Shown: piece by piece, positions 1-64,000 of the stretch
How the letters are laid out: every line of letters begins with the position of its first letter
How positions within the stretch are numbered: the first letter of the stretch is position 1
Assembly: GCA_044892525.1 (NCBI GenBank)
Contig: CM097887.1
Coordinates: 61,194,001-61,258,000, forward strand
DNA length: 64,000 bases
Direction: 5' to 3'
Source of the DNA: Schmidtea polychroa
Lineage: Eukaryota
Notes under the pieces: model-generated
What the model saw: the letters and a program-made list of their open reading frames with translations, nothing else
Told to the model about the DNA's origin: nothing
Databases searched by the model: none
Program-made: the position numbers and the translations under genes

Positions 1-225
1 ATTGAGGGATCCATCTTCTTCCGGATATTTTTCAAAAACCACCAAAGATCAGCGCTTCCATACTTACAGAAAGTACATGTCATAAGAAACGAGAAACGAA
101 GAATAGCCAATCGATGCACGGAGAAAAACGAAAACTTTAAAGAGCAATCAAATTTCAATAAAATCCTACACCGAAACGGATACCAAGGTGAGGACATTGA
201 AAGAATGAATTCTACCCCATATTAG
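1..225 (+). mobile_element. Penelope-like retroelement fragment (region C-terminal to RT), truncated by window edge
   Basis: Frame +1 is open 1-225: ...HQRSALPYLQKVHVIRNEKRRIANRCTE...KILHRNGYQGEDIE. The spacing resembles the PLE thumb region (HxxSxxP...RxxxxC...LxxNGY). Recognised from motif memory only. Confidence 0.5.
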
Positions 226-690
226 TGTGCCGTAAAAGAATTTAAAATGTGCCGCTAATGCGAAAATATTTAGTACGAAAATATTTTTTTTAGTTATATA
301 ATAAAAAAAAGAAGTTAAAATATTGGAATTTTGGATTTTCGTAAAAAGTCAATATCCTGATTTAAGTTTAAAACCCATCAAATCTCTGCTGCCATTTGGA
401 TCCTCATATCTGTGCGAATTCGAATTCTCTGCACTCACAGAGATTAAATCTAAAAAGAGAGAGCGATTGCTAATGTTGGATGATGAGCTGCGAGTTTGTT
501 TAACAAAAATCGAACCACGTATAAAATTTATTTGCGACAAAAAACAAGCGCACTCATCCCATTAAATAAAATATATACATGTAATTTCATTTTATTAAAA
601 AAATTCTATATAAAAGATACATTCTTTCTATTTGTGCCTTGACTTTTTTTTCTATTTTGTGCCGGGAGGTAAAAAGTTTGCGTACCACTG
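226..690 (+). mobile_element. hAT (Buster/Charlie-type) non-autonomous element, right part, with transposase C-terminal dimerization remnant at 323-565
   Basis: 323-565 encodes FW..KSQYPDLS....LLPFGSSYLCE..FSAL..IKSKKRERL...DELRVCLTKIEPRI...KQAHSSH*, a typical Buster C-terminus. GTGTGCCG subterminal motifs are present. The right TIR AAAAGTTTGCGTACCACTG ends at 690 and is followed by ATCTAGGT, matching the NNNTANNN Buster target pattern. Confidence 0.85.
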
Positions 691-2210
691 ATCTAGGTAA
701 TGAACGTGTTATTGCATATGGTTCACATACAATGAGTAAACATGAAATAGGATACTGTATCACGAGAAAGGAACTTTTAGCCATTTATTACCTTGCACAG
801 CACTTTAAGCACTATCTTTACGGCAAGCGATTCCAGCTAAGAATGGATCACAAGGCTATAACATTTATGATGACAACAAGAAAACCTATAACGGCACAAT
901 TTCAAACATGGATAAACTTCTTGAGTAGTTTAGATATGGATATTAAATATCGAAAAGGAATTGACCATTCGAACGTTGACGCGTTATCGAGAGATAAATG
1001 TGGGAGATGTACACAGTGTATGGAAATTCATGAAGATGCCAAGACAGAGAAAGTAAAAACCAGATTGTTGGCAATGACAGCTACTAAACATGGATTGCAA
1101 TGGCAAAAAGGTAATGAAGAGATAGAACATATGAGAAAAGCAATTGATAAAAATGAGACTACAAGATTTAAAATCAACGAAGATTTAATTTTAATAAGAG
1201 AAAATAAAATTTGGATTCCAAAAGAAAATAGAATAGAATTTGTCAAAGACATGCACAAAATGTTGTGTCAGACTGGATGCAAGAAGGTAATCGATTATAT
1301 AAAAGTTAATTACGATATGGAGGAATTAAATACAATCGTGACTCAATATATTCAAAGTTGTGAAATATGCCAGAAACGAAAAACATTGACAACAAAAACA
1401 AAAGAAATAATTGTAAAAATACAAGTGGCGGAACCGTTTGAGGTTATAGCAATAAATTTTTGTGGACCTTTGCAGGCAAACATTCATGAAAAGAAATATA
1501 TTTTGGGAATTATAGATATGTGTAGTCGATACATTTCATTGACAGCAGTAGCAAAACAGGACGAAAAAACTACAGCGGATACTATTGTGAAATTCTGGAT
1601 ATTAAAATACGGGGCACCGAGAATTATTCATGTTGATTGTGGGAAAACATTTGAGTCTAACTTGATAAAAGAGTTGGCTAAGAATCACAATATACAGCTA
1701 CAATTTTCTAACCCTTATCATCATAACACTAATCGTTTGATTGAAAGACAATTTCGAACAATACGAGATTTTATCAGTACATCATTAAGAGATAAACTTA
1801 AGAGGATTTGGGTTGAAGTGTTACCTGAAATTGAGTTTACTTTAAATTCTACCATTCAAAGCACAACTGGAAAGAGTCCATCAGAAGCAGTATTTGGTTT
1901 TCGGATATCTAGAGAATGAAACAATAATAAAAAAATATACAACGATAGAAATAAAATAGTGGAGGAAGTGCAATCAAAACAAAGAAATTTAAATTATAAA
2001 AATGAGAACCGAATACACCGAGAATTCGATATAAATGAAAAAGTTTTAGTTAAAGTAGATTTGAGAAAAAAAGAGGAGGGCCGATATACAGGATCTTTTG
2101 TCATTGTTAGAAAGATCCATGCAAATAGTTATGAATTACGAGACAGAGATGGAAAAATTATAATTCGCAAAGTTGAATGGCTAAAACCTTTTAAACAGGG
2201 AAGATGTTAG
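691..2210 (+). pseudogene. Ty3/Gypsy pol 3' part (RNase H, integrase Zn-finger/core, C-terminal SH3-like), degenerate
   Basis: RNase H: VIAYGS..MSKHEIGYCITRKELLAI..HFKHYLYGKRF...DHKA. Integrase: CEICQ, AINFCGPL (first catalytic D appears as N), IHVDCG..F, IERQFRTI. 1959-2210 is in the same frame after one premature TGA at 1917-1919. Confidence 0.92.
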
Positions 2211-2413
2211 GGATATATTGTATTATAAGTATCAAATATTATTATATAGTAAAAGTATAATAAGTATAAATGTTGGCACGCATAATAACCATTATTATTT
2301 AATTAATTAATTCGTCATTTAAATCGGGTGTTTTAATAATACCAGATTTAGGCAATAATTTGTATTTAAATATATTTGTAAATTATTAAGTGTTTATTAT
2401 TAACAAACATAAC
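2193..2413 (+). mobile_element. Polypurine tract and 3' LTR of the Gypsy element
   Basis: Purine run AAACAGGGAAGA directly precedes TGTTAG at 2205. Candidate LTR end is TAACA at 2401-2405 or CATAACG at about 2413. Confidence 0.65.
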
Positions 2414-5400
2414 GAAAAACGAACATTTTTTACTTCCAATCGTTGCTCATTATTCTACTTATGAAAATCGTAAAAAGGAATTGCTAACTTCATTTTCAAC
2501 TTTAAATACAAATAATTGTTAGGTAAGGAAAACCTTTATCAAGTGATACTCGTACTATGACCAATGTCACTCATATTGTACTTTCACTGTTGACCTTAAT
2601 AAGTCTTTTTCATCGAGAGTAATCTAAATTTTTGTATGGACAACTTCTTTGAAATTTGGGCTAAGTTTTTGAGTATGTCTTTGATTGAGAAGGATATTTA
2701 ATATATAATTAATTTTATATATAAGTAGTAGATATATGAGCCCCCGGCAACAGAGCCCCATTCTCATACCCCTTCAAGATTAAGTTGTGATTATTGATTT
2801 TCACGATTATTGATTGTCGCGATTACTTATTTTTAAAGTTTTTTATTCTTATTGATTTAAAAGTGCACTTATTGATTTTCAAGTGCAAATGTTTAAAAAG
2901 AAATTAAACTAATGATTTAAATAAGCAATTATTGATTAAAAAGTGCAAAATTTGATTTCAAAGTGAAATTTAACTTTTTTGTTTTTAGAACCGTTGCGTC
3001 GGGTTCTGAGAATTTCAAACAATTATTTCGACAAAAATACAGCGGATGATGTCACCTATGTCTTTGATGACAACAAAATCTTTTGAGTATCTCATCAAGA
3101 TTTTTCTGGCGAAAAATTTAAATAGAGAAAAACTAGAATAGAAAAAGAATCTTTGAGATTTTTGGAAATTTTATTTTTTCAAAATATAGAGAGTTGCAAG
3201 CCCTACAACTTGTGCAAAATTTGATTGGAAAATACTAAAAATTACAAAAAAACAAATATTTTGTACCTTAAATGGCGCCATGTCCTTTGTAAAATGTTAG
3301 AGCTTTGCGAGTACATTTTTGTTGAAATTGTCTGATTGAAATTATTTGAATAATTTTAAATAGAAATAATTAATACTTATTGAAAAATCTTTTTGAGTAA
3401 ACGAACAAACATAAATTTAGTTAGACTAAATCTTTCTGTAATTTTTTTGAAATTTGAATTAAAATGGATTGATTGTATATAATTTATGGTACAAAATTTA
3501 AATTTACGATTTACCTACATAATAAATGATTGAATTACGGATATGCAATATGTGGGAATTGCAGTTTCAAGAAATTTATTAAAAAAAGTAGTCACTAAAA
3601 ATATAGTCACTGAATTTAATTAATAAATTTTTAATATAACATTTGTTTTTTTAGCACAAATGAACCTATCTTCAAGAGCGATGTGCTGGGTTAGTTTAAT
3701 TTTTTTATTGTTTCATAATTATTTAAATAAAATTATAAAAATAATTAAAAATTTTTTTTTATAAATATAAATAATATATCAAAATACGAATAAATTTTAG
3801 AAAGTATTATTTTTGAAAAGTAATTTATACAAAAATTCCCTCAGTATTTTGTTTATTATTGGTAAAAAATTTATTATTATAAGAACTTTTTTAAAAATTC
3901 AGTTATTTATTGGATTTGTTTTGGAATAAAAATCTATTATTGATAAAGTATTAATTGATGCGAAAAATTTAAATACTATAGAAACTAATAAGTAGTATTC
4001 CTAAATTAATAACTTTAAATTTAAATATCTATTTTTTGACAATATTCAAACAAAGATGATTTATAAACTTATCAAATATACTTTACTCAAGCATTCTTTT
4101 TCTTATAATATAGAAATAGTGATAAGATTTTCAGTTATTTTTAAATTCTATTTCATTAAAATAATAATATTAAAATTATTGTTTAAAAAGTATCGTTTTA
4201 ATATTCATCACTCTTACCCTATTCTGTGATCTTCCAACGCTTTAGCCATTTGTTGTCCTCCATAATGGTTAGCAATCCGTATTTATACATAGTTGTATTA
4301 TCAACAGTATTATCAATAAAATCATTGCTATGATTTTTAGTAGAAAATGTAATTTTTAATAGAAATTATATTATACAAATCAATTTTTAGGATAATTTTT
4401 TTATTCGAAATGCCCATATATCATTCAATCTACTATTGCTTTAAAGTAATAATATATTATTCGTATTATAGTTTTAATTCTATACGAAACTTACAAATGG
4501 TTACTAATGTTTACTCCAGAGAAATGTCGCATGTAATACATAAAATATCAAGGTTTACGAAATAGCATTTCAAAAATATCATAATTTCGATTGTGTTGAA
4601 CAGCTTTACTATTTATATTATGAAGTAAATGAAGAGAATAATACCAGACAAAACAAATTAAAGTTTTCAAATTGAAAGGTTAAATTATACAGCAGATAGT
4701 AAGATATTTCTATTCATGTCATTGTCATTGCTTTAATTTAATTATACTATTTTTATTGCGTCTGCAATTTATTTATTTCGTGAAAATCTACACTTGATGT
4801 TGCCTTTGTACAAAATATTCTAATATTTTGAAACAATACTTCCACAAGCTTTGATATAATCATTTTTATACTTTTTTTGTTCTTGTCATAATTTCAGTTA
4901 CTTTGAATGATGTAACGGTAGCTATCTTTGAATTCGTATTGAATTTTGGGAATGTATTTTGTACCACAGTCAATCATTACTTCAATTGCCAGACCTTTGC
5001 TTTTCATACCTCAATACATGGTAGATAAATAATTTTCATATTTAGTGAATAGTTCCAAAATATCTTTGAATATTGGCTCCTTTTGGCAAAACTACACAGA
5101 AAAATTATGCTGCATCAACTTATAATTTGTTGATTTATTCAAAATTTCATTACACGTTGGAAATTTTCGATGCAAATGGAAAATATTTTGATAAATAACC
5201 CCTACCTGACTTGGTTATTTTAAATACGAAATTTGTTTGCATTTATTTTTATGCAAGTCCTACTACTTATTGAACGGATCACGTATATATAAGTAGCATG
5301 TTCATCAGGATATATTCACACTTATCTAATTATCTATTTATTAATTTTCTTTATGTTTAAAGGTTAAAAATGTAATAAAAATTCAAAAATACTACATCAA

Positions 5401-8262
5401 TGTGACGCATGAATTGTCTATATTAAAATCAATTATAAAAAAAATTCAGACTTGAGATTATTATTCTAAAATTATTCAATTTCTTTTTATTTGTAATAAA
5501 CATTGTCTTGATTTTCAAAATTCGCGTTTTTGCTAATAGGTATTTTAATGTCAATTATTATTTGTTTAATTATAGGAAAATCAAGGCATCTATAAGTTGT
5601 TTATTATCATTCAAAACATGTTCTATTTATGCAAAATTATGTATTTTTAAATTGATACATAATAATTATTTTCATTAAATTAAAATTTCTTAATAAAATT
5701 ACACAAGTTCTTATAAAGACAAACGTAATATTAGCTTTTTATTATTTAATGCAGAGTCTCTCAAACCTTTTTTACTTGGCGACCATTTTAACGCAAGTAA
5801 ATATTTTTACGACCCTGGGTAGTTGGAATTACCCATTAAAATTACGAATTAAAACATTTGCTGATATTAAATCAAAAGCATAATTTCGAAAGATTTTTTG
5901 GTATACAAAAGAATAAAATTTGATAATACTAATAAAAACAAAGATAAATTTATACTAATGACCTAGATATGTGTTTGTTTACTTTTATATAAATCTTGAA
6001 AGAATATTAAATACTACATGGCGTTTTACAGAATTGACCGATTTTTTAATTTTATATATGTTAATGCTGAAAATGACACTTCACATAAATATGTTGTACA
6101 AAATTGTAGAAGTATGTTTCGAGACCCATTTCAGAGTGTTGGAAATTATACCCTAATCCCCACCCAAAATTAATTTAATGGTATTTTTGGAAAAGCTAAG
6201 TTTTAACTCTGTCCTCGATAACTTGGTAAATTCTTCTTAGGGGTGTAATGGTAAGTGACTGACATTAAACATTTCAATTGAGTATGGTTTTTGAATCGAA
6301 ATTTCTTTTTCAACATCAAAATTTGACGGAAAATATTTTTGAAAATGTGTTTCCCGACACTTCAATTGATCAATTATAACTTTTAAAGATATATATCTGG
6401 AAAGGTTATTTTAAATTATAAAATTATTATTTTTAAATTGTAATAAGCAGAGTATTGAATTGATTGTCAGTGTAAAGTGAAAGTTATTTGTGATTATCAA
6501 TAGAGATTTCTGTTGTCAAGTGTTATTTGTGGATCAGTCAAAGACACGCTTAGAGTCAGAGTAAGAACTTTAAATTTATCACCAACCCAATAACCCAACT
6601 ATACTGTAGGGACATATATTGTCCCAGAGAATTTCTAATAATTACTAAAATAATTTAAATGCTTACAAATGCATTGAGACCTGGGATTTTAGTACTGTAC
6701 GGTCATAAGCTCGTCAAAAAGTTCAAACCTGTCTGCTTTTTTTCTTTTCTATAAAATTTTGTCAGTCTATTAATTATTAAAATAAAAAAATCGTATTGAA
6801 AGGGTAAAATTTTTTTGGATTATTATTTGCGATTGGAAACTTAATACATAATATAACTCAAATAAACTTTTATACATACTTGTCAAGGAAGAACAGTGTA
6901 ACAATGTTACACTATAATTCTGTAAGTTAAAATTTTACACTAAAATTCAGGACAAGCTATAATATCGACTATTTATCGTTCATATTCTTTGCAACAAAAA
7001 TACAATAGGACAGAATAAAAAATAATTTGACGACTGCCAGAAAACAACTTTTATTTTATTTGTTAATTTCCAAAAGCGAAAAATTATTTACATAAACAAA
7101 AACTTAACAAAACAAAATATTATGAAATTTCATATATTAATACATATTATTATTATAAAGTAATTAATTCATTTAAAATATTTCTGAATAGCTACTTGAT
7201 TTTTACTATATTCTTTCGGTTTGGATTTGTCACCCTGGTATCATCTGCAGAAGTACGGTTCCTCAGCCAACTTGTTACATAGGGAACTGCATTCCAAGTT
7301 TTCAATGGGTGATCAATTAAGTTAAAAGTAATCAAATTTGATACGTTCTGCACTGTTAATTTGGCTCTGAAATTAGAAAATTCTGAATGACTCTAAAGAT
7401 AGAGACCAATCTTGCTGAAATATAAATATATAATATAAATTCAAATTTAACTTTTTATAGTTATTAAACAAATATTGTTCGAATTATTTTTCATGATATA
7501 TTGTACTACTTAGAGTTTATAATGTAAACCTACCATTGGTCGAAAACACTTAACAATCAATCCGTTGGATTTGAGATAATTAAGCTAATTGATGTCTTTA
7601 GTTTTCTAAATGTAGAAACTTACACAAATTATTTTTCATCGCTAGTCATTATTTTCTTCCATTTGATATTATTTTCGATGTATGTTAAATTTTTTTTCAT
7701 ATATCTTAAAAATCAAACTGGGATCCTGACAAATTTCTTTCCCATAGGCTCAAGAAATTCGTCTCTACATAAGTCTCTTTAAGCTTTAAATTTCCAGCAA
7801 ATTTGATTTTTCCCGCCTGTATAATATTTAAGCTCTTCAAGCATCTATAAAACGAATTTATAAATATAATTAATAATAATATTTGATTAATTACTGAAAT
7901 TTGCCTGGGCCCAAAATTATTTATCAACTTGTACTTATTTTTTTACTTATTTTGTACTTATTTTTTATAACTAATAAGATAGCCTTTAAAATACAGATAA
8001 GTTAAAAATAGTTTTTAGAATTCTTTATAATCACATTCAAAAAATATTCATATTAATAATCACAAAATTGTTGTCTAATTATTTGTTAAAAACAAAATAT
8101 TCAATTTCTAGATAAATTCAAGCGTTTTGATGAATTAAATTCTACAAATGAAATTAATTTAGCAACACTCCGCTGTGAAGAAAATAACAAATTCCCTAGG
8201 TAGGATATATATTAAAAACTTCATTTAATAAAATTAATAATTAATAATTACTATTACTCGCT

Positions 8263-8944
8263 CAGTGGCGTAGTGATGAGGTGGGAAGGGTATCATAGCC
8301 CAAGACAAACAAGATTTTCCGAAAAATTTCAATTTTTATTTTGGTCTATTTCTGGGAAATACATTTTAAATTAGGAATTATTGCAATATAATTAATTATT
8401 CCGATTGATTTGTCTGATAAAATATGTTATAAATAATGTTTGCAGTAAATCAATCAAATATATCCGTATACAAAACGTTCTTTCATCTTTCTTTCTGAAC
8501 ACTATGTCTGAGAATAACAATAGTTTTATTTTTTTATTTTTTTAAATGAAAAATTCAGAAAAATCAAACAGAAATATTCATTGTAATTCCAGACGTTTTG
8601 GAGTTCAAGGATGTTGCTTATTTAAAATTCAGTAATTATATTCAAATAATATCGAAATTATTATTCGTGGATTCAGAATATTTTAGAACGAATCCAGTCT
8701 AAATGCAGTAAAATTTAAAGCTTAACCTGAGCATGTATTACAGTGTAGTATTTTGTAGAAGCGTATTCATGTAGCAACTATTCGTATTACATATTATAGA
8801 GTATTTTAAGGTACTGCATTATATTAATATTTGTATTATATTCTTATTACAAATATATTTTATATATTATATTACTGTATATTTTTCGGGAGGTGCCAAA
8901 AGGGTATTGTGCCCTGGGAACTAGTAATGCTGACTACGCCACTG
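8263..8944. mobile_element. Non-autonomous hAT-like element (MITE) with CAGTGGCGTAGT TIRs
   Basis: CAGTGGCGTAGT at 8263 and ACTACGCCACTG ending at 8944. Flanks ACTCGCT / ACTTGCT form a near-identical duplication. Confidence 0.8.
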
Positions 8945-8982
8945 ACTTGCTATAACAAATGTATTTTGATTTCGTGTCTCAG

Positions 8983-8984
<2 letters not shown>

Positions 8985-9041
<57 letters not shown>

Positions 9042-9100
9042 AATAATAATAATTAATTAATATTTATTATTATTATCATTATTATTATTATTATTATTCT
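8985..9100. repeat. (TA)n microsatellite followed by (TTA)n
   Basis: Directly visible simple repeats. Confidence 0.95.
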
Positions 9101-9321
9101 GACAACAAATTAATGCAATATAGTATATGTAGTTATAAAGAAGAAAATGATTTATCTCTTCTCTATTCTCCTAAAATTCCAAAGTCATGCCCAAAGTTAG
9201 TTTAATATTATAATTTTGAGTATTCTTATTTAACACATGACAATTTTTTGATTTATAGAAAATTTAGTGGGTGTGAACAGGTCCTGGTTTTATTATCAAC
9301 GACTTTATTTAAGAAAAGGTG

Positions 9322-9850
9322 AGTAGAGGGATAGCGACCCACTAAACCAACGGCCCTCTGAAACAAAGACATACCCCCCTGCCACTAAGATCTTTTTTTA
9401 AGGTCATTGTAACAACGATCATGACTCATCGGATGACTCATTCAAGGACCTTTTGTTTGATATGTATATTATTAGGTTTTAAATTTTTTGAACCTTGGAC
9501 CCTTCAAAGATATGACCTTCAAACTAACCTTCAAAAGTCCTTTTGAATGATATATAACTTGTAAGGTTTGAGAAACATTTAAGTTTGGACACCCCTTGAA
9601 GGTTGAGGACACACCATACACCTTCATACTCATCTTTAAAATCGTTCAATAAAATCCATTGGCGGGAACTCTGAAAATTCAAATATTAAATTTTAAAATT
9701 TTTAGAATGACTAATCGCATGACTCATGTGACCCTGAGAATGACGAGTAGTAGAACTCTTTTGACTTTGGAATATAGTTTCGTCTAATAACATAAACAAT
9801 ATATTATGAATGACTTTTATGACTCTTAGGACTTTTATGAATGATATATT
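9322..9850 (+). mobile_element. Remnant of a Polinton/Maverick-like terminal region related to 62.85-64 kb
   Basis: Starts AGTAGAG, followed by a short GC-rich block. Contains ATGACTCAT x3, TGACCTT and ATCGTTCAATAA..TTGGCGGGAACTCTG..TTAAATTTTAAAAT, which closely matches 63190-63240. Confidence 0.55.
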
Positions 9851-11399
9851 ATGATGATGGTGTCAAATAATAAAGTAAACAATTTGCTGGAATTGTCTAA
9901 ATGTAATAATTTTAAAATAACAGTTAAATGGTGAAATACTGATTAGAAATATAACGGAAATATCATTGAAGAATTCGTGAATTAAAAAAATTTAAAACAA
10001 AGTTATTAGAATAAACTAAAACGGAAAAATTTTTTTCGTAGTGAATTTAGTCTCAGAACTTAACTAGGATTTAAAAATCTGAAAAAGTACAAAAAATAGA
10101 GAAAGTACAAAATGGTACAATTGTACATACCACACTTTTATTCTGATTTAGATCTGAAGCTAACCTACTAAGAAAACGTTTTATCCCTTTTAATACATTC
10201 TAATAAAATTTAATTTTTAAAATTTTTTTTTTGAATGTTATTTCTTTTTTACTTATAATATAATTTTGTAAATATTTAAGTTTTTTCAAAAATTCCAAGT
10301 CTTTTATAATACATTATAACAATACTTGTATAATAATACACAGAATCAATTAACTGTGTAATTCGATGGTTGACTGTATAATCCTTGAAATGGTAGAATT
10401 CACGTTTAAGTTAAAACGGAACATTGCTAATAAACATTTAAATTAATAAATTTAAGTAAGTTTAAAATATAAAAATAAATTAAAATATATTAAAATATTA
10501 AAATAAATTAAGCCAGCATTGAAGATATTTTTGTTTGAATATTACGAAAAGGGCAGTTTTTTTGGTTAAAATAAATTTTAGTAAAGTAATTTTATTTGGT
10601 AATTTTATTAATTGATTTTATGGAATTTGAAAACGAATTTGATGTTGTTGCGGCTAACAATCCTTTTTAGTCTTTTTGAAGTTTATAATTTATATTATAT
10701 TTAATTAAAATATTTTGCTATAGGAATACTATTACACAGTTAACCCCCGTTCATCGTGACCCCGGTGAATGCGGATTCGTTATTATGCGATTGATAATTT
10801 TAAAAATTTTTTGTCTAAACGCTGGCTTTGACGAGTGCGAGAAATTGTCATAATGATTGATATGAGTCATATGCACATGTACATAAGTAATTAGCCTTGA
10901 ACATAAGCGAGACAAAATGAACTCAGAACGTGTTGTATTGTAATGTACAGTAACTTTACATTTGGACGTATTTTTAAGTGTAGGCTTAGAATCGATTTCA
11001 AACGCACGCATGTTAATTACATTGATTACATAATTATTTTTGAGCCCTTCGCAGTTTTTAAAATATCAAAAAAGCAAAGTGATAAATCGGTTAAGAAAAT
11101 TCGCAATGTGATGACTTTGAGAAAAAACTAAAAATTATTGAGATTATAGAAAATGGTGGTGAATTTACAGCTATAGGAAGTAATTTTAAATTGGCTGAGT
11201 CTACATTGCGATAAATTGTGCGAAAAAGAGATAAAATTAAAAAGGCTGGCGAGAGTGTTACTTCAATTACAGAGATAACAGTTTTACGAACCAGAAGTGT
11301 TTTGATGATGGAAATGAAGAATTTATAATTAAAATGGATAGGCGAAGACTATGAGCGGGTGAGTGCTGTTAAACGTTGGTGTAATGTATTACTTGACAG

Positions 11400-13913
11400 T
11401 AGGGCTTGGAAGAAACAGGAAAATTTCGAAAACCGGTTTACGATTATTAAGATGTATTTATATAAACTATTCTATTTATATCATTTATATTTTATTATTT
11501 GAATGTTGTGGTATGTTGAAATTTTTCGAAATATTATTTGGATTTTAATTAATTCCCCAGAAATGAATTAAGAAAATACTTTGTTTAAATAATATATAAT
11601 TATTCACTACTTTGAATTTTTTAACGTCTAAAATTAAAACGAATCCTAACATTGCGACCACGCCTATGCTGTGGTTTATTAGAACACCAGAAACATTCGA
11701 AATCGGCAATGACAGAAAAATTTATCGAAGAACCAGATAAATTTTTGGAACTTACTCAGACAGCCGAAAAACACAGAGGAGTTTTTATCAATGGAAGCAA
11801 CGCGAAAGTTCGAGGAAATGGATCCTGAAATTCACTACAAGAAAAGAATCCACGATGCCTTTATGAAGCTATCTAACTTAGCAAATGATCTCAACGAAGC
11901 CTTATCATTTCGAAGAGGAGGAAAAACAATTAATGAATTTTTTAAAATATAGAGAAGCTAGCAAAGAATGTAGTCAGGCACAATCTAACAGAAGAAGATA
12001 TGAAAATATTTTTTATCCAAAATTCTCTCGACAATAGAAATTATAAGAAAGATTTAAAATTACAAGGACCAAAAACATTCGAAGAAATAAAAAATCGATT
12101 TGTCAAATATGATGATATTATAATAGAAATTGAAATCGAAAACATTGCTAAGATACAGCATGTAAAGAAAAATTATGCTAAGGTAGCGATGTTGAATCAA
12201 GGACAAACATGGAACCAAAGAAAACAATATCATCGTCAAAGGAATGAAAGAATAGAACAAAGTCGGACTGTGGGACGACCGGAAACAAATACTCAAAGAT
12301 CAGGAAATAGAAATGAGTGGGAAAAGACCAGAAATCAAAGACAACTTCGAGAAGAACAACAGTGGCCCACGAGACATTTTAACGGATCGATTAGGAGAAA
12401 TGTTTATCCAAATCAAGATAATCGCATGCGAAGATGTTGGGCTTGTAGAGAAGAAGTTCATCTAAGATCAAAATTTCAAATGTAACTATTGTCACAAGAA
12501 TGGACACTTCAAACACTAGTGTTATGAAGTTAGTCCACAAAGGAAGTTCCAGAATTCTCGGTACATAGCTGCTTTCGGAGACGAGTGCGAACGATCGGAG
12601 CAAGGAGATGACCCAAAAGAATTTTCTCCGACAACCGGGTAAGTGATCGGAGCGATAAATTGAATGTAAGTGATATTTCGAACAATTTTTGCGTGGATTG
12701 TGAATGTATGTAGGACCTAAATTAGTATGAATGTTATTTGAATGTTGATATGTATTTTTATAATAGTTTGAATGAACTTAATAATTACAATATTTATGAT
12801 TTATATAATTTAAATGAAAATAAATTAATTTTTAAACCATATCGCTCTAAGTTAAGTTAGAAGTCCGAATACTTTCAATATAAAAGTGGAAAATTCTAAA
12901 GAATTTATAATTAATTATAACCATAATGTAGGAAGACCCAGTGTAGAAATTTAAATAAATAAAGAAAAAGCAATGTGTATGCTTGATACATGGGGGAAAG
13001 ATTAGTATTTAAGAATACGAGATTTATAAAAGATTTGACAAGGTAACATTGGAGAAATGTGATATTGAAGGGAAATATGCAAACAGCAGTGGCATAACTG
13101 TAATGAGAAAGATATATATATATATATATATAGCTGTAACTAACTGTAAGGGGTATTTCAAAACCAATGGAATTATATGTTACTCGAGGATTTGTTCCAA
13201 AAATAATTGGGGGGATAAATTTTTTAATGGAATTTAATATATATTTACAAAGAACCGATATTGAGAAATATGAGATAAGTTATATTGAACAAAAGAAAGA
13301 GGATTTTAAAAAAATGGAAAAAGAAGATAAAGAAATCGAGAAATTGATTGAAGAACATTATTATGAAACATAAATGGGACATTAGTAAAACAGAAATAGT
13401 ACAACATGAGATGATTTGACAAATTGAAGGGCTCCCACAAGCACATTTTAAAACTGAAATTTGAAATATTTTCTATACTCCTGATTTTTTGCTGTTCATA
13501 TTTAAGCTAAAATAAAAATTATTTTTAATATATTTTAAAAAAAAACATTTTTTTAAATAAATTAAATCGGTAGAACATGAAATTCATAAAAATAAAACAA
13601 TATTCACCACTAAAAACAAATTATAAAAACAATAAAATATAGTTTTCTAATATTTAGCAAATTGATATAAAACAATATATTTTAAGAAAATGTGCTAAAT
13701 ATTAGAAAACTATATTTTAATGTTTTTAAGATTTGATTTTAGTGCGTGACTATTCTATTTTAAAATATATTGAATTTCGTGTTCTATCAAATGTATTTAT
13801 TAAAAAATTTATCAATTTAAAAAATATATAATTAATAACCGGTTTTCGGTTTTTCGAGAACAAAAAACTGGTTTTTGGTTTTGAAAAATTTGAACACCGG
13901 TTTACAAGTCCTA
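11400..13913. mobile_element. hAT (TAGGG-type TIR) non-autonomous element with perfect 8-bp TSD
   Basis: TAGGGCTTG at 11400 and CAAGTCCTA ending at 13913, with AAACCGG/CCGGTTT subterminal repeats. TSD CTTGACAG at 11392-11399 and 13914-13921. Confidence 0.88.
11450..13420 (+). mobile_element. Ty3/Gypsy 5' fragment: LTR end, PBS, gag with two zinc knuckles, aspartic protease, start of RT; degenerate
   Basis: LTR end ...CCTAACA (11651) followed by PBS-like TTGCGACCAC (resembles tRNA-Arg PBS TGGCGACCAC). Gag from ~11708 with CWACREE.HL.SK. and CNYCHKNGHFKH.C. Protease MLDT(W)G and IIGGINFL, then pre-RT KWDIS.TEIVQHE. Multiple stops and frameshifts; left boundary approximate. Confidence 0.85.
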
Positions 13914-15253
13914 CTTGACAGTTATTGGCAAACTTTAGGCAATAAACGTGGAACAAAACAAATAAATTAATAATTATTTAATGTGAGAATTTTTGTTATT
14001 ATTAATGTTTTTTAAATAATAAAGTGTTTTTGAGTTTAAGAATGTTTGTTTTTAAAATTCACCCATTGATCCCGAAATTTCCCTTAACGCGATCATGTCT
14101 AGAACGTATCTCCTGTATATGATTTTATAACTTTATAATTCTTTTTTAAAAAATACTGCTTTAGTCTTACCGTAAATAAAATTTAATTATTGTAGTATCA
14201 AATATCGAATGTATGCTTGTAGTNNNNNNNNNNNNNNNNNNNNNNNNNNNNNNNNNNNNNNNNNNNNNNNNNNNNNNNNNNNNNNNNNNNNNNNNNNNNN
14301 NNNNNNNNNNNNNNNNNNNNNNNNNNNNNNNNNNNNNNNNNNNNNNNNNNNNNNNNNNNNNNNNNNNNNNNNNNNNNNNNNNNNNNNNNNNNNNNNNNNN
14401 NNNNNNNNNNNNNNNNNNNNNNNNNNNNNNNNNNNNNNNNNNNNNNNNNNNNNNNNNNNNNNNNNNNNNNNNNAAAACTGAATTCATAGAAAAGCAATAA
14501 GCAATTAAAATTTGTAAAATGGATTAGTGATAGAAAAGATAACGAAGAATAGCATGGTGAAATGGAAAGTATCCAAAAGCGATTGGAAGTGTCAATAGCA
14601 CAAAATTATATTTAATTAATTAAAGAAAATCCAATTTGAGCAAGCTAAATAAACTTGTCTTTCGGGATAATTATAATTTTATAATATGATTAAAGTGAGT
14701 GGATAAGGAAAGTTTAATGATAGGCAAACGTATAACAAAGTAGTTAATTATTTTAATTTTCAGATGAAATTGTAAACGAAAGACTGTCTCATAAATATCA
14801 AGATAGAAATTGGTTAGGCCGAAAGTTATTAATCAGGCAGTTTGTAGTACTATAAAAAGTGAGGCTAAATTAGAAGTACGGCTTTATGCATTAGATCATA
14901 TAAAAGAAAATAAGATTAGAAATTTGTGTGTCAGTAGATTAATATGAATATTGAAGAATCTTTTGAGTAGTTATCCATTAAGGTAAATATTATTGTTGAA
15001 TTGAGATGAGTTTCTGCATCTTGCTGCATTGTCTTGTTTTATAAGATACATGCAATTTATTGATGAATATGTTGGGTGAGTTTGCTATTACAGAGCACGA
15101 GGAACCAGTAATTGATCGACGATTATTATTTATTAATTTTTACACGATAAATAATTTTCTTGCTACATTTTATATTCATAAAATTAATTAAATGTCTGAG
15201 TTATATAAAAATATTAGCAAATATAAAATTTAATTGTGTTGTATAACAATTGG

Positions 15254-15788
15254 ACTAATTTATAATCTTTATTTCTTACGAAAATTTCCTAGTAATAAAA
15301 TTTATTTATAAAAGCTTTTATTTTGTAAATTTGCATTCGCATTATATCTTGACTGTCCAGGGTGACTTTGTTGATAGATTATCATAAATTATTTGCTAAC
15401 ATCTAGTTACCATTGTTGTGTTGAAATTACACAGCACTTGTTTCATTTGACGGTCAATGACATAATCAAGTCTTTGAAATTATTTATAACTGGCTGGTGT
15501 TATATTTTTCTTTCTCTTTAAATTTTTAAAATTTACTTTAAAATGACTAATTTATAATTTTTATTTCTTACGAAAATTTCTTACTAGTTAAATTTATTTA
15601 TAAAAGCTTTCATTTTGTAGTTTTGCATTCGCATTATATCTTGACTGTCCAGGGTGACTTTGTTGATAGATTATCATAAATTATTTGCTAACATCTAGTT
15701 ACCAATGTTGTGTTGAAATTACACAGCACTTGTGTCATTTGATGGCCAATAACGCAATGAAGACTTTGAAATAATTTATAACTAGCTA
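15254..15788. repeat. Tandem direct duplication, ~245-bp homologous block with 291-bp period
   Basis: GACTAATTTATAAT...CTTGACTGTCCAGGGTGACTTTGTTGATAG...ATTTATAACT occurs at 15254 and 15545 with few substitutions. Confidence 0.9.
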
Positions 15789-16894
15789 ATTAACCTCAAT
15801 ATACAAAAATGTATGTAGTCGGAATTAAAAATTACAAATTGTTTTAATGGAAATATTTTGGATAGCTATATTTTAGCGTATGCTTATCAGACAAGAGATC
15901 AAAATTTGTCAAAAGTTATGATACATATGTTTTGCTTCATAACGTCACAGAAAATTAATTTTTAGTTTTGTCACCCCAGTGTTATATTTTAGTTATATTT
16001 ATATTCTAGTTGTCGATTTGGTGTTATATTTTTCATTCTCTTAAAATTTTTTAAATTTAGTTAAATTAAAATCAAGAGTTTATTTCAATGTTCTGAATTG
16101 GCTGCACATATTATCATTAATTTGACTTTAATTGTAGAGGGTGAATTGCAGCGAATACATCTTTCAGGAGATTTGTATGGGATGGAAAATATAGTGTTTT
16201 TAAAAATTTCCTTAATAGTTCTAAAAAATATGAAACTCTAAATGAAAGTAATGAAACCAAATAACTAAGCCAATAAAATGGAATCCTAAATCAAAATTCC
16301 AATTTTCAATATCAATTTAACTTTAGATTTTAATTTCCATTTCTAATTAGTTTGAAATATTATTTTATTTCGATTATAAAAAATGTTTTTCCCGTGGAAT
16401 GTATGTATATATTCAGAGTATCAGTTCCTGATCCAGACCCAATAAAAACAATTTCTGACATGGGATACAACAGTTCAGATCAAAATTTGACGCTACTGGT
16501 AGATTGTAACTATGATATCCAAAGGTTTGTTGATGAATACCATAGAAGATCTTTAATGGAATAACAATCTATGAATTTTCTATTTATCAAATCTATACGA
16601 TCATTTGTCAAACAAAAATTTTAAATAAGAAGTCAATAATTTTATTTTTGATATAATATATAGAATTATTTTTAATCTTATAAATCAGTAGTTTCCATTG
16701 TATAGGTCTCAGGTATTTGTCTTGTATATGTCTTCACTTAGGCGAACTGAAGCCATCACCTCAGGGCGCCAAGCAAAATGGGGTGCTTATATTTAGTAAA
16801 TAAGAAAAAAATACTGGTTTTCTGTATACGAAAAATTAAAAAAAATCTTAAGTTATGTTGGGCTAGAACTGATTTCTAGACCCAAACTTATAAT

Positions 16895-17518
16895 TGTGAC
16901 TGAAATGTGTAGGTACACAACATGCAAAAAGCAAAAAGTATAGTTAAATAGTAAAATTACACCAAATAAACAATATTAATTAAAGGAGAAAACAACAAAA
17001 GCATAAACACAGAAATTAAATAAAATTATACCAAAAGCAAGAAGTTATGCAACATCGAACTCAAAAATAACCAAATAAACATAGAGTTACAAAAAACAAA
17101 CTCGAATAACTTAAAAGACGGTAAAAATAGAAAAAAAATTCCAGAAAAACCCAGAACATTCCATAAAAATGGCGATGACCATCACAAAAACCATCTAAAA
17201 CCATAAAAAGGAGAGAAAATAAATAAATTAGTATTAAAAATAAAAAAATCTTAAAAAGAAATTCGTAAAATATCAGTTAAAAATAAAAATTAAACTAAAA
17301 GTAATATGGAATGTTCTGGAACCGTTCCAAATCCATCATGGACGTAAAAATAACAAGAAATAATTAAAAAATAAAAATTATGGCACTAAAATTGCCATTA
17401 AAAATATCAAAACTACAAAATAGAAAATTCTGGAATAAAAAGAATTCGAGTTTGTTTTAATGCATCAATACATACACGTGTAGAAAATAGGTATATATAC
17501 CGACGCATTTTAGTCACA
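16895..17518. mobile_element. Putative solo LTR (TG...CA, ~620 bp)
   Basis: Terminal inverted repeat TGTGACTGAAAT / ATTTTAGTCACA (11/12 match). Strong strand asymmetry and GGAATGTTCTGGAA/TTCCAGAA motifs are typical of LTRs. No TSD found. Confidence 0.55.
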
Positions 17519-17669
17519 ATCAAATCTTTTTGTATGCCAAAAATTTTCGCAGCAAATTTAAACAACACCGAAAGTAAGGACTATTGTCTGCATATATTTT
17601 ATAATTGTTATCTTATTATTCTGTTTTATTATATTGATTATTATTATCTTTTTGTCTTTTTATTCTACT

Positions 17670-18000
17670 ATTACGAAACAAGAGTGACCAGCATCGTCGC
17701 TGACGGGTTATAGTCACGATACTGATCAGCCTTATTTCCAACTACTATTTCACATGCACAAATTCGGGTCTACGACCCTACATGCACAAAATTTCATTTT
17801 CTTTTAACCGGAAGGTCGCCACGAACAAATGGTTTCTAACCAGGAGTAGGGCGGGTAAATCCATCCAGGTAGTTGGCATAGTCGTAGGGACTATGCGGAC
17901 GAAATAAAATTTGGGAAAGTAATCGCGGGAAACATAATACAATAAGGCCTATCGTACCGTATTCAGTTGAGTCGGGAAAGTAGGAAAATTTTAATTAAAT
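17670..18000 (+). other. GC-richer, hairpin-dense non-coding island (structured leader?)
   Basis: Stems: GTGAC..GTCAC enclosing CAGC/GCTG; GGGTC-TAC-GACCC (17766-17778); GGTT-TCT-AACC; GCATAGTC-GTAGG-GACTATGC (17876-17896). Confidence 0.5.
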
Positions 18001-18356
18001 CGACCTTTCGGTAAATCACATACATAAAATGTACACTCAAACATTCTATGGGAAATACGTCATTAGGAACATCTAAACGGGAAATATCCCAGACTCAAAT
18101 TATCACAAAAGTTCTCAAGTAGTCGGCTAATTGCACAAACTATTATTCAGTATGCTCAATATTAACTATCATTAATAAACTACTAATATTATTTATAATT
18201 TTATTCAATCATAAATGTAATCTAGGCCACGTTCGATGGTGTATTATTATAAACTAAAATCATTTCGTAAAATTTTCATACTTACCTTCATATGTATTGA
18301 AATTTAGCTTATATAAAATCTTTAAAGATTTTTTTTGTGTGTCCTAATAATACCAT

Positions 18357-18773
18357 CATCTTTGGGATCATTATTATTATCATTATTAATTTTCTTAAAA
18401 TTACATTAATAAAGTTTATGTCATTACCCTATAATAGCATATATCAGTGTATTAAACTTTATTAATATATATTTAACTTACATTATGTTTAGAAAATTAT
18501 AAATTTTCTTAAATGACCCCCACCCCGAAATATATATTCATTACCCATTACACAAATATCCCAAATGAACTTATTCTAATATATATTTGGATTGTAGTAT
18601 GTTAAAAATGATAATTTATCAATTTTCATCTTAGGATCATAATTATTATCATTATTAATTTTCTTAAAATTACATTAATAAAGTGTATGTCATTACCCTA
18701 TAATAGCATATATAAGTATATTAGACTTTCTTAATATATATTTGACTTACATGATGTTTAGAAAATCATAAAT
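18357..18773. repeat. Direct repeat, ~147-bp block with 270-bp period
   Basis: CATCTT.GGATCAT...GTCATTACCCTATAATAGCATATAT...GTTTAGAAAAT at 18357 and 18627. Confidence 0.9.
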
Positions 18774-19904
18774 ACATAACTGTCCTAAATTACCTTATTT
18801 TAATTGTAACAGGTTAAAAAGGATAATTCGTAAATTTTCATAACTGCCCCTTGCACAAATTGACTTGTTGTAATATAGATTTAACTTGCAATATATCTAG
18901 AATAATTACTTATAAATTTTTATAAATGGCCCTTTTTGATTCCTATGGTCTTTAATGATTACCTAGAAGTATTTGTTTAATCTGCTTCTAGGCCTAGTTA
19001 GCTTACATTACTTTAGAAATATCATTGTATATCTCAGAGCGAAAAATGAGTCCATAACTTTCCGAAAATGATTCCCCGTATGTGGTAACCTTATAAACTA
19101 CGAATTTACATTTATTATTATTATCATCATTAGNNNNNNNNNNNNNNNNNNNNNNNNNNNNNNNNNNNNNNNNNNNNNNNNNNNNNNNNNNNNNNNNNNN
19201 NNNNNNNNNNNNNNNNNNNNNNNNNNNNNNNNNNNNNNNNNNNNNNNNNNNNNNNNNNNNNNNNNNNNNNNNNNNNNNNNNNNNNNNNNNNNNNNNNNNN
19301 NNNNNNNNNNNNNNNNNNNNNNNNNNNNNNNNNNNNNNNNNNNNNNNNNNNNNNNNNNNNNNNNNNNNNTTATTATTACTGCTATTAGTGTTGTTACCAT
19401 TAACATTTTCACCCTTGTCATTACCATTACTATTACCACTATCATTATTATTACGTTATTAAAATAATTATTATTTTTTTAAATTAAAATTTTAGCTAAA
19501 ATTATTGATTTTTGGGATCCCCCTATGTCTAAATTTAATCGCAATGACCCTACCCTCCAATAAAATTTCAGGAAACTACTGAAATCTATTTTTAGTAACA
19601 ACCCTCCCCCCCGGAAAACGACGTTAGGATCAATAATTTAAATTTAAGTTATGTAGTTATATATGGATATGTGTGTATGTCCGCGTCTGTACAAGTGTTT
19701 ACCCATATTAATAATAGCCTCATAGAAGTATGGTTGCCTCCCAGATCAACGGAGACTGAAACACTTTAGTTCCTTTATCTACCCCAGAAAAATAAAATTA
19801 TGCCGAAGTTACCTTAGAAAACTGAACTATTTGCTTAGGATTATTTAAAAATTAAAAAACTCAAAAATCTAGCTCAATTTATTAACCAAAATGACAAAGT
19901 GAAA

Positions 19905-20405
19905 ATGGAAAACGACATGAATAAATAGGAATACAAATTTAAATCACTTCGGAGGCTCGCTTCGCGAGAATTATCTGACCAATTACTCCCATCACTGTAA
20001 ATTCACGAGAACAACTGAACAATCCCTGAACCTCCTCGAGTGCAAGTAGTGAACTTAAAATTCCAGGGTGTAGACCCGAAATCTGAAATAATTATTAATT
20101 CCCAGCTATACCCTCGCAAATTCAGAACGCTGGCCTATTCTGAACTCCCATCAAACAGTGGCATCTCGAATTTATTATCTAAGTTGTCATCTTCAAATTG
20201 AAAAGTTTGGAGATTCATTTCTGAAATTATACAAATTTCAAAAATTTCAAAAGCTAATTTACCCGTTAAGTATCCATTGATGAGGGAGCTACTTACAACC
20301 ACTATGGTCAGGGATTCGCAAGAGCTGAATGTAAATTCAGACAATTTACAATATCCGCTTCCCATAGTGGGTCCTAGTAGTATAAATTTTGCCAAAAAAT
20401 TATAA
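19905..20405 (+). pseudogene. Degenerate orphan ORF (cassette gene B, 167 codons, 4 internal stops)
   Basis: One frame from ATG 19905 to TAA 20405 in a GC-enriched island. The N-terminal SLRRLASRELSDQLLPSL resembles a BC-box. The coding call is tentative. Confidence 0.35.
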
Positions 20406-20765
20406 ATAGAGAATTCTAAAAATTATTAAATGAAAGATAATATTTGAATTAGTATAAATTGGTATAAATAGTTAGATTAAATCTTTGAATGATTTAAACA
20501 ACCACTATTGGAAGTTTGATTTGTAAAATTTTAAATGCTCATTTCTACTGTATCAATCATTAGTTCATCGAAACCAAGCTCATGGATTTCCACTTTAAAC
20601 ATACGAACTGCAATTCTGTAACTGATACTTATAATTTGAATTTTATAATTCTCTAGCCAACCTGAATTACATCGAAAATCAAAAAGGGGAAAATTAATTG
20701 GCACATTAAGTTCATTTTTTCACCACCTAAAATATCATTGCAATACGGGTCACGTTTGAATTTAA

Positions 20766-21353
20766 ATGCAACAGTGCGTTAAACGTCTTGGGGTAACCAG
20801 ACGTAGACGAGCGAATAGAAATTTTACTAATATGTTCTCTTAATATCTCAGGCATGCCTACTATTAGCCCAGAAGACAGCCACGCGAATCCTTCGGCATC
20901 TACATCCAGACTCAACCTAAACCACGCGGAGGTAGACGAAGTCGTCAGATTGACCAGGAGGAAGAACTCACTCGCCTGAGGTCCAGGTGGATCTGGTATA
21001 AGATTCATGATTGGACCTACCAGAATGTGGTCCCGGTGATCCCGAAGGTGGAGCCGTATATCAACTATACTTCATTGGCTTTGAGCGACGCATTCGACGA
21101 TGCGAAGGAGGCGGTGGACCGGTTGCATCGGCTCGAAACATCAGTCCTGGCCGGCGAGCTGGAAGACATCGACGGCTACGCCCGAGCCCAATGCCATCCA
21201 AAGCGGACCGCAGCTCTTCGCCGGGGGCTGGAATGCCCAAGAAGTCCTCGACGGGGATCGGAACAGTTGAGAAAACGCGGGCGCCCACGAAAAACCGCCA
21301 GCTCAGCCAAGGAGATTACCGAACTGAAAACTAGCGCTGTACGACATCCCTAA
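20766..21353 (+). pseudogene. Orphan AT-hook protein gene (cassette gene C), probably spliced, with one early stop
   Basis: Frame open from ~20868 to 21353: PRRQPRESFGIYIQTQPKPRGGRRSRQIDQEEELTRLRSRWIWYKIHDWTYQNVVPVIPKVEPY...QLRKRGRPRKTASS. Candidate intron GTGCGT (20774) or GTAACC (20793) ... TACTAAT ... CTCAG (20851). Sequence is GC-rich. Confidence 0.55.
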
Positions 21354-21362
21354 CATCTGTGT

Positions 21363-21641
21363 TGTGACTGAAGTCTTGTGATAAAAATAATTATCATGTA
21401 ATGACTCCGTTATTAATGTACCTTGCGATATTGTGTACTGGGTTAGATCACTTTGACCCAGAATTAAAATAATATTCGTTATGTCTTAGTAGTTTGTATT
21501 TAGTTAAATGTTTGGTTGGGTTTTGGTTGTCGATATTAATTTAATTGTGTGTATTGCTTGATTCTTGGTAATGTTCTTAGCGTTAACTATTATTATTATC
21601 GACTACAATTTTCCGTAACATTGACAGCCGATAGGGTTTGA
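21363..21641 (+). mobile_element. Putative 5' LTR (21363-21620) plus degenerate tRNA-Ser-type PBS
   Basis: Begins TGTGACTGAA and ends TTCCGTAACA (imperfect inverted termini). It is followed by TTGACAGCCGATAGGGTTTGA, similar to the tRNA-Ser PBS TGGCGCAGTCGGTAGGAT of 17.6/297-type Gypsy elements. No second LTR seen. Confidence 0.45.
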
Positions 21642-21769
21642 TAAGATTCATAGAACTCGGTTTTGGTGCGCGTAGGGGAGGGCTGCGACGAGGAGATTAC
21701 ATTCATTTAGTATTAATAACGTGCGTCACTCAATGCTGAGGTGAAAATTTCTAATGTTGTTTATTTTAG

Positions 21770-22238
21770 TGTTAAAACTCCTGGAAGAAATGCGAGCAGA
21801 TAGAGAGAATAGAGAGAATACCGGGCCAAGCTGGCACGAATCAAGGCCCATTGTCGGAACTTCGAGAGTACCTGGTTCCCGCCAGTAGAGATGAAAAAGC
21901 GGATGAAACTGATCACTCAACTGCAACTCCAGAGTGCCCAAGATCAGGTTGAGTTGCGGGCCCTCCGCCTTAGAGTGAAGGAGCTGGAGATCAAAGTTCT
22001 CCAACAGGATCTCGACCGAGATGTCATATCCAAAGTCCGGCCCATGAGTGAGCTGCTCCACAACCCAAAGGAGCGCGCATCACTGAAAGTCCCGAGGAAG
22101 AAGATCCGACCGGGTAAAGCGGCGCGGGCGAGAATGAGACAAGCCAGCCAAGCCCAATTAACACATCATTCTGCGGTGTCAGAGCCTACTCCGAAGGAAT
22201 CATCCACGACACTAAAATTTTGGAATGTGTTCTCCTAA
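21770..22238 (+). pseudogene. Orphan coiled-coil/basic protein gene (cassette gene D) with E-x-TWF-x-P motif
   Basis: Candidate intron 21721-21769 (GTGCGT..CTAAT..TTTTAG). A frameshift occurs near 21810 (AGAGAGAAT duplication), then an open frame EYRAKLARIKAHCRNFESTWFPPVEMKKRMKLITQLQ...KELEIKVLQQDLDRD...RKKIRPGKAARARMR to TAA 22238. AATAAA follows the stop. Confidence 0.6.
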
Positions 22239-22477
22239 TAAATATTTATTGGTGTATTCATATCTGGGCATTTCGATTTTACCATAACGTTGATTATCAT
22301 AACGGGGACTAAAAGAAACCGGACATAGGCCTTCTATCGGCAGTCCGTGAACCCCAGTGGGTGCTAGACAATTATAGTATGCTAGGCATGCTCACTTTTT
22401 GCTAGTACCCAAACCCTTGATACAGTACCAACGTTGATTACTCAACGGGTATCAAGTGGTCAGCTATAAATTGTATC

Positions 22478-22539
22478 CTGGGTTACGCTGCAAACAGCAG
22501 GAGTAGGTAGAAACTTTGAAAGTACCTGTAACCCACCAG
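22478..22539 (+). ncRNA. Predicted compact three-way-junction RNA structure, function unknown
   Basis: GGGTTAC (22480-86) pairs with GTAACCC (22528-34), enclosing GCTG-CAAA-CAGC and AGGTA...TACCT hairpins joined by an AGGAGT linker. Confidence 0.4.
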
Positions 22540-22869
22540 TTATTTCGTATTTAAATTGTCAAAAAAATTTATCGGTTAATGGATTCTGGAAATTTTTTTA
22601 ATTAAATTAACGTAAATTTTAAATTAAAATAACATTTTAAATTATAAAAAACAATGTTAAATTTTTTTGAGATGGGGTGCAATAATATTTTTGGCCTGCC
22701 AGTTAGTCAAAGCTGGCCTTGGTAGGACTCGACTCATTGATGGGCAGCGTGCAAATTGAAAAATATTTTTTAGCAATGTATGCGCAATAATGGAATTTTA
22801 GACATTCACATAAGAATTACTAATTCTATTTAGTTACTTTGTATTTGTTTTCAAACTGTCAAGTTTTTA

Positions 22870-23400
22870 TTTTCAAAGAAGAGAAATCAAATCGAATGTC
22901 CTTGGCTTGGTAGATGGCAGGGCTTTCTCTATTGCTGAAGGAATTTCTAAAGTCCTCGATGAATTTCACCTATGGAATTCAATACAGATGATTGTTGAAG
23001 ATACCATAGCGTTAACACTGGAAAAAAGAATGATGTTGTTGTAATATTGCAACGAATGTTCACAGAGAAACGCATCAACAAACCTTAGTTTATCAATTGT
23101 CAACACCATGTATTAGATAGAATCCTCAGTTTGGTGATGGATGAAGAACTTGGAAGTAAAACACAATCGCCAAACATCGAATATCCATTTATATCTCAAC
23201 TGTTGAAGGAGTACGAACAACTGAAAACACAGTTTGATAACGGAACAGAAGTAATTCTCGAAACATCAGGCTGGAGAGATGATATGAAATTTTTGTTTCA
23301 TCTCACTCGAGTGTTCCGATTTTTTGAGGAAAAGTGACATTTTCCATTGATCAAGTTTAAGAAAATACCCAATTATCCGTCGCCTCAAATGTCATATTGA
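22870..23400 (+). pseudogene. hATm-like DDE transposase fragment
   Basis: Reads MIV.DT..(V)NTGKKN.VV..LQ...C QHHVLDRIL...SPNIEYPF...WRDDMKFL. The DTxxxNTG, CxHH and RDD motifs resemble hATm-type transposases. Frameshifted. Confidence 0.65.
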
Positions 23401-25407
23401 CTATGACTTTCGGATAAAAATTTTTCGTCAAAGATTGAAATTTCACGTTACAATAAAAATATCTATAATTACTCTTAAAATTGGTTTAGATTCATTACGT
23501 AAATAATTATTAAATTGGAAAATAACAAAAATGAAGTCATAAAATATTTATATTTGATTTTCACAATAACAAAATCCTGTTTAAAGATTGCATAAAGTTG
23601 AATATTTAAGAAAACTTAGTAAAAATTTCTGTAATCCAAATAAATAAAGTAATTATCCTTCAATACAAAATTATTTTGTTAAATTTATTAATGAGATAAA
23701 AGCACAATTAAGTTATCAATTATTTGCAAGTTAATAATACAAAAGTAATAAACAGTTTATTATTCATTAAACTATAAATGAAATCACAAATATTATTTAT
23801 ATTATTAAATTAATTAATTTTAATACAATCCATTTGCAATATATCATTTAACAATATGCCATTAAAATTGAATATTAAAACAATTTTCAATTCAAGTAAT
23901 TTTTTTTTCAAGGTAATTTAAATTTTAAAATATAAATTTAGCAAACAGCTATATTTATGTGAATATCCGACGCATACTAAGTGCAATAAATTAAAAATCT
24001 GCATTTTTCAGTACAACATGCATGACAATTGGTTACTGGAAGTTGAAATCTTAAAAAAGTAAATTTTGGTGCAACGCTATTTCTCATAAGACCTAAAATG
24101 AAAAAAAACAAAATGATTAAGTTATTTAAATGATAAGCTATTTAAACTTAACAGAATTCAGGACCATATGATTTTTGAAAACAATTTTCACACAATTTTA
24201 TGAAATAACAGAACAACAATATCGTTATTTTCAAATTCATTAATTAATTTTCTAAAATTAATAATAAATAAAATAAAAACAATATTCTTACATGTTAAGC
24301 AATAAATTAAGTTTATTATGCCATTGAAACGAATTATTATAAACCATTGATTTTATAAATAATATTTTTTAAAAAATTAATAATTAGTAATATTGTTTCT
24401 CAAATTTAAATTAATGTTAAAATTTACGGTCAGTTTAAATGCTATTGAAACAAGCGTTAAATTTCGAATAATATCTCATAAAATTTATTTTGTAAGATAT
24501 TAAATTAATCAATTTATAATTACATTTTTTTATATTAAATTATTTAAATTAAATCTTGGTGTAGTTTATAACTAGGTGCATAAATACTAAATTGACAATT
24601 ATTTTCGTCTGTGGGGTATTTTTTAAGTGAAACGCAATTAGTGGACATGGTATTTTGTTTAACGTTAAAATGAATTAATTCGAATGAAATGTTCCAAAAA
24701 ATTATGGCACCAATCATATGTATTACAAAGTTTTACGAAAAGTGAACATTATTTATAAATGGTCATGAATCAGTTCTTGACAACAAAATTGTAGGGTATT
24801 AATTTTAAAAAATTGTTTGAAAAAAGACCATTAAAAAGGTAAATGTAAAGTTGCCTAATTTATTTTTTGAGTAAAGAGTTACCGTTAATTAACTTGGAAT
24901 AAATATGATTTTGTGAATTATTCTAGGATTTTGATTATTTAATCATTGCCACCGATTTAAATAAAAATGTGGTTGTGATATTTATACAATTTAGAATATC
25001 GTTGTGATTTTCTGTTTTTGTCAAGACGCTTCTAGCCATGTTACATCTATTCGCCCATAATAAACCATTTTAAACCCAAAAATATTTATAATTCTACTAG
25101 TGTTGTTGAATAAGTATTAAACATTCAGTGGTTTTGTTGAAAAATTATGATGATAACAATTATAAACCTGATCAAGTCAATATAAGATCAAACTAATAAA
25201 ACATCAACAAATACAAATTAAATTACAGAAATAGTCATTTTTGAAGAAATATAAAATAATAAGAATTGTAAATACAATAAATTGAAGAAATAAAAATTGT
25301 TAATATATTAAAGATAAATTCAAATTTTTTTAGGGCAAAATTATACACAAAACATTAGCTTAATTTTAAATATAAACTATTTCTATGACTTTATTTATAT
25401 ATATTAA

Positions 25408-25640
25408 CCCTTTCCTATTTTGTGTCTATAAAAATATGACAAAAAAAAATTAACCATTAGACCAATGATTATGCCCAATTGCAACTTGCAAATCGTCAGC
25501 TTCTAAGACACTCCATCTGGAAGAAATGGAAGACAATTTCAGTTGACGAAATGAAAAAAAATAATTTTTTCAAAATTTTTAAAAAATTTTATTAGGATTG
25601 GAACGGGTGGGACACATAAAATAAAGAAGATAGGAAAGGG
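25408..25640. mobile_element. piggyBac-type MITE
   Basis: TTAA|CCCTTTCCTA ... TAGGAAAGGG|TTAA. Confidence 0.85.
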
Positions 25641-26163
25641 TTAAATCATTTTTTGAAACATCAAAAATATCTTCGGAACTAGGAATAATTTCCTTTTAAA
25701 TGTTAAATTACGGTCGTATTTATTGTGTTGAATTTTTCCTATTCACGGTATACCGTCTTTCAAAATGACACATAATAAAAAATGCACACAAACCTAATAT
25801 TGAGAAAAGATATTGAAATTTAGCATTAAGACGCAAAAATTGGTATATAAAGGTGAGTCTCAGATCACAATTAATCACTTTTATTAAATCAAAATTCTTA
25901 ACTGTTTTAGCGAAATAAACCTTCAATAACTTCAACTAGTTTTGACTTTCATACGTATCTGTTTCATTTCAATTTATTTTTGATCAAATGCATTTGGGTA
26001 ATTTTCATTTTTGATTGTATTTTATATACTTGTAGTGATTTTATTGTAGTGACTGTAATTTATATACATTAAAATTTCAAAATTAATTATGGTCGTTCTT
26101 TTTTAAATAGTTAAATTCAAGATTTTATAATCGTATTTGTTTTTATTTTTTTATTTATGAAAG

Positions 26164-26565
26164 ATGCAGGTCGACAAAAATCAGTATTCTTATGATTTCT
26201 ATATAAACAATCAGGAACCTTTTGATGTCAGCAAGTCAGGGAACGTTTTACGTATTCCCAATTCGATGACACGAGAAGGTTTCGATCATACAGTAGATGG
26301 TCGTGCCGAAGTCCTCTAAATACAGACCACTTGCGATCACTCTCTGATCTTTTTATTAAATTCACAGCGATTCAGTTATCACAAAAATCTTCATAACAGC
26401 TGAGATCGAATCTAGGTAGGGTAAATTAGAATTTATGGAACAGTACTTCAACATGGTGAAAATTCTGTATAGTGACTTCGTAGGGTTAGTAGAGTATATA
26501 CCATTATTTTTCGTAAAGATTGGAGTACTATCAACAGTCAAATTAGGCATGTTCCACCCTATTTA
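26164..26565 (+). pseudogene. Possible degenerate orphan coding island (cassette gene E)
   Basis: GC-enriched island with broken + strand frames (MQVDKNQYSYDFYINNQEPFDV...; FMEQYFNMVKILYSDFVGLVEYIPL). No recognisable domain. Confidence 0.25.
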
Positions 26566-26853
26566 TTATTACTATTATTATTAATAGTATGGTTATTATT
26601 TTCATCATTATTGTTGTCATTATTATATTTACTAGTATTATCATCGTCATTATTATTACTAATTTTTATAGCCTTACTATCCCTAGCATTACAATCTTGA
26701 TCATTATCATCAATTTTTGGCTACATTATTTACTTTTTTTTCTAGAATCCTCATTATTGTAAGCATCACCGCTCTTAGGATATCTATGAGTAGCACTATT
26801 GTTCGTATTGATATTTATATTAGGATTATTATCATCAGTACTGTTAGTAGTAC

Positions 26854-26894
<41 letters not shown>

Positions 26895-27790
26895 TTATTA
26901 GGATTATTTGTATTATCATTGTTGTTATTATCCTGCTTGTGATTATCCTTATTATTATTACTATCATTTCTATAATCACCGGTAGTATTATAACTATCAA
27001 AATAAGGATTATTACTACTATTAAATTCTATTAATATTATCATTATTATGAGTATTATTAATATAAGGATGGTTTTTGCTAGTATAATTCGCCTTAGTAT
27101 TATTATTATAAGACTATTATTATTATTAAAATTAGTGTTATTAATATTATCATCAGTGCTCGAAGTGGAACAAAATATGTGCCGGGATAGGCATGCTGTG
27201 GCACCCGGGATTCCAGGCTTTTATGCAGAAATTTTCAGTTGGGGGTGTTGCAAAACTTTGGGGGGTGTCCAACAAATTTTTTTTGGGGGGGGGTGTCCAC
27301 CCATTTAATCATAAGTTTCAGGGGGTGTACCTGTTTTAATGTGGGGGGGTGTCAAACAATTTTGGGGGGTGGGTAAATCCCTGCGGGATTCTCATTTTTA
27401 ACCAAGCAAAATGACAGAGATTTTTTGCATGTGTAAATTTGTCTGATAAATAATCGGAAATTTTGTTTCAAATATAAAGCGTCAACGTCTTACTCTGATA
27501 GTCCTTTTGGTAATAGCCCATTTTCTCACATTACCCCAAAAAAACTGCAAATTCACTTAACTTATAAAATGATTAGGCTATAAAATGAAATAAGTACCGG
27601 GATAAACCTATAGATTATATGAAATGAAGTGCCGGGATGCAATTCCGCCTACATAATCAATGCCGGGATAATATCCCGGCTATCCCGCCTCACTTCGAGC
27701 ACTGATTATCATCATCCTCACCCGCCATACTAGTATTTTTTTATTATTATCCTTCAAATTATCATAATGAGTATAATTTATTGGGTATGA
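26565..27790. repeat. Degenerate (ATT/ATC/GTT)n low-complexity tract interrupted by a MITE; a similar tract lies at 19100-19460
   Basis: Trinucleotide-periodic, T-rich on the + strand; the source of the poly-Ile and poly-Asn ORFs in the track. Confidence 0.85.
27154..27704. mobile_element. hAT-type MITE with perfect 8-bp TSD
   Basis: TIR CAGTGCTCGAAGTG / CACTTCGAGCACTG. TSD ATTATCAT at 27146-27153 and 27705-27712. Internal GCCGGGATA and GGGGGGTGT repeats. Confidence 0.93.
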
Positions 27791-28276
27791 GTACCATTTT
27801 CATGATAATTAGGACTAAATAGAGTCGTCACTCCCTTGTGACCAGTATTAGTTTTTCTTCCATAATTTGTATGAGGTATTTTCAGCTGGGAATTAAATAT
27901 TTCAATTATTTATTAAGATAATATTAAATGATAAATAATGAACATTTAAAATAAGTTTTAAAATAAGTTTTAAATTAAAAAGAGATTTTGTTAAAGATAA
28001 ATTTTATATAAATACATTTTAATAGTAAATAATTTTTAAATAAATACATTCGTTTAAAAATTATACAATATTTCATTAAATAAATACTTGTTATTATGAC
28101 GTTATCTTTTGAACCTGATTTAAAAAATAATTTAGATGATGTTCTAGCAGCTTCTAATAATCTATATTACTATTTTCCTTAATGTAGTAGACTGAAAACT
28201 TTGATTAATCTAAATTTCTCTTTGAGATGTTATACGGTCTTTGACCTGCTATGAATTTATATCCTTTTCATTTTAG

Positions 28277-28797
28277 TAATTAAATACAAATCGACAAAGA
28301 ACGTTTTGAGACCATCTTTTTCCTGCGCAAATAAGAACGCGCAAAACGCCGTGCTTCGGGAGGAAAATATACTCTTGCGCACCAAGATTGATAGGCTTGA
28401 GGGGACATGGTTTACCCCAGGCCAGGTGAAGGAAGCAAACCAGAAGGTGTTCCAACTAGAAAATTGTCGGGACAACCTTATTGAGGAAAGTCACACAAAA
28501 TATGCCTCGATACAGGAGTAAATGCAGGCTATGTATCAAGTCTACACCCAAAACGAACTCTAGGCACAGATCCAGAACCTTTCATCTGTGTTCCAAGCAA
28601 ACCCCATACCTGCCCACCATCTGGCATATGACACAGTGGCTGCCAGATCTTCGGCCAAGTGAGGGGTTCTCAATGTTGGTTTTGAGTCCTTCAGCACTAA
28701 TAGCCCCATTGTCGAAGACCTTCGCAAAATCGATTGTGGTGAGTTTATGTGCCACCAATCCTCCAATCAATATGACGCCACCATGACCGAAGCGTAA
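28277..28797 (+). pseudogene. Orphan coiled-coil protein gene (cassette gene H), paralog of gene D, 3 internal stops
   Basis: After acceptor CCTTTTCATTTTAG (28276), a single frame reads ...NAVLREENILLRTKIDRLEGTWFTPGQVKEANQKVFQLE...SIQE*MQ...NEL*AQIQ...SSAK*GVL...TMTEA*. GC-rich. Confidence 0.6.
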
Positions 28798-31053
28798 ACA
28801 AATATCTAGATCTGAAAGAAACTTCAGGAAGCGGGCATAGCAGGCCGCCGCACAGTTTCCTGGTTAATTAGGTCAACTTACCCGAAATCAACATGCATAC
28901 TTTTTGCATGGATTTTTCATGGACGCTAGGAGCAAACAATCTGATTAGCTTTGAACATTTACCATTAATAGATTTTTGATTATTGATTTCGATTTTTTTA
29001 TTTATTAAATTAACAATATTCAAACAAATTAACAACTAATAATCGTAATCAAACTGTATCAAACTGAAAGATATTTTAATAACATTTTGAAAAACATTTT
29101 TTTAATCATATAAAAATTATTTTAATTTTAAAAATGCACAAATTGTTAACATTCTCAAACAAAAATCTTTTTTAAAATTAATATAAAAAATAAATTTAAA
29201 TTTAAGAATTAAAAATTGTTTAATACAAAAAATTTAACAAACAACAACATCATCCCAAATATTAAAGATACAGGTTAAATTATTTAAATACATTCAAAAT
29301 CACTATAGACTGACCACTTTGAATTAATATTCAACAAAACAAAACTGTTTTAAAAATGTTCAATATTTGTTTGGAAATTGCAAAACAAACATACAATATT
29401 AAAAACTAAGATAAATGAAATACATTAAATTTGGTCATTTGAAAAACTTTTAACTAATTTAATTAACTGGGGTCACGAAAATTTTTTTGTAAATTTTTTG
29501 GGCACAAAAAATAGTTTTGGAAACGCTGATTTAAGTTATTCTAAATATAATAATATTTTGGATTTAATACAGAAATATGAATTAAAATTATTTAAATATG
29601 AATAATAATGTGGTAATTTCTAAATCCTTGAGAAGACTAATTAGCCAACTTCGAGTCATCCGATGGAGCTAAAACTTGACAAACAGATAATGCATTTTAT
29701 TAAATGAGTCTCATTTGTAGAATCCCATTGACTATTTTACGGAACCCATTTTGAAGACCAATGATCTAGTTAAAGTAAGAATATTGAGAGTTTATGATAT
29801 GTCTACGGAATAGCTTATGTTGGAATTTGAAAAATGATACAAGAGTGGTTTTATTTTCAAGAAAAATGTTTTTTTTTGATATATTGCCACATTTAAGGCA
29901 TTCTTTGTTTATATCTATGGCTAATTGGGCAAGTACATCTTTCTCTTCACTTTCACTTTCACAGCCTTTGGTGGATTCTAATATTCTAATTATTATTTTC
30001 CAGCATTTGTAAAAGTTGAATTAAATAAATACTAAAATAAATAAATACTAATAAATAAATACTANNNNNNNNNNNNNNNNNNNNNNNNNNNNNNNNNNNN
30101 NNNNNNNNNNNNNNNNNNNNNNNNNNNNNNNNNNNNNNNNNNNNNNNNNNNNNNNNNNNNNNNNNNNNNNNNNNNNNNNNNNNNNNNNNNNNNNNNNNNN
30201 NNNNNNNNNNNNNNNNNNNNNNNNNNNNNNNNNNNNNNNNACATAACTACAAACAAGTTTGATGACAATGTAATTAAATGATCTATTCTCTATAATGACA
30301 ATGCAAATATATACAGAATACAAAAGATAAAAACATTCTCCACAACTTGTACCAGTAATTATCAGCAGGACTCGAAAGAAAATTTTATCAACTTTGAACA
30401 AGTTAGATTGCGGAAGTCAGCATCAAAAAACAATAAGTAAAGAAACAAATCATAATATCTTCATTGTCCTAAACGTCAAAGATATTGAGCTATGTATAGA
30501 GTAATTTTATCAATGATTAAGATGCCAGATAGCTGAGTGGATTGTGACATTTTGAGTAGTTGACAAAGTCAGTTGGTTGACTCCTCCATTAAATGAATAA
30601 GGTTTAACTGCGTGACCAACGATCTTTTTTCCATCTAACCAACTATTGTTTCACTGAGATTTCAGGCCGTACACGTGCACAATATCACCATAAATGCATC
30701 GTTGTTTCTAGTACATTTCAATCATCTATTTCGGAAATCCGCCGTTAATTCTCCACACAATAATTGATGCCATTGTTCTATCTAACTAACCTCTCTGTTC
30801 GTATTTCCGCTTTGATATTCTTACAAAATAACACATGAAACTAATTCACAATCAATTTACGAAAATAAAGAAGCATCTTCAGTTTAAATTGATAAGTATG
30901 TTAATTTAATTATTATTTATATTTCAATTTGTCAAATTAATGAGACTGCTACTTAAATTTTCAAGAAATTACATTTCCATGTTATAAAATGTAAATCAAA
31001 ATTGGAATGTAGTTTTTAAATTTTTAATAAATTTTGTTGTCTATTATCTTTAA

Positions 31054-31084
<31 letters not shown>

Positions 31085-31301
31085 AATTATTATAAATATT
31101 GTAATATACAATGTTTTGCTTATTTAATCTAAACTGGTTAAAAGGGATTTTATATTGAAATTATGTCGTAATATTAAATATTTGTTGAAATGGATGAAGA
31201 GTAAACTTGGGTTGAGGTTTACAGAATCTTAATTTAATTATCTCATATAAATAATAAAAATAACACTGGTTTAAAAAACTTTATTAAATATATTATAAAT
31301 A

Positions 31302-31501
31302 ACATTGTATTTATTAAAAAGCTTGACTATGAATCAATAAATATATCGATGTTTTTTTGATATTCACGAATTTTTGGCACTGCCTTTTCCCAGTGATTTT
31401 GATCAAATTCACTTGAAAAAGACAGTGCCGAAAATTCGTGAGTATCAAAAAAACATCGATATATTTACTGATTCAGTCAAGTTTTTTAATAAATACAATG
31501 T
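31302..31501. repeat. ~200-bp near-perfect palindrome (foldback/MITE-like)
   Basis: ACATTGTATTTATTAAAAA.CTTGACT...CACGAATTTT.GGCACTG.CTTTT..CAGTGA is mirrored around GATC (~31402) with almost no spacer. Confidence 0.9.
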
Positions 31502-32215
31502 CAATTGAAAAGAAATCAGTGGTTTGAATATAATATTATAAATAACATATTATTACCTTTGTGTATGCGTATTTCTGGTCAAAGCAGCTGCGTGAGCTAG
31601 ATATATATTTATGTGCTCTGTTTTTATTATATAAATACCAAATAATTCTATTGCTGTACAATGTATAGCCATTTCGAGTTATTAAAACAAAAAATAATTT
31701 ATAAATCGTTTTGATTGACATAAATTTAATTAAAATGTTATTGAAAATTATTATAAATAAAAATTCACTTTAACCTAAACATCAAAGTGGCAAGGGTATT
31801 TCTATAAAACTTAATTCCAATGTAAGCTGCAAATAAACTCATTAATTTTTTAAGAACGCAATGACTTTTGTCAGTCACACTTAGCAGGCATCACTCTCAT
31901 TAATGTATGTATTAATGTACATAACTCCACCAAAAAAAGTGTTTTTTCGTTTTTGCTATTTTTGTGAACAGCATTTTAAAGGATTTAGAAGCTCACCTAA
32001 GTGTTAGCTTTGATATATTTTCTATTCCTCGGTCGAAATTGGTTGATAGAACATAAGTTTTGTTAGTATCATAGGAATTATAATCACTAAACCTTGCATC
32101 ATTGAACAATATATTACTATTGTTCCTTAAATAACTTGTTAATGTATCATATATACATGATATTATAGTACCTCACACATTAAAAAACCTTTTAATTCGG
32201 TGGGTGTTTTACTTA

Positions 32216-32450
32216 CCGTATTAACCCGAATATAACGCGACAATTTTAACATTTTATTTTTATTAAATTTTGGTTTAAATTAATTAAATTTATTGTCATG
32301 AATATAACATATGTATTACTTTTAATTACCTAACCAAACGCTTATCTGATTGAATTTCCCTTAATTTTAATTATTTTATGAGCATTTTTTTCTTAATTCG
32401 GGGTCGCGTTATATTCGGACTATTTACCTTTTTTACCTTTTTTTTTACGG
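32216..32450. mobile_element. Tc1/mariner (pogo-like) MITE
   Basis: TA|CCGTATTAACCCGAATATAACGCGAC ... GTCGCGTTATATTCGG..TATTTAC...ACGG|TA. The right TIR is disrupted by a local duplication. Confidence 0.75.
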
Positions 32451-35402
32451 TATTTACCTTTTTTTACTTAATTACTTAATCATAGTTTATTGAAAAAAAC
32501 GTTCACACCACCTGTAATTGTAAAGTTTCAACCGCAATTAAGTGTGTGCTCACTTGAGGTCACAAAAGATTTTCAAAAGAAATAGAAAGGTAAGGCAGAT
32601 TTTATTGACAAAAAGTCTGAAAATATTAAAAATATATTATTTCAAATATCTACATTTAAATATATTTATATTTTGTTGCAAAATTTAGGTGAAATTAAAT
32701 ATTACAAGATCCAAAATGAAACATTTATAAGAAACATTTATACAACTTCAAAAAAGTCTCTAGGAATCATTTTGTGATAAATAATAATGACGAATTAGAA
32801 GCATTTCATTTTAAAAAATATTGCCCAACCGTTAAATTTGTTTTACAGAAGTCTTTTTAGAAAAGTACACGCGAATCGAATCGAAAAGAATTCAAAAAGG
32901 ACCGGTCCAAAGTTCATATTTAGAGTTTATTGTGTGTCAGCTTTTAAACTTTCTGTTGAAAATAAATCAACAAATCGAAGGCGTTTTTAATTTATAGAAA
33001 AGTAGTTAGTTTATTTGGAAAAATATTTGTAAAAATAAATGAAACTATTACAGAAACTAAACAAATCTCACCTATCCAAATATCATTTAGGATTTATTTT
33101 CAACGAAAAATAGATGAAAGACAGATAAATCTCAATAAAATAAAAGTCTCTTTATCAATTTTTTCAATTGTTTTTCAATAAAAGGATTTGATTAAGATAA
33201 TCAAATTCTTATTGTAAAATGCAATATTTGTAAATCTTGATTTCCAGTCTTTATCATGTCTAGCGTGTTGATAAAAAAAGTTTCAACTTCTATCACAAAT
33301 TTTAATATCTACTTAANNNNNNNNNNNNNNNNNNNNNNNNNNNNNNNNNNNNNNNNNNNNNNNNNNNNNNNNNNNNNNNNNNNNNNNNNNNNNNNNNNNN
33401 NNNNNNNNNNNNNNNNNNNNNNNNNNNNNNNNNNNNNNNNNNNNNNNNNNNNNNNNNNNNNNNNNNNNNNNNNNNNNNNNNNNNNAGCAGCATTTATTAT
33501 TTAAAACAATAAAATGATAATTTAAGCCTTTTGCTGCAAATAATGTATTTAATGAAAGAATTTTCGACTNNNNNNNNNNNNNNNNNNNNNNNNNNNNNNN
33601 NNNNNNNNNNNNNNNNNNNNNNNNNNNNNNNNNNNNNNNNNNNNNNNNNNNNNNNNNNNNNNNNNNNNNNNNNNNNNNNNNNNNNNNNNNNNNNNNNNNN
33701 NNNNNNNNNNNNNNNNNNNNNNNNNNNNNNNNNNTGATAACGCAATAACCGCATAAATTGAGTTACAAATTATTTAATTCAACATTTACAATTTGAGGTG
33801 TCATATCCTTATGGAGATTCTCTGTAGAATCAGTAGATTTTTATTAACAATTTGATTTTCAAATTGAATTAGATTGAGCAAACAGTTTTGTTTTAATGTT
33901 GAACCAGTTATGATTACTTGAGCCGTAGGCAAGTCCAATGTACACCAGCGTTTATTGTTGTCAACATATATATTTCATTGTAAAATCGAGTTGAAATAGA
34001 ATTGGGCTCATTTGTTTTCTGTAGGGATAATTAAATAACTGGGTGGTCATTAGTGGGTGCTTTCGGCGAAATCTTGATTAGAATACCGATGATTATTTTT
34101 GTTTTATAATTTTCTTATTGTTTGTCTCATCGCAGATTTATCGGCTAATGTCTATTGAAAAATTTTTAAATATTTTTCCTGTCGTCTACATTCTTTCGTC
34201 TAGTTCTTTTCAATAATTCTTTCAAATAGAAATAATCAGTTAATTTCTTTAATTAAATTTTATTAAAAAATCTACGACAGAATTGTGCAACTTTTCTATT
34301 TTTGAAATCCACATTAAAAATTGATTTTCACAAGTATTTTTAAAATGAAATTATAAAAAGTTTTGAAATTATATCATATAAGACAACATTGTAATATTAT
34401 GTCGCTCAGAGAAAGTTCAGTTTTACAAGTTCCTTTAGATTTACACCTGTAATCTGGAAGCTTACTGCGTTTCCCAATATTAAAAAAACGTAAAGATAAT
34501 ATAAGTACATTTTTCAATAGAGATCTAGTATATAAATGAATTAATAGTATTATGAAAAAGAAAATATATTTAGAAATCGAAAAACGCTTTAAAGGTTAAA
34601 TTTTCCCATTTAAAATTAGTTCCTAACTTGTTTAATATAAGAAAATGCAAAAAAAAAGAAAATTAGCAAACGTGAATTTTCAAAAATATCAGAATATATT
34701 ATATATTCCTTCTTTTATATTATAAAGCAAGAACTTAATGCTATTTTCTAATAACTTTCACTTCCATTTGTTATTTTTTTGATACATGTTACAAATCAAG
34801 AAGCTGAAAAGCTGATTTTTAGGATTTTATTTTAGTTTTCAGAATCATTTTTTACTATCGTCTAAAATAATATAAAGTCTCACACCTTTTACAAATTTCA
34901 AATAGAATTGCAATAATTGTGCTAAATAATCATCCTTTTTTACATTAATGTATTTATTGCCTTGCTATACAAATTAATGTTTTTATGCGTGTAAAATTGT
35001 TGACACCGATTTAAAATTTTTAGATCAGAATGCTTGTTTAAATTATAGTGAATTAGGAATTCAGTAAATTATTTTGGATTTGTAATAAATTTTAACTATT
35101 ATTGTGCTAAAATTGGAGATTTTAAAATTTGTTTTAATGTGTCAATTAAAAGTTATACATACATGCATATACACCAAATTAATTTAAAATCTACGATAAC
35201 ATGTTAATTAAAACAAGTTAAAACAAAGATATATTTTGAGAAATAATACAACACAATTAAATAAAATGAGAAATCGTAGGTTGTAAGTAAATACATGAAA
35301 AATAATAAAATTAATAAAAATATCACAGTTCAGTAAAGTTAGGCATTTTGACTTAAAAATTCATTATACAAAAATTAACGAAAATAATTAAGTTTATATT
35401 AA

Positions 35403-35564
35403 CCGTTTGCGGACGGAATTAATTTTAATAAGTAGTATTTTAATATATTATTTTTTAGCATAAAATCTTTAAGTATACAAATGCCCGATATCGTTAATTA
35501 TACATTGTAAAACGTCTGGAACAAAATTCGTGGCCAGCAGTGCTGGCCTACCGTTCGCAAACGG
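35403..35564. mobile_element. piggyBac-type MITE
   Basis: TTAA|CCGTTTGCGGACGG ... CCGTTCGCAAACGG|TTGA, with internal palindrome GGCCAGCAGTGCTGGCC. Confidence 0.75.
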
Positions 35565-35799
35565 TTGACACGCAAAAAACCATTATTTGAAAGGAATAAA
35601 ATTAATTTATGCTTAAAATGACACGCAAAAGAGCAATAATTAATGCCGTCATTTTTGATGTAACATTAAAATGCATACGAAAATACTATAATAAATAAAT
35701 ATTTTAAACCATTTCAACACAATCTAGAATTGAAAACTCTTTCCAAACGTTGCTAGTTTTAATTGTATTTGTAGAAGTGTCTATTTTATCTAGAATTAA

Positions 35800-37036
35800 T
35801 TGAAATGATTTACGAATGTAAATTGATTTAAAATTTCCTATGATTCCTTGATCCAAAGATTGTAATTGCGAAGTTGTATTGGGTGGTAAAGTGGATATTT
35901 CAACATTTGGATAACTTAAATCTCAGAAATTGGAAGGTGCATTATCCAAAATCAGTAAAAATTTGAATGCTAAGTTCTTATTGTTCAGTTAGTTTTCTAC
36001 TTCCGGAATAAAACATTGTTGGAACCAATCCATGCTTTTTTGTTGGCCCACCAATGCACAGGAAGTCCGGTTTTGTTAAAACCTTTCATCGATCGTGAAT
36101 TTAGTGAACGATTAATAAATAATGGCTTAGTCATCAAATCTCCAGATGCATCACTCCAAAAAATTAAGTTATGCGATCTTTAGCATTCTTAAAACCAGGT
36201 GCTATTTTTTCATTTTTTGAAATAAACGTCCTAAAGGGAATTTATTTTTACCATAAACCGGTTTCATCAGACAAATAGCCCTTTTCTTGAATCTATTTCT
36301 GGAGTTCTTCCGGATACGTTTTAGCTGCATCTTTTTCTCTATGCATCATCGGTGAATTCTTCATTTTCTTCATTTTGTTCTACCCACGCTATTACAGCAT
36401 GTTCCATTTTTCCATTACACTTGCTGTCGGACGAGCCATAATTTTATTAAGTACAGATGATCCGGACGCTACAGAATTTCTGATCTTTTCTTCTGCATTT
36501 TTGATGGATCTTTCGTCTTGAGTCGTTTAAATTAAAATATCTGACGACATCTGCTGTCTTTTCTTGATTGTTTAGTTTATCCAAAATTTGTATTTTTGGT
36601 TTAGAGTGAGATAAACTTTCGTTTCTTAATATTCAACATTTTGAAGGCTACAGTAAATGTTTCAATTAATTTAGATTTCAAAAAATTGAATTTACTTACT
36701 GCCCTGCATAATAGAAAAGTTAATTTAATGATTTTATATAATGTGATATCAAAATTATACCAAAAATTACATATGGACGTATAGTTATTATATTACCTAT
36801 TTAATAATTTAATCTTACAGATATTCACTGTAAAATTAAAATAATTTTTGTGATCTGTTTTGTTCTATGATTGGAAACAAACTAAAATGTACATCACAAA
36901 CGATCGAGAACGATAACGTCTCGTGAAAAATAAATTTGTTTGCTGAATTGGGGATTCCTGTTACGATGTATAAAAATCGCGTTGTAAGAAAAAGAAATCC
37001 TGTTACAAGAGTGACGCGTTATAGGAGGATTTACTA
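35800..37036 (-). mobile_element. Tigger/pogo transposon remnant with DDE_1-type transposase pseudogene
   Basis: Minus strand across frameshifts: DETGLW...P.RTFISKNEKIAPGFKNAKDRIT...KPLF....R..KG...LPVHW.ANKKAW...FKFLLILDNAPS...LPPNTTSQLQSLDQGI. N-terminal MEKMEHAVIAWV. Terminal TAGTAAATCCTCCTATAACGCG at ~37013-37036. Confidence 0.85.
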
Positions 37037-37938
37037 TATATTTATATATTTAAAATATATTTAAGCTGGTTAATTTAACGAAACAGAGTGTAATTTAAGC
37101 AATTTTAAATTATTCCGTTAGAATTAGTAATATTTATTTGACTCAATTTAATTTACCGATTATTTAATTATTCTTAATTATTTTTAATTTTAATGCAAAT
37201 TTTATTTTTATAAATTACAAAAGTCCCATGAGACATTAAGCCCAAAGTTCTTTACCTCTGACTTAGACCAATCAATTCAGAAGAGTATTTAAATTTTAAA
37301 GGATATAAGATTGTTATAAGAACGTTATAAAATTAAGAAATTTAATATATTATATTAAGAAAATTTTAAAATTAAAAAATTAAATTAAAAATATGTAAAA
37401 GGACATAATTTTTAATGTCTCACAATTTTGGAAATCTTTTGGAAATGTTACAGAAGAACTTATTCGAATAATTTGAAGATATTCTTGGAATAAAAATTTA
37501 GATGGTGATTTAATCCTTTCAATCCTGTAAGGACATGTTGTCCCATAGAAGTTTTGATGTATACTAAAATGTATTAAATGATTATAAATGTTCTGGGATC
37601 TAGGATTTCTGTACTGCACGATCATATATTTGTATACAAGTTTATTCTTGGATAATATTTTGATGATAAATAAAATTACCATGAATTTAAAATAAATCGT
37701 ATTGAAGGGCTGAAACTGCTTTTAAGGAAATGAGTTAAAAGTTAACAAGAAAAATGGGTATCATTATTTTTGGTTGCAAATTTCTGTCAAGGATTTGGGG
37801 TTGTTCTACAAAGTTCCTAATAATGTTTGTGCCGTTGTATTTATCTGCAACCAAAATTAACTCCACATTTTGAATGCTTTTAAATTTTAGTGTCGAAATA
37901 CTTTTTTTACTTATTTATTCTTAACTTTTTATATTTAA

Positions 37939-38176
37939 CCCTTTCCAGCCCAAATTTTTTCAAAACAAAAAAAATATATGCAGTAAGTAGGTACCAAAAC
38001 TATTTATTTTATCATAAAAATATTTTACTTCATTTTTTTTGTTGCCCCTGTGCCAACTGTTAAAAACATATCTTACTATAGTTCTCACTAGTTACTGCCA
38101 ACCGTTTTGGTAGTAGAGAGAAAAAAACTGAGTTTTTAACTAATGATTCCATTTGAAATCACTGGGCTGGAAAGGG
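37939..38176. mobile_element. piggyBac-type MITE
   Basis: TTAA|CCCTTTCCAGCCC ... GGGCTGGAAAGGG|TTAA. Confidence 0.9.
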
Positions 38177-39319
38177 TTAAATATATCTCACTATTAAATA
38201 GACTTTTTTTTTACGGAAAAATTTATTTTTTTATTAATAAAATTTAATTTTTTTAGGTAGCGTTCAAAGTTTTTATCATTTTAAAATTTTTATTGATTTT
38301 TGCTTTCTTTTTTGAGAATTAACACTAAATTCCAACCAAGCAAATCTGAGTCCAATTTTAATTATTTTATTTTTACATTTTAATTTTAATTTTTTAAATT
38401 TATTATATGTATTATATATTGTTATACGTATATTGTTCATTTACACTATTAAGCACTAAACGTATATTTGGATATAAAAGTTTTAAGGGGTTTTAAAAAT
38501 AGTGTATAAGATATAATTAATTTTCATAACTTTTTTCATTTATGGAGGGCTCATTTAAGAATAATATATTAATAATATAATATGATAAAACAATATTTAA
38601 CAAACAGTCTTAGGTAGAAGTCTTCATGCCATTGAAAAATGCAAGATGGTTCCTTAAGAACTCATTGGTAATTTAAGAAGTACACCAAGTAAACATTTGC
38701 GCATTTACTTTTTCCGTAAAAATTAAATATAATTATTTTACGACAATATTACAAAATGTGGAAATTGAATTTTATGAACTTAACTTTTCCTAGATGTTTA
38801 AAATCTTCTTCGAAATATATCCTAACCTGTTGATATTGTGATTTGTAATTAACATAGTGTCATTTAATAATATCATTTAATTATAATACAAATAAATAAT
38901 AATATTAAATAATAATAATAATAAAAATTAATAAATAAAAATAAATNNNNNNNNNNNNNNNNNNNNNNNNNNNNNNNNNNNNNNNNNNNNNNNNNNNNNN
39001 NNNNNNNNNNNNNNNNNNNNNNNNNNNNNNNNNNNNNNNNNNNNNNNNNNNNNNNNNNNNNNNNNNNNNNNNNNNNNNNNNNNNNNNNNNNNNNNNNNNN
39101 NNNNNNNNNNNNNNNNNNNNNNNNNNNNNNNNNNNNNNNNNNNNNNNNNNNNNNNNGTCCTATGAAAAAAAAATAAATAAATACATTGATTTATTTTTTC
39201 TTATCAAACAAAACAATTAAAACTAAGAAAATTTTTTGATTGTTGTAAAATAATTCTAATCTTCCTGTAAGCTGATTATCTATCAGTTATTCTCTTAAAT
39301 GGGGAAATTGATTCCATGT

Positions 39320-39560
39320 CAAATTTGAAAAGCAGGTTTCCGTCGATTGGATGCAGATGCGCGAGTGCCTTCATATTTCACAGAGCGAAAACACCGTCAC
39401 AGAGCGACACACATTCCCCAAAAAGAAGGAGACAGTTGAACACCGTGCATTTCCAGTACGAACGGCAAAAACAGCCATTTAATCAAATTCTGAATAAATT
39501 TCCGTCAATTACATTCAAACCTAATCGAAATTTTGAGCCATTTCTCCGTCTTGTATCACA
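39320..39560 (-). pseudogene. Degenerate FLYWCH-like zinc-finger coding fragment (possibly from a MULE-type transposon)
   Basis: Minus strand: VIDGNLFRI*LNGCFCRSYWKCTVFNC...CDG...AHLHP, matching the spacing of FLYWCH (F/Y..YW.C...C...H.H). Confidence 0.4.
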
Positions 39561-40817
39561 ATTCACTATTTTCAATTGAGCCTAGATATTTATATCTTTT
39601 TGTTGCTTTCTATTATTTAATTTGAAATCGTGATCTTTCAGGAAATCTTTAGACCTCTTCTCTTTTCCTTTAAGAATGAATTACTATTTTATTCTTTTGT
39701 TTTCAACTCATTTGATTTTTAAATTAATTAAAAGCTTAATATCGGAATTTCATAGCCATTTTTATTGAGATTCTCATATTCCCATGAAATATTGGGATAT
39801 TGAGATTTTTCCATTATCAACTTGATGGCTTCAATTTTTCTCCAACAGTTGACATGATTGACAAAACTCTAGTTAAAATTTTAATTTAGTCTATATGCCG
39901 TTTCTTTTTCATTTAATTGTAAATTTATATTTCAAAAATTAAAACAAATAATATTCAACTAAATTAAAGTTTCTCAAGTTACTAGTAATCTTATTAATTA
40001 TAAAAGAGATATAAATATTTAATCGAGAAGTAAAAATATCGAAAAGATCAGTAGTATAAATAATAAATGAAAGGTAACTTTAGAAAATAAATGATAGATA
40101 TGAAAAATATAAATGAAAGGTAAATTAATTTTCATTTGTGAAAAGTTAAAATATTTATAAAAAAAGTACCATAAAAATTTATTTAACAATTTTGCTTGAT
40201 GTTTTAATGTTGATTTAACTTTTTGAGGTCTTCCTCTTTTACGTCCTCTCATTATCTCGGAATATTTCTTGCTGCTGATGGTTTTCATTGTTTCAAAAGT
40301 ACTGTAATATAAATAATATGTTTGCCGAGATGACACTTACGTCTCTTAACATTCTTATATCAAAAATTAACTTTTTGCCTTCCTCAGTTGGATTCTGGAA
40401 AATTATAGTGTACCTCTTTCCGATACCCAATGTTTTGAAGATTTCTTCTTCAGTTTCAAAGAAAGCGAACTTTCCCCAATCCAGTCTTTCTTTCTAGAAT
40501 TCTTTGATGAAGGACTTTCAACATTTGCTCTCTCCGACTCACTGCTAACCGGCGGCTTCAATTCAAATGTTGCTATTTTTCATATTGATTTTTTATAAAG
40601 TTATATAAATAAAAATTTCAATAGTTAAATCTAAATTTAAAACAACAATACTGCTCAAATAAAGAAATAAATGCATCTCAATAAAATTTAAATTACATTT
40701 CAAATTTATATTTTATTAACTCATTTTATTAATTTACTAATTCAAATATATAATTAATATCTTATTAAATAAATTAATTACTCATTAATTAATTTGTCCA
40801 CTTATTTAATAATATTA

Positions 40818-41301
40818 CAGGGGTTGTGATCACATTTTGACATTCTTTCAATCAATTTTAACAAATATTATTACTATGAAAATTTTACTATATTATATTT
40901 AAAATTAATAAATATGTAAGCAAAAACTTAATTTTTATTCATCATAAATCTCCTCTTTCTCAAACATTTTGGGATAAATTCAAAAAAATGTCTGTAATGA
41001 TTTCATTCAATGTGATAGCGCAATTGTCATCAATCCAATCAAGCACTTCTCTTTTATGAGATTCAGAAAGAGAATGCCGGCGTACACCACCTTTTTGGCT
41101 CCTAGTGTTTTGATAATAAAATGAACCGTTGTCCTTTTGAACCTCATAATTCTTGCAATCGTAGCTACGCTATATCCATCGATATATGACTCGATAATCC
41201 TTCTTCTATCATCATCTGTAATATGATCATTAACCATTAATAGGCTGAATATATTTGTTAAAATTGATTGAAAGAATGTCAAAATGTGATGATAACTCCT
41301 G
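40818..41301 (-). mobile_element. Tc1/IS630-like deletion derivative with ~50-bp TIRs and N-terminal HTH remnant
   Basis: TA|CAGGGGTTGTGATCACATTTTGACATTCTTTCAATCAATTTTAACAAAT, with the inverted copy ending at 41301|TA. Internal MVNDHITDDDRRRIIESYIDGYSVATIARIMRFKRTTVHFIIK. Confidence 0.88.
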
Positions 41302-41771
41302 TATCTTTCATTTCATTATTTTAACCTTTTGACTAGATACAAGCCTTAAAAACAATGTTAAATATATGCCAAAATATGCCAAGAAGAAAATTATTAAATT
41401 AAACATATTTTGCTTATCCTTTAGTCGTGTTCTCTATCTATGCACATGACGTGATTAAAAAAGAATAATATTCCTTTCTAGTACCACTGATTAAGAGAAG
41501 CATAAGGCGTTTTGTGTCGTTTACCATAAGGCTGCCAAAGTAGTGGTACTGGAAAGTACTTTGATCAGAATTTAGTATTAATATTTTTTAATTATTTAAA
41601 CATTTTTGTTTTGATAAATAATTAAAAAGCAATTATTTATTATGAATATATTTAATGTTACACAGACTTGACGCAAAAAGAGAAATTAACAGATTTGTTT
41701 TATACATTTCAATATTATTAAATTGTTAAAACAAAACTTTAAAAAGTTTCAAAATATATATTATTTAAATA

Positions 41772-42897
41772 CAGTGGCGTCACTAGGGTTGGTGTCACTC
41801 CTTTACGACACCTCAGAGACCTCCGAGCCCGCCAGTGTCAAATAATGGAAACGTACAGAATCCTTAGTTACGTTTATAAATATAGTTCCTATATTTACAA
41901 AGGCAATAGAAGAAAAAATTAATTTAAGGTCGGTTAGTAAAAGACTGTAAGAAGTTAATTTTATGTCATATTAAATCTTGACTAAACCAGGAATTTTCTT
42001 TCCTGGCCTTTAGAGCTGCAAACTTGTTAATTACTTCATCGAAACAACTCCTTTTACCAAATCACTTTCAATTGATAATATTGCAAGATCAGAAAGCCTT
42101 GACTGTCTCATGGTAGATCGCAAATAGTTTTTTATAAACATTAGCTTTGAAAAACTCCTCTCACATGAAGCCACAGACACACAGATCGTAAGAAATAATT
42201 GTAGGCTCAATGAGAGATGGGAGATATTCTAGGAAAACCCATTCAGCTGTGAATTTCAAAACTTCAAGTATTGACCAGTCTTTGGCTTCTTTGAGATCAA
42301 TCTCTGCTGCATTCAGGTGCCTTATAGCCTTGATATTTCTAATAAAAGCTTTTCTTCTGATAACTCATCATAGAACGTGGTCAATTTTGGAATAGACACC
42401 AGTAACTCTTCTTCAGTGGCAGATATCAAACTCTTGGTTTGAACAACCTCATCCTTGAAAGTTCTTGATATGATCTGGCAGAGTTAGTCCAGTGTCTCTA
42501 GTCTTCTCACCTGTCATCCTCTTCTTGAACCTGGGTCTGCTCTCTACTAACATTCCATATTGGTCTGATTTTCAAAGTGCTTGTCCAATTGCCTGCTCCA
42601 CAAGATGATTTCGCTGCTCGTATATAAAAAGTCTAAGCGTCTCTAGCTTTATCACCACCTTGTCAAGAGTTACGCCCTTAGTCTGAAGATAAGATTAAGA
42701 TTAACTTCTTCAAGTAAATCACACCAAAAGAAGTAGTAGCACTGGGATAAAAACGCCGAAGCGGGCCTCCGGGAAAAGTGCGCGTCATCGCCGCCATTCT
42801 AATTTCATGGAGCGTCATAGAATCATAGACAGTGATATTTTGCATTTATATGTCACCCCTTGTGATAAAGTCACGCGGTGTGATCCGCACCCCCGTA
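41772..42897 (-). mobile_element. hAT-Tip100 (ZMYM1-like) internally deleted element; other end probably in the gap
   Basis: TIR CAGTGGCGTCACTAGGG at 41772. The minus strand at ~41990-42250 encodes LSLSLQLFLTICVSVASCERSFSKLM.IKNYLRSTM.QSRLSDLAILSIESDL (hAT dimerization domain). Subterminal GGTGTGATCCGCACCCC lies just before the N-gap. Confidence 0.88.
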
Positions 42898-43229
42898 NNN
42901 NNNNNNNNNNNNNNNNNNNNNNNNNNNNNNNNNNNNNNNNNNNNNNNNNNNNNNNNNNNNNNNNNNNNNNNNNNNNNNNNNNNNNNNNNNNNNNNNNNNN
43001 NNNNNNNNNNNNNNNNNNNNNNNNNNNNNNNNNNNNNNNNNNNNNNNNNNNNNNNNNNNNNNNNNNNNNNNNNNNNNNNNNNNNNNNNNNNNNNTGATGC
43101 AATTTTCAGTAGTGCAATGTATAGATGGAATTTAAAACTAAGTATAATAGCACTTTAAATATTTGAAAAATGTTAATGCGTATCTACTGGGTGTATCTAC
43201 TGTAGTAAATCAAGGTGACCCTGAGTAGG

Positions 43230-43385
43230 GTTAGGGTACGCTAGGGGTGGTCACCTGGGGTTGAAATATTGCCTATGACCTGTCCCGAGTCAAATGAGAG
43301 TCACATGCAAAATTTCAGCACCCTAGGTTCAACGGTGGGGAATTCTATGGGTAACAAACAAACAAACTTTCTTCTTTATATACTT
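43230..43385 (+). mobile_element. Helentron/DINE-1-like (HINE) 3' terminal fragment
   Basis: CATGCAAAATTTCAGC...CTAGGTTCAACGG...ACAAACAAACAAAC..TTTCTTCTTTATATA, the characteristic layout of non-autonomous Helentron ends. Confidence 0.5.
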
Positions 43386-46300
43386 TCATCTTCAATTTCA
43401 TTATAAAAAGTGCCTTGTTCCAACCGGAACAGTGTACTATGTCTTTTAATTGAGCAAGGAACAAAGAAATTAGAGAAAACGTTGATTGCTTGTATATGTT
43501 AGAGAAGATATCATCAAATAAGTTTATTACACTAATTTTATCAGTGAAGTCTCGGCACAAAAACAAAATATACAAAAATACAATTGCAAATTTTAGGTTT
43601 TTGTCACTGAAATTTCAGTCCTACGGTCTAGATCTTATGCCCAAAGAACTTTGATTATCCAATTAAATGAATAAAAGTAGGAGAGGTTACAAAATGTATA
43701 AAGATTACTTTCCTAATAAAGACTTTATTAATTTCCGAAAAATCTAAAAATCAGAAATTTACAAAGTTGACCTTCGACTTGGTGAAATAGCTGTTGACAT
43801 TGCTCGGCATCTTTTAGAAAAGATCTTTATCAAACGCAAATTTGAACTGTAAAACTCAGAGTCCTTCTACCAAGAATCATATTCAAATACATTTTCCTAA
43901 ACATAAACCAATGTGCATGTATCAAGTAATAAATATTTTTCGTTGTTTCCAAAAATCTTTGAAAACCGAATATAACATAATGTAATAAAAGCCATCGGTA
44001 TTTTTTATTCCCCCTCCCGTACTTCAATATCGTCATTTAAATGCAAAGCCCATTCTTCATAACCTTTTTTAAAAAATTTATAAACATTTTTTAAAGGGAA
44101 TTTAATTTAATTTTTTTCCTAGAATTTGAATTGGACTTTTAACGAGAAAAAGTCTAGGAGTCTACCAATCGAGAAAAAGCACAATTGCATTGATTAATAA
44201 TCGACTGCAATCCATCAAATCAAACGTCATCAATAAAATGGGCCCCAGTCAATATTCAGCCGTACAAGAACTGCATCAAGAAATCCAAACGATAATTAGC
44301 GGATTAAGAAAGACATTAAAAAAACAGTGTAAATATCTATTTGATCCGACATAATTCTTTTCATTATTTTATTTGTCACAATCATTGATTGATTTGATGG
44401 GAGCATTCTTGCTGAGTTTTTCTGTAATTTTTTTTTCATCATTAAAACGTTTTCTTTTTTTCGACAACAAGTTTTCACTTGTTTGGGGTTTTGTTATTTA
44501 TAAACTCAGTCTTCGTTAATGGTTTCAGGTCATCATAAATCAAGGGAGATGAATATTTTGAAAACCATTTTATCAGTTGATAAATAAATTGTGCTTTGTT
44601 GGAAAATCTGTCAGACAATACGCCCGACGTTATACTCGACTATTTATGACGGCTCTCACAATTGACTCTTGAGGACACATTCTGTTGAGTTGGTTGTTAT
44701 TCAGGAGGATACGGTTGAGTAGTCTCGGGTGATTATCAAATTGAAATTTTTGACGATTTATTACTTTTATTTTTAGCATAAGGTCTAAAATTTCATAAAT
44801 TCCATAAATCAAAACAATAAATAATTAATTATCTTTTACAAGGAGTCCATTTCTATTGAACAAGTATACGTTATGTTCCTCTTTTGATTGATTTCGGGTT
44901 TGAGNNNNNNNNNNNNNNNNNNNNNNNNNNNNNNNNNNNNNNNNNNNNNNNNNNNNNNNNNNNNNNNNNNNNNNNNNNNNNNNNNNNNNNNNNNNNNNNN
45001 NNNNNNNNNNNNNNNNNNNNNNNNNNNNNNNNNNNNNNNNNNNNNNNNNNNNNNAATAATAAAAAGGTTATAACTCAAAATGAGAAAAAAAATCTTGAAG
45101 AGCATTTACAATTTCAACATTTAACATAAAATAATTATATTGTCAAAATTTATTATCTAATTATATATGATGATAATAAAATAAGTGAAAAGATAATTTC
45201 GGTAAAATTGATTTCTACAGAAAATCTAAAATTCTACTTTTTACCTTGTCATCAATAATCATAATTTTGATACGTTTTTTTATTTTACTTCAATATGAAA
45301 ATTATTTGAAATGCATATTCTATATTTATTCTACATTTTTAATTTGTTTGAATCACTCATATACGCAAGTAGCTTATTAAAGAAACAAAAGTTTATAAAT
45401 TGAAATTGGAATAAAGGTTTTATATAGTAATTTCTAATTATTCATTTATTATGACTTTGGTGATTATTGTTTTGAATGGGGGGGGGAATTAGCAACACAT
45501 AATTTTAAAAATTATTTATTTAAAACTAATATTAAATATAAACTATTTATTCATTTTTCCATTTCCATTCCATCTCATGGTATTCTATAAAACCTAAACG
45601 GAAATTAGAGAATTGATCAGTAGTAAAAAAAGAGAAATAATAAAAATAAACAGTTTTCAAAATAAAGAATATTTAGTGGGCCTACTAATAAGTGTTTTTA
45701 TTGTTACTAAAGTTTGTGACAAACAAACAATTATTCATAATTATAATTTTTATTTAAATTTGATTAATTTAAATTTTATTTATATACTAAACTAACACAA
45801 TACTATTAGAAGTAAAAAATAAAAATCGAAAAAATATGGGAAATTTATTTTTTATGGTTCTTTTTTAAAGAAATGAAAATAGAGAAAATTTTACAAAAGA
45901 TCAAAAGTAAAATACATTTTTTAAATATTTTTTTAATCTTTTTCAAAAAGCTGAAACGTAACTTCAAATCAGTAAATTCTTTTATTTCCGATATTCCCAT
46001 TATTCAAATTCTGTTTTTATTTGTAATTAAATTGATTTTAATTAAAATTCATAAATTATTTTGTTTTAAAAAAATTCTAATGGTCACGAATTCAGAATCT
46101 ATATCCAGATAAGTAAAAAAATATTAGTTATTTCTGAATAATATCTTCAATTAAAGAAAACATTTGTTTGTCGTGGAATATTTAATTAATATTTATTCAA
46201 AACAATTTATTTGGCATAATTTTCCATGGTGAATGATGGCAACAATTAAAACATTGCAATGAAATTATAATGCAACTTTTATTATCTGCAGCCGTTGCAA

Positions 46301-49300
46301 ACTGTCATACAAGACATTTATCATTAACTCCTTCAATTCTAAAAGGAAATTAAACTATCAATCTAAATTTCATAAGAAACCAATTATTAATATATAATAT
46401 TGGTAATTTCACTTTTTTATGCTTTGGAACTTTTTCATAATNNNNNNNNNNNNNNNNNNNNNNNNNNNNNNNNNNNNNNNNNNNNNNNNNNNNNNNNNNN
46501 NNNNNNNNNNNNNNNNNNNNNNNNNNNNNNNNNNNNNNNNNNNNNNNNNNNNNNNNNNNNNNNNNNNNNNNNNNNNNNNNNNNNNNNNNNNNNNNNNNNN
46601 NNNNNNNNNNNNNNNNNNNNNNNNNNNNNNNNNNNNNNNNNNNNNNNCCAAGGTAGCAGCATTAATTCAATGTTAAACCAATAAATGTTAACACTTTGGC
46701 TTTGTCCAAGGAAAAAAGTCTATTTGAATGGTACCATATTACTATATGGTAAAAATGTCTCATCAAAATATAACTTTTTGAAGAAGCAACCGTTTTCAAT
46801 TTTAAGAAAATAAGACGATTAAATAAATAATTATCCATTCAACATCGAATTTATATTGGATCAACTTACAAAAATAATGAAAATAATTTTTTGATCACTG
46901 AATATTTTCTAGAATCTGCAGTGCAGATTCTGCACTTGCTAAATAATTCATGATTTGAATCGCCTGTTGAGTAGGATCCATCTAATGGTGGCCGAAGGAG
47001 GCAAATACACCTTTAGATTGCTAGAAATAATGCTTCATAGGGTCCTTTGAGTTTCAATTTTAAAAATTGTACACATCTGAATAATTATATTTGTAACTCA
47101 CTATTGCCATGCAATAGAAACATGAAGTTTGGATTGCACGTTATAAATTGAAAAATTTAAAGTGATAGGAATTATTATTTATTTGTAAGGGATAAATCTG
47201 TTTGTAATATACAAAAGTTGACTGACACAAAAAACAATATATTCATTGCGGGTTACCGATCCAAATGGCGTCGTCTTGTATATATGATGCGTAAGTGGGT
47301 TTTAATTGAAGTTGGATTGCGTCTATACCCCACATTACATGTAAAGTCATATGGGAAATAAATACATAAAACTTGGTGTATGAAATACCTAAACTTGGTC
47401 CTCAATTCTTTTTATATTGAAAATTATTTTTTGAAAATTTTCTAAATTTCCTTATAAAAATAATTAATAAATAAAAATATTTATTATATATTAATATTTA
47501 TTAATTTCTGAGTTTGATATTAATTGAATAAAATTATTATTTAAATTTAAATAAAATTTTGATTAAAACAAAAACAATTTCAATTAAATATTAATTAAAT
47601 AAATTTAAAAATCGATTGATAATTATTAACTGAGTATTTGTTTATACATATCGACAATTAAAAATAATACAACCAGAAAATAGGTGTTAAATATGCATCA
47701 GTTAATAATTTCCCACCAACCGGGGGTTTTTTTTCCTCCATGGAAAAACACAATATTTCTCTCAAAGTGAAAATTGTCTGGGGAATTGGAAGTTTTTTTG
47801 TTTTCTTAATGCAATTTTTTTCATCTTTGACAAAAATGAAATTTAATTGAGATTGTTTTGTTGATTTTGATTTACAAGATAAAAACTTGATTTCTTTGAA
47901 TGAGTGAGAAGCATAGAGTTTAGCAAAGCGACAGAGATTGAACACACCAAGAACAGAATTAGTCTGTCAAAAAAGAAAATTGGAATTATAAAGTAATCCA
48001 TCAGAATCATCATAAGGAAATGCGGTTATTGTTTCAGCAAACCGTTCTACGGTGCCAGGCAATTAATAGCGATACTATTGGTAAATCATAATCACTCGGG
48101 TCTGCTGGAAGTGAGTTGAGGCGCTCAGGTTTGTTTTATATCGTTTTAACTGTTGTCGTTATAATTTGCTGTTTTTCGTTTTTAATTGAGATGTAAATTG
48201 CCATTCGAGATTTTAAATTGAAAACTGGAAATTTCACGTCTTTTGTTTATGTGATATCAAATGAAAAACATTTCTTGATCCACTGCGTGAATGGATATTA
48301 AAATTATCAATTGAATAATATTCCAAAAAAAACAAAAAACAATAGATGAATTATTTTAAATCTCTTGGTCGTTTTAAATAATGATTGATTAAAACAAATT
48401 TTTTATAGTTATTATCAAACGAAATTGAATTTTTTCCTGAGAAGTTTGTTTTAATTAATAATCGGAATCAAATATTTTTCAACTCCTAATATTTGTTTAA
48501 AGTTTAATTTATATTTTATACTTATATTTTATAATTTATATTTTATACTTGAAACGAGTGAGCAGGAAATTTGTGTTAAATAAATCAAAATATTAATTAA
48601 ATGAATGATAATCTGTCCTTAGATAAACAATTTTGGAAAAAAATTATTATTTATTTATTGTCCCAGGCGCGAAATTTATTTAAAACTATGTAGACAAAAA
48701 TTTTAAATTTTAAAATCATAATGTTACTTAAAGATGATAAATTTTAAATTGATTTGATATATTCTTTTTCTCATTAAAAAAATTTTAAAAATATTGAAAC
48801 TTTTAGAAAAGTTAAATGTTAAATATTGATTGTATAAGTAAAAATTTCAATGTTTTCTGAAAATCGATTTGTTGTTATTGAATATTGACAATTTAAAAAT
48901 ATTTCAATAATTAAAATAAAATAAATAGTAATTTTAATGAAAAATCTAAAAAAAAATTTTAAAAAACACGGAATTACATTAAAATAAAACATTTACGATT
49001 TGCTATATATATTTTAGTGTTTAGATACGTAATAAAATATAGGTAAATATTAATTACTCTCCTCTACCGACTCCCTCATTTCGCATATCGGATTAGGTAC
49101 CTATTTTTACGGCTATTTTTACCCGTAAATCTAGTGTTAAATAGATAATTTTAAAAAGTTTTGCTTATCCAAAATTTAGCATTTAGTTTTGATTAGTTCA
49201 ATACTTTAATTTTTTTTAAATAAATATGAATTAATAAATAAAATCCAAAATTAATTTAACAATTATGTTTTGTTTCATCAATTTAGGAATTTATTTCTTT

Positions 49301-49601
49301 TTCATAAAACCCTCTAAAATTCAATATTAATAAATGTTGTTGTAAAAAATACTATTCAAACATTATATTTTTGAAATATTACATTTCTAAAGAAATAAAA
49401 TTTCTGAAATAATTACTTAACGATTATTTGATGAAATTTTGTTGATTAAAATAACATTTTAATTTTTAATGTAAAAAATCTAGAATAGATTTAGTAAATT
49501 AATGTGTAATAGTCTGAAACGAAAGTTAAATAAATTGATGAGATAACATATGACATTTAAATGAAACACATTTAAACAATAAATTGGTATTATTTTTGGT
49601 A

Positions 49602-49969
49602 CTTCCGTGTTATCTTACCCCCAAAAATTAAATTATAAAATACAATTAAAATAACAATATAAAAAATGAGGGAATGCATTATTGGTGACGTTATTGAACA
49701 TTATTGAACATGAATTTATTAAGGCTATCTGTGATTTATGTGATTATGTGATTATGTGAGTTTATGTGGCGCAAACGTGTTCTAAGCAACAGTGCCGATG
49801 TGTTCGACACTATTCTCAAAGACATTGTGGTTTTCTGGCCACCTGGATGACCATTTACAAACTCTTTACAAACATTTGCTGAGTTTGTAACTGTGATTTA
49901 GAAAATAAATATAATAATTATATGTGTTCTTTTTTAATTAAATTTTTGGGGGGTAAGATAATACGGAAG
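49602..49969. mobile_element. TA-flanked MITE with ~33-bp TIRs
   Basis: TA|CTTCCGTGTTATCTTACCCCCAAAAATT.AATT ... AATT.AATTTTTGGGGGGTAAGATAATACGGAAG|TA. Confidence 0.85.
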
Positions 49970-50101
49970 TATCTTATTTTTTAATGAATCATCTTTTTAT
50001 TGTAAGATGGAATAACATTAAAAGTATCAGTAAAACAAATTATCCTTTTACATTTATTTACATTTAAATTTTTCATTTAGGATTTCATTTATTTTCATTT
50101 A

Positions 50102-50238
50102 CCCTAAAATTGAGCAGATAAGCCGCACCCGCAGATAAATCGTATTTATATATTTTTTTAAAAAATCACTTGACATTTTTTCTAAAAAAAATGACTTTTT
50201 CTTCAGATAAGCCGCGTCTTATCTGCGCGATTTTAGGG
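50102..50238. mobile_element. Tc1/mariner (pogo-like) MITE
   Basis: TA|CCCTAAAATTGAGCAGATAAG ... CTTATCTGCGCGATTTTAGGG|TA, with internal GATAAGCCGC repeats. Confidence 0.85.
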
Positions 50239-50299
50239 TAGTTTTTTACAATGGATCAATATTCTCTAATTAATACATATTTTTTGGGATTGCTCTTCG

Positions 50300-50665
50300 T
50301 TTCATATTTTCTACATTTGTAGATATTAAATCGAAAAAAAGAAATAGGCTTTTAGATGTTGAATCGCATCTAAGATTAAAATTAACCAACAGAGAACCAA
50401 ACTATGATGAATTATTATCTCAGCATAAGCAATTTCATCCTTCTCATTAATTACAATAAATTAAGTCTAGTATTTTTTATTTTACAATATTTCAGTTAGA
50501 AAAGTATTTAATTTTTCATTAATGCTATTAATTTAAAGGTCATATATTTTAAAAAAGATATTATAAAAAAGTTTAATCATTATATTAAATTTTAAAGCAA
50601 ATGGGTACATCATATAATGAAAATGATCAAAGTGGTACGCAGTACCAAAAGTTTGGGAAACACTG
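50300..50665 (+). mobile_element. Second hAT-Buster right-end fragment
   Basis: FSTFVDIKSKKRNRLLDVESHLRLKLTNREPNYDELLSQHKQFHPSH* (stop at 50450). TIR AAGTTTGGGAAACACTG ends at 50665. Confidence 0.85.
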
Positions 50666-51218
50666 CCTTAGTTAAAGTTTTACGGATTTTTCACAGTTGA
50701 TATTCCTGTTTAATCTTAATTTTCCCGCAATATTTCACTTTATGTCGTAATACAACTTCACTGGTGTTTGCCCTATTATAATAATTATCCACATATAAAT
50801 GGTGCCACATTTTCATAAGATTTGGAATAATTTCAATTAGTTTTGTTTTCACATTGATAAATGGTAAACTTTTGAAAACTTAATTTCATTCTTATCCATC
50901 AAGAATATTTTTATTTTTTCGTACAATTTTTGTTGCACCTCTATCTTTAGTAAAGATCTTTTTTAATTTTTTATATATTTTGTCATTTATCTGAATTATT
51001 AAAAATTATTAATTTACTTTTCCCAAACAAAACGTGGCTCTTGAAATATTTTAAAATATAAAATTATTTTTTGATTATTCGATTTATTTTAAATATCAAA
51101 AACTAGGTTCAAAATCCAGAAATCTTTAAAAATATTCTTTTATTATTTATACAATTCTCCATTAGGGTAAACTCATAAACTTGATATTACAAAAACAAAA
51201 TATATAAGTGACTATTAG

Positions 51219-51372
51219 AGATTGATGGTATTCACCTTTATTCGACGACTCTGGCATGTGGCGATTCCGGACCCGGATCACTCGACATCTTAGAAGAACA
51301 ATCAGTCGTTTCGGATAGTTGTTTGAACCAGCAAATCACTTCCTTTTTCTACGGTAGTCTTGTTTCAAGTAG
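51219..51372 (+). CDS. Isolated candidate exon of an unknown gene
   Basis: Stop-free, GC-enriched frame (IDGIHLYSTTLACGDSGPGSLDILEEQSVVSDSCLNQQITSFFYGSLVSS) bounded by TTAG and GTAGGT/GTAATA, next to a gap. Confidence 0.3.
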
Positions 51373-53216
51373 GTAATACTTCACATTAAAGATGATATCA
51401 AGCATATGTATGACGTTTAATAATNNNNNNNNNNNNNNNNNNNNNNNNNNNNNNNNNNNNNNNNNNNNNNNNNNNNNNNNNNNNNNNNNNNNNNNNNNNN
51501 NNNNNNNNNNNNNNNNNNNNNNNNNNNNNNNNNNNNNNNNNNNNNNNNNNNNNNNNNNNNNNNNNNNNNNNNNNNNNNNNNNNNNNNNNNNNNNNNNNNN
51601 NNNNNNNNNNNNNNNNNNNNNNNNNNNNNNNNNNNNNNNNNNNNNNNNNNNNNNNNNNNNNNNNNNNNNNNNNNNNNNNNNNNNNNNNNNNNNNNNNNNN
51701 NNNNNNNNNNNNNNNNNNNNNNNNNNNNNNNNNNNTTGCGCAGTATTAGATTAAAAAACTAAAATATTATCATGCACATTTGATAAAATATGTTATTGTT
51801 TCAATTTGGGTTTTTCAATAACTGTCCTTTGTGACAAGAGTGGTGTTTGTTTTATTTTTTTCTCCATGAATATTTCTCAAGTTATGTTCAGAGGATTAAA
51901 TTTTTCCTTCATCAAAACCTCCCATCAATATTCATGTCATATATAAAATAGAAAACAATAAAAAAAAATCTCACTCATCTATTTGAGATTGATATATTTG
52001 TTTTAATTGACACCAATGCTACATCAAATTAAAGATTTTAATTCAGTAAATTAGTTGATGATTTGTTTAATATTTATTTCTACGTTTTCAAACAAATGTT
52101 TGCTGAATAAAAATAAAAACAAAATTCTTCTGACAGATCAATGAAACGAGTCTGACTTGAGCATCGCATGGAATTGAATCAACAATTGTTTGATCGGTCT
52201 ATTTGATCAATAAATCATCATCGAATAGGTCTTGAATTTTGTTGGTTTGTTTTATACAATTGCTGTATTGCCATACCGGACCAACCAATGATCGCTAGAC
52301 CGATCAGCGGCCTATTGAGGGCATTGGTAAATATTTGCGCTTCGATTCTGGCTGTGAAGCTTTGTCGGAAACAATTCAAGAGTCAGCATTGAAAACATCT
52401 TGACGATATTAAGTAATTATAATTCTAATAACATTGTCAATATTTGACAAAAATATACCAGATATCTATTGTCTTTCTTTTTCATCCTTCTGTCAAAGGT
52501 TTTTATTGTAATTGATATTTGATAAATTGTAATTTTATGTTATTGATTTTATTTATTCAATTTTGTTTATCGGCACAATCACTAGATTGTTATTTTGATC
52601 GATTTTGTTTATTCGCATTCATTATCGATTGATGTGAAAAGAAAGTAGCGAGATTAATTAAATAAACAGTAATTAAAAATTGTTTATTGGTAATAAAATA
52701 AGATAAAATAACCCTCGAATAACAAGGTAAAATGGTACTTTGTTATAGGGAATTTGTTTAATACTAAAATTATGTGAAATTCAAATGTGAACTGTTTTGT
52801 ATAAAAATGCGAATATATTTTATGTTCTAAGAAATAGTATCTACCTTACGATAAAACACTGACAACACCAGACTTTTGTTTTAATTTTAAAAAATTTGCT
52901 CGCGCTTTAAAATTTATTTTAAAAATTTATAAATATCCTGGACTTTAAAAATATGGTTTAAAAATATGGTTCGCAAACATTTCATTCTATGTATAATATG
53001 AATCCATGGCCAAATATACTGATCCCATTCAAAAATATGTTAAGAAGAATATTTCAATTTTTAATTTAAAAATATTATACAAAATTTTGTGTGATGAGAA
53101 ATAGTGGTTAAAAATTTTTAATTTAGAAAAGAGTTTTTAGAGTTTTGAAGTATATATATGTGACTACTTAGTTTTGCAAGACATAACAATTTTTAAATTT
53201 AAATTTTTCATAATTT

Positions 53217-53283
53217 TCCCGCCCCTTAAAATAATGCCGCTCTAGACAGCCGCCTATCTCGCCTATACCTAAAGCCGGCACTG
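53217..53283. mobile_element. Solitary hAT-like terminus
   Basis: ...GCCGCCTATCTCGCCTATACCTAAAGCCGGCACTG, whose reverse complement begins CAGTGCCGGC. No partner end found. Confidence 0.4.
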
Positions 53284-54859
53284 TATTTAGGGTAATCTCT
53301 CTAAAAACAGTGAACTCGGACTCGTGATATAAGTAATTCAAATTTTTGAAATCTTTACAAGAAAGTAATTCCGTTTTCTATATGATAAATATTACATATT
53401 TCAATATTTTATTCTTTGAATTTACCACTTGTCAAAATTTTTTTTACAATTTTACTTATGATATTACATAAATTTGCGGTTTTGCCACTCACCTACGCAA
53501 TGTAATTACATAAGGGTTAAAATAATTATATATTAAAATAAAATAACACTTTTAAAACTATTCAATCCTAAGATTTCAATTAAAAATAAAATTTGTTTAT
53601 AAATCTGAAAAAATTAATAAAAATAAATATAAATTGGAAATAGGTTGTAATTATTTAAATTACATTAAAATATTATTATAAAAATATAATATAAAATTAC
53701 AATGTTAATTCATTCAAGCAATGAGTAAATAATAAAAAATCCATTTAATACTATTAAAATAAAATTCAAAAATTAAAACAAACAAGAAAACAATTGGAAA
53801 TATTTAAATAAATAAATTTGATCAAATTAATTAAAGAATTTCTTGAATTTAATTCCAATAAATCCCATGTTGAAAATATCCCAAAAATTCTCATTCACTG
53901 ACAGAACAATTATTCCATATTTTCTTTGAAGTTCTAACTCAATTATATTCTCATCAATTTCCCATTGTATCATCATCAATAAAATTAAAAATAATTAAAA
54001 AATTAATATTTAATGATGAAAATATTTGACATTGCCTTTGATTTGCTTGTTCGAATTTACTTAGCCAAACAAACCCCAAATCGATATTTCTCGAATCCAA
54101 TTCAAACAAAGCATAAATTAAATGTTAAAGAATAAGTAATTATCTTATTAAAACATTCTGGGAAATACCGAAATTATTGTAGCATGTAAACATGTTAATT
54201 TAGTAAATAACTCAATCAATATTTGTTACTTCACTTTGATGATTTTGTTCAAAGAAGTAAATAAATTTGTTTTCATTTTATTTCAAGNNNNNNNNNNNNN
54301 NNNNNNNNNNNNNNNNNNNNNNNNNNNNNNNNNNNNNNNNNNNNNNNNNNNNNNNNNNNNNNNNNNNNNNNNNNNNNNNNNNNNNNNNNNNNNNNNNNNN
54401 NNNNNNNNNNNNNNNNNNNNNNNNNNNNNNNNNNNNNNNNNNNNNNNNNNNNNNNNNNNNNNNNNNNNNNNNNNNNNNNNNNNNNNNNNNNNNNNNNNNN
54501 NNNNNNNNNNNNNNNNNNNNNNNNNNNNNNNNNNNNNNNNNNNNNNNNNNNNNNNNNNNNNNNNNNNNNNNNNNNNNNNNNNNNNNNNNNNNNNNNNNNN
54601 NNNNNNNNNNNNNNNNNNNNNNNNNNNNNNNNNNNNNNNNNNNNNNNNNNNNNNNNNNNNNNNNNNNNNNNNNNNNNNNNNNNNNNNNNNNNNNNNNNNN
54701 NNNNNNNNNNNNNNNNNNNNNNNNNNNNNNNAAAAAACGGTAACAAAAATAATAAAAATTTTTTAATTGACTTAAATAACGATAATAAATAAAAATAAAA
54801 ACCAAAATATCTTTTTTATGTATAAAAATTTTATTATCCAGAACTTTGAGGATTTTGAT

Positions 54860-56310
54860 TTAGGACAAAAATTTTAGCCAACAACATTTATTCATTGTTT
54901 TCATCATTTCATTCTGTAGTAATTTCAAGACTAACTTGGACTTGAAATTTGATTTCGTAAAAGATTTGAAAACATAGGCCAAATACATAACTACTCTACT
55001 GAAAACCAAGCAGGCACCGCATTCGGCAAATGCAACATTGAATGAAAGAGTCGCATCGTAAATTAATCCTACAATTGGAGGTCCAATTAGTATGAAAAAT
55101 GTCACGTCTAATTTATCCTCACCAAATATGTCCACCAATACCACAGATGACAAAGTAACAAATGCACCGGACATCATTCCATAAAAGAAAGTGTAACCAA
55201 TCATTAAAATAAACATTTTTATTCCCCAACTAACAAGCAATGCTAATTCACTCAACACAACCGTTGCGTTGTAGATATGAAATCATTTTAAGCGTTTCAT
55301 CGTTGCTAAATATCCGAAACCCACTCTACCGAATCGGTTTCCAATTCCGATTGATAAAATGAGAAAGCTTCCTTTACTGTTACTGATCCCATTCTGAATT
55401 GCTCTATCCTTTGCAAACATATAAGGCGCATTGAACGCGATGTTTGAAAATACATTTGAAATCAGAAATAAAATGAATACGGAATTTTTCAACATTGCAA
55501 TATATGATAGTAAGGAAAACGTATTCAAGGTTGTCTTTAAGTTTTTCATCACTCTCTTCAACATTTACATTTGACATTTGTTTCGATAATAATGACAACT
55601 CGATATTTTCTTTTTTCTCATTTATGTTGTCTTTTGTGGCATTATTTTCAGGCTGTGAATTGTTACTTTCAAAGTTACAGTAAGAAGCTGAACAAAGTGC
55701 TAAAATCAGTATCATTAAACCAGTTATTAACATTGCTTGTTGCCAGCCACCTTTTGTTAACAAAAACTCAATATACGGACTGAAAATGAAAGTTCCGAAT
55801 CCTGATCCACAAACTGCGATCCCAATTGCAAATGAGCGCTTCTTATCAAACCACATGTTTACAATTAGAATCGAAGGTAAATAGATCAAACGAAATCCGA
55901 TTCCACAAACTACAGAAGAACTCAAAATCAGAAACCACATTTCACTATAGGAATATGGCGCTGCGAGTCCGACAGTAGGTATAATAGTTCCGGCTATTGG
56001 AATTGACTTGTAACTAAATCTTCGACATAAGTAACTCGTGATGGGAGAAACGAGGAAGATCACAGCTACTAATATTGACCCCATCCAACCCACTGTATTT
56101 CTGGATATTTTATAATGTTTGATATATTCTGTTGTCAAAACCCCATAAGATTAAACGATTCCATCACTGATCAAATGAGAAATGAAACTCGCAAGTACAA
56201 TTACCCATCCCCATCTTTGATCTTTTATGTACTGTTTTGTTTTTGATCCACTTCCGGATGCGTCCTTATGATCCTTATCAACATTCTCTTCGACATTTTG
56301 ATTATTTATT
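54860..56310 (-). pseudogene. slc16a: Monocarboxylate transporter (SLC16/MCT, MFS) pseudogene, intronless
   Basis: WGWVIVLASF..H.I.DG, YLCRRFSYK, YLPSILIVNMWFDKKRSFAIGIAVCGSGFGTFIFSP, GRVGFGYL, GPPIVGLIYD. Disruptions: premature TAA at 56151-56153, a frameshift near 55540, in-frame TGA at 55283-55285 and an apparent deletion in the late TM region. Confidence 0.9.
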
Positions 56311-56929
56311 GTCGTGTTTTATTAATTAAATGGAATATTTTAACAAAATTCTCAGATTGGTAGGCTGTAAATTTGACGAAGTTAAAGAATATATTAATTT
56401 GTTTTATTAAGGCAAACGAAATGAAATTGATAACCATGAATATTGATGATATCCAGAAGTATAAAAAAGTAGGATTTCCTGATTCATTTGAAGAAAGAGA
56501 ATGCACCTGGCTCCCTTAAGAAAGAATAAATTTTGTTATCTACAAATCAGATTTAACATAAAATAGTTGGGACACAATAATTATGATCTGTGACTAGAAT
56601 GGAANNNNNNNNNNNNNNNNNNNNNNNNNNNNNNNNNNNNNNNNNNNNNNNNNNNNNNNNNNNNNNNNNNNNNNNNNNNNNNNNNNNNNNNNNNNNNNNN
56701 NNNNNNNNNNNNNNNNNNNNNNNNNNNNNNNNNNNNNNNNNNACGGCAGCAATAGGGGGGGGGGGGGGGGTAAAAAATGTTGCAAACTTTTGATTGCATA
56801 ACTTTTTCCGTAGACATTTTTTGATTACACAATTGTTGCCGTAATGCCCAATGTTTTCTGGGATTTTAAATACAAAATTTTTTTTTTTTTTTTTTTTTTT
56901 TTGTCAATAAACAAGCCAAGGATAAATAT

Positions 56930-57882
56930 TATTTGGGTGGGTCTCCTTGGTCCTGAGAATTTCAATAGAAAAAGGTAGTCTTCAATAAAAAAGCATGGAT
57001 TTTTCACACTATAGTGAGGGGATCTTCTTGGTCATGAGAATTTCAATAGAAAAGGTGGTTTACATTAAAAAACGCATAGTAAATTTTTAAAATAAAGCAA
57101 ATTATGGGTCTAAAATTTAAAAATAAAGTAAATGATGGGTCTAAAAATTTAAGTAAATCAAGGTTCAGATTTATTTTTGAAATAAAGTAAATTATGGTCT
57201 AAATAAGTAAATTATGGGCTAAGATTTTTCAATTAAAGTAAATAATGGTTCTAAAAAATTAAATTACAGTAAATTATGGTCCAAATTTTTAAATTAAAGT
57301 AAATTATGGTTCTTAAAAATTAAATTAAAGTAAATTATGGTCAAAATTTTTGAATTACAGTCCAAAAATTTAAATTAAAGTAAATTATGATCCAAATTTT
57401 TAAATTAAAGTAAATAATGGTTCTAAAAAATTAAATTAAAGTAAATAATGGTCCAAATATTTTAAATTACAGTAAATAATGGTTCTAAAAATTAAATTAC
57501 AGTAAATAATGGTCAAAAATTTTAAAATTAAAGTAAATTATGGTTCTAAAAATTAAATTAAAGTTAATTAAGGTCCAAATTTTAAAATTAAATAATCAAT
57601 GGTAAAAAAAAATTTAAATTAAAGTTAAATAAGTAAATTAAAGTAATAATTTTTAAATAAGTAAATTAAAGTAATGTAATAAGTAAATTAAAGTAAGATT
57701 TTTAAATTTATTAACAAAAATAGAAGGTGTTTGAGAATTGAAATTTTTTAATGGAAATTTTAATGAATTATTTTTTAAGTAATTTTTAATAGAAATTTTT
57801 ATGAATAATTTTCAATGGTAATTTTTAATGGAAATTTTAATAGAATAATTTTTAAGATAATTTTTAATGAAAATTTTTATGA

Positions 57883-57932
<50 letters not shown>

Positions 57933-58075
57933 TAATATTAATAATATATCAACCAAATACTATACAACACATAAAAAATTAACTAAACACATAAAAATAA
58001 CTAGACACATAACAAAACATATAAACATTAACTAAACACATAAAAATGAACTAGACACATAACAAACATAAAAAT
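56930..58075. repeat. Series of tandem repeats downstream of polB
   Basis: Two ~75-bp copies (CTTGGTC.TGAGAATTTCAATAGAAAAGGT); ~30-bp units TTAAAGTAAATTATGG(TCC/TTC)... at 57080-57620; AATTTTTAATG units; (AAT)n at 57885-57935; ACACATAA units at 57965-58070. Confidence 0.9.
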
Positions 58076-58119
58076 TTACCAAATAACAAATGTAAAGATA
58101 TAAAATTTATTCAATAAAA

Positions 58120-61100
58120 TTAGTCCTCATCGGACAAAATAACGTCATCGATATCGATGTCATCTTCTCCAAAATCTTCATTTAATTCTTCCTCATCTTC
58201 TCCAACATTTTCTGAAACATTTTCTGCAACAATTTCTCCAACATTTTCTCCAATATTTAATTCACTTAATCTTACATGCCCATATGCAAGACTAGTATTT
58301 TTCCCCACCCAAACCCTTTTGTCATCTTTGTTAGTTAGTGCTATTTTTGTGTTTTTAATTGTAAAAATTTGATGATTTTTGCTTGTTATTTTAGTCTGAG
58401 GAACCGAAAAAATCTGGTTAGTGTTATAACAATCCAGGTATGACTGATGTTTTATGTCACTACCTTTCAATGTTACACCTTTAGCCTTTTTTGTTTCCTC
58501 ATCACTCAACAAGCTATAACATTTAGGTCTAAGAAAAACCCACTCCTTATATTTAAGACCTTTATTCTCGTCTTTGAACTTTCCAATGACTGAATCAAGG
58601 TTCTTACTATATAAGGAATGACAACTATTGTAACTGGAAGTATCCAATAAATTATCTCGAACCATTGCAGGTAAAAGAACCTCAAGTTTGCAGTTAATGA
58701 CTTCGAGGAAAAAAGAATCTGTATCACCTGCAACGATATTAATTTTACAATTAAACTCATTGCGAAATGATTCCAGATCCTTATATTGCAATTCATACAT
58801 TCTAAGTTTAGATAGATCAAGTACAGATTGACCAATGTAACTCGGTCTATCTAAACATATAGAATCTGAATTCAATAGTGCTGCAATTAAATTATCTGCT
58901 ATTTTAATAGATTTTTTAAAAGTCGGTTTTGACGAATATTTAACTAATTTACCGGCAGTTGTACAAAGACGAAGATTCATTCTTCTCTTTAAATTTTCAA
59001 CTGTTTTGCCGTATAAACTATTATTTAGCAATTTATAATAATTTTTATCTAAGCTATTTACGCTTTTTGATCTTAATTCGGTATTTGTATCTATATATTT
59101 TTTAAAAATTGGTGATTGCTTAAATCTTACACCCCTATTTACACGTGTTACTTTAACACCAAGTTCCAAATATAATTTTAATAATCTCCAATGAATAACA
59201 TAATTAGATTTTGGAAGATGAGTTAATAATAATTTTTCAACCTTAGACCCAGCAGGTTTCATTTTTTCAGCAGCTACAGGGAAATCATCCAACTTATCAT
59301 GAAGCTCAGAAGGAATTACAAGATCAACTTCAAGTGTGTATCCATAAGACAAAGATTCAAGATTTAAATTCCTACATTCATCCATTATTTTATCAAATCC
59401 ATCAAGAACCCAACAAAATTCGCCACAAGGTAATGATTGACTTAAAGCCCAGCCATAAAGATTATTAATATCTATATATAGTAACTCGGTGTTCTCGTCG
59501 GTTTTTACGTAATGCTTATTCACAAAAGTAAGACCGCCTCTTATTCCACCCTCATAAAAGCTAAACATTTCGTTTTCAGTTATGAGTTCAATTGGTTCAT
59601 TTAAAGACATTAATGCAGAAGACCAAGACATGCCTGGAATTCCGAAATAATTCAATGGTTCCAATCTATTGTGAGCAATGGATTTCAACCGAAACTGATG
59701 AAAGAAATCAGCCAAAAGAAAACAATCAAGTTTTAGGTAGATCATCATATAATCTAATAAAGTTACGCAATTAGTTTCTACCCAAATCTCCTGAGCTTTT
59801 TCATACTCAAGCTCAGTGACACCCTCCCAGATTGGTGGTAATTCATAAGTAGTTTGGAGAATATCTAAAGAAGTGGCGAAATTATAAGGGAAGATTCCTT
59901 TTTCACTTACTATGGTGCCAGAAAAAGCAGAATTAGTAAAAGGCAAAGAATTCAAAGTTTTGACTGCTTTAGCCAAAGAATCATTGACAAATTGATACGA
60001 ATCAATGAATCTTAGGCTAATTTTACCTAAATGAGCAATCAAAGATATAAATTTTTCCGTAGTTATTGGGATGCACCCTAAATTCCAATTTTTAAATTTA
60101 TTTAATCCATATTTAAGTATATGGTGCATATCGTATCCCTTCAAGTTGTGAAATACAATAGGCAAAATTTTATTTATTTTTCTATTTACGTTACATGTGC
60201 TACAAGCTGCACCCAAGTATTTCCCCATAAAATGATCGTGATCTCTAACAGGATCCACGATAGATTTCAAACAAAGATAACAATCCGTTGAATTAATGAA
60301 TTGTTGTTGCTCAATTTTCGTTAATTTAATCATTGGTTTCCTACCCATTTTATAATAAAAAGGAAGAACCTTATTTAATGCTATATCCTCTATAGCACTT
60401 AAAAAACTCTCGACGCAATCTAAACCTATGAACTGCTGATAAGATTTAGATCCGTCAAAGTTATTTACTAGTAAAAGACCAGCAGATATTGGCATGTGTC
60501 GCTGAAAATGATCATTATCAGAAGGTAAAATAGCCTCAAAATCGGCATAAACTACAAAAGGAGGAGTTACTGTTTTCGACCAGTCAGTAAACTGTAAGAA
60601 TTTATTTTGAGGGAAAGTATAAAGAGTTGTTCCTAATTGATTACGTTTGCATAATATTTCATGTTTTTCTAGTGCGTTTCTATTATTAAACCCATTCAAA
60701 CACCGATGGCACCATAATGAACGTATGCGTGTAGGACAAGTAGTGTTGATACCACAATTCAATAACCTATTTAAATTGCTTATAGCAACGTAATGGAAAT
60801 TGTTCCCTTTATTTAATAATAGTAAATTAATTACAGTTCCATTTAAAACTTTGGAACGATGTATAATGTCTAAATGTGGGTGTTTTAAAACGTAATTATC
60901 TATTAATTGTTTGTTATTGTCATAAGAAAAAACGTTAATTATTAAACCAAGATTTTTGGCCTCGAATTTTCTAATATCTTTTAATTTCATGGGTAAGTCC
61001 AATGGATTATATATTAATTCAGATAAATTATAACTGGATGTCCTATTTCTAGCATAACTACTAACCTCATCATATTTTAAAATAGCTAAAATGCTATATA

Positions 61101-61731
61101 AAAAACATGAATCATCGGTGTTTTTTATATTAATTAAACAATATTTATTTTTTAGATAAGTAGGTAGTTCAATGAAACTCCTACCACTTAATCTACTTAG
61201 CCTACTTATCTTTGTTATGGTGAAGTGAATTTCTGTTATTTTTTTTATGATCCAGCTACTTCCTAACTCTGTGATATTACTTATTTTCTCGTTTAGTTCC
61301 CTAATGCCTTCGTCAAAAAATGATGCAGTTAAAGGCTTTGCATAATTTGAGATATTATTAACCTTTATTTCCCCGTCTTTTTCAAATTCGATTGTTATTC
61401 CGAATTGAATTTTGACGGAGCCTAATTCGTTAATAATATCTCGTAATTTTTTTATTAGTTGTTCAGGAAATATTATTTCTTTTATATTTAAGTCGCTTGT
61501 ATTTAAGCTTAATATTTGATGGGTACCTCTTAGATCTTTTTGTATTATTGGAACATTTCCACCTATTTGTATTATATTTAATCCATCCCAAGAGTCAAGG
61601 GAAATATTATCTAATCCGACCTGGGATTCAACAACCAATCCATCATGGGATTCGACAACCAATCCATCATTGGATTCCACAAAAGGCAATCCGACCTGGG
61701 ATTCAAAAGAAGAAGTATCTAATTTAATTTT
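58120..61731 (-). CDS. polB: Protein-primed family B DNA polymerase of Polinton/Maverick/adintovirus type, with endonuclease VII-like His-Cys domain; apparently intact
   Basis: Uninterrupted frame of ~1200 codons. N-terminal SFIELPTYLKNK..INIKN.D..CFLYSIL. Exonuclease motifs VYADFE, FHNLKGYD, YLKLDC. CYLC...VRDHDH..G.YLGAAC..CN. Polymerase motifs YIDINNLY, KLLNNSLYGK, GDTDS, GKFKDE, KAKGV. Acidic C-terminal tail. The true start is uncertain because there is no ATG for ~230 codons. Confidence 0.95.
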   Translation of the reverse strand, partial: KIKLDTSSFESQVGLPFVESNDGLVVESHDGLVVESQVGLDNISLDSWDGLNIIQIGGNVPIIQKDLRGTHQILSLNTSDLNIKEIIFPEQLIKKLRDIINELGSVKIQFGITIEFEKDGEIKVNNISNYAKPLTASFFDEGIRELNEKISNITELGSSWIIKKITEIHFTITKISRLSRLSGRSFIELPTYLKNKYCLINIKNTDDSCFLYSILAILKYDEVSSYARNRTSSYNLSELIYNPLDLPMKLKDIRKFEAKNLGLIINVFSYDNNKQLIDNYVLKHPHLDIIHRSKVLNGTVINLLLLNKGNNFHYVAISNLNRLLNCGINTTCPTRIRSLWCHRCLNGFNNRNALEKHEILCKRNQLGTTLYTFPQNKFLQFTDWSKTVTPPFVVYADFEAILPSDNDHFQRHMPISAGLLLVNNFDGSKSYQQFIGLDCVESFLSAIEDIALNKVLPFYYKMGRKPMIKLTKIEQQQFINSTDCYLCLKSIVDPVRDHDHFMGKYLGAACSTCNVNRKINKILPIVFHNLKGYDMHHILKYGLNKFKNWNLGCIPITTEKFISLIAHLGKISLRFIDSYQFVNDSLAKAVKTLNSLPFTNSAFSGTIVSEKGIFPYNFATSLDILQTTYELPPIWEGVTELEYEKAQEIWVETNCVTLLDYMMIYLKLDCFLLADFFHQFRLKSIAHNRLEPLNYFGIPGMSWSSALMSLNEPIELITENEMFSFYEGGIRGGLTFVNKHYVKTDENTELLYIDINNLYGWALSQSLPCGEFCWVLDGFDKIMDECRNLNLESLSYGYTLEVDLVIPSELHDKLDDFPVAAEKMKPAGSKVEKLLLTHLPKSNYVIHWRLLKLYLELGVKVTRVNRGVRFKQSPIFKKYIDTNTELRSKSVNSLDKNYYKLLNNSLYGKTVENLKRRMNLRLCTTAGKLVKYSSKPTFKKSIKIADNLIAALLNSDSICLDRPSYIGQSVLDLSKLRMYELQYKDLESFRNEFNCKINIVAGDTDSFFLEVINCKLEVLLPAMVRDNLLDTSSYNSCHSLYSKNLDSVIGKFKDENKGLKYKEWVFLRPKCYSLLSDEETKKAKGVTLKGSDIKHQSYLDCYNTNQIFSVPQTKITSKNHQIFTIKNTKIALTNKDDKRVWVGKNTSLAYGHVRLSELNIGENVGEIVAENVSENVGEDEEELNEDFGEDDIDIDDVILSDED

Positions 61732-61974
61732 TTAATTTTTATTATTTTTTTCTATAGTTGAGGGTCTTTTAAAAACACTATCTTTTTTAAAATTAAACCT
61801 ATCTAAATGATTTTTATGTTTATTATAAAAAACGCTATATGTTACGGGGTCACTAGTCTTACATACGGGACATATTTTAAAACACATTTTGACGCTAAAG
61901 TTGACTTATTTAACATTTTCATAATAATTTAATAAAAATAATGTGATGAACCCACAAAGTAATATCATTTTTCA

Positions 61975-62310
61975 TCAAATTGCAAAACAGTAATAACGTT
62001 TTCATAAAATTGTAACAAAGTAATAACATATTTCAGATAAATTTTCAACAGTTGTAAAATATTTAAGCAAATTGTAACAAGATTAGAAAATATTACAACA
62101 AAGTAGTAACATATTTCAGAAAATTTCAACAAATTTGTAAAATATTTATCAAATTGTAACTAAAATAATAAAAATATTGCAACAAAGTAATAAAATAATA
62201 ATGGTAATTAAGACAAATCAATACATTATTTCGAAGACGGACAACAAATTAAAAAGAATATTGTAACTAAAATAATAAAAATATTGCAACAAAGTAATAA
62301 AATAATACAA
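61975..62310. repeat. Degenerate tandem repeats (TTGTAACAAAGTAATAA-type)
   Basis: Recurrent TTGTAAC/TTGCAACAAAGTAATAA units. A ~47-bp block is duplicated at ~62154 and ~62261. Confidence 0.8.
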
Positions 62311-62326
62311 CATTTTAAACTCTAGA

Positions 62327-62800
62327 TCAATCCATTTTATAGAAAATTAAATTTTATCTATATAATATATGAATAAATATCCAAGGAAATTACGTTAACG
62401 TATAATAAATACAAATTTATCGTAAAAACATGTGTGTATTACACACAAAACAAGATACATAATTTCTAATCAATCCATTTTATAGAAAATTAAATTTTAT
62501 CTATATATTATATGAATAAAATCCTAAGAAAATTACGTTAACTGTATGAAAAATACAAATTTATCATAAAAACATGTGTGTATTACACACAACATACGAG
62601 ACATAATTTTTAATCAAGCTATTTTATAGAAAATTAAATTTTATCTATATAATATATGAATAAAAATCCAAGAAAATTACGTTAACCGCGCGAAAAACTA
62701 CAAATTTATTGTAAAAACATGTGTGCATTACACACAAAGCATCAAACTGAAATTGTAATTGCGCCATGTTGTAGAGAATTAAATTCTGCCTATACATTGT
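62327..62800. repeat. Three (plus one partial) 143-144-bp tandem repeats containing palindromes
   Basis: Units start at 62327, 62470 and 62614. Each has TACGTTAAC(GTA) and TGTGTG(T/C)ATTACACACA. Confidence 0.9.
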
Positions 62801-63039
62801 TACACTTAAATCTCGATCAGACATGTGAAAAGAGACATAAAAGAGAAAGAACAGTAGAGTAGTATGATTGGGGCCATCCAGACCAGGTCACCGCCAGGCC
62901 ACATATACCCTCTCCCCCCCCGTGTGTAAAATAATGTTAATAATAATATTTATACATCAGTAGATAGATCTTGCACTAAGCTTCAAAATAAGCTATCCAA
63001 TAATAAATTCGGATAATGGGAACGATAACTTTGGGGCAA

Positions 63040-64000
63040 ACGAAAACCAGGTCACCGCTGGACCACTAATAATTATATGACCTTGAAAATGATTTTTGGT
63101 TAAATGTTAATAACTTTGTTAATATTAATGATGATGATACCTTCCATGGATCAATCGAAAGGTCTTAGACCGAGCGTTAAAATGAGGTATCGTTTAATAA
63201 TATTTGTTGGCGGGAACTCTGTACATTTAAATTTTAAAATATGACCTTGAAAAATTAAATGATCACTTAATTAAAACAAAAAATTAAATTAAAAAATGAC
63301 CTTGAAAAAATAAATGACCTTGAAAATTAAATGACCTTGAAAAAATAAATGACCTTGAAAAAATAAATGACCTTGGAAATAATAAATGACCTTGGGAATG
63401 ACCTTGAAAAAATAAATGACCTTTTAAAAAATAAATGACCTTGAAAAAATAAATGACCTTGAAAATAATAAATGACCTTGAAAAAATAAATGACCTTGAA
63501 AATAATAAATGACCTTGACCTTTTATTAAAAATTTGACCTTGACCTTGATGAGTCATCGTTCTAAAAATATGATGAGACAACGAATGAGTCATTGTCTTT
63601 GTTCTAAAAATGTGATGAGTCATCGTATGATAAAAATCTATATCTCATTAGAAAGTTCTTGCACAGAGCTTTAAAATAAGGTATCGATCAATATAATATG
63701 TTGGCGGGAACATTTATCTTTGGGATGAAAAAAAGTAGGAGCCCGCTGGGCCAATTAATAATATTTTGACAAATAATAATAATTTAACTTTGAAAAGATG
63801 GTGGTCATTAAATGTTAATAACATTAAAACTATTAAAGATATATAAGATAACTATAGCTCATTCGAAAGGTCTTGGACTGAGCTTTAAGATGAGGTATCG
63901 TTCAATAAAATTTGTTAACGAGAACATTAATTTTTGGGATGAAAAAAAGTGTGAGCCCGCCAGGCCAATTAATAATATTTTGGAAAATAATAATAATTTA
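63040..64000. promoter_or_regulatory. Motif-dense repeat block: ~17 TGACCTT(G) copies, 3 ATGAGTCAT and 2 TTGGCGGGAA within ~200-bp degenerate modules
   Basis: ~18-bp tandem AAAAATAAATGACCTTG at 63290-63548. TGAGTCA at 63550, 63586 and 63616. TTGGCGGGAA at 63207 and 63701. The module CGAAAGGTCTT.GAC.GAGC..TAA.ATGAGGTATCG recurs. Regulatory function is inferred. Confidence 0.5.

Follow-up and report, generated by a model that had tools for sequence, protein, structure and literature searches.

The region previously annotated as one array of accessory genes consists of two separate repeats rather than a five-gene cassette. The window analysed here is a stretch of 64,000 nucleotides from Schmidtea polychroa (GCA_044892525.1, contig CM097887.1, 61,194,001 to 61,258,000). 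Within it, 16856-22538 is a young solo LTR, which we assign to a Burro-type giant Gypsy retrotransposon by comparing its architecture with the published description. As judged from sequence comparison, this LTR encodes two small proteins, ORF2 and ORF3, both under purifying selection and each starting at a conserved phase-1 splice acceptor. The second repeat, 25834-28996, is a decayed fragment of an older, related LTR-like family lying near the solo LTR in the same orientation. We put the probability of this reading as a whole (a solo Burro-type LTR with two spliced genes, the expression model given below and an older related remnant) at about 0.75. The first-pass annotation had described a candidate accessory cassette of an undescribed giant mobile element. 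Accessory coding sequence of a Burro-kind giant Gypsy is indeed present, but the element has already been described and the region comprises two units. The features are as follows.

16856-22538, plus strand: solo LTR, 5,683 bp counting a run of N, with TG...CA ends and the target duplication GTTA
16856-17510, plus strand: conserved 5' block, inferred U3, which follows the element interior at 90-96% identity
17492-17580, plus strand: inferred promoter and leader exon, with a TATA-like box at 17492, an initiator-like motif at 17510 and the donor A|GTAAG (GT at 17574)
17763-18110, plus strand: non-coding block of higher GC, with 81% identity to its counterpart in a distant LTR family without either gene
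18356-18794, plus strand: tandem duplication of about 270 bp, common to sibling LTRs
19900-20420, no strand assigned: the 19.9-kb island, LTR sequence specific to its lineage, in which copies share stop codons
20852-21353, plus strand: ORF2 (20.8-kb island), with acceptor, 2 nt and ATG at 20854; predicted helical protein of 118-167 aa
21770-22238, plus strand: ORF3 (21.8-kb island), its exon starting with TG directly after the acceptor; predicted protein of about 145-155 aa
22237-22242, plus strand: AATAAA, candidate poly(A) signal 3' of ORF3, in four of seven aligned LTRs
22305-22538, plus strand: conserved 3' block with hairpins, adjoining the PBS position
25408-25640, no strand assigned: piggyBac-type MITE in TTAA
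25834-28996, plus strand: decayed inner fragment of the older LTR-like family, which has TGTTG...CAACA ends in other copies
26165-26560, plus strand: the 26.2-kb island, a short coding-like relic of that family
27154-27704, no strand assigned: hAT-type MITE inserted into an ATT tract, with a duplication of 8 bp
28267-28800, plus strand: the 28.3-kb island, the older family's paralog of ORF3, broken and preceded by an acceptor-like site

The solo LTR has the termini TGTTGG...CCACCA, bordered by GTTA. Four copies of 16856-22538 were compared, and their ends were identical while their flanks were unrelated. Duplications of 4 bp were present in nine of the ten solo-type copies for which both ends were seen. 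Across the genome, 2,708 exact LTR starts were counted versus 380 and 388 interior junctions. LTRs of the window's type also occur as a 5' LTR, followed by a tRNA-like PBS, and as a 3' LTR after gag-env-pol. Paired LTRs of this type were 94-99.6% alike in blocks, with differing outer flanks (CTAG vs CTTT), and the sequence upstream of the 380 LTR starts, at the polypurine-tract position, was conserved and not purine-rich. The PBS and the paired LTRs ruled out a non-LTR DNA element of 5.7 kb. An apparent element with two unlike LTRs proved to be a nested insertion. Solo LTRs arise by LTR-LTR recombination, and the present one would be the product of such an event between both LTRs of an integrated copy; solo-LTR formation explains why the annotated array lacks RT and integrase.

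These data bear directly on the proposal of a single five-gene cassette from an undescribed giant element or an endogenous DNA virus. Its islands are co-oriented, and the paralogy claimed between the 21.8- and 28.3-kb islands was confirmed (hhalign 91%, E 9e-7, 37 columns). However, sibling LTR copies stop exactly at 22538, with target duplications; the relatives of the downstream islands are old and have their own termini; and the linked interior is a retroelement gag-env-pol, not pPolB, capsid or packaging ATPase. The sibling ends, the duplications and this linkage refute the cassette over 17-22.5 kb, and as a whole we find it hardly credible. The annotated start at 17670 falls 800 nt into the LTR, which begins at 16856, and the 20.8- and 21.8-kb genes are located within the LTR rather than in the element interior. 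The islands do not recur together, as the four copies have only 16856-22538 in common. The suspected link of other copies to gag-pol was found: elsewhere, LTRs of this type enclose an interior with gag/env/pol.

All five islands exceed the 27.5% GC of the window background, as first reported, but only three are strongly GC-rich (36% at 19.9 kb, 56% at 20.85 kb, 52% at 21.77 kb, 37% at 26.2 kb and 46% at 28.3 kb). Plus-strand coding holds for the 20.8- and 21.8-kb islands, which are open in sibling copies, but not for the 19.9-kb island. The latter has five stops in its best plus-strand frame, at least two of them common to sibling copies, and its two most open frames give a pN/pS of 0.53-0.77; a gene on either strand is not supported here and was rejected.

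Relatives of the 26.2- and 28.3-kb islands were only 67-85% identical, except for one 84-nt piece at 95%. Neither the TGTTG nor the CAACA end of this older family was found in the window. No interior was found for this family: a PBS followed none of 16 of its 3' ends, and among 30 loci the 11 whose 5' end could be recognised had no upstream flank in common. The two MITEs reported earlier were recovered at 25408-25640 (in TTAA) and 27154-27704 (with its 8-bp duplication), and from their termini we take them to be of the piggyBac and hAT classes, respectively. The reported hATm remnant was not recovered, as a transposase match was absent from the Pfam search and from the loci examined. The region is decaying, as had been proposed: 25834-28996 is degraded, and ORF2 and ORF3 are both frameshifted.

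The interior between LTRs of the window's type encodes zf-CCHC, MATH, a fusion glycoprotein, RNase H, integrase, ankyrin, TRAF and BIR domains. The only element found with the window's exact LTR type is rearranged, broken and short of about 1.4 kb of interior; PR and RT gave no match in this broken interior, and its domain order is that of full-length copies. It is 92-94% identical to the interiors of two full-length 35-kb copies (35.1 and 35.8 kb), whose LTR pairs are 99.8-99.98% identical. Protease and RT were present in the one full-length copy scanned, in which ORF1 spans 4,791 stop-free codons in the order gag CCHC, MATH, env, PR, RT, RH, IN and ankyrin. Accessory BIR, RING and TRAF/MATH domains were found in the Burro-type interiors examined. 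Pfam at E 0.001 detected no BCL2-, dUTPase- or SUMO-like domain in the full-length copy, with a weak ubiquitin-like match (E 0.007) in the window-LTR-type interior; the published dUTPase- and SUMO-like calls for Burro were made with HHpred (PMC6431247).

Of 12 LTRs next to a PBS, 11 contained ORF3 and 10 contained ORF2, and both genes are retained across LTR lineages at 35-40% protein identity. For ORF3, dN/dS was 0.04-0.30 in all 19 unsaturated pairs (of 45), and for ORF2 it was 0.03-0.39 in 30 of 31 unsaturated pairs (of 55), the remaining pair giving 0.74; the sequences had been selected for open frames and the pairs are not independent. The acceptors are conserved as well. YAG|TG precedes ORF3 in 24/24 usable rows, and YAG-NN-ATG marks ORF2 in 24/27 usable rows, compared with 23 of 1,010 ATGs across the window. 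In six of the ten genomic rows of the ORF3 alignment, Met is absent up to about codon 45. Of the introns claimed earlier, the acceptors before both genes are confirmed as conserved; for the short intron ahead of the 21.8-kb gene, no donor close by is conserved. In the window, ORF2 carries a frameshift near 20950 and ORF3 a short deletion with a frameshift near 21810; because both frames are broken, this copy is probably dead.

ORF2 carries an AT-hook-like RKRGRPRK motif, whose core R-x-R-G-R-P-R is invariant in 11/11 rows, with a Pfam AT-hook score of 15.7, below the cut-off of 17.4. The ORF3 protein is predicted to form a long coiled coil followed by a basic helix. AlphaFold models of the two proteins contain long helices only (pTM 0.35 and 0.24). 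On comparison, ORF2 and ORF3 were rejected as paralogs of each other. Neither gave a Pfam match above cut-off, a match to PDB sequences under E 0.03 or a hit under E 0.001 in a viral fold search. The ESM Atlas returned only generic coiled-coil matches for ORF3 and none for ORF2, and a search of 1.84 billion proteins with ORF2 gave three matches, all repeat or AT-hook artefacts. In contigs of four runs, whose RNA origin is a guess, no intron was seen over 19400-22700, the predicted acceptors were not joined to other sequence and the loose ends displayed contained no leader, which is neutral on expression. One run had a T-run loose end at 22302, which may be genomic and was left out of the argument.

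Could the two genes be captured host exons carried passively in the LTR? Their acceptors resemble those of host exons. However, no relative outside the element was found among longer proteins, which is weak evidence; the sole database relative of ORF3 belongs to the same family; and other matches are only coiled-coil or AT-hook low complexity. Selection across synonymous saturation argues for a role in the element, and we regard passive capture as very improbable.

The 5' block suggests how the genes might be expressed. The splice donor is conserved in 18 of 22 distinct 5' blocks, with an A before each. The TATA-like box is kept even in a family just 68% identical in that region, and its spacing to the initiator is only about 20 nt. 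Over the TATA/donor region, between-lineage identity falls from >0.9 to roughly 0.5. We infer, at slightly better than even odds, that the start site lies some 650 nt from the 5' end of the LTR and that either acceptor receives, by splicing, a leader of about 60 nt whose last base is A. The ORF3 junction would itself create the AUG (A|UG), and for ORF2 the leader A would land at position -3 of its own AUG. Both genes would lie 3' of the start site, in R/U5, and an intact solo LTR could therefore express both alone. Against this model stand the short TATA-to-initiator spacing, the presence of AATAAA 3' of ORF3 in only four of seven LTRs, and the sole database relative of ORF3, whose N-terminus is that of the unspliced genomic sequence. 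Spliced-leader trans-splicing was considered and rejected, since a leader with AUG at its 3' end, as in flatworms, would match the reading frame of neither gene.

A distinctly less probable alternative keeps the same solo LTR but places the genes in a long U3, with transcription of the genome from about 22.3 kb and the exons reached from interior donors of full-length copies. Under that arrangement ORF2 and ORF3 would not be expressed from solo LTRs, unless the 17.5-kb motif is an internal promoter. There is precedent in MMTV sag/rem exon 2 and HIV-1 nef, which PMC12789967 describes as coded in the U3 of the retroviral LTR. The final 230 nt are conserved, structured and the size of an ordinary R-U5, with two-sided change in 7 of 55 predicted hairpin pairs. 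In a full-length copy, YAG also stands 0-3 nt ahead of the first ATG in five of the eight ORFs of the interior, so that all could be reached from donors further upstream. However, the 3' block has no conserved TATA ahead of it, and the TATA, initiator-like motif and donor cluster exactly where lineages diverge. Swapping a middle block would also need two template switches at recurring places, versus one ordinary strand transfer.

With the genes downstream of a start near 17.5 kb, as we prefer, a jump from one packaged RNA to the other during first-strand transfer would place the entire gene block on a different interior. Between the window's LTR type and others, the synonymous difference was 0.235 in RNase H-integrase and 0.73-0.87 in ORF3. 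Near-identical interiors set against saturated LTR genes suggest diversifying pressure, e.g. piRNA silencing. Tentatively, and at a little under even odds, the Burro LTR may be a self-contained, exchangeable two-gene expression unit: a short-U3 promoter, an alternatively spliced leader, genes in a 5-kb R/U5, a splice-made start codon, and diverged alleles shuffled onto near-identical interiors by first-strand transfer between RNAs. If so, the approximately 1,900 LTR starts that lack an exact junction to an interior would contribute many copies of both genes, scattered through the host genome and potentially active. Solo LTRs are usually deemed inert promoters, and these may yet produce proteins.

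Function is more doubtful. ORF2 might act in the nucleus as an AT-hook-type DNA-binding regulator of the LTR, and ORF3 might be a basic, oligomeric protein that binds RNA and assists in handling unspliced genomic RNA; both would act like the regulatory proteins of complex retroviruses. They would be the best candidates for control by a 30-kb, many-acceptor RNA of its own transcription and export.

Burro/GYPSM1 are planarian giant Gypsy-like LTR retrotransposons (Jurka 2007; Grohme et al. 2018, via PMC6431247). Burro is abundant in planarian genomes, and its BIR-RING gene is reported, at second hand in PMC13465017, to support stem-cell survival. As described in the relevant section of PMC6431247, Burro/GYPSM1 resemble the present element in a length of >30 kb with LTRs, a 25-kb interior and thousands of copies, in a huge ORF1 (4,873 aa reported vs 4,791 stop-free codons here), in a CCHC gag, MATH and a mononegavirus-like fusion protein between gag and protease, and in PR-RT-RH-IN, ankyrin, BIR and RING. 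That section's text (figure and original descriptions aside) names no ORFs, introns or subfamily exchange within the LTRs; relative to it, the element is already published and the LTR-borne genes are the addition. Plant Ogre elements likewise have long LTRs (1.9-6.5 kb) and additional ORFs of unknown function, but these ORFs are interior, and env, BIR and MATH are unreported for Ogre in the same text (PMC6431247). No sequence relation was found between the Burro-type LTR genes and those of MMTV or HIV. The likeness to MMTV sag/rem exon 2 and HIV-1 nef is that of accessory genes within an LTR expressed from spliced RNA (PMC12789967); the difference is that here two genes occupy a 5-6 kb Gypsy LTR, probably 3' of the start site rather than in U3.

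The window is G000:C3:61194001–61258000. A DNA search of the source genome (781 Mb, 1,012 contigs) with 20700–22600 as query found at least nine further near-full copies at 95–96% identity among the 40 of 2,708 candidates scored. When the flanks of three copies were compared, the common unit was exactly 16856–22538, with nothing beyond. The islands at 26.2 and 28.3 kb had only old relatives (67–85%), save one short 95% piece. Thus, the five GC-rich islands that the first-pass annotation had combined into one accessory cassette do not travel together. All are richer in GC than the window (27.5%), but unevenly so (36, 56, 52, 37 and 46% at 19.9, 20.85, 21.77, 26.2 and 28.3 kb). The features are as follows.

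585–2210: separate Gypsy pol fragment with RNase H and integrase
16856–22538: solo LTR
20852–21353: ORF2, within the LTR
21770–22238: ORF3, within the LTR
25834–28996: decayed LTR-like repeat of an older family
27154–27704: hAT-type MITE
54860–56150, minus strand: broken, intronless membrane-transporter-like ORF, presumably resembling a monocarboxylate transporter
56743–61875: element with a 1,203-codon ORF without a Pfam match, which we take to carry family-B polymerase-like motifs; a 98.6% copy lies at G000:C1:139.41 Mb

The reading of 16856–22538 as a solo LTR and that of its two ORFs as genes under selection are both well supported (about 0.9). It starts with TGTTGG, finishes with CCACCA and has GTTA on either side. 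Both ends were available for ten solo-type copies; nine of them show a 4-bp duplication, and the tenth does so only with the end placed 4 nt further. In that copy (G000:C2:163.635–163.641 Mb, loci L026–L027), the shifted end falls on the CA that follows, in the spacer separating the LTR from the primer site (PBS), as if integrase had cut at a second CA.

On contig C1, the window's LTR type occurs once with a tRNA-like primer site (tRNA-Pro-like, we presume) directly after it, and once downstream of a retroelement interior with zinc knuckle, MATH, Monjiviricetes fusion protein, RNase H, integrase, ankyrin, TRAF and BIR domains. A nested insertion has rearranged this element; ~1.4 kb of its interior is missing and its outer flanks differ from each other. 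Over ~19.8 kb, its interior aligns at 92–94% identity with two full-length copies (35.1 and 35.8 kb), whose LTR pairs are 99.98 and 99.8% identical. One of these has a 4,791-codon frame comprising gag knuckle, MATH, fusion protein, protease, RT, RNase H, integrase and ankyrin, together with additional RING, TRAF-MATH and BIR-RING ORFs. This domain content agrees with Burro/GYPSM1 as described in the portion of PMC6431247 consulted, so the element, previously annotated as undescribed, is of a known type; elements of this type would suggest a planarian source. ORFs in Burro LTRs were not described in the portions searched of PMC6431247, PMC8532177, PMC11410931, PMC13465017, PMC10680173, PMC12789967 and bioRxiv 10.64898/2026.01.28.702291, and figures or supplements of the original Burro papers may show them; the genes inside the LTR are apparently unreported.

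Exact-pattern counts gave 2,708 LTR starts, 380 interior-to-LTR and 388 LTR-to-PBS junctions, with zero matches for reversed-pattern controls; the remainder, a rough figure, is ~1,900 solo or damaged LTRs. Just before the 3' LTRs at loci L013, L085 and L088, a purine-rich tract is absent and a conserved GC-rich motif, shared with a distant family, stands instead. Elements are nested in one another (L118–L121; L011 and L045–L048); one 22-kb copy interrupts ORF2 in a solo LTR that belongs to the window's type, and a second sits reversed inside a gag region. A young 21.5-kb relative (G000:C1:139387172–139408647, L015–L017; LTRs 99.9% identical) has a gag-like ORF of 1,572 aa as its sole ORF and LTRs without ORF2 and ORF3, and probably represents a non-autonomous family.

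Among 15 translated LTR sequences, 11 have an open ORF2 and 10 an open ORF3; in the window copy, frameshifts near 20950 and 21810 break ORF2 and ORF3, respectively. Apart from the LTR ends, the first 12 PBS-adjacent loci taken have hardly any DNA in common with the window LTR; ORF3 was found in 11 and ORF2 in 10 of them, at 35–40% protein identity. In rows selected for openness, whose pairs are not independent, dN/dS was 0.04–0.30 for ORF3 (19 unsaturated of 45 pairs) and 0.03–0.39 for ORF2 in 30 of 31 unsaturated pairs (55 in total), the remaining pair giving 0.74. The 19.9-kb island, also proposed as a gene, has five stops in its best plus frame, at least two of them common to sibling copies, and its two most open frames gave selection ratios of 0.53–0.77; we do not regard it as a gene. 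One LTR contains a tandem double ORF2 (L080:5214–6100).

Protein, Pfam, PDB and structure searches found no known family or fold for either protein. ORF2 is helical; towards its end it has an invariant R-x-R-G-R-P-R, which is AT-hook-like but scores under the Pfam cut-off. ORF3 consists of two long helices, interrupted at a conserved TW-x-P turn, with a basic helix after them. Our best guess, a doubtful one, is that ORF2 might be a DNA-binding LTR regulator and ORF3 an oligomeric RNA-binding factor.

Both ORFs begin at splice-acceptor-like sequences. ORF3 starts at YAG|TG in all 24 usable rows (3 of 27 were set aside as mis-anchored or deleted), and ORF2 at YAG-NN-ATG in 24 of 27 (3 of 30 set aside), the exceptions being one row that lost the ATG and two from a single deviating copy; this context occurs at 23 of the window's 1,010 ATGs. 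In 6 of 10 aligned genomic ORF3 rows no Met occurs upstream of about codon 45, so an additional exon must precede ORF3. The short intron previously drawn before ORF3 has no conserved donor. Before ORF2 a short intron is possible, since some lineages have a donor-like GT 57–76 nt upstream. A conserved donor lies near the LTR 5' end: of 22 distinct blocks, 18 have GTAAG, always preceded by A, downstream of a TATA-like box, and three of the remaining four, read by eye, have a different GT donor after an A. Joined to TG, this A would create the AUG of ORF3, and it would land at −3 of ORF2's AUG. Among run contigs, no joint from this donor to either acceptor was seen, and the sole database relative of ORF3 carries an unspliced N-terminus.

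In a full-length copy's interior (L082–L085), YAG lies 0–3 nt before the first ATG in five of eight ORFs (background, 71 of the window's 1,010 ATGs), and these sites are kept in other copies possessing those ORFs. Judged from these signals, the interior ORFs are likely expressed from a set of spliced accessory RNAs like that of a retrovirus. An element with so many acceptors, in the interior too, would still have to package unspliced RNA.

The right half of the supposed cassette, 25834–28996, aligns with copies of an older family; there, neighbouring segments held in common link the 26.2- and 28.3-kb sequences. Its copies start with TGTTGGGCTA, as in the young LTR, and finish with CAACA; a 4-bp duplication flanks two of five paired copies. 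The suspected paralogy was borne out over 37 columns between the 28.3-kb frame and ORF3. A search for an interior found none, so the family is LTR-like only by its ends and kinship. Two annotated MITEs were confirmed in this half; the hATm remnant was not. One hAT-type MITE family occurs at 27154–27704 and at L046:1524–2152, in ATT tracts of the older remnant and of a young LTR, which suggests a preference for such tracts.

Between lineages, identity is mostly 0.90–0.97 from the interior end through the LTR's first 600 nt and drops to ~0.5 over the TATA, initiator-like and donor motifs. Two full-length copies are 0.89 identical in the LTR's last 200 nt and 0.97–1.0 past the PBS. Synonymous difference between the window's LTR type and others is 0.235 in RNase H–integrase versus 0.73–0.87 in ORF3. 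Given this difference and the drop in identity, the LTR middle is, on sequence grounds, far older than the interiors carrying it and must have been exchanged between elements. First-strand transfer can be intermolecular (PMC12789967, portion consulted); should U3 span the LTR's initial 650 nt, such transfer would swap the segment from start site to PBS in one step. We lean slightly towards this model of promoter, splicing and exchange as a whole, which is plausible and exactly testable. Alternatively, the genes might lie within a long coding U3, and the LTR's last 230 nt are indeed conserved and predicted to fold, like an ordinary R-U5, with two-sided changes at 7 of 55 pairs. We consider that arrangement unlikely; its models are MMTV sag and HIV nef, which are encoded in U3 (PMC12789967, same portion).

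Follow-up and report, generated by a model that had tools for sequence, protein, structure and literature searches.

Burro elements are the largest LTR elements described. In section 7 of PMC6431247, the part of that source available here (citing Grohme et al. 2018 and Jurka 2007), Burro/GYPSM1 elements exceed 30 kb in length, have multi-kb LTRs and a very high copy number, and encode Gag CCHC knuckles together with MATH/TRAF, PR-RT-RH-IN, ankyrin, BIR and RING domains, with a mononegavirus-like env placed in frame between gag and pol. Some BCL2-like, SUMO-like and dUTPase-like motifs of Burro were detected there with HHpred. The text of that section mentions neither protein-coding ORFs nor splice acceptors nor RNA hairpins within the LTR, and we found no prior description of an LTR ORF cassette in the accessible literature, Grohme et al. 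2018 and its supplements aside. Coding LTRs are described in retroviruses. According to the available part of PMC12789967, the U3 region of MMTV contains sag and a rem exon, and the RexRE of HTLV is sited in the 3′ LTR. The available text of PMC10309623 describes a Gypsy element, Cer1, that requires spliced CERV for RNA export.

We have analyzed a stretch of 64 000 nucleotides from Schmidtea polychroa (the window; all features described are on the forward strand), in which the initial annotation had presented two open frames, D and H, as genes of an orphan family. Neither stands as a gene, since both are broken copies of repeats. D is the second ORF (ORF2, 21770-22238) within a solo LTR of a Burro-type giant Gypsy element (16856-22538, 5683 bp). 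This LTR has TG...CA ends and a 4-bp target-site duplication, also found in four of six other copies examined, and is about 80-83% identical to both LTRs of a full-length element. It lacks a primer-binding site and internal region, the former occurring only after the 5′ LTRs of full elements; no tRNA genes were found in the window. ORF1 (20854-21353) has a W-I-W-Y-x-I-H-D-W core and a C-terminal AT-hook-like KRGRPRK (21273-21293), and is frameshifted near 20953 in the window copy. A predicted splice acceptor AG (20850-20851) lies directly 5′ of its ATG, and a second, phase-1 acceptor with a pyrimidine tract and YAG|TG sequence is predicted for the TWF exon (21768-21769). ORF2 comprises a coiled coil, an E-x-TWF-x-P motif (21864-21881), a further coiled coil and a basic helix (about 22095-22142), with a frameshift near 21808-21814. 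A candidate poly(A) signal, AATAAA, adjoins its 3′ end (22237-22242). Beyond it are a conserved box common to the LTR ends of the D, F3 and H families (22330-22340) and a conserved RNA hairpin of two covarying stems flanking a nearly invariant 8-nt bulge (22417-22455). H (28276-28939) is what remains, after truncation, of the only LTR ORF in a different Burro family, with its motif at 28399-28416, a premature stop at 28519-28521 and a frameshift near 28660; neither the LTR-end box nor the hairpin follows it.

Intact relatives of the two ORFs are found in both LTRs of Gypsy elements of 30-37 kb. The D element is about 37 kb with LTRs of 5.75-5.83 kb, and the H1 element about 30 kb with LTRs of 4.07 kb; the F3 LTR is 5.0-5.2 kb. 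Five LTR pairs each carry the ORF, and are 98.7-99.8% identical across their longest shared block. The D and H1 elements have the Pfam domains zf-CCHC, Monjiviricetes_fusion, RVP, RVT_1, RT_RNaseH and rve in this order, and F3 has part of the series. Accessory MATH/TRAF, ankyrin and RING domains are present, while BIR was tested and found in F3 only; Pfam gave no BCL2-like, SUMO-like or dUTPase-like motif in the elements at E≤0.01. Comparing architecture with the published description (section 7 of PMC6431247), the parent elements match Burro. D and H each descend, in decayed form, from an LTR ORF of these high-copy elements, and the two belong to different families. Their closeness in the window is unremarkable because the D/F3 LTR start alone (the first 28 bp of the solo LTR) has 1316 exact matches in the 781-Mb genome.

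Are the two ORFs homologous? The initial annotation had aligned them without gaps, and this holds over 38 residues with nine identities (R, E, T, W, F, P, K, Q, L) and with the T-W-F starting at 21870 and 28405 as claimed. The leading N of D that had been restored does not survive: the window copy is frameshifted over this stretch, and open-frame copies have no such N there. The DNA is identical at 49 of 114 positions (22/38 at codon position 2 and 12/38 at position 3). The shuffle test proposed for the pair gave a local score of 47 with p=0.0015 (20 000 shuffles), yet 112 of 34 449 pairs of window ORFs reach that score; the pairwise score alone is weak, and chance could reach such a value. 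The relationship does hold when the families are compared as profiles. With hhalign the H alignment (14 sequences) matches that of D/F3 (six sequences) with P=95% and E=3e-8 over 75 columns. Profiles omitting the window copy place the other window ORF second among 884 frames, with E-values of 0.0066 and 0.0019; in a search with homologs from outside this genome as the profile, H ranks first and D second.

Homology and purifying selection at the level of the family are what remain of the suggestion of an old duplication kept under selection; the duplication of a host orphan gene does not. It is very improbable, and largely refuted, that D and H are a host family arising by old local duplication, or a chance match of motifs. 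The pairwise score could be reached by chance, and domesticated copies are possible given that the LTR-end box and hairpin are missing from the 1.5-kb flank of some H-type loci (12/19 and 11/15). Set against these are the target-site duplications, LTR pairs, primer-binding sites and internal Gag-Pol, the more than 1000 copies, the broken state of both window copies and the homology between profiles.

The family of TWF ORFs is under purifying selection. Maximum-likelihood omega is 0.13 in D, 0.17 in F3 and 0.07 in H, and pN/pS is 0.09 in frame compared with 1.15-3.84 in four other frames. Pairwise dN/dS for ORF2 of D and F3 is 0.07-0.14 at dS 0.1-0.7, and values between subfamilies lie at about 0.07-0.17 overall. 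The dN/dS sets were gathered by similarity at the protein level and restricted to copies with a stop-free core, which biases the values downward. ORF1 played no role in that retrieval, and its dN/dS between subfamilies is still 0.12-0.22. Selection worked on the replicating elements and not on the window copies D and H.

The proteins encoded by open-frame copies share a coiled coil that is interrupted at E-x-TWF-x-P and followed by a helix rich in arginine and lysine. For an open-frame H copy AlphaFold predicts a helix from residue 15 to 45, a break at the motif and a second helix from 48 to 101 (pTM 0.31), consistent with the earlier idea of a hinge breaking the coiled coil. Of 12 long open H frames 11 have the basic helix, as do all five D/F3 proteins examined, with 8-9 R/K per 15 residues in each of the 10 own-genome proteins listed; in outside homologs the arginine runs reach 11 per 15 residues. 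One outside homolog of 16 matches Pfam REV (PF00424) across its Arg-rich part (E=0.0013, below the curated cut-off), a match that is likely compositional; none of nine own-genome proteins matches REV at E≤1. A leucine-rich pattern resembling an export signal occurs C-terminal to the basic helix in two outside homologs, other matches lying in fused host sequence. The D, F3 and H proteins of this genome have no convincing pattern of this kind beyond the basic helix, a single match falling within the H1 helix, and D/F3 proteins have hardly any C-terminal tail.

The hairpin is sited 3′ of the TWF ORF near the end of the LTR, with the primer-binding site about 90-120 bp further downstream. In the alignment 95.3% of cells are paired and 9 of 12 pairs have two-sided changes, a covariation equaled in none of 500 shuffles. 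Rfam returned no match across 16500-30000.

We tentatively favor, at somewhat less than even confidence, a reading in which the intact LTR gene encodes a candidate nuclear RNA-binding regulator, akin to Rev/Rex/Rem or Tat, made from a spliced RNA and directed to the bulged hairpin at the LTR end. Splicing would join a 5′ leader to the acceptor inside the LTR, and the protein would oligomerize by means of its long coiled coil with the kink at TWF-x-P. The Arg/Lys helix would bind the hairpin and might serve also as a nuclear localization signal. Binding would then promote the export or synthesis of the unspliced genomic RNA of roughly 30 kb, which itself bears acceptor-like sites. In the D and F3 families the AT-hook ORF1 would likely target LTR DNA, and both ORFs may move jointly as a swappable cassette. 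In favor of this reading are the LTR location, the Burro domains, the homology and selection, the basic helix with the arginine runs, the REV match and the export-like patterns of outside homologs, the covarying hairpin, and the precedents of MMTV, HTLV and Cer1. Such a regulator and its RNA target would offer a route to understanding how so long an RNA is transcribed, exported and kept unspliced.

Against this reading, the basic helix may be a nuclear localization signal and nothing more. From its position close to the primer-binding site, the hairpin could be an element of reverse transcription or packaging bound by Gag or RT. The likely compositional nature of the single REV match and the missing export-like pattern in D, F3 and H proteins of this genome also count against it.

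Acceptor-like signals are conserved. The predicted YAG|TG acceptor is present in all 65 records of D and F3 loci, a number that counts some loci twice, and an acceptor-like AG upstream of the TWF ORF is common to open-frame copies. The spacing between AG and ATG at ORF1 is similar in relatives, a comparison that is partly circular as the ATG was picked by its nearby AG. A donor-like site of phase 1 lies within the AT-hook of F3 in 16 of 25 copies and is absent from D; the two families yielded no donor in common. Four contig-only runs over 20300-22600 gave no canonical splice joint, contigs being uninformative on strand and level. The lack of a splice joint in these runs, and of a donor shared by D and F3, also speaks against the regulator. 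The flatworm spliced leader ends in AUG; its use as a direct start for ORF2 was set aside, the TWF exon being phase 1.

Could the LTR proteins instead act on DNA? D-type LTRs carry the additional AT-hook-like ORF1 (PF02178 AT_hook, 15.7 bits, below the cut-off of 17.4), and an acidic amphipathic motif ends 8 of 12 H frames, which would suit an activation domain equally well and so counts against the RNA-binding regulator. The ORFs might thus be activators or anti-silencing factors working at the level of DNA or chromatin on their own LTR, like Tas or Tax or as antagonists of piRNA and heterochromatin, with the hairpin an unrelated U5 element of priming or packaging. We regard this as possible but rather unlikely. 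The TWF protein has no recognizable DNA-binding fold, and the arginine-rich runs of the outside homologs presumably resemble RNA-binding motifs instead. Further in favor of DNA-level activation are a weak ESM Atlas lead from ORF1 to plant-mobile-domain clusters (0.84, under the lead threshold of 0.9) and the repression of Burro by SMEDWI-2/piRNA reported in the available text of PMC8532177.

A further clue comes from comparing LTR sequence between families. In two of these RT and IN are 98-99% identical (RT 98.9%) while the LTR ORFs are only 43-47% identical, and therefore cassette swapping between element families is indicated by the sequences. The ORFs and surrounding LTR middle appear to be exchanged as a single block, the LTR ends and internal genes remaining shared, as expected of a DNA-level activator traveling with its own sites. 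The exchange suggests a module of specificity or conflict. Deeply diverged cassettes on near-identical backbones would also suit a host-directed accessory factor, of the kind that MMTV (Sag) and lentiviruses (Nef) encode in U3, or a factor of incompatibility or superinfection exclusion. Here the TWF hinge would engage a protein of the host or of a virus, and conflict would drive the swapping of alleles. Both sag and nef provide precedents for genes located in U3 (PMC12789967, available part), and Burro has many host-manipulating domains (BIR, TRAF/MATH, RING, ankyrin). We nevertheless consider such a factor improbable, given the strong purifying selection inside families, a conserved basic helix suggestive of the nucleus or nucleic acid, and the absence of an evident signal peptide or transmembrane segment in the TWF protein sequences.

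The RNA-binding regulator has its closest counterparts in MMTV sag and Rem/RmRE, HTLV-1 Rex/RexRE and HIV-1 Rev, Tat and nef. As described in the available part of PMC12789967, these systems resemble the Burro cassette in having an LTR ORF accessed by splicing (predicted here), a small basic regulatory protein and a structured cis RNA in or overlapping the LTR. No sequence homology to them was seen beyond the one sub-threshold PF00424 match in an outside homolog. Unlike them, Burro belongs to the Gypsy lineage, holds an entire cassette of one or two ORFs within an LTR of 4-6 kb and places a long coiled coil with its TWF hinge N-terminal to the basic helix. CERV of Caenorhabditis elegans Cer1 (PMC10309623) is similar by description, a novel spliced nuclear protein of a Gypsy/Ty3 element that contains a leucine zipper and is needed for the export of genomic RNA, but it has 517 amino acids, exons shared with gag, a Cys loop and a G-like domain, and the available text does not describe it as LTR-encoded. 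Foamy virus Tas, an element-encoded activator of its own LTR in the available text of PMC12789967, may be comparable to the AT-hook ORF1 or to the acidic tail of H, differing in that it is expressed from a promoter inside the element, close to where env ends.

More speculatively, and with considerable doubt, Burro elements may be complex proviruses whose LTR is a spliced regulatory operon, combining a predicted Rev/Tat-like coiled-coil RNA-binding protein with its bulged-hairpin target and, in certain families, with an activator bearing an AT-hook, module-swapped between near-identical backbones. Each of more than 1000 LTRs, solo copies included, could then supply on its own a trans-acting regulator able to activate related elements genome-wide. 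The regulator reading, if true, would extend the logic of complex retroviruses (Rev/Rex/Rem, Tat/Tas) to a flatworm Gypsy lineage.

How widely is the TWF protein found? As the initial annotation had supposed, the family is without a name, no window ORF matching Pfam at E≤0.01. A word-index protein search with an H copy returned 438 candidates, none at E≤0.001 (lengths 139-443 only); PDB sequences gave no homolog (best E=0.41), nor did phage records, viral contigs and metagenome contigs, and the H N-terminus and ORF1 gave only leads below 0.9 in the ESM Atlas. In a tree calculated without P0005 and P0014, D/F3 lie on a very long branch (3.34, 100/100); H is not resolved from outside homologs, a placement from which we claim no order of events. 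Among the database homologs, 13 of 16 are fused to unrelated host domains, and these fusions are likely products of gene predictors. The TWF exon contaminates gene annotation, and should be masked as a repeat rather than counted as an orphan gene family.

The two look-alike reading frames designated D and H indeed carry the E-x-TWF-x-P motif, with TWF starting at 21870 and 28405. The feature is real, but its initial interpretation was wrong: these are not members of a host orphan gene family born of an old duplication, but repeat copies of an ORF carried in LTRs. Their gapless alignment over 38 residues contains nine identities, with second codon positions kept at 22/38 and third positions at 12/38, yet as a pair alone it is weak; shuffling gave p = 0.0015 for the pairwise score, but this score is reached by 112 of the 34,449 ORF pairs in the window. 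The homology of D and H stands on the families. Alignment of the H family against that of D and F3, a third, D-related family, gives P = 95% and E = 3e-8, and in leave-one-out profiles the other window ORF ranks second among 884 frames. The leading N that the initial annotation restored in D falls inside the frameshifted part of this copy and is not characteristic of the family.

Both frames are repeats, each with at least 150 scored matches (150 out of 150) in the 781 Mb genome, from 4,086 first-look candidates for D and 4,627 for H. The D-bearing element spans 16856-22538 with sharp ends, starting TG and ending CA, and a 4-bp target duplication. The duplication is also present in four of six other D-type copies examined; of the two copies lacking it, one is preceded by sequence found before 3′ LTRs. 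The first 28 bp of this LTR has 1,316 exact matches in the genome, against none for the reversed control. The window copy is frameshifted near 20953, in the companion frame ORF1, and near 21808-21814. H is a remnant with protein similarity at 28276-28849 and DNA similarity to 28939, broken by a stop at 28519-28521 and a frameshift near 28660; no LTR end was found for it.

Same-strand match pairs 26-31 kb apart are LTR pairs, 98.7% identical over 4.0 kb in one D element, 99.5% over 4.07 and 2.4 kb in two H elements, and 99.8% in two F3 elements. Each LTR of a pair contains the TWF ORF, in the same orientation as gag-pol and as the last ORF ahead of the LTR end. Pfam identifies CCHC knuckles, a mononegavirus-type fusion domain, protease, RT, RNase H and integrase, together with ankyrin, MATH/TRAF and RING domains, in the D element and in one H element, and a BIR domain was found in an F3 element. 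One primer-binding site is common to all four families, and it resembles a tRNA-Pro site. In D, F3 and H elements alike, a small ORF with a coiled coil and a C3HC4 RING lies between this site and gag (locus records L061:7812-8291, L065:8375-8869 and L113:4003-4482) and diverges faster than pol. The last internal ORF ahead of the 3′ LTR (L064:1176-2006, L067:8978-9649) has an N-terminal hydrophobic, signal-peptide-like stretch, and no match in Pfam. The parent elements match the planarian Burro/GYPSM1 elements as described in PMC6431247, where such elements are proposed to be proviruses; this match points to a planarian origin for the window. Burro elements are already known. In the literature searched, which included passages of PMC11410931 and PMC13238120, we found neither ORFs nor an RNA element described within their LTRs, and prior annotation is possible.

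The suggestion of selection is borne out, with maximum-likelihood omega in the range 0.07-0.17 (D 0.13, F3 0.17, and H 0.07, mostly saturated). At dS 0.1-0.7, dN/dS is 0.08-0.11 for 19 distinct stop-free cores of D and 0.10-0.14 for 24 of F3, values biased down, like the other estimates here, by retrieval through protein similarity and by the stop-free filter; ORF1, which was not used in retrieval, is constrained all the same (omega 0.15). Near-identical copies have a higher dN/dS of 0.26-0.30, as expected from post-insertion decay. In frame pN/pS is 0.09, against 1.15-3.84 in other frames, the exception being the antisense frame (0.21), which shares third positions.

Over RT the complete D and F3 elements share 98.9% identity, and over integrase and env about 98% (dS 0.15-0.29). 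In their LTRs, ORF1 is 47% and ORF2, the TWF ORF, 43% identical, both with saturated dS; only the terminal stretches of these LTRs, 0.7 kb at the start and 0.2 kb at the end, can be aligned. The simplest reading of this one element pair is that the LTR middle was replaced by recombination. Relative to 20957-22538 the D subfamilies (L003, L004, L013, L015) are mosaic, with about 90% identity in ORF2 and the LTR end and 72-74% in ORF1, which suggests recombination inside the cassette too.

The predicted structure of an open-frame H copy has two helices, 15-45 and 48-101, separated by a break at W45-P48. A disordered linker then leads to a basic helix at 182-212, and a short helix ends the chain; the mean pLDDT of 71 and pTM of 0.31 do not define helix packing. 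Among 12 long H frames, including LTR twins and near-copies, 11 have the basic helix and eight end in an acidic amphipathic motif. In D and F3 the basic helix lies 75 residues past the motif with little tail, and the LTRs also carry ORF1 with its AT-hook-like end. ORF1 (L008:515-1012) gave a weak ESM-Atlas lead to plant-mobile-domain clusters (0.84, 130 shared features), under the evidence threshold. The AT-hook and the acidic tail of H, along with the swapping of the LTR middle as a block and the PIWI repression of Burro reported in PMC8532177, favor LTR proteins acting as DNA-level activators or anti-silencing factors, a possible role, though less likely than the one preferred below. That the LTR ORF encodes a host-directed accessory factor we consider improbable.

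The predicted TWF exon starts at an invariant YAG|TG in all 65 D/F3 locus records, some duplicated. An in-exon Met precedes the motif in 27/29 D records, and none in 36/36 of F3, which would therefore need an upstream partner exon. ORF1 and the majority of H ORFs have an AG a short way ahead of the ATG; this was assessed by visual inspection and, in the case of ORF1, is partly circular. We found no splice donor common to D and F3.

A box and a hairpin recur in the final 250 bp of the LTRs of D, F3 and H. Together they lie downstream of the ORF on the same strand at 18/19 D, 27/30 F3, 7/19 H and 4/15 further H-like loci, compared with 0-2 loci upstream or on the other strand. In an alignment of 16 of 35 distinct motif matches, picked to represent families and leaving out near-duplicates and likely chance hits, 95.3% of cells pair, and in nine of 12 pairs both partners change. 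Its covariation score of 0.668 was reached by 0/500 shuffles and the pair count by 11/500, and slid controls gave at most 51% pairing. The 8-nt bulge is nearly invariant; Rfam contained no match to the hairpin. The invariant part of the bulge (22424-22433) is complementary to the first LTR bases (16856-16861) and, in part, to the opening bases of the primer-binding site, and possibly these pair at long range for strand transfer or priming.

An element splicing to acceptors near its own 3′ end would still have to export very long unspliced RNA. In complex retroviruses export relies on Rev/Rex/Rem together with a structured RNA element, and in some of them ORFs lie within U3 (PMC12789967); CERV of the Gypsy element Cer1 serves RNA export (PMC10309623). 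By analogy, the set of predicted acceptor, coiled coil, basic helix and bulged, conserved hairpin fits Rev/Rex/Rem-type logic best, a tentative assignment to which we give slightly less than even chances. Against it, no convincing export signal was found in the proteins of this genome, and priming or packaging may be what the hairpin is for.

Further homologs, the search for which had been proposed, do exist. Searched in full with the HMM, a set of 1.84 billion representatives yielded 16 proteins (best E = 2.8e-18), and the ten looked up are all unnamed singletons. Thirteen of the 16 carry unrelated host domains as well, and we infer that gene prediction probably created these fusions by taking in the exon. 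In several of the 16 proteins the helices are strongly Arg-rich, two have an export-signal-like pattern, and one matches Pfam REV below the cut-off. They are about 40-50% identical to their closest matches in this genome, and hence likely come from another species.

Elsewhere in the window, 585-1919 (+) is by Pfam a piece of an ordinary LTR element covering Gypsy-type RNase H and integrase, and 11946-12485 (+) is a frame of 179 aa that resembles the C-terminal part of a retroelement Gag, without a Pfam match. A GC-richer island with G-runs in an ATT-rich tract (27160-27705) is possibly a small non-autonomous insertion. A 1,203-aa open frame at 58120-61731 (-) has family-B DNA polymerase-like motifs, with no Pfam match at E ≤ 0.001; it resembles Polinton/Maverick polymerases, and related DNA is present at other loci. 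MFS transporter-like frames with apparently few or no introns lie at 54860-56150 (-), with an MFS_1 Pfam match for 55404-56150 (-). Minisatellite-like arrays occupy 57085-57625 (period ~30/61 bp), 62257-62832 (~144 bp) and 63230-63540 (~18 bp).

Follow-up and report, generated by a model that had tools for sequence, protein, structure and literature searches.

Near one end of a 64,000-bp stretch of DNA (the window) lies a long, uninterrupted reading frame for a family-B DNA polymerase of the protein-primed type (pPolB), set among tandem repeats. Such a gene raises the question of whether it is part of an ordinary Polinton/Maverick element whose remaining genes lie out of sight, a reduced element without integrase and capsid genes, an integrated segment of a virus, or a polymerase kept by the host. 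The original prediction had called it an intact Polinton/adintovirus-type pPolB without companion core genes, and had considered a recent insertion, a polB-only element or unusual gene order, and a domesticated polymerase. We analyzed the reading frame, its product, its flanks, its occurrence in public runs and its relatives; the features are listed in Table 1.

Results

Table 1. Features of the pPolB locus and its surroundings, in window coordinates
Feature	Position	Strand	Details
Broken monocarboxylate-transporter-type MFS gene	54863..56300	(-)	Host side, low depth; comparison locus
Assembly gap	56605..56742		Contig depth steps from low to very high in this bin
Non-coding high-copy flank 3' of gene	56744..58119		31-bp array (57205-57630), 12/39-bp array, (AAT)n, 19/49-bp repeats
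pPolB long open frame	58120..61731	(-)	1203 codons; acidic C-terminal tail
ExoIII and polymerase motifs	58714..59739	(-)	A 59452-59478, B 59005-59034, C 58714-58728
HNH/endonuclease-VII-like insert	60190..60282	(-)	Between ExoI (60535-60549) and ExoII (60130-60153)
C2H2 zinc finger	60649..60711	(-)	C341, C344, H357 and C361 invariant among aligned proteins
vOTU cysteine protease domain	60766..61170	(-)	Residues ~188-322; many OTU/vOTU chains at Z 6-7
Terminal-protein (D1) domain	61201..61527	(-)	Residues ~69-177; PolIV little-finger domain 4ir1 (Z 8.2, rmsd 2.5, 92 aligned)
In-frame stop	61732..61734	(-)	Divides gene start from long frame; break in this copy
CxxC..H..H zinc-finger-like N-terminal coding stretch	61735..61887	(-)	Same frame as the long frame; Met 61885-61887
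Non-coding high-copy flank 5' of gene	61906..62850		83/84-bp and 144-bp tandem arrays
High-copy block	62858..64000	(+)	Opens with AGTAGT; 18-bp TGACCTTG array, four 72-bp units; exceeds window edge

At the window's stop-triplet frequency, a stop-free run as long as the pPolB frame would occur by chance with a probability of ∼1e-41. Its first methionine is residue 248, and upstream of the stop at 61732-61734 we found a short coding stretch whose translation matches the N-terminus of the closest relatives (P0003: 50% identity over 38 aa, E=8e-11) and is also matched by the N-termini of many members of the clade described below. Read from the sequence, the stop severs this homologous N-terminus of the gene from the long frame, and the window copy is either broken once near its start or mis-assembled once there. 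Although 1203 codons are uninterrupted, the gene as a whole is thus not intact. Five in-frame GT..AG candidate introns might remove the stop. Because the donors of the short candidates are non-consensus as compared to the GTAAG/GTAAT donors of relatives, and because the protein alignment runs collinearly through this stretch, a nonsense change or an assembly error appears more likely than an intron, which we disfavor even though introns are present in this linker among relatives. Every other recognizable coding sequence had been predicted to be broken; not all of these stretches are short, since an open Gypsy RNase H/integrase frame of 444 codons lies at 585-1916. The rve domain of that frame is part of a Gypsy element 56 kb from the pPolB gene.

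The product is a protein-primed family-B polymerase with terminal-protein (TP), vOTU, C2H2, HNH-split exonuclease and polymerase domains, in the order TP-vOTU-C2H2-Exo(HNH)-Pol. For residues 41-1164, AlphaFold2 gave a model with a pLDDT of 91.6. The best structural match of this model in the PDB was phi29 polymerase (E=6e-19), and its best viral structural matches (BFVD) were bidnavirus-like, adintovirus and MELD PolBs at 18-24% identity, with bidnavirus-like PolBs at the top (E 1e-64, 18-20% identity). A sequence search of the PDB with the single window protein gave no match. When residues 61-330 were folded alone and compared using VIA-align, the model divided into a PolIV little-finger-like domain and an OTU protease. 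Ser158 of the former, a candidate priming residue in view of Krupovic 2024 (PMC11161782), comes after Gly157 in the part between helix 2 and the last strand, and all 35 of the 35 aligned proteins have it. The vOTU residues Cys209 and His313 are likewise present and invariant (35/35). Within the exonuclease, the insert matches T4 endonuclease VII in a profile comparison (E=0.002), and the corresponding family (PF02945) was found in 31 of the 35 aligned members. PF03175 was found in 18 of the 35 aligned clade members, and the window protein itself gives no match to it. With a KxY motif also present, all of the residues said to be kept could be located (ExoI/II/III, PolA/B/C, KxY and HNH), and the domain anatomy together with the structural matches supports the assignment to the Polinton/adintovirus type.

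Neither flank (56744-58119 and 61906-64000) yielded a match to any of 24 INT/ATPase/capsid-type queries or an ATG-initiated ORF of at least 100 aa. Adenain, rve, FtsK ATPase, hexon and penton were all absent from the readable 7.3 kb, which is bounded by the assembly gap and the window edge, and tRNA and Rfam scans returned nothing above threshold. The predicted lack of companion core genes was thus confirmed for 56744-64000, and the window as a whole gave no packaging ATPase, adenain protease, or major or minor capsid gene. The flanks had further been described as ∼1.4 kb and more than 2.3 kb of pure repeats; tandem arrays do make up these flanks, but ∼150 bp on the 5' side are the gene's own start. 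No inverted-repeat (TIR) pair surrounds the gene in the window copy, and neither the element ends nor a target-site duplication, 6 bp long in Polintons, were seen at this copy. PMC8097293 describes AGTAGT as an end motif of Mavericks; the window contains this hexamer 36 times, and the copy at 62858 points away from the gene. The block that it opens may be the terminus of a second element or the sub-terminal region of the pPolB element. On the other side of the gap, named matches to the MFS gene are molluscan, arthropod and flatworm proteins with 33-41% identity.

The gene or part of it was present in 20 of the 24 listed runs (8 studies). We mapped contigs of four public runs (X1, X2, X5 and X11) on 54732-64000. 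The median summed contig depth over the gene relative to the host MFS side was 763x in X1, 4128x in X2, 270x in X5 and 110x in X11; this measure is not a copy number, as it is inflated by short overlapping contigs and as runs selected for the gene cover it by choice. Depth was low over the MFS locus, jumped in the bin of the gap and stayed high up to the window end. Single long contigs span the MFS locus in X1 and X5, so the host is present in those runs. Many variants of the gene, 90-99% alike, occur among the run contigs (thousands of variant contigs), and tens of thousands of mapped X1 and X5 records are 90-95% alike. In X2 we found near-identical pieces that differ in 0-2 letters over 170-406 bases at depths of 65-233, in agreement with the predicted recent insertion. 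A count of genomic copies had been proposed, and its outcome is qualitatively a high one (110- to 4,100-fold depth over the host MFS locus). The gene belongs to an interspersed, multi-copy mobile family that is young and diverse, a qualitative statement rather than an exact copy number. Because loose contig ends occur at 57713 and 62930 and X11 depth is higher left of 57512 and right of 62766, there is a hint that the outer flank blocks occur also apart from the gene; the loose ends at 57713 suggest that 56744-57713 is also joined to other DNA. An apparent joint of 55223 to 60614 had a side of only 28 bases and was treated as a chance match.

A total of 660 proteins matched the window protein. 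In a tree of 117 sequences (54 picked proteins and 63 loci with a long enough frame; 494 columns, FastTree, midpoint root), it fell into a separate 49-member clade with a support of 1.0. Identity within this pPolB lineage is 42-63%, and the members come mostly from metagenome contigs. A viral contig collection contained no relative when the window protein or alignment A1 was the query; alignment A2 retrieved 19 distant relatives at only 28-36% identity and no clade member. The 35 loci from a genome contig collection were all 24-36% identical. Among relatives outside the clade on long contigs, 22 of 26 (9/11 and 13/15) had an rve integrase, an A32/IVa2 ATPase or a capsid family, a count that rests on the ORFs chosen for scanning, and genes are packed far more densely beside pPolB in the distant canonical relatives than in the window. 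Within the clade, 13 readable flanks (9,191 bases in total, the longest 2.2 kb) contained no core gene. Tandem-repeat padding of 1-2 kb beside pPolB, with further genes beyond, is common to close relatives (L022, L013 and L007): L022 has 21-bp arrays behind pPolB, followed by small genes, one of which, at 1.7 kb, is a dual-specificity phosphatase, and L007 has a 14/28/84-bp array in front of it. The neighbor gene in L013 has 26 relatives, with no Pfam family in the 14 that were scanned.

Four clade loci (L003, L004, L014 and L019) carry AT-rich GT..AG introns of 44-53 bases at the 5' end of pPolB. Three such introns link the start to the main frame in L014, where 174 of 174 codons are open; in the other three loci a simple intron scan left part of the stretch not open. 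Of 7 loci that were checked, 4 have the sequence TATATAAAC upstream of the gene. Clade proteins are often found on contigs of 11-19 kb, comparable in size to intact Mavericks (12.7-24.6 kb; PMC8097293). Shorter sizes also recur, with 4 of the 14 members of the P0002 cluster on contigs of 5,700-5,706 bases and other clade proteins at 6.7/7.3 kb, and clusters with such short contigs also sit on contigs of 11-16 kb. When clade contigs of at least 9 kb were compared by size with those of capsid homologues of L038, 0 of 29 matched any of 64 sizes, a result that draws on the best 120 of 370 matches, one capsid lineage and 10 clusters and is uninformative on absence. Titles and abstracts of the largely open literature, Repbase aside, held no description of this lineage or of an intron-bearing pPolB. 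This is a little-described pPolB lineage, and the gene type itself is of a known kind (Polinton/Maverick).

Discussion

The gene's nearest described counterparts are found among adintoviruses and Polintons. The Alpha class of adintovirus PolB is described as combining OTU with pfam03175 and as giving strong matches to bidnavirus PolB (Starrett 2021, PMC8502044), and the OTU domain and bidnavirus-like best matches of the window protein fit that class. As in the Alpha-type adintoviruses described there, the OTU-bearing PolB is integrated and repeated in an animal genome; unlike them, the window protein gives no match to PF03175, and its gene has 1-2 kb of repeat padding on both sides and no core genes in the readable 7.3 kb. 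Polinton pPolBs have been given a TP-vOTU-Exo-Palm architecture, the TP having been compared with the PolIV little finger 4ir1 (Krupovic 2024, PMC11161782). The window gene shares the 4ir1-like TP, an OTU fold that retains its cysteine and histidine, and a serine beside a glycine between helix 2 and the last strand; it differs from the architecture described there in its additional N-terminal CxxC..H..H finger (here severed) and a C2H2 finger before ExoI. An HNH domain within pPolB, as present here, has been described for the pPolB2 of Polintons from nematodes and oomycetes (Jeong 2023, bioRxiv 10.1101/2023.08.22.554363). However, because endonuclease-VII inserts are also found in Atlas clusters, mostly arthropod, the insert alone does not place the protein in pPolB2.

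The best explanation, to which we assign a probability of roughly 0.7, is that the window contains a young, just-inactivated Polinton/Maverick copy that is clipped by the gap, neighboring repeats and the window edge, its other genes lying outside the readable 7.3 kb. A family with an Alpha-type adintovirus PolB would have expanded to very many copies in an AT-rich invertebrate genome. Maverick expansion has been reported in Dugesia, and piRNA-silenced Polintons in Schmidtea. In working copies, the TP domain would be nucleotidylated, probably on Ser158, as suggested by the domain anatomy and by Krupovic 2024, and would then prime synthesis at the ends of the excised linear element. The vOTU protease may free the terminal protein, on the model of the same study; the proofreading polymerase would then copy the element, and an integrase encoded elsewhere in the element would insert the copy. 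We propose that the window shows no core genes because pPolB in this lineage is padded by at least 1-2 kb of tandem repeats and because the copy is clipped, by the gap at 56605-56742, by high-copy repeats, adjoining or nested, and by the edge of the window. The partner genes most likely lie just outside the window, and we infer that other members of the family carry core genes. Degraded copies are common in vertebrates, where 96% of Maverick loci are reported as degraded and 2,166 as lacking discernible TIRs (PMC8097293).

The polB-only alternative, also raised in the original prediction together with unusual gene order, is a capsid-less and integrase-less element, made up of pPolB with at most a few small genes split by introns, that would copy itself by protein priming and either borrow an integrase from full Polintons or nick target DNA with its own HNH domain. 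It agrees with the lack of a core gene in 56744-64000, but the repeat padding is common to close relatives that do carry further genes, and clade contigs reach 11-19 kb. The 13 core-free clade flanks, the non-canonical neighbors (the phosphatase of L022 and the unnamed family of L013) and the recurrence of clade proteins at ∼5.7 kb or 6.7/7.3 kb point toward such an element. Against the favored explanation stand the separate clade with its core-free flanks (the longest only 2.2 kb), the denser flanks of canonical relatives, the lack of clade members in the viral contig collection and the failure to see a TIR or target-site duplication. However, the same clusters occur on 11-16 kb contigs, so the short ones appear to be contigs broken at repeats during assembly; no matched ends surround the window copy; and the pPolB examples of a 2026 preprint consistently occur together with DDE integrases. 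We therefore consider a reduced element possible but unlikely, and an unusual gene order is not favored either. The wider proposition, that the whole 49-member clade is a Polinton-derived lineage without the capsid/ATPase/integrase module, intron-bearing, with small host-like genes and array-padded pPolB, present in hundreds of copies and self-priming with a borrowed integrase or its own HNH, is more doubtful still.

An origin from a bidnavirus- or Vesanto-like virus with a segmented genome, of which the polymerase's own segment would have been integrated, we regard as improbable. Vesanto virus is segmented, and both the bidnavirus-like top structural matches and the recurrent short contig sizes would be in keeping with this origin. 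As with bidnavirids, TP, vOTU and pPolB are fused; however, identity to the BFVD matches is low, no parvovirus-like capsid gene lies nearby, and Alpha Polinton PolBs match bidnaviruses in any case (PMC8502044). Bidnavirids are described as having lost at least one vOTU catalytic residue (PMC11161782), whereas both are kept here. There are also no inverted ends, and spliceosomal introns and very high genomic repetition better fit an integrating transposon. Least probable of all, to the point of being hardly credible, is a host polymerase kept intact by selection. A 3.6-kb frame free of stops amid broken genes would suit domestication, as would the finding that 6 of 9 in-frame variant sites are synonymous (among 40 of 442 rows listed), a weak signal equally expected from selection on an active element. 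However, the block is massively repeated, its depth is very high and variant contigs number in the thousands, the flanks are mobile-type repeats, and a stop lies near the start; because the family is young, diverse and high-copy and the copy carries this stop, the suggestion of domestication can be set aside.

The gene is thus not one of the host's own, nor does it clearly represent a novel type of element. The window copy is one broken member of a Polinton burst; it is of use in annotation and marks a pPolB lineage that has been sampled little. The lineage is more interesting than the copy, as several of its members bear short introns at the pPolB 5' end, in contrast to intact vertebrate Mavericks, which are described as intronless (PMC8097293). 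If the lineage should also prove to be without integrase and capsid genes, a protein-primed polymerase alone could drive a high-copy animal transposon.

Genes flanking the clade polymerases and other coding sequence in the window

At four of the contig loci (L003, L004, L014, and L019), short introns of spliceosomal type interrupt the N-terminal part, at the 5′ end, of genes belonging to the 49-member clade that includes the window's own DNA polymerase, a protein-primed enzyme of family B (pPolB). The clade pPolB at L022 is followed downstream, beyond tandem arrays, by an intron-split phosphatase gene and an unassigned frame. The gene immediately behind the clade pPolB at L013 belongs to an unnamed family (26 relatives), with no Pfam match for any of the 14 sequences scanned.

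The L038 contig, placed near this clade in the tree, is canonically Polinton-like, with integrase, ATPase, and capsid genes, and it also carries a TBP homolog. At L092, where a reverse transcriptase and a seemingly duplicated integrase block adjoin the pPolB relative, the 106-kb contig had been binned as a bacterial MAG and is probably mis-binned eukaryotic DNA. Within the window itself, a Pfam scan of two frames at 20.8–22.3 kb, in a GC-rich island, returned no matches.

Coding features in the window and beside pPolB relatives
Feature	Location	Strand	Remarks
Gypsy-type RNase H and integrase	window 585-2207		includes 444-codon open frame
gag-like remnant	window 11600-13400
GC-rich islands (35-46%)	window 20700-22300 and 28250-28900		overlapping 100-160-codon frames
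Monocarboxylate-transporter-type MFS gene	window 54863-56300	(-)	broken copy without introns; 84% identity to unnamed protein P0170
Neighbor gene	L013 2307-2828	(+)
Dual-specificity phosphatase and 153-codon frame	L022 2284-3514	(-)
TBP homolog	L038 7791-8399	(+)
pPolB relative with reverse transcriptase and integrase block	L092 8329-23186

Motif-rich repeat sequence

All 15 TGACCTTG/CAAGGTCA sites of the window fall within 62851–64000, which also contains three copies of TGAGTCA and two of GGCGGGAA; these resemble nuclear-receptor half-sites and AP-1 and E2F motifs. The same motif set recurs at 9290–9760 (TGACTCA three times, TGACCTT, and GGCGGGAAC), and a 50-base stretch there matches 63189–63238 at 82%. 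This segment is probably related to, but diverged from, the right-hand repeat block (62858–64000). The motif cluster at 62851–64000 is possibly an enhancer-like array inside a repeat end.

Follow-up and report, generated by a model that had tools for sequence, protein, structure and literature searches.

Does the repeat-rich non-coding DNA upstream of a Polinton-type DNA polymerase gene serve its element as a regulatory region, or did its host-factor motifs accumulate by coincidence and duplication? The locus lies at the end of the window, i.e., the whole 64,000-nucleotide stretch of DNA that was analysed. A preliminary description had proposed that positions 63040-64000 form an enhancer-like array that couples activation of a Polinton to host proliferation, wounding or nuclear-receptor signals. 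The polymerase gene (polB), the motif block and the DNA around them were resolved into the following features (strand refers to the window).

57050..57710, plus: 31-bp AT-rich tandem array, downstream of polB
58120..61887, minus: protein-primed DNA polymerase B of Polinton type, carrying an endonuclease VII-like insert
61954..62302, plus: nested AT-rich repeats of 23-83 bp, immediately upstream of polB
62257..62832, plus: 144-bp tandem repeat, ~3-4 copies, between array and polB
62853..62925, plus: AGTAG/AGTAGT, then a GC-rich patch (partial module tail); candidate Polinton-type end or internal relic
62945..63098, plus: module 0, a ~214-bp module copy that has degenerated (6/10 letters at the E2F position)
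63078..63086, plus: lone NR5A-type site closing module 0
63100..63240, plus: module 1 with GGTATCGTT and an intact TTGGCGGGAA (63207-63216)
63242..63250, plus: lone NR5A-type site after module 1
63294..63549, plus: 18-bp minisatellite, ~13 units followed by two abutting half-site pairs
63549..63623, plus: three ATGAGTCAT (AP-1/TRE) nonamers and one degenerate copy, in short direct repeats
63638..63851, plus: module 2 with GGTATCGAT and an intact TTGGCGGGAA (63701-63710)
63852..64000, plus: module 3, with a degenerate E2F site and 86% identity to module 2; truncated by the window edge

Identification of the motifs as NR5A-type, AP-1 and E2F was supported by our analysis; the consensus names used here (YCAAGGYCR, TNAAGGTCA, NBRE, AP-1, E2F and CCAAT) are those which we take to apply. 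Sixteen NR5A-type sites in 63040-64000 fit YCAAGGYCR, 14 of them exact copies of TGACCTTGA and two of TGACCTTGG. Together with two further TGACCTTTT units they make 18 half-sites, all on the plus strand, and the earlier count of ~17 nuclear-receptor sites was a fair one. On the polB strand the array sites read TCAAGGTCA. The minisatellite contains 14 of the NR5A-type sites plus two AAAGGTCA-type variants, separated by A-tract spacers. Receptor sites within the array are spaced 17-19 nt apart, and TRF assigned a period of 18 and 12.7 copies to 63294-63518, in agreement with the ~18-bp spacing reported before. The three AP-1 sites were also confirmed, as nonamers ATGAGTCAT starting at 63549, 63585 and 63615. 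GGTATCG(A/T)T occurs three times (63186, 63680 and 63894); however, the E2F decamer TTGGCGGGAA that had been described as ending these modules is intact in only two of them (63207 and 63701), and the third is degenerate, with 7/10 decamer letters matching. Modules do follow the AP-1 sites, as had been stated, but one E2F module precedes the array.

The repeats are nested. Four copies of the ~214-bp module lie near 62950, 63146, 63638 and 63852, and the repeat block as a whole begins near 62866 and extends past the window end. Site numbers in the block arise from nested tandem duplication, without an independent origin for each site. No hairpin or long palindrome was found in the array, and no ORF with homology was found over the block. 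Reading the module as a tRNA-like or structured RNA was rejected (no ARAGORN genes, no Rfam gathering hits); the best Rfam E-value in 61900-64000 was 0.12, and no B-box consensus was found.

To compare the counts with chance, as had been suggested, 5,000 dinucleotide shuffles of 63040-64000 were made. The 16 nuclear-receptor sites compare with a mean of 0.03 (maximum 2), the three AP-1 sites with 0.04 and the two E2F sites with 0.006; none of the 5,000 shuffles attained the observed count for any class. The counts are far above chance, but because the block is a nest of duplications this test overstates the case. We therefore reduced the block to one copy per repeat unit (278 nt; 20,000 shuffles). 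The receptor core then appeared in 1.0% of shuffles, AP-1 in 1.6% and E2F in 0.03%, and all three classes together in 0/20,000. Since the motifs were picked post hoc from a large vocabulary, the de-duplicated result is only suggestive. Elsewhere, TGACCTTG[AG] was absent from the 54,090 non-N bases of 1-56740. These findings indicate that the motif block is real and non-random within Polinton-associated non-coding DNA.

A rival reading is a neutral minisatellite: slippage in a Polinton end prone to repeats would have amplified the 18-bp and 214-bp units, and the motif matches would have come about by coincidence and duplication. At least five motif-free tandem arrays flank polB (periods of 31, 83, 144, 24 and 12-39 bp), which agrees with such a history. 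Conservation within the block favours neither side clearly: the 18-bp units show one change in 96 core positions, and 6 of 12 units vary outside the core, a pattern that A-run slippage can explain; none of nine listed family variants fell inside motifs (p = 0.14; from 40 of 774 variant rows). The E2F site was lost in 2 of 4 tandem modules, which fits the neutral reading. On the other side, the three motif classes persist after de-duplication, and the four variant units still match what we take to be the monomeric receptor consensus (two YCAAGGYCR and two AAAGGTCA). A further comparison came from a diverged copy that lies 53 kb from the block.

9312..9760, plus: diverged relic of the regulatory region

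The relic contains an intact E2F decamer (9659), three perfect AP-1 nonamers and two AAGGTCA half-sites; CAAGGTCA was not found in it. It matched module 1 with 82% identity over 50 nt (blastn, E=4e-7; nhmmer, E=3.5e-5 and 1.9e-4). The E2F decamer is conserved at 10/10 positions while the 15 nt on either side share 40-80% identity with modules 1 and 2, but this conservation is partly circular because the relic was detected through the 50 bp that contain the E2F site. The AP-1 nonamers lie outside the blastn match, in reversed orientation and at positions other than those in the block; 0.007 were expected, and 0/10,000 shuffles reached the observed number. Only seven overlapping windows, all over the relic, showed an AP-1 or E2F signal among 501 sliding windows. 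Plain local alignment of the whole relic was no better than that of AT-rich controls (score 71; control median 63, maximum 114, n=83). The preliminary description had made its case depend on retention of motifs in other copies. In the relic this holds for AP-1 and E2F, but NR5A-grade sites are absent, a loss that suits the neutral minisatellite, whereas retention of the reversed and repositioned AP-1 nonamers with the E2F decamer speaks against it. On balance, we regard neutral amplification as an unlikely account of the block.

It had also been proposed that dispersed copies could seed host enhancers. This proposal has no support here because no host gene was identified near the relic; 64 other ORFs of the window gave only transposase fragments. 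Separately, 9312-9850 includes two 12-bp-spaced AP-1-like pairs ~290 bp apart and AGTAGTAG at 9746, followed by further degenerate ATGACT repeats.

The Polinton association of the block was confirmed through polB. In the minus-strand frame 58120-61731, PF03175 matched with E=2.8e-31 (residues from 60600 down), and the endonuclease VII match was weak. Homologues numbered 5,631 among 8,000 candidates, with a best identity of 63%, and a search of PDB with polB gave no hits. Homologues align in a single frame to the probable start at 61887, across a stop at 61732-61734. This copy is evidently broken near its N-terminus, because the in-frame stop interrupts the homologous frame. The stop separates a short CxxC-bearing N-terminal leader from the 1,203-codon remainder; a spliced mini-exon leader was considered and is unneeded, as the one-frame alignment of homologues reaches ~61887. 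A relative with 49% identity (L004) carries an rve integrase, an A32-like ATPase and TBP. TBP occupies L004:11333-11806 (PF00352, E=1.6e-18), and the ORF after it (L004:13477-13962) is by eye ubiquitin-conjugating enzyme-like. No capsid, integrase or ATPase gene was found between polB and an assembly gap at 56605-56742, and the only integrase match in the window is a gypsy ORF at 1.5-2 kb. In tblastn with ORFs of L004, L005, L022, L038 and L054, only polB and the gypsy integrase matched the window. The polB copy is bounded by the gap and the window end, and missing genes may lie beyond either. Downstream of polB there are AT-rich arrays, the gap and then a monocarboxylate transporter gene of the host.

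Contigs from 4 of 24 listed sequencing runs (including X1, X2, X5 and X11) were placed on 58100-64000, and all 30/30 bins of this region were covered in all four runs. X1 contributed 76,966 contigs and X5 13,987, with 774 variant rows. Depth in X1 and X5 keeps the same order of magnitude from polB through the intervening repeats to the array, although run depth does not equal copy number. polB and the block thus belong to a high-copy dispersed repeat family. Judged from the sequence, the locus belongs to the Polinton/Maverick group in respect of its pPolB and its multi-copy family. Joints at 63780-63585, 63999-63585 and 63142-63852 point to variation in module number among copies, although contigs placed on the wrong repeat can yield such joints too. 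Greater X11 depth over the array is not evidence of transcription. X2, labelled as a different organism from X1 and X5, gave near-exact pieces of the window copy at low depth, which was far lower over the non-coding parts of 58100-64000. Abundance of the family may differ strongly between the labelled organisms.

Two anatomies are possible. The block sits 1.1-2.1 kb upstream of polB, beyond the 83-bp and 144-bp tandem repeats, and could form the opening 1.1 kb of a separate Polinton-type element with its left end at AGTAGT (62858). Such an element would have inserted head-to-head upstream of polB, and the array would then exert no control over the neighbouring gene. AGTAGT at 62858 starts 8 nt from the onset of module homology, and (AGT)2 is the commonest end motif of Mavericks (PMC8097293). 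The weak homology of the relic likewise begins at AGTAG (9322), and an AGTAG...ATACCC layout, a pattern picked post hoc, occurs at three places in the window. X11 depth rises ~tenfold across 62858, from 25-129 to 499-1952, which agrees with a boundary as far as depth, which is not copy number, can indicate one; in X1 and X5 the change is less than twofold. Against a separate element, AGTAGT occurs 26 times on the plus strand, neither a partner right end nor a target-site duplication for 62858 was found in the window, and neither the 24 loose ends listed (out of 4,315) nor the 15 joints listed (out of 420) include one at 62852-62858. In addition, contigs that carry a variant at 62823 continue up to 50 letters past that position. 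A separate element as anatomy has a little less than an even chance in our judgement, is compatible with any functional reading, and as a full account of the array, unrelated to polB, is unlikely. We lean towards the array travelling with polB, which would cover an old end that has since become fixed within the family. Another Polinton-type left-end-like stretch lies at 2724-2980 (AGTAGTAG, then a GC-rich patch with 16/20-bp tandem repeats), for which no partner was found. A match to AGTAGAGTAG at 55000 falls within the transporter coding frame and was taken as chance.

The receptor that could read the 18-bp units was considered from the core sequence. In Schistosoma mansoni, FTZ-F1 bound 8/8 oligonucleotides containing CAAGGTCA and 0/4 AAGGTCA oligonucleotides lacking the C (PMC8673669, S4 Table). 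Of the 18 same-strand sites here, 16 have the bound form; the two half-sites of the relic have unbound forms. A match does not guarantee occupancy, as a consensus site upstream of foxA was unoccupied by SmFTZ-F1 in vivo (PMC8673669). The preliminary description had named an FTZ-F1/SF-1/ERR element. The core is indeed the one bound by flatworm FTZ-F1, but ERR is unlikely to be the reader if the host is a triclad: excerpts of PMC8363021 report ERR missing from S. mediterranea and parasitic flatworms and FTZ-F1 retained by most flatworms, so that NR5 would be the reader in such a host. The known SmFTZ-F1 element shares this core, and its bound forms TTTCAAGGTCAG, TCCAAGGTCATT and a two-half-site direct repeat all occur here. 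It differs in that its sites occur singly, in the promoters of a parasitic flatworm's own genes. The 18-bp units would probably bind a host NR5A protein in vitro.

Two other roles for the block were weighed. Strict strand polarity, near-regular spacing and a possible terminus nearby resemble the sub-terminal sites of hAT or CACTA elements, and the units could serve an element-encoded protein (an integrase complex or viral regulator), with the likeness to host motifs incidental. We consider this highly improbable, as the core is the very form that flatworm NR5A discriminates in EMSA, and none of 54 related polB loci (with short flanks) has the array. The other role is a replication or packaging signal, at which host factors would aid protein-primed initiation or packaging instead of transcription. 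Adenoviruses offer analogues in the NFI/Oct-1 sites of the ITR and the A repeats of the packaging domain. The position upstream of polB corresponds to the element end in relatives L004, L005 and L022, and a candidate end motif marks the left edge of the block. Polinton TIRs extend to ~1.5 kb in excerpts of PMC8097293 and PMC10748475, and baculovirus hrs double as origins and enhancers in excerpts of PMC13513840. The array itself has no hairpin or long palindrome of the kind that would speak for this role. AP-1, E2F and nuclear-receptor sites are a typical enhancer mix, which we counted against replication or packaging. As the sole function it is improbable; it is compatible with an enhancer role, and the two are not exclusive.

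We also searched for such arrays in other contigs. In related metagenome contigs polB lies near one end and the other genes converge on it. More than one TGACCTTG was found in 0/54 related metagenome polB loci, most of which extend only a few hundred bases beyond the gene, and neither blastn nor nhmmer matched the array region to the related loci compared. No polB relatives were found in viral contigs. Eight pattern matches in viral contigs were rejected since each overlaps an open frame, in most cases one that codes for collagen-like or other repeats, and one match to the E2F-module pattern was inside a phage ORF. Stricter motif patterns gave no match in viral contigs or in prokaryote genome contigs. 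Other repeats were observed upstream of polB in related loci: GATTGG (CCAAT reversed) with a TATA box in L009:1-140 and L016:1-110, and GGGAAACTGCT with one GGCGGGAA in L002:270-330. Motif-bearing promoter repeats may be general in the polB clade.

At the present locus, the 144-bp units (62257-62832) each carry TTACGTTAAC and a near-palindromic ACATGTGTG...CACACA stretch, and TATAAA occurs on the polB strand within these repeats at 62341, 62484 and 62628. The 144-bp repeat is thus a candidate repeated core promoter for polB. The 31-bp array at 57050-57710 has two degenerate AGGTYC half-sites in the orientation opposite to the upstream array; its reading as an inverted partner of the 18-bp array was rejected, with no nhmmer or blastn support.

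Among these readings, we put at about one half the chance that the block is a selected regulatory region of a Polinton element, i.e., a platform for host factors in its terminal region. It looks like a viral enhancer in its clustered host-factor motifs, tandem repeats and non-coding DNA. Under this regulatory reading, the block would be non-coding DNA at or near the terminus of a high-copy family of Polinton/Maverick type. A monomeric nuclear receptor of NR5A/FTZ-F1 type would occupy the 18-bp units, and AP-1 and E2F factors the flanking repeats. Slippage and unequal exchange would adjust the number of sites, and A/T-tract spacers would weaken nucleosomes. The block would then act as the early enhancer of the element, with polB, 1.1-2.1 kb away, as its target; if 62858 were an element end, the target would instead be the genes of the neighbouring element beyond the window. 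That the block drives polB of the family is possible but doubtful.

A coupling of activation specifically to wounding, one of the inputs suggested by the preliminary description, seems improbable. The polB-strand sequence of the region is T-rich, and excerpts of PMC10558129 describe planarian constitutive and stem-cell promoters as T-rich. The same excerpts describe planarian stem-cell genes as independent of specific transcription factors, and an E2F-driven link to stem cells is for this reason unsupported. In the planarian chromatin literature, NR5A, FTZ, E2F and AP-1 are absent from the main text of PMC12660999, AP-1 and E2F from the main text of PMC9849279 and PMC10558129, and Polinton and Maverick from the main text of 10.1101/2023.12.22.572568. 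A broader proposal is that ends of animal Polintons carry a built-in immediate-early switch, a tunable NR5A array flanked by AP-1 and E2F sites. We consider this generalization unlikely. If true, the switch would tie Polinton reactivation to the developmental, injury and cell-cycle state of the host, and a family of very high copy number would both sequester NR5A genome-wide and supply ready-made enhancers.

The rest of the window holds features of other kinds. The monocarboxylate transporter (MFS_1; 54860-56320, minus strand) has 83% identity to protein P0121, and its named matches are from animals (32-41% identity), which makes the host an animal. At 585-2520 lies a gypsy-type RNase H/integrase ORF, after which a probable LTR begins near 2207. 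Positions 20868-22240 are GC-rich (35-46%) with several 110-160-codon frames and no Pfam match, and are probably a fragment of another mobile element. Transposase fragments occur at 35707-35922 (DDE_1), 41010-41312 (Tc1-like HTH) and 42034-42228 (hAT).

Known systems share parts of this design. The closest functional likeness is to baculovirus hrs, which in excerpts of PMC13513840 also combine tandem repeat units with clusters of host bZIP (CRE/TRE) motifs, there in a DNA virus of invertebrates, serve as origins, and show enhancer strength correlated with the number of CRE/TRE motifs. However, hrs are scattered around the genome and contain 30-bp palindromes to which viral IE1 binds, whereas the block has no such palindrome, its dominant site is a nuclear-receptor monomer element, and its enhancer activity is a prediction. 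Polinton/Maverick TIRs likewise are non-coding DNA beside pPolB, with a possible (AGT)2 end motif here, and the block falls within the TIR sizes given in excerpts of PMC8097293 (46-1,447 bp) and PMC10748475 (100-1,500 bp). Those excerpts mention no host-factor arrays in TIRs, and the window differs from a complete element in having no second arm, target-site duplication, nearby integrase or capsid gene. Mouse SINE B1 is another dispersed mobile element with NR5A motifs; 84.8% of 2-cell NR5A2 peaks contained B1 (excerpts of PMC10709309). In B1, however, the motif lies in a short retroelement and binding is demonstrated, while the block has 16 predicted sites tandemly amplified in a virus-like DNA element.

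The HCMV major immediate-early enhancer and the adenovirus ITR/E2 promoter are built of short repeats that carry host-factor sites, AP-1, nuclear-receptor and E2F sites among them; these repeats initiate early viral transcription or replication and have been mapped experimentally. They differ from the block in that sequence and viruses are unrelated. The block is a member of neither the hr, the HCMV enhancer nor the B1 class. Among the papers listed in searches of the open-access full-text literature, as represented by titles and the starts of abstracts, none described a Polinton with an array of this kind. We know of no trigger for transcription or reactivation of integrated animal Polintons. 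Enhancers built of repeated host-factor sites are a well-known design in viruses and transposons. Set against these systems, the block names three candidate host inputs for Polinton activation and provides a short testable sequence; the gain would be a first concrete Polinton case of host-factor-site repeats rather than a new principle.
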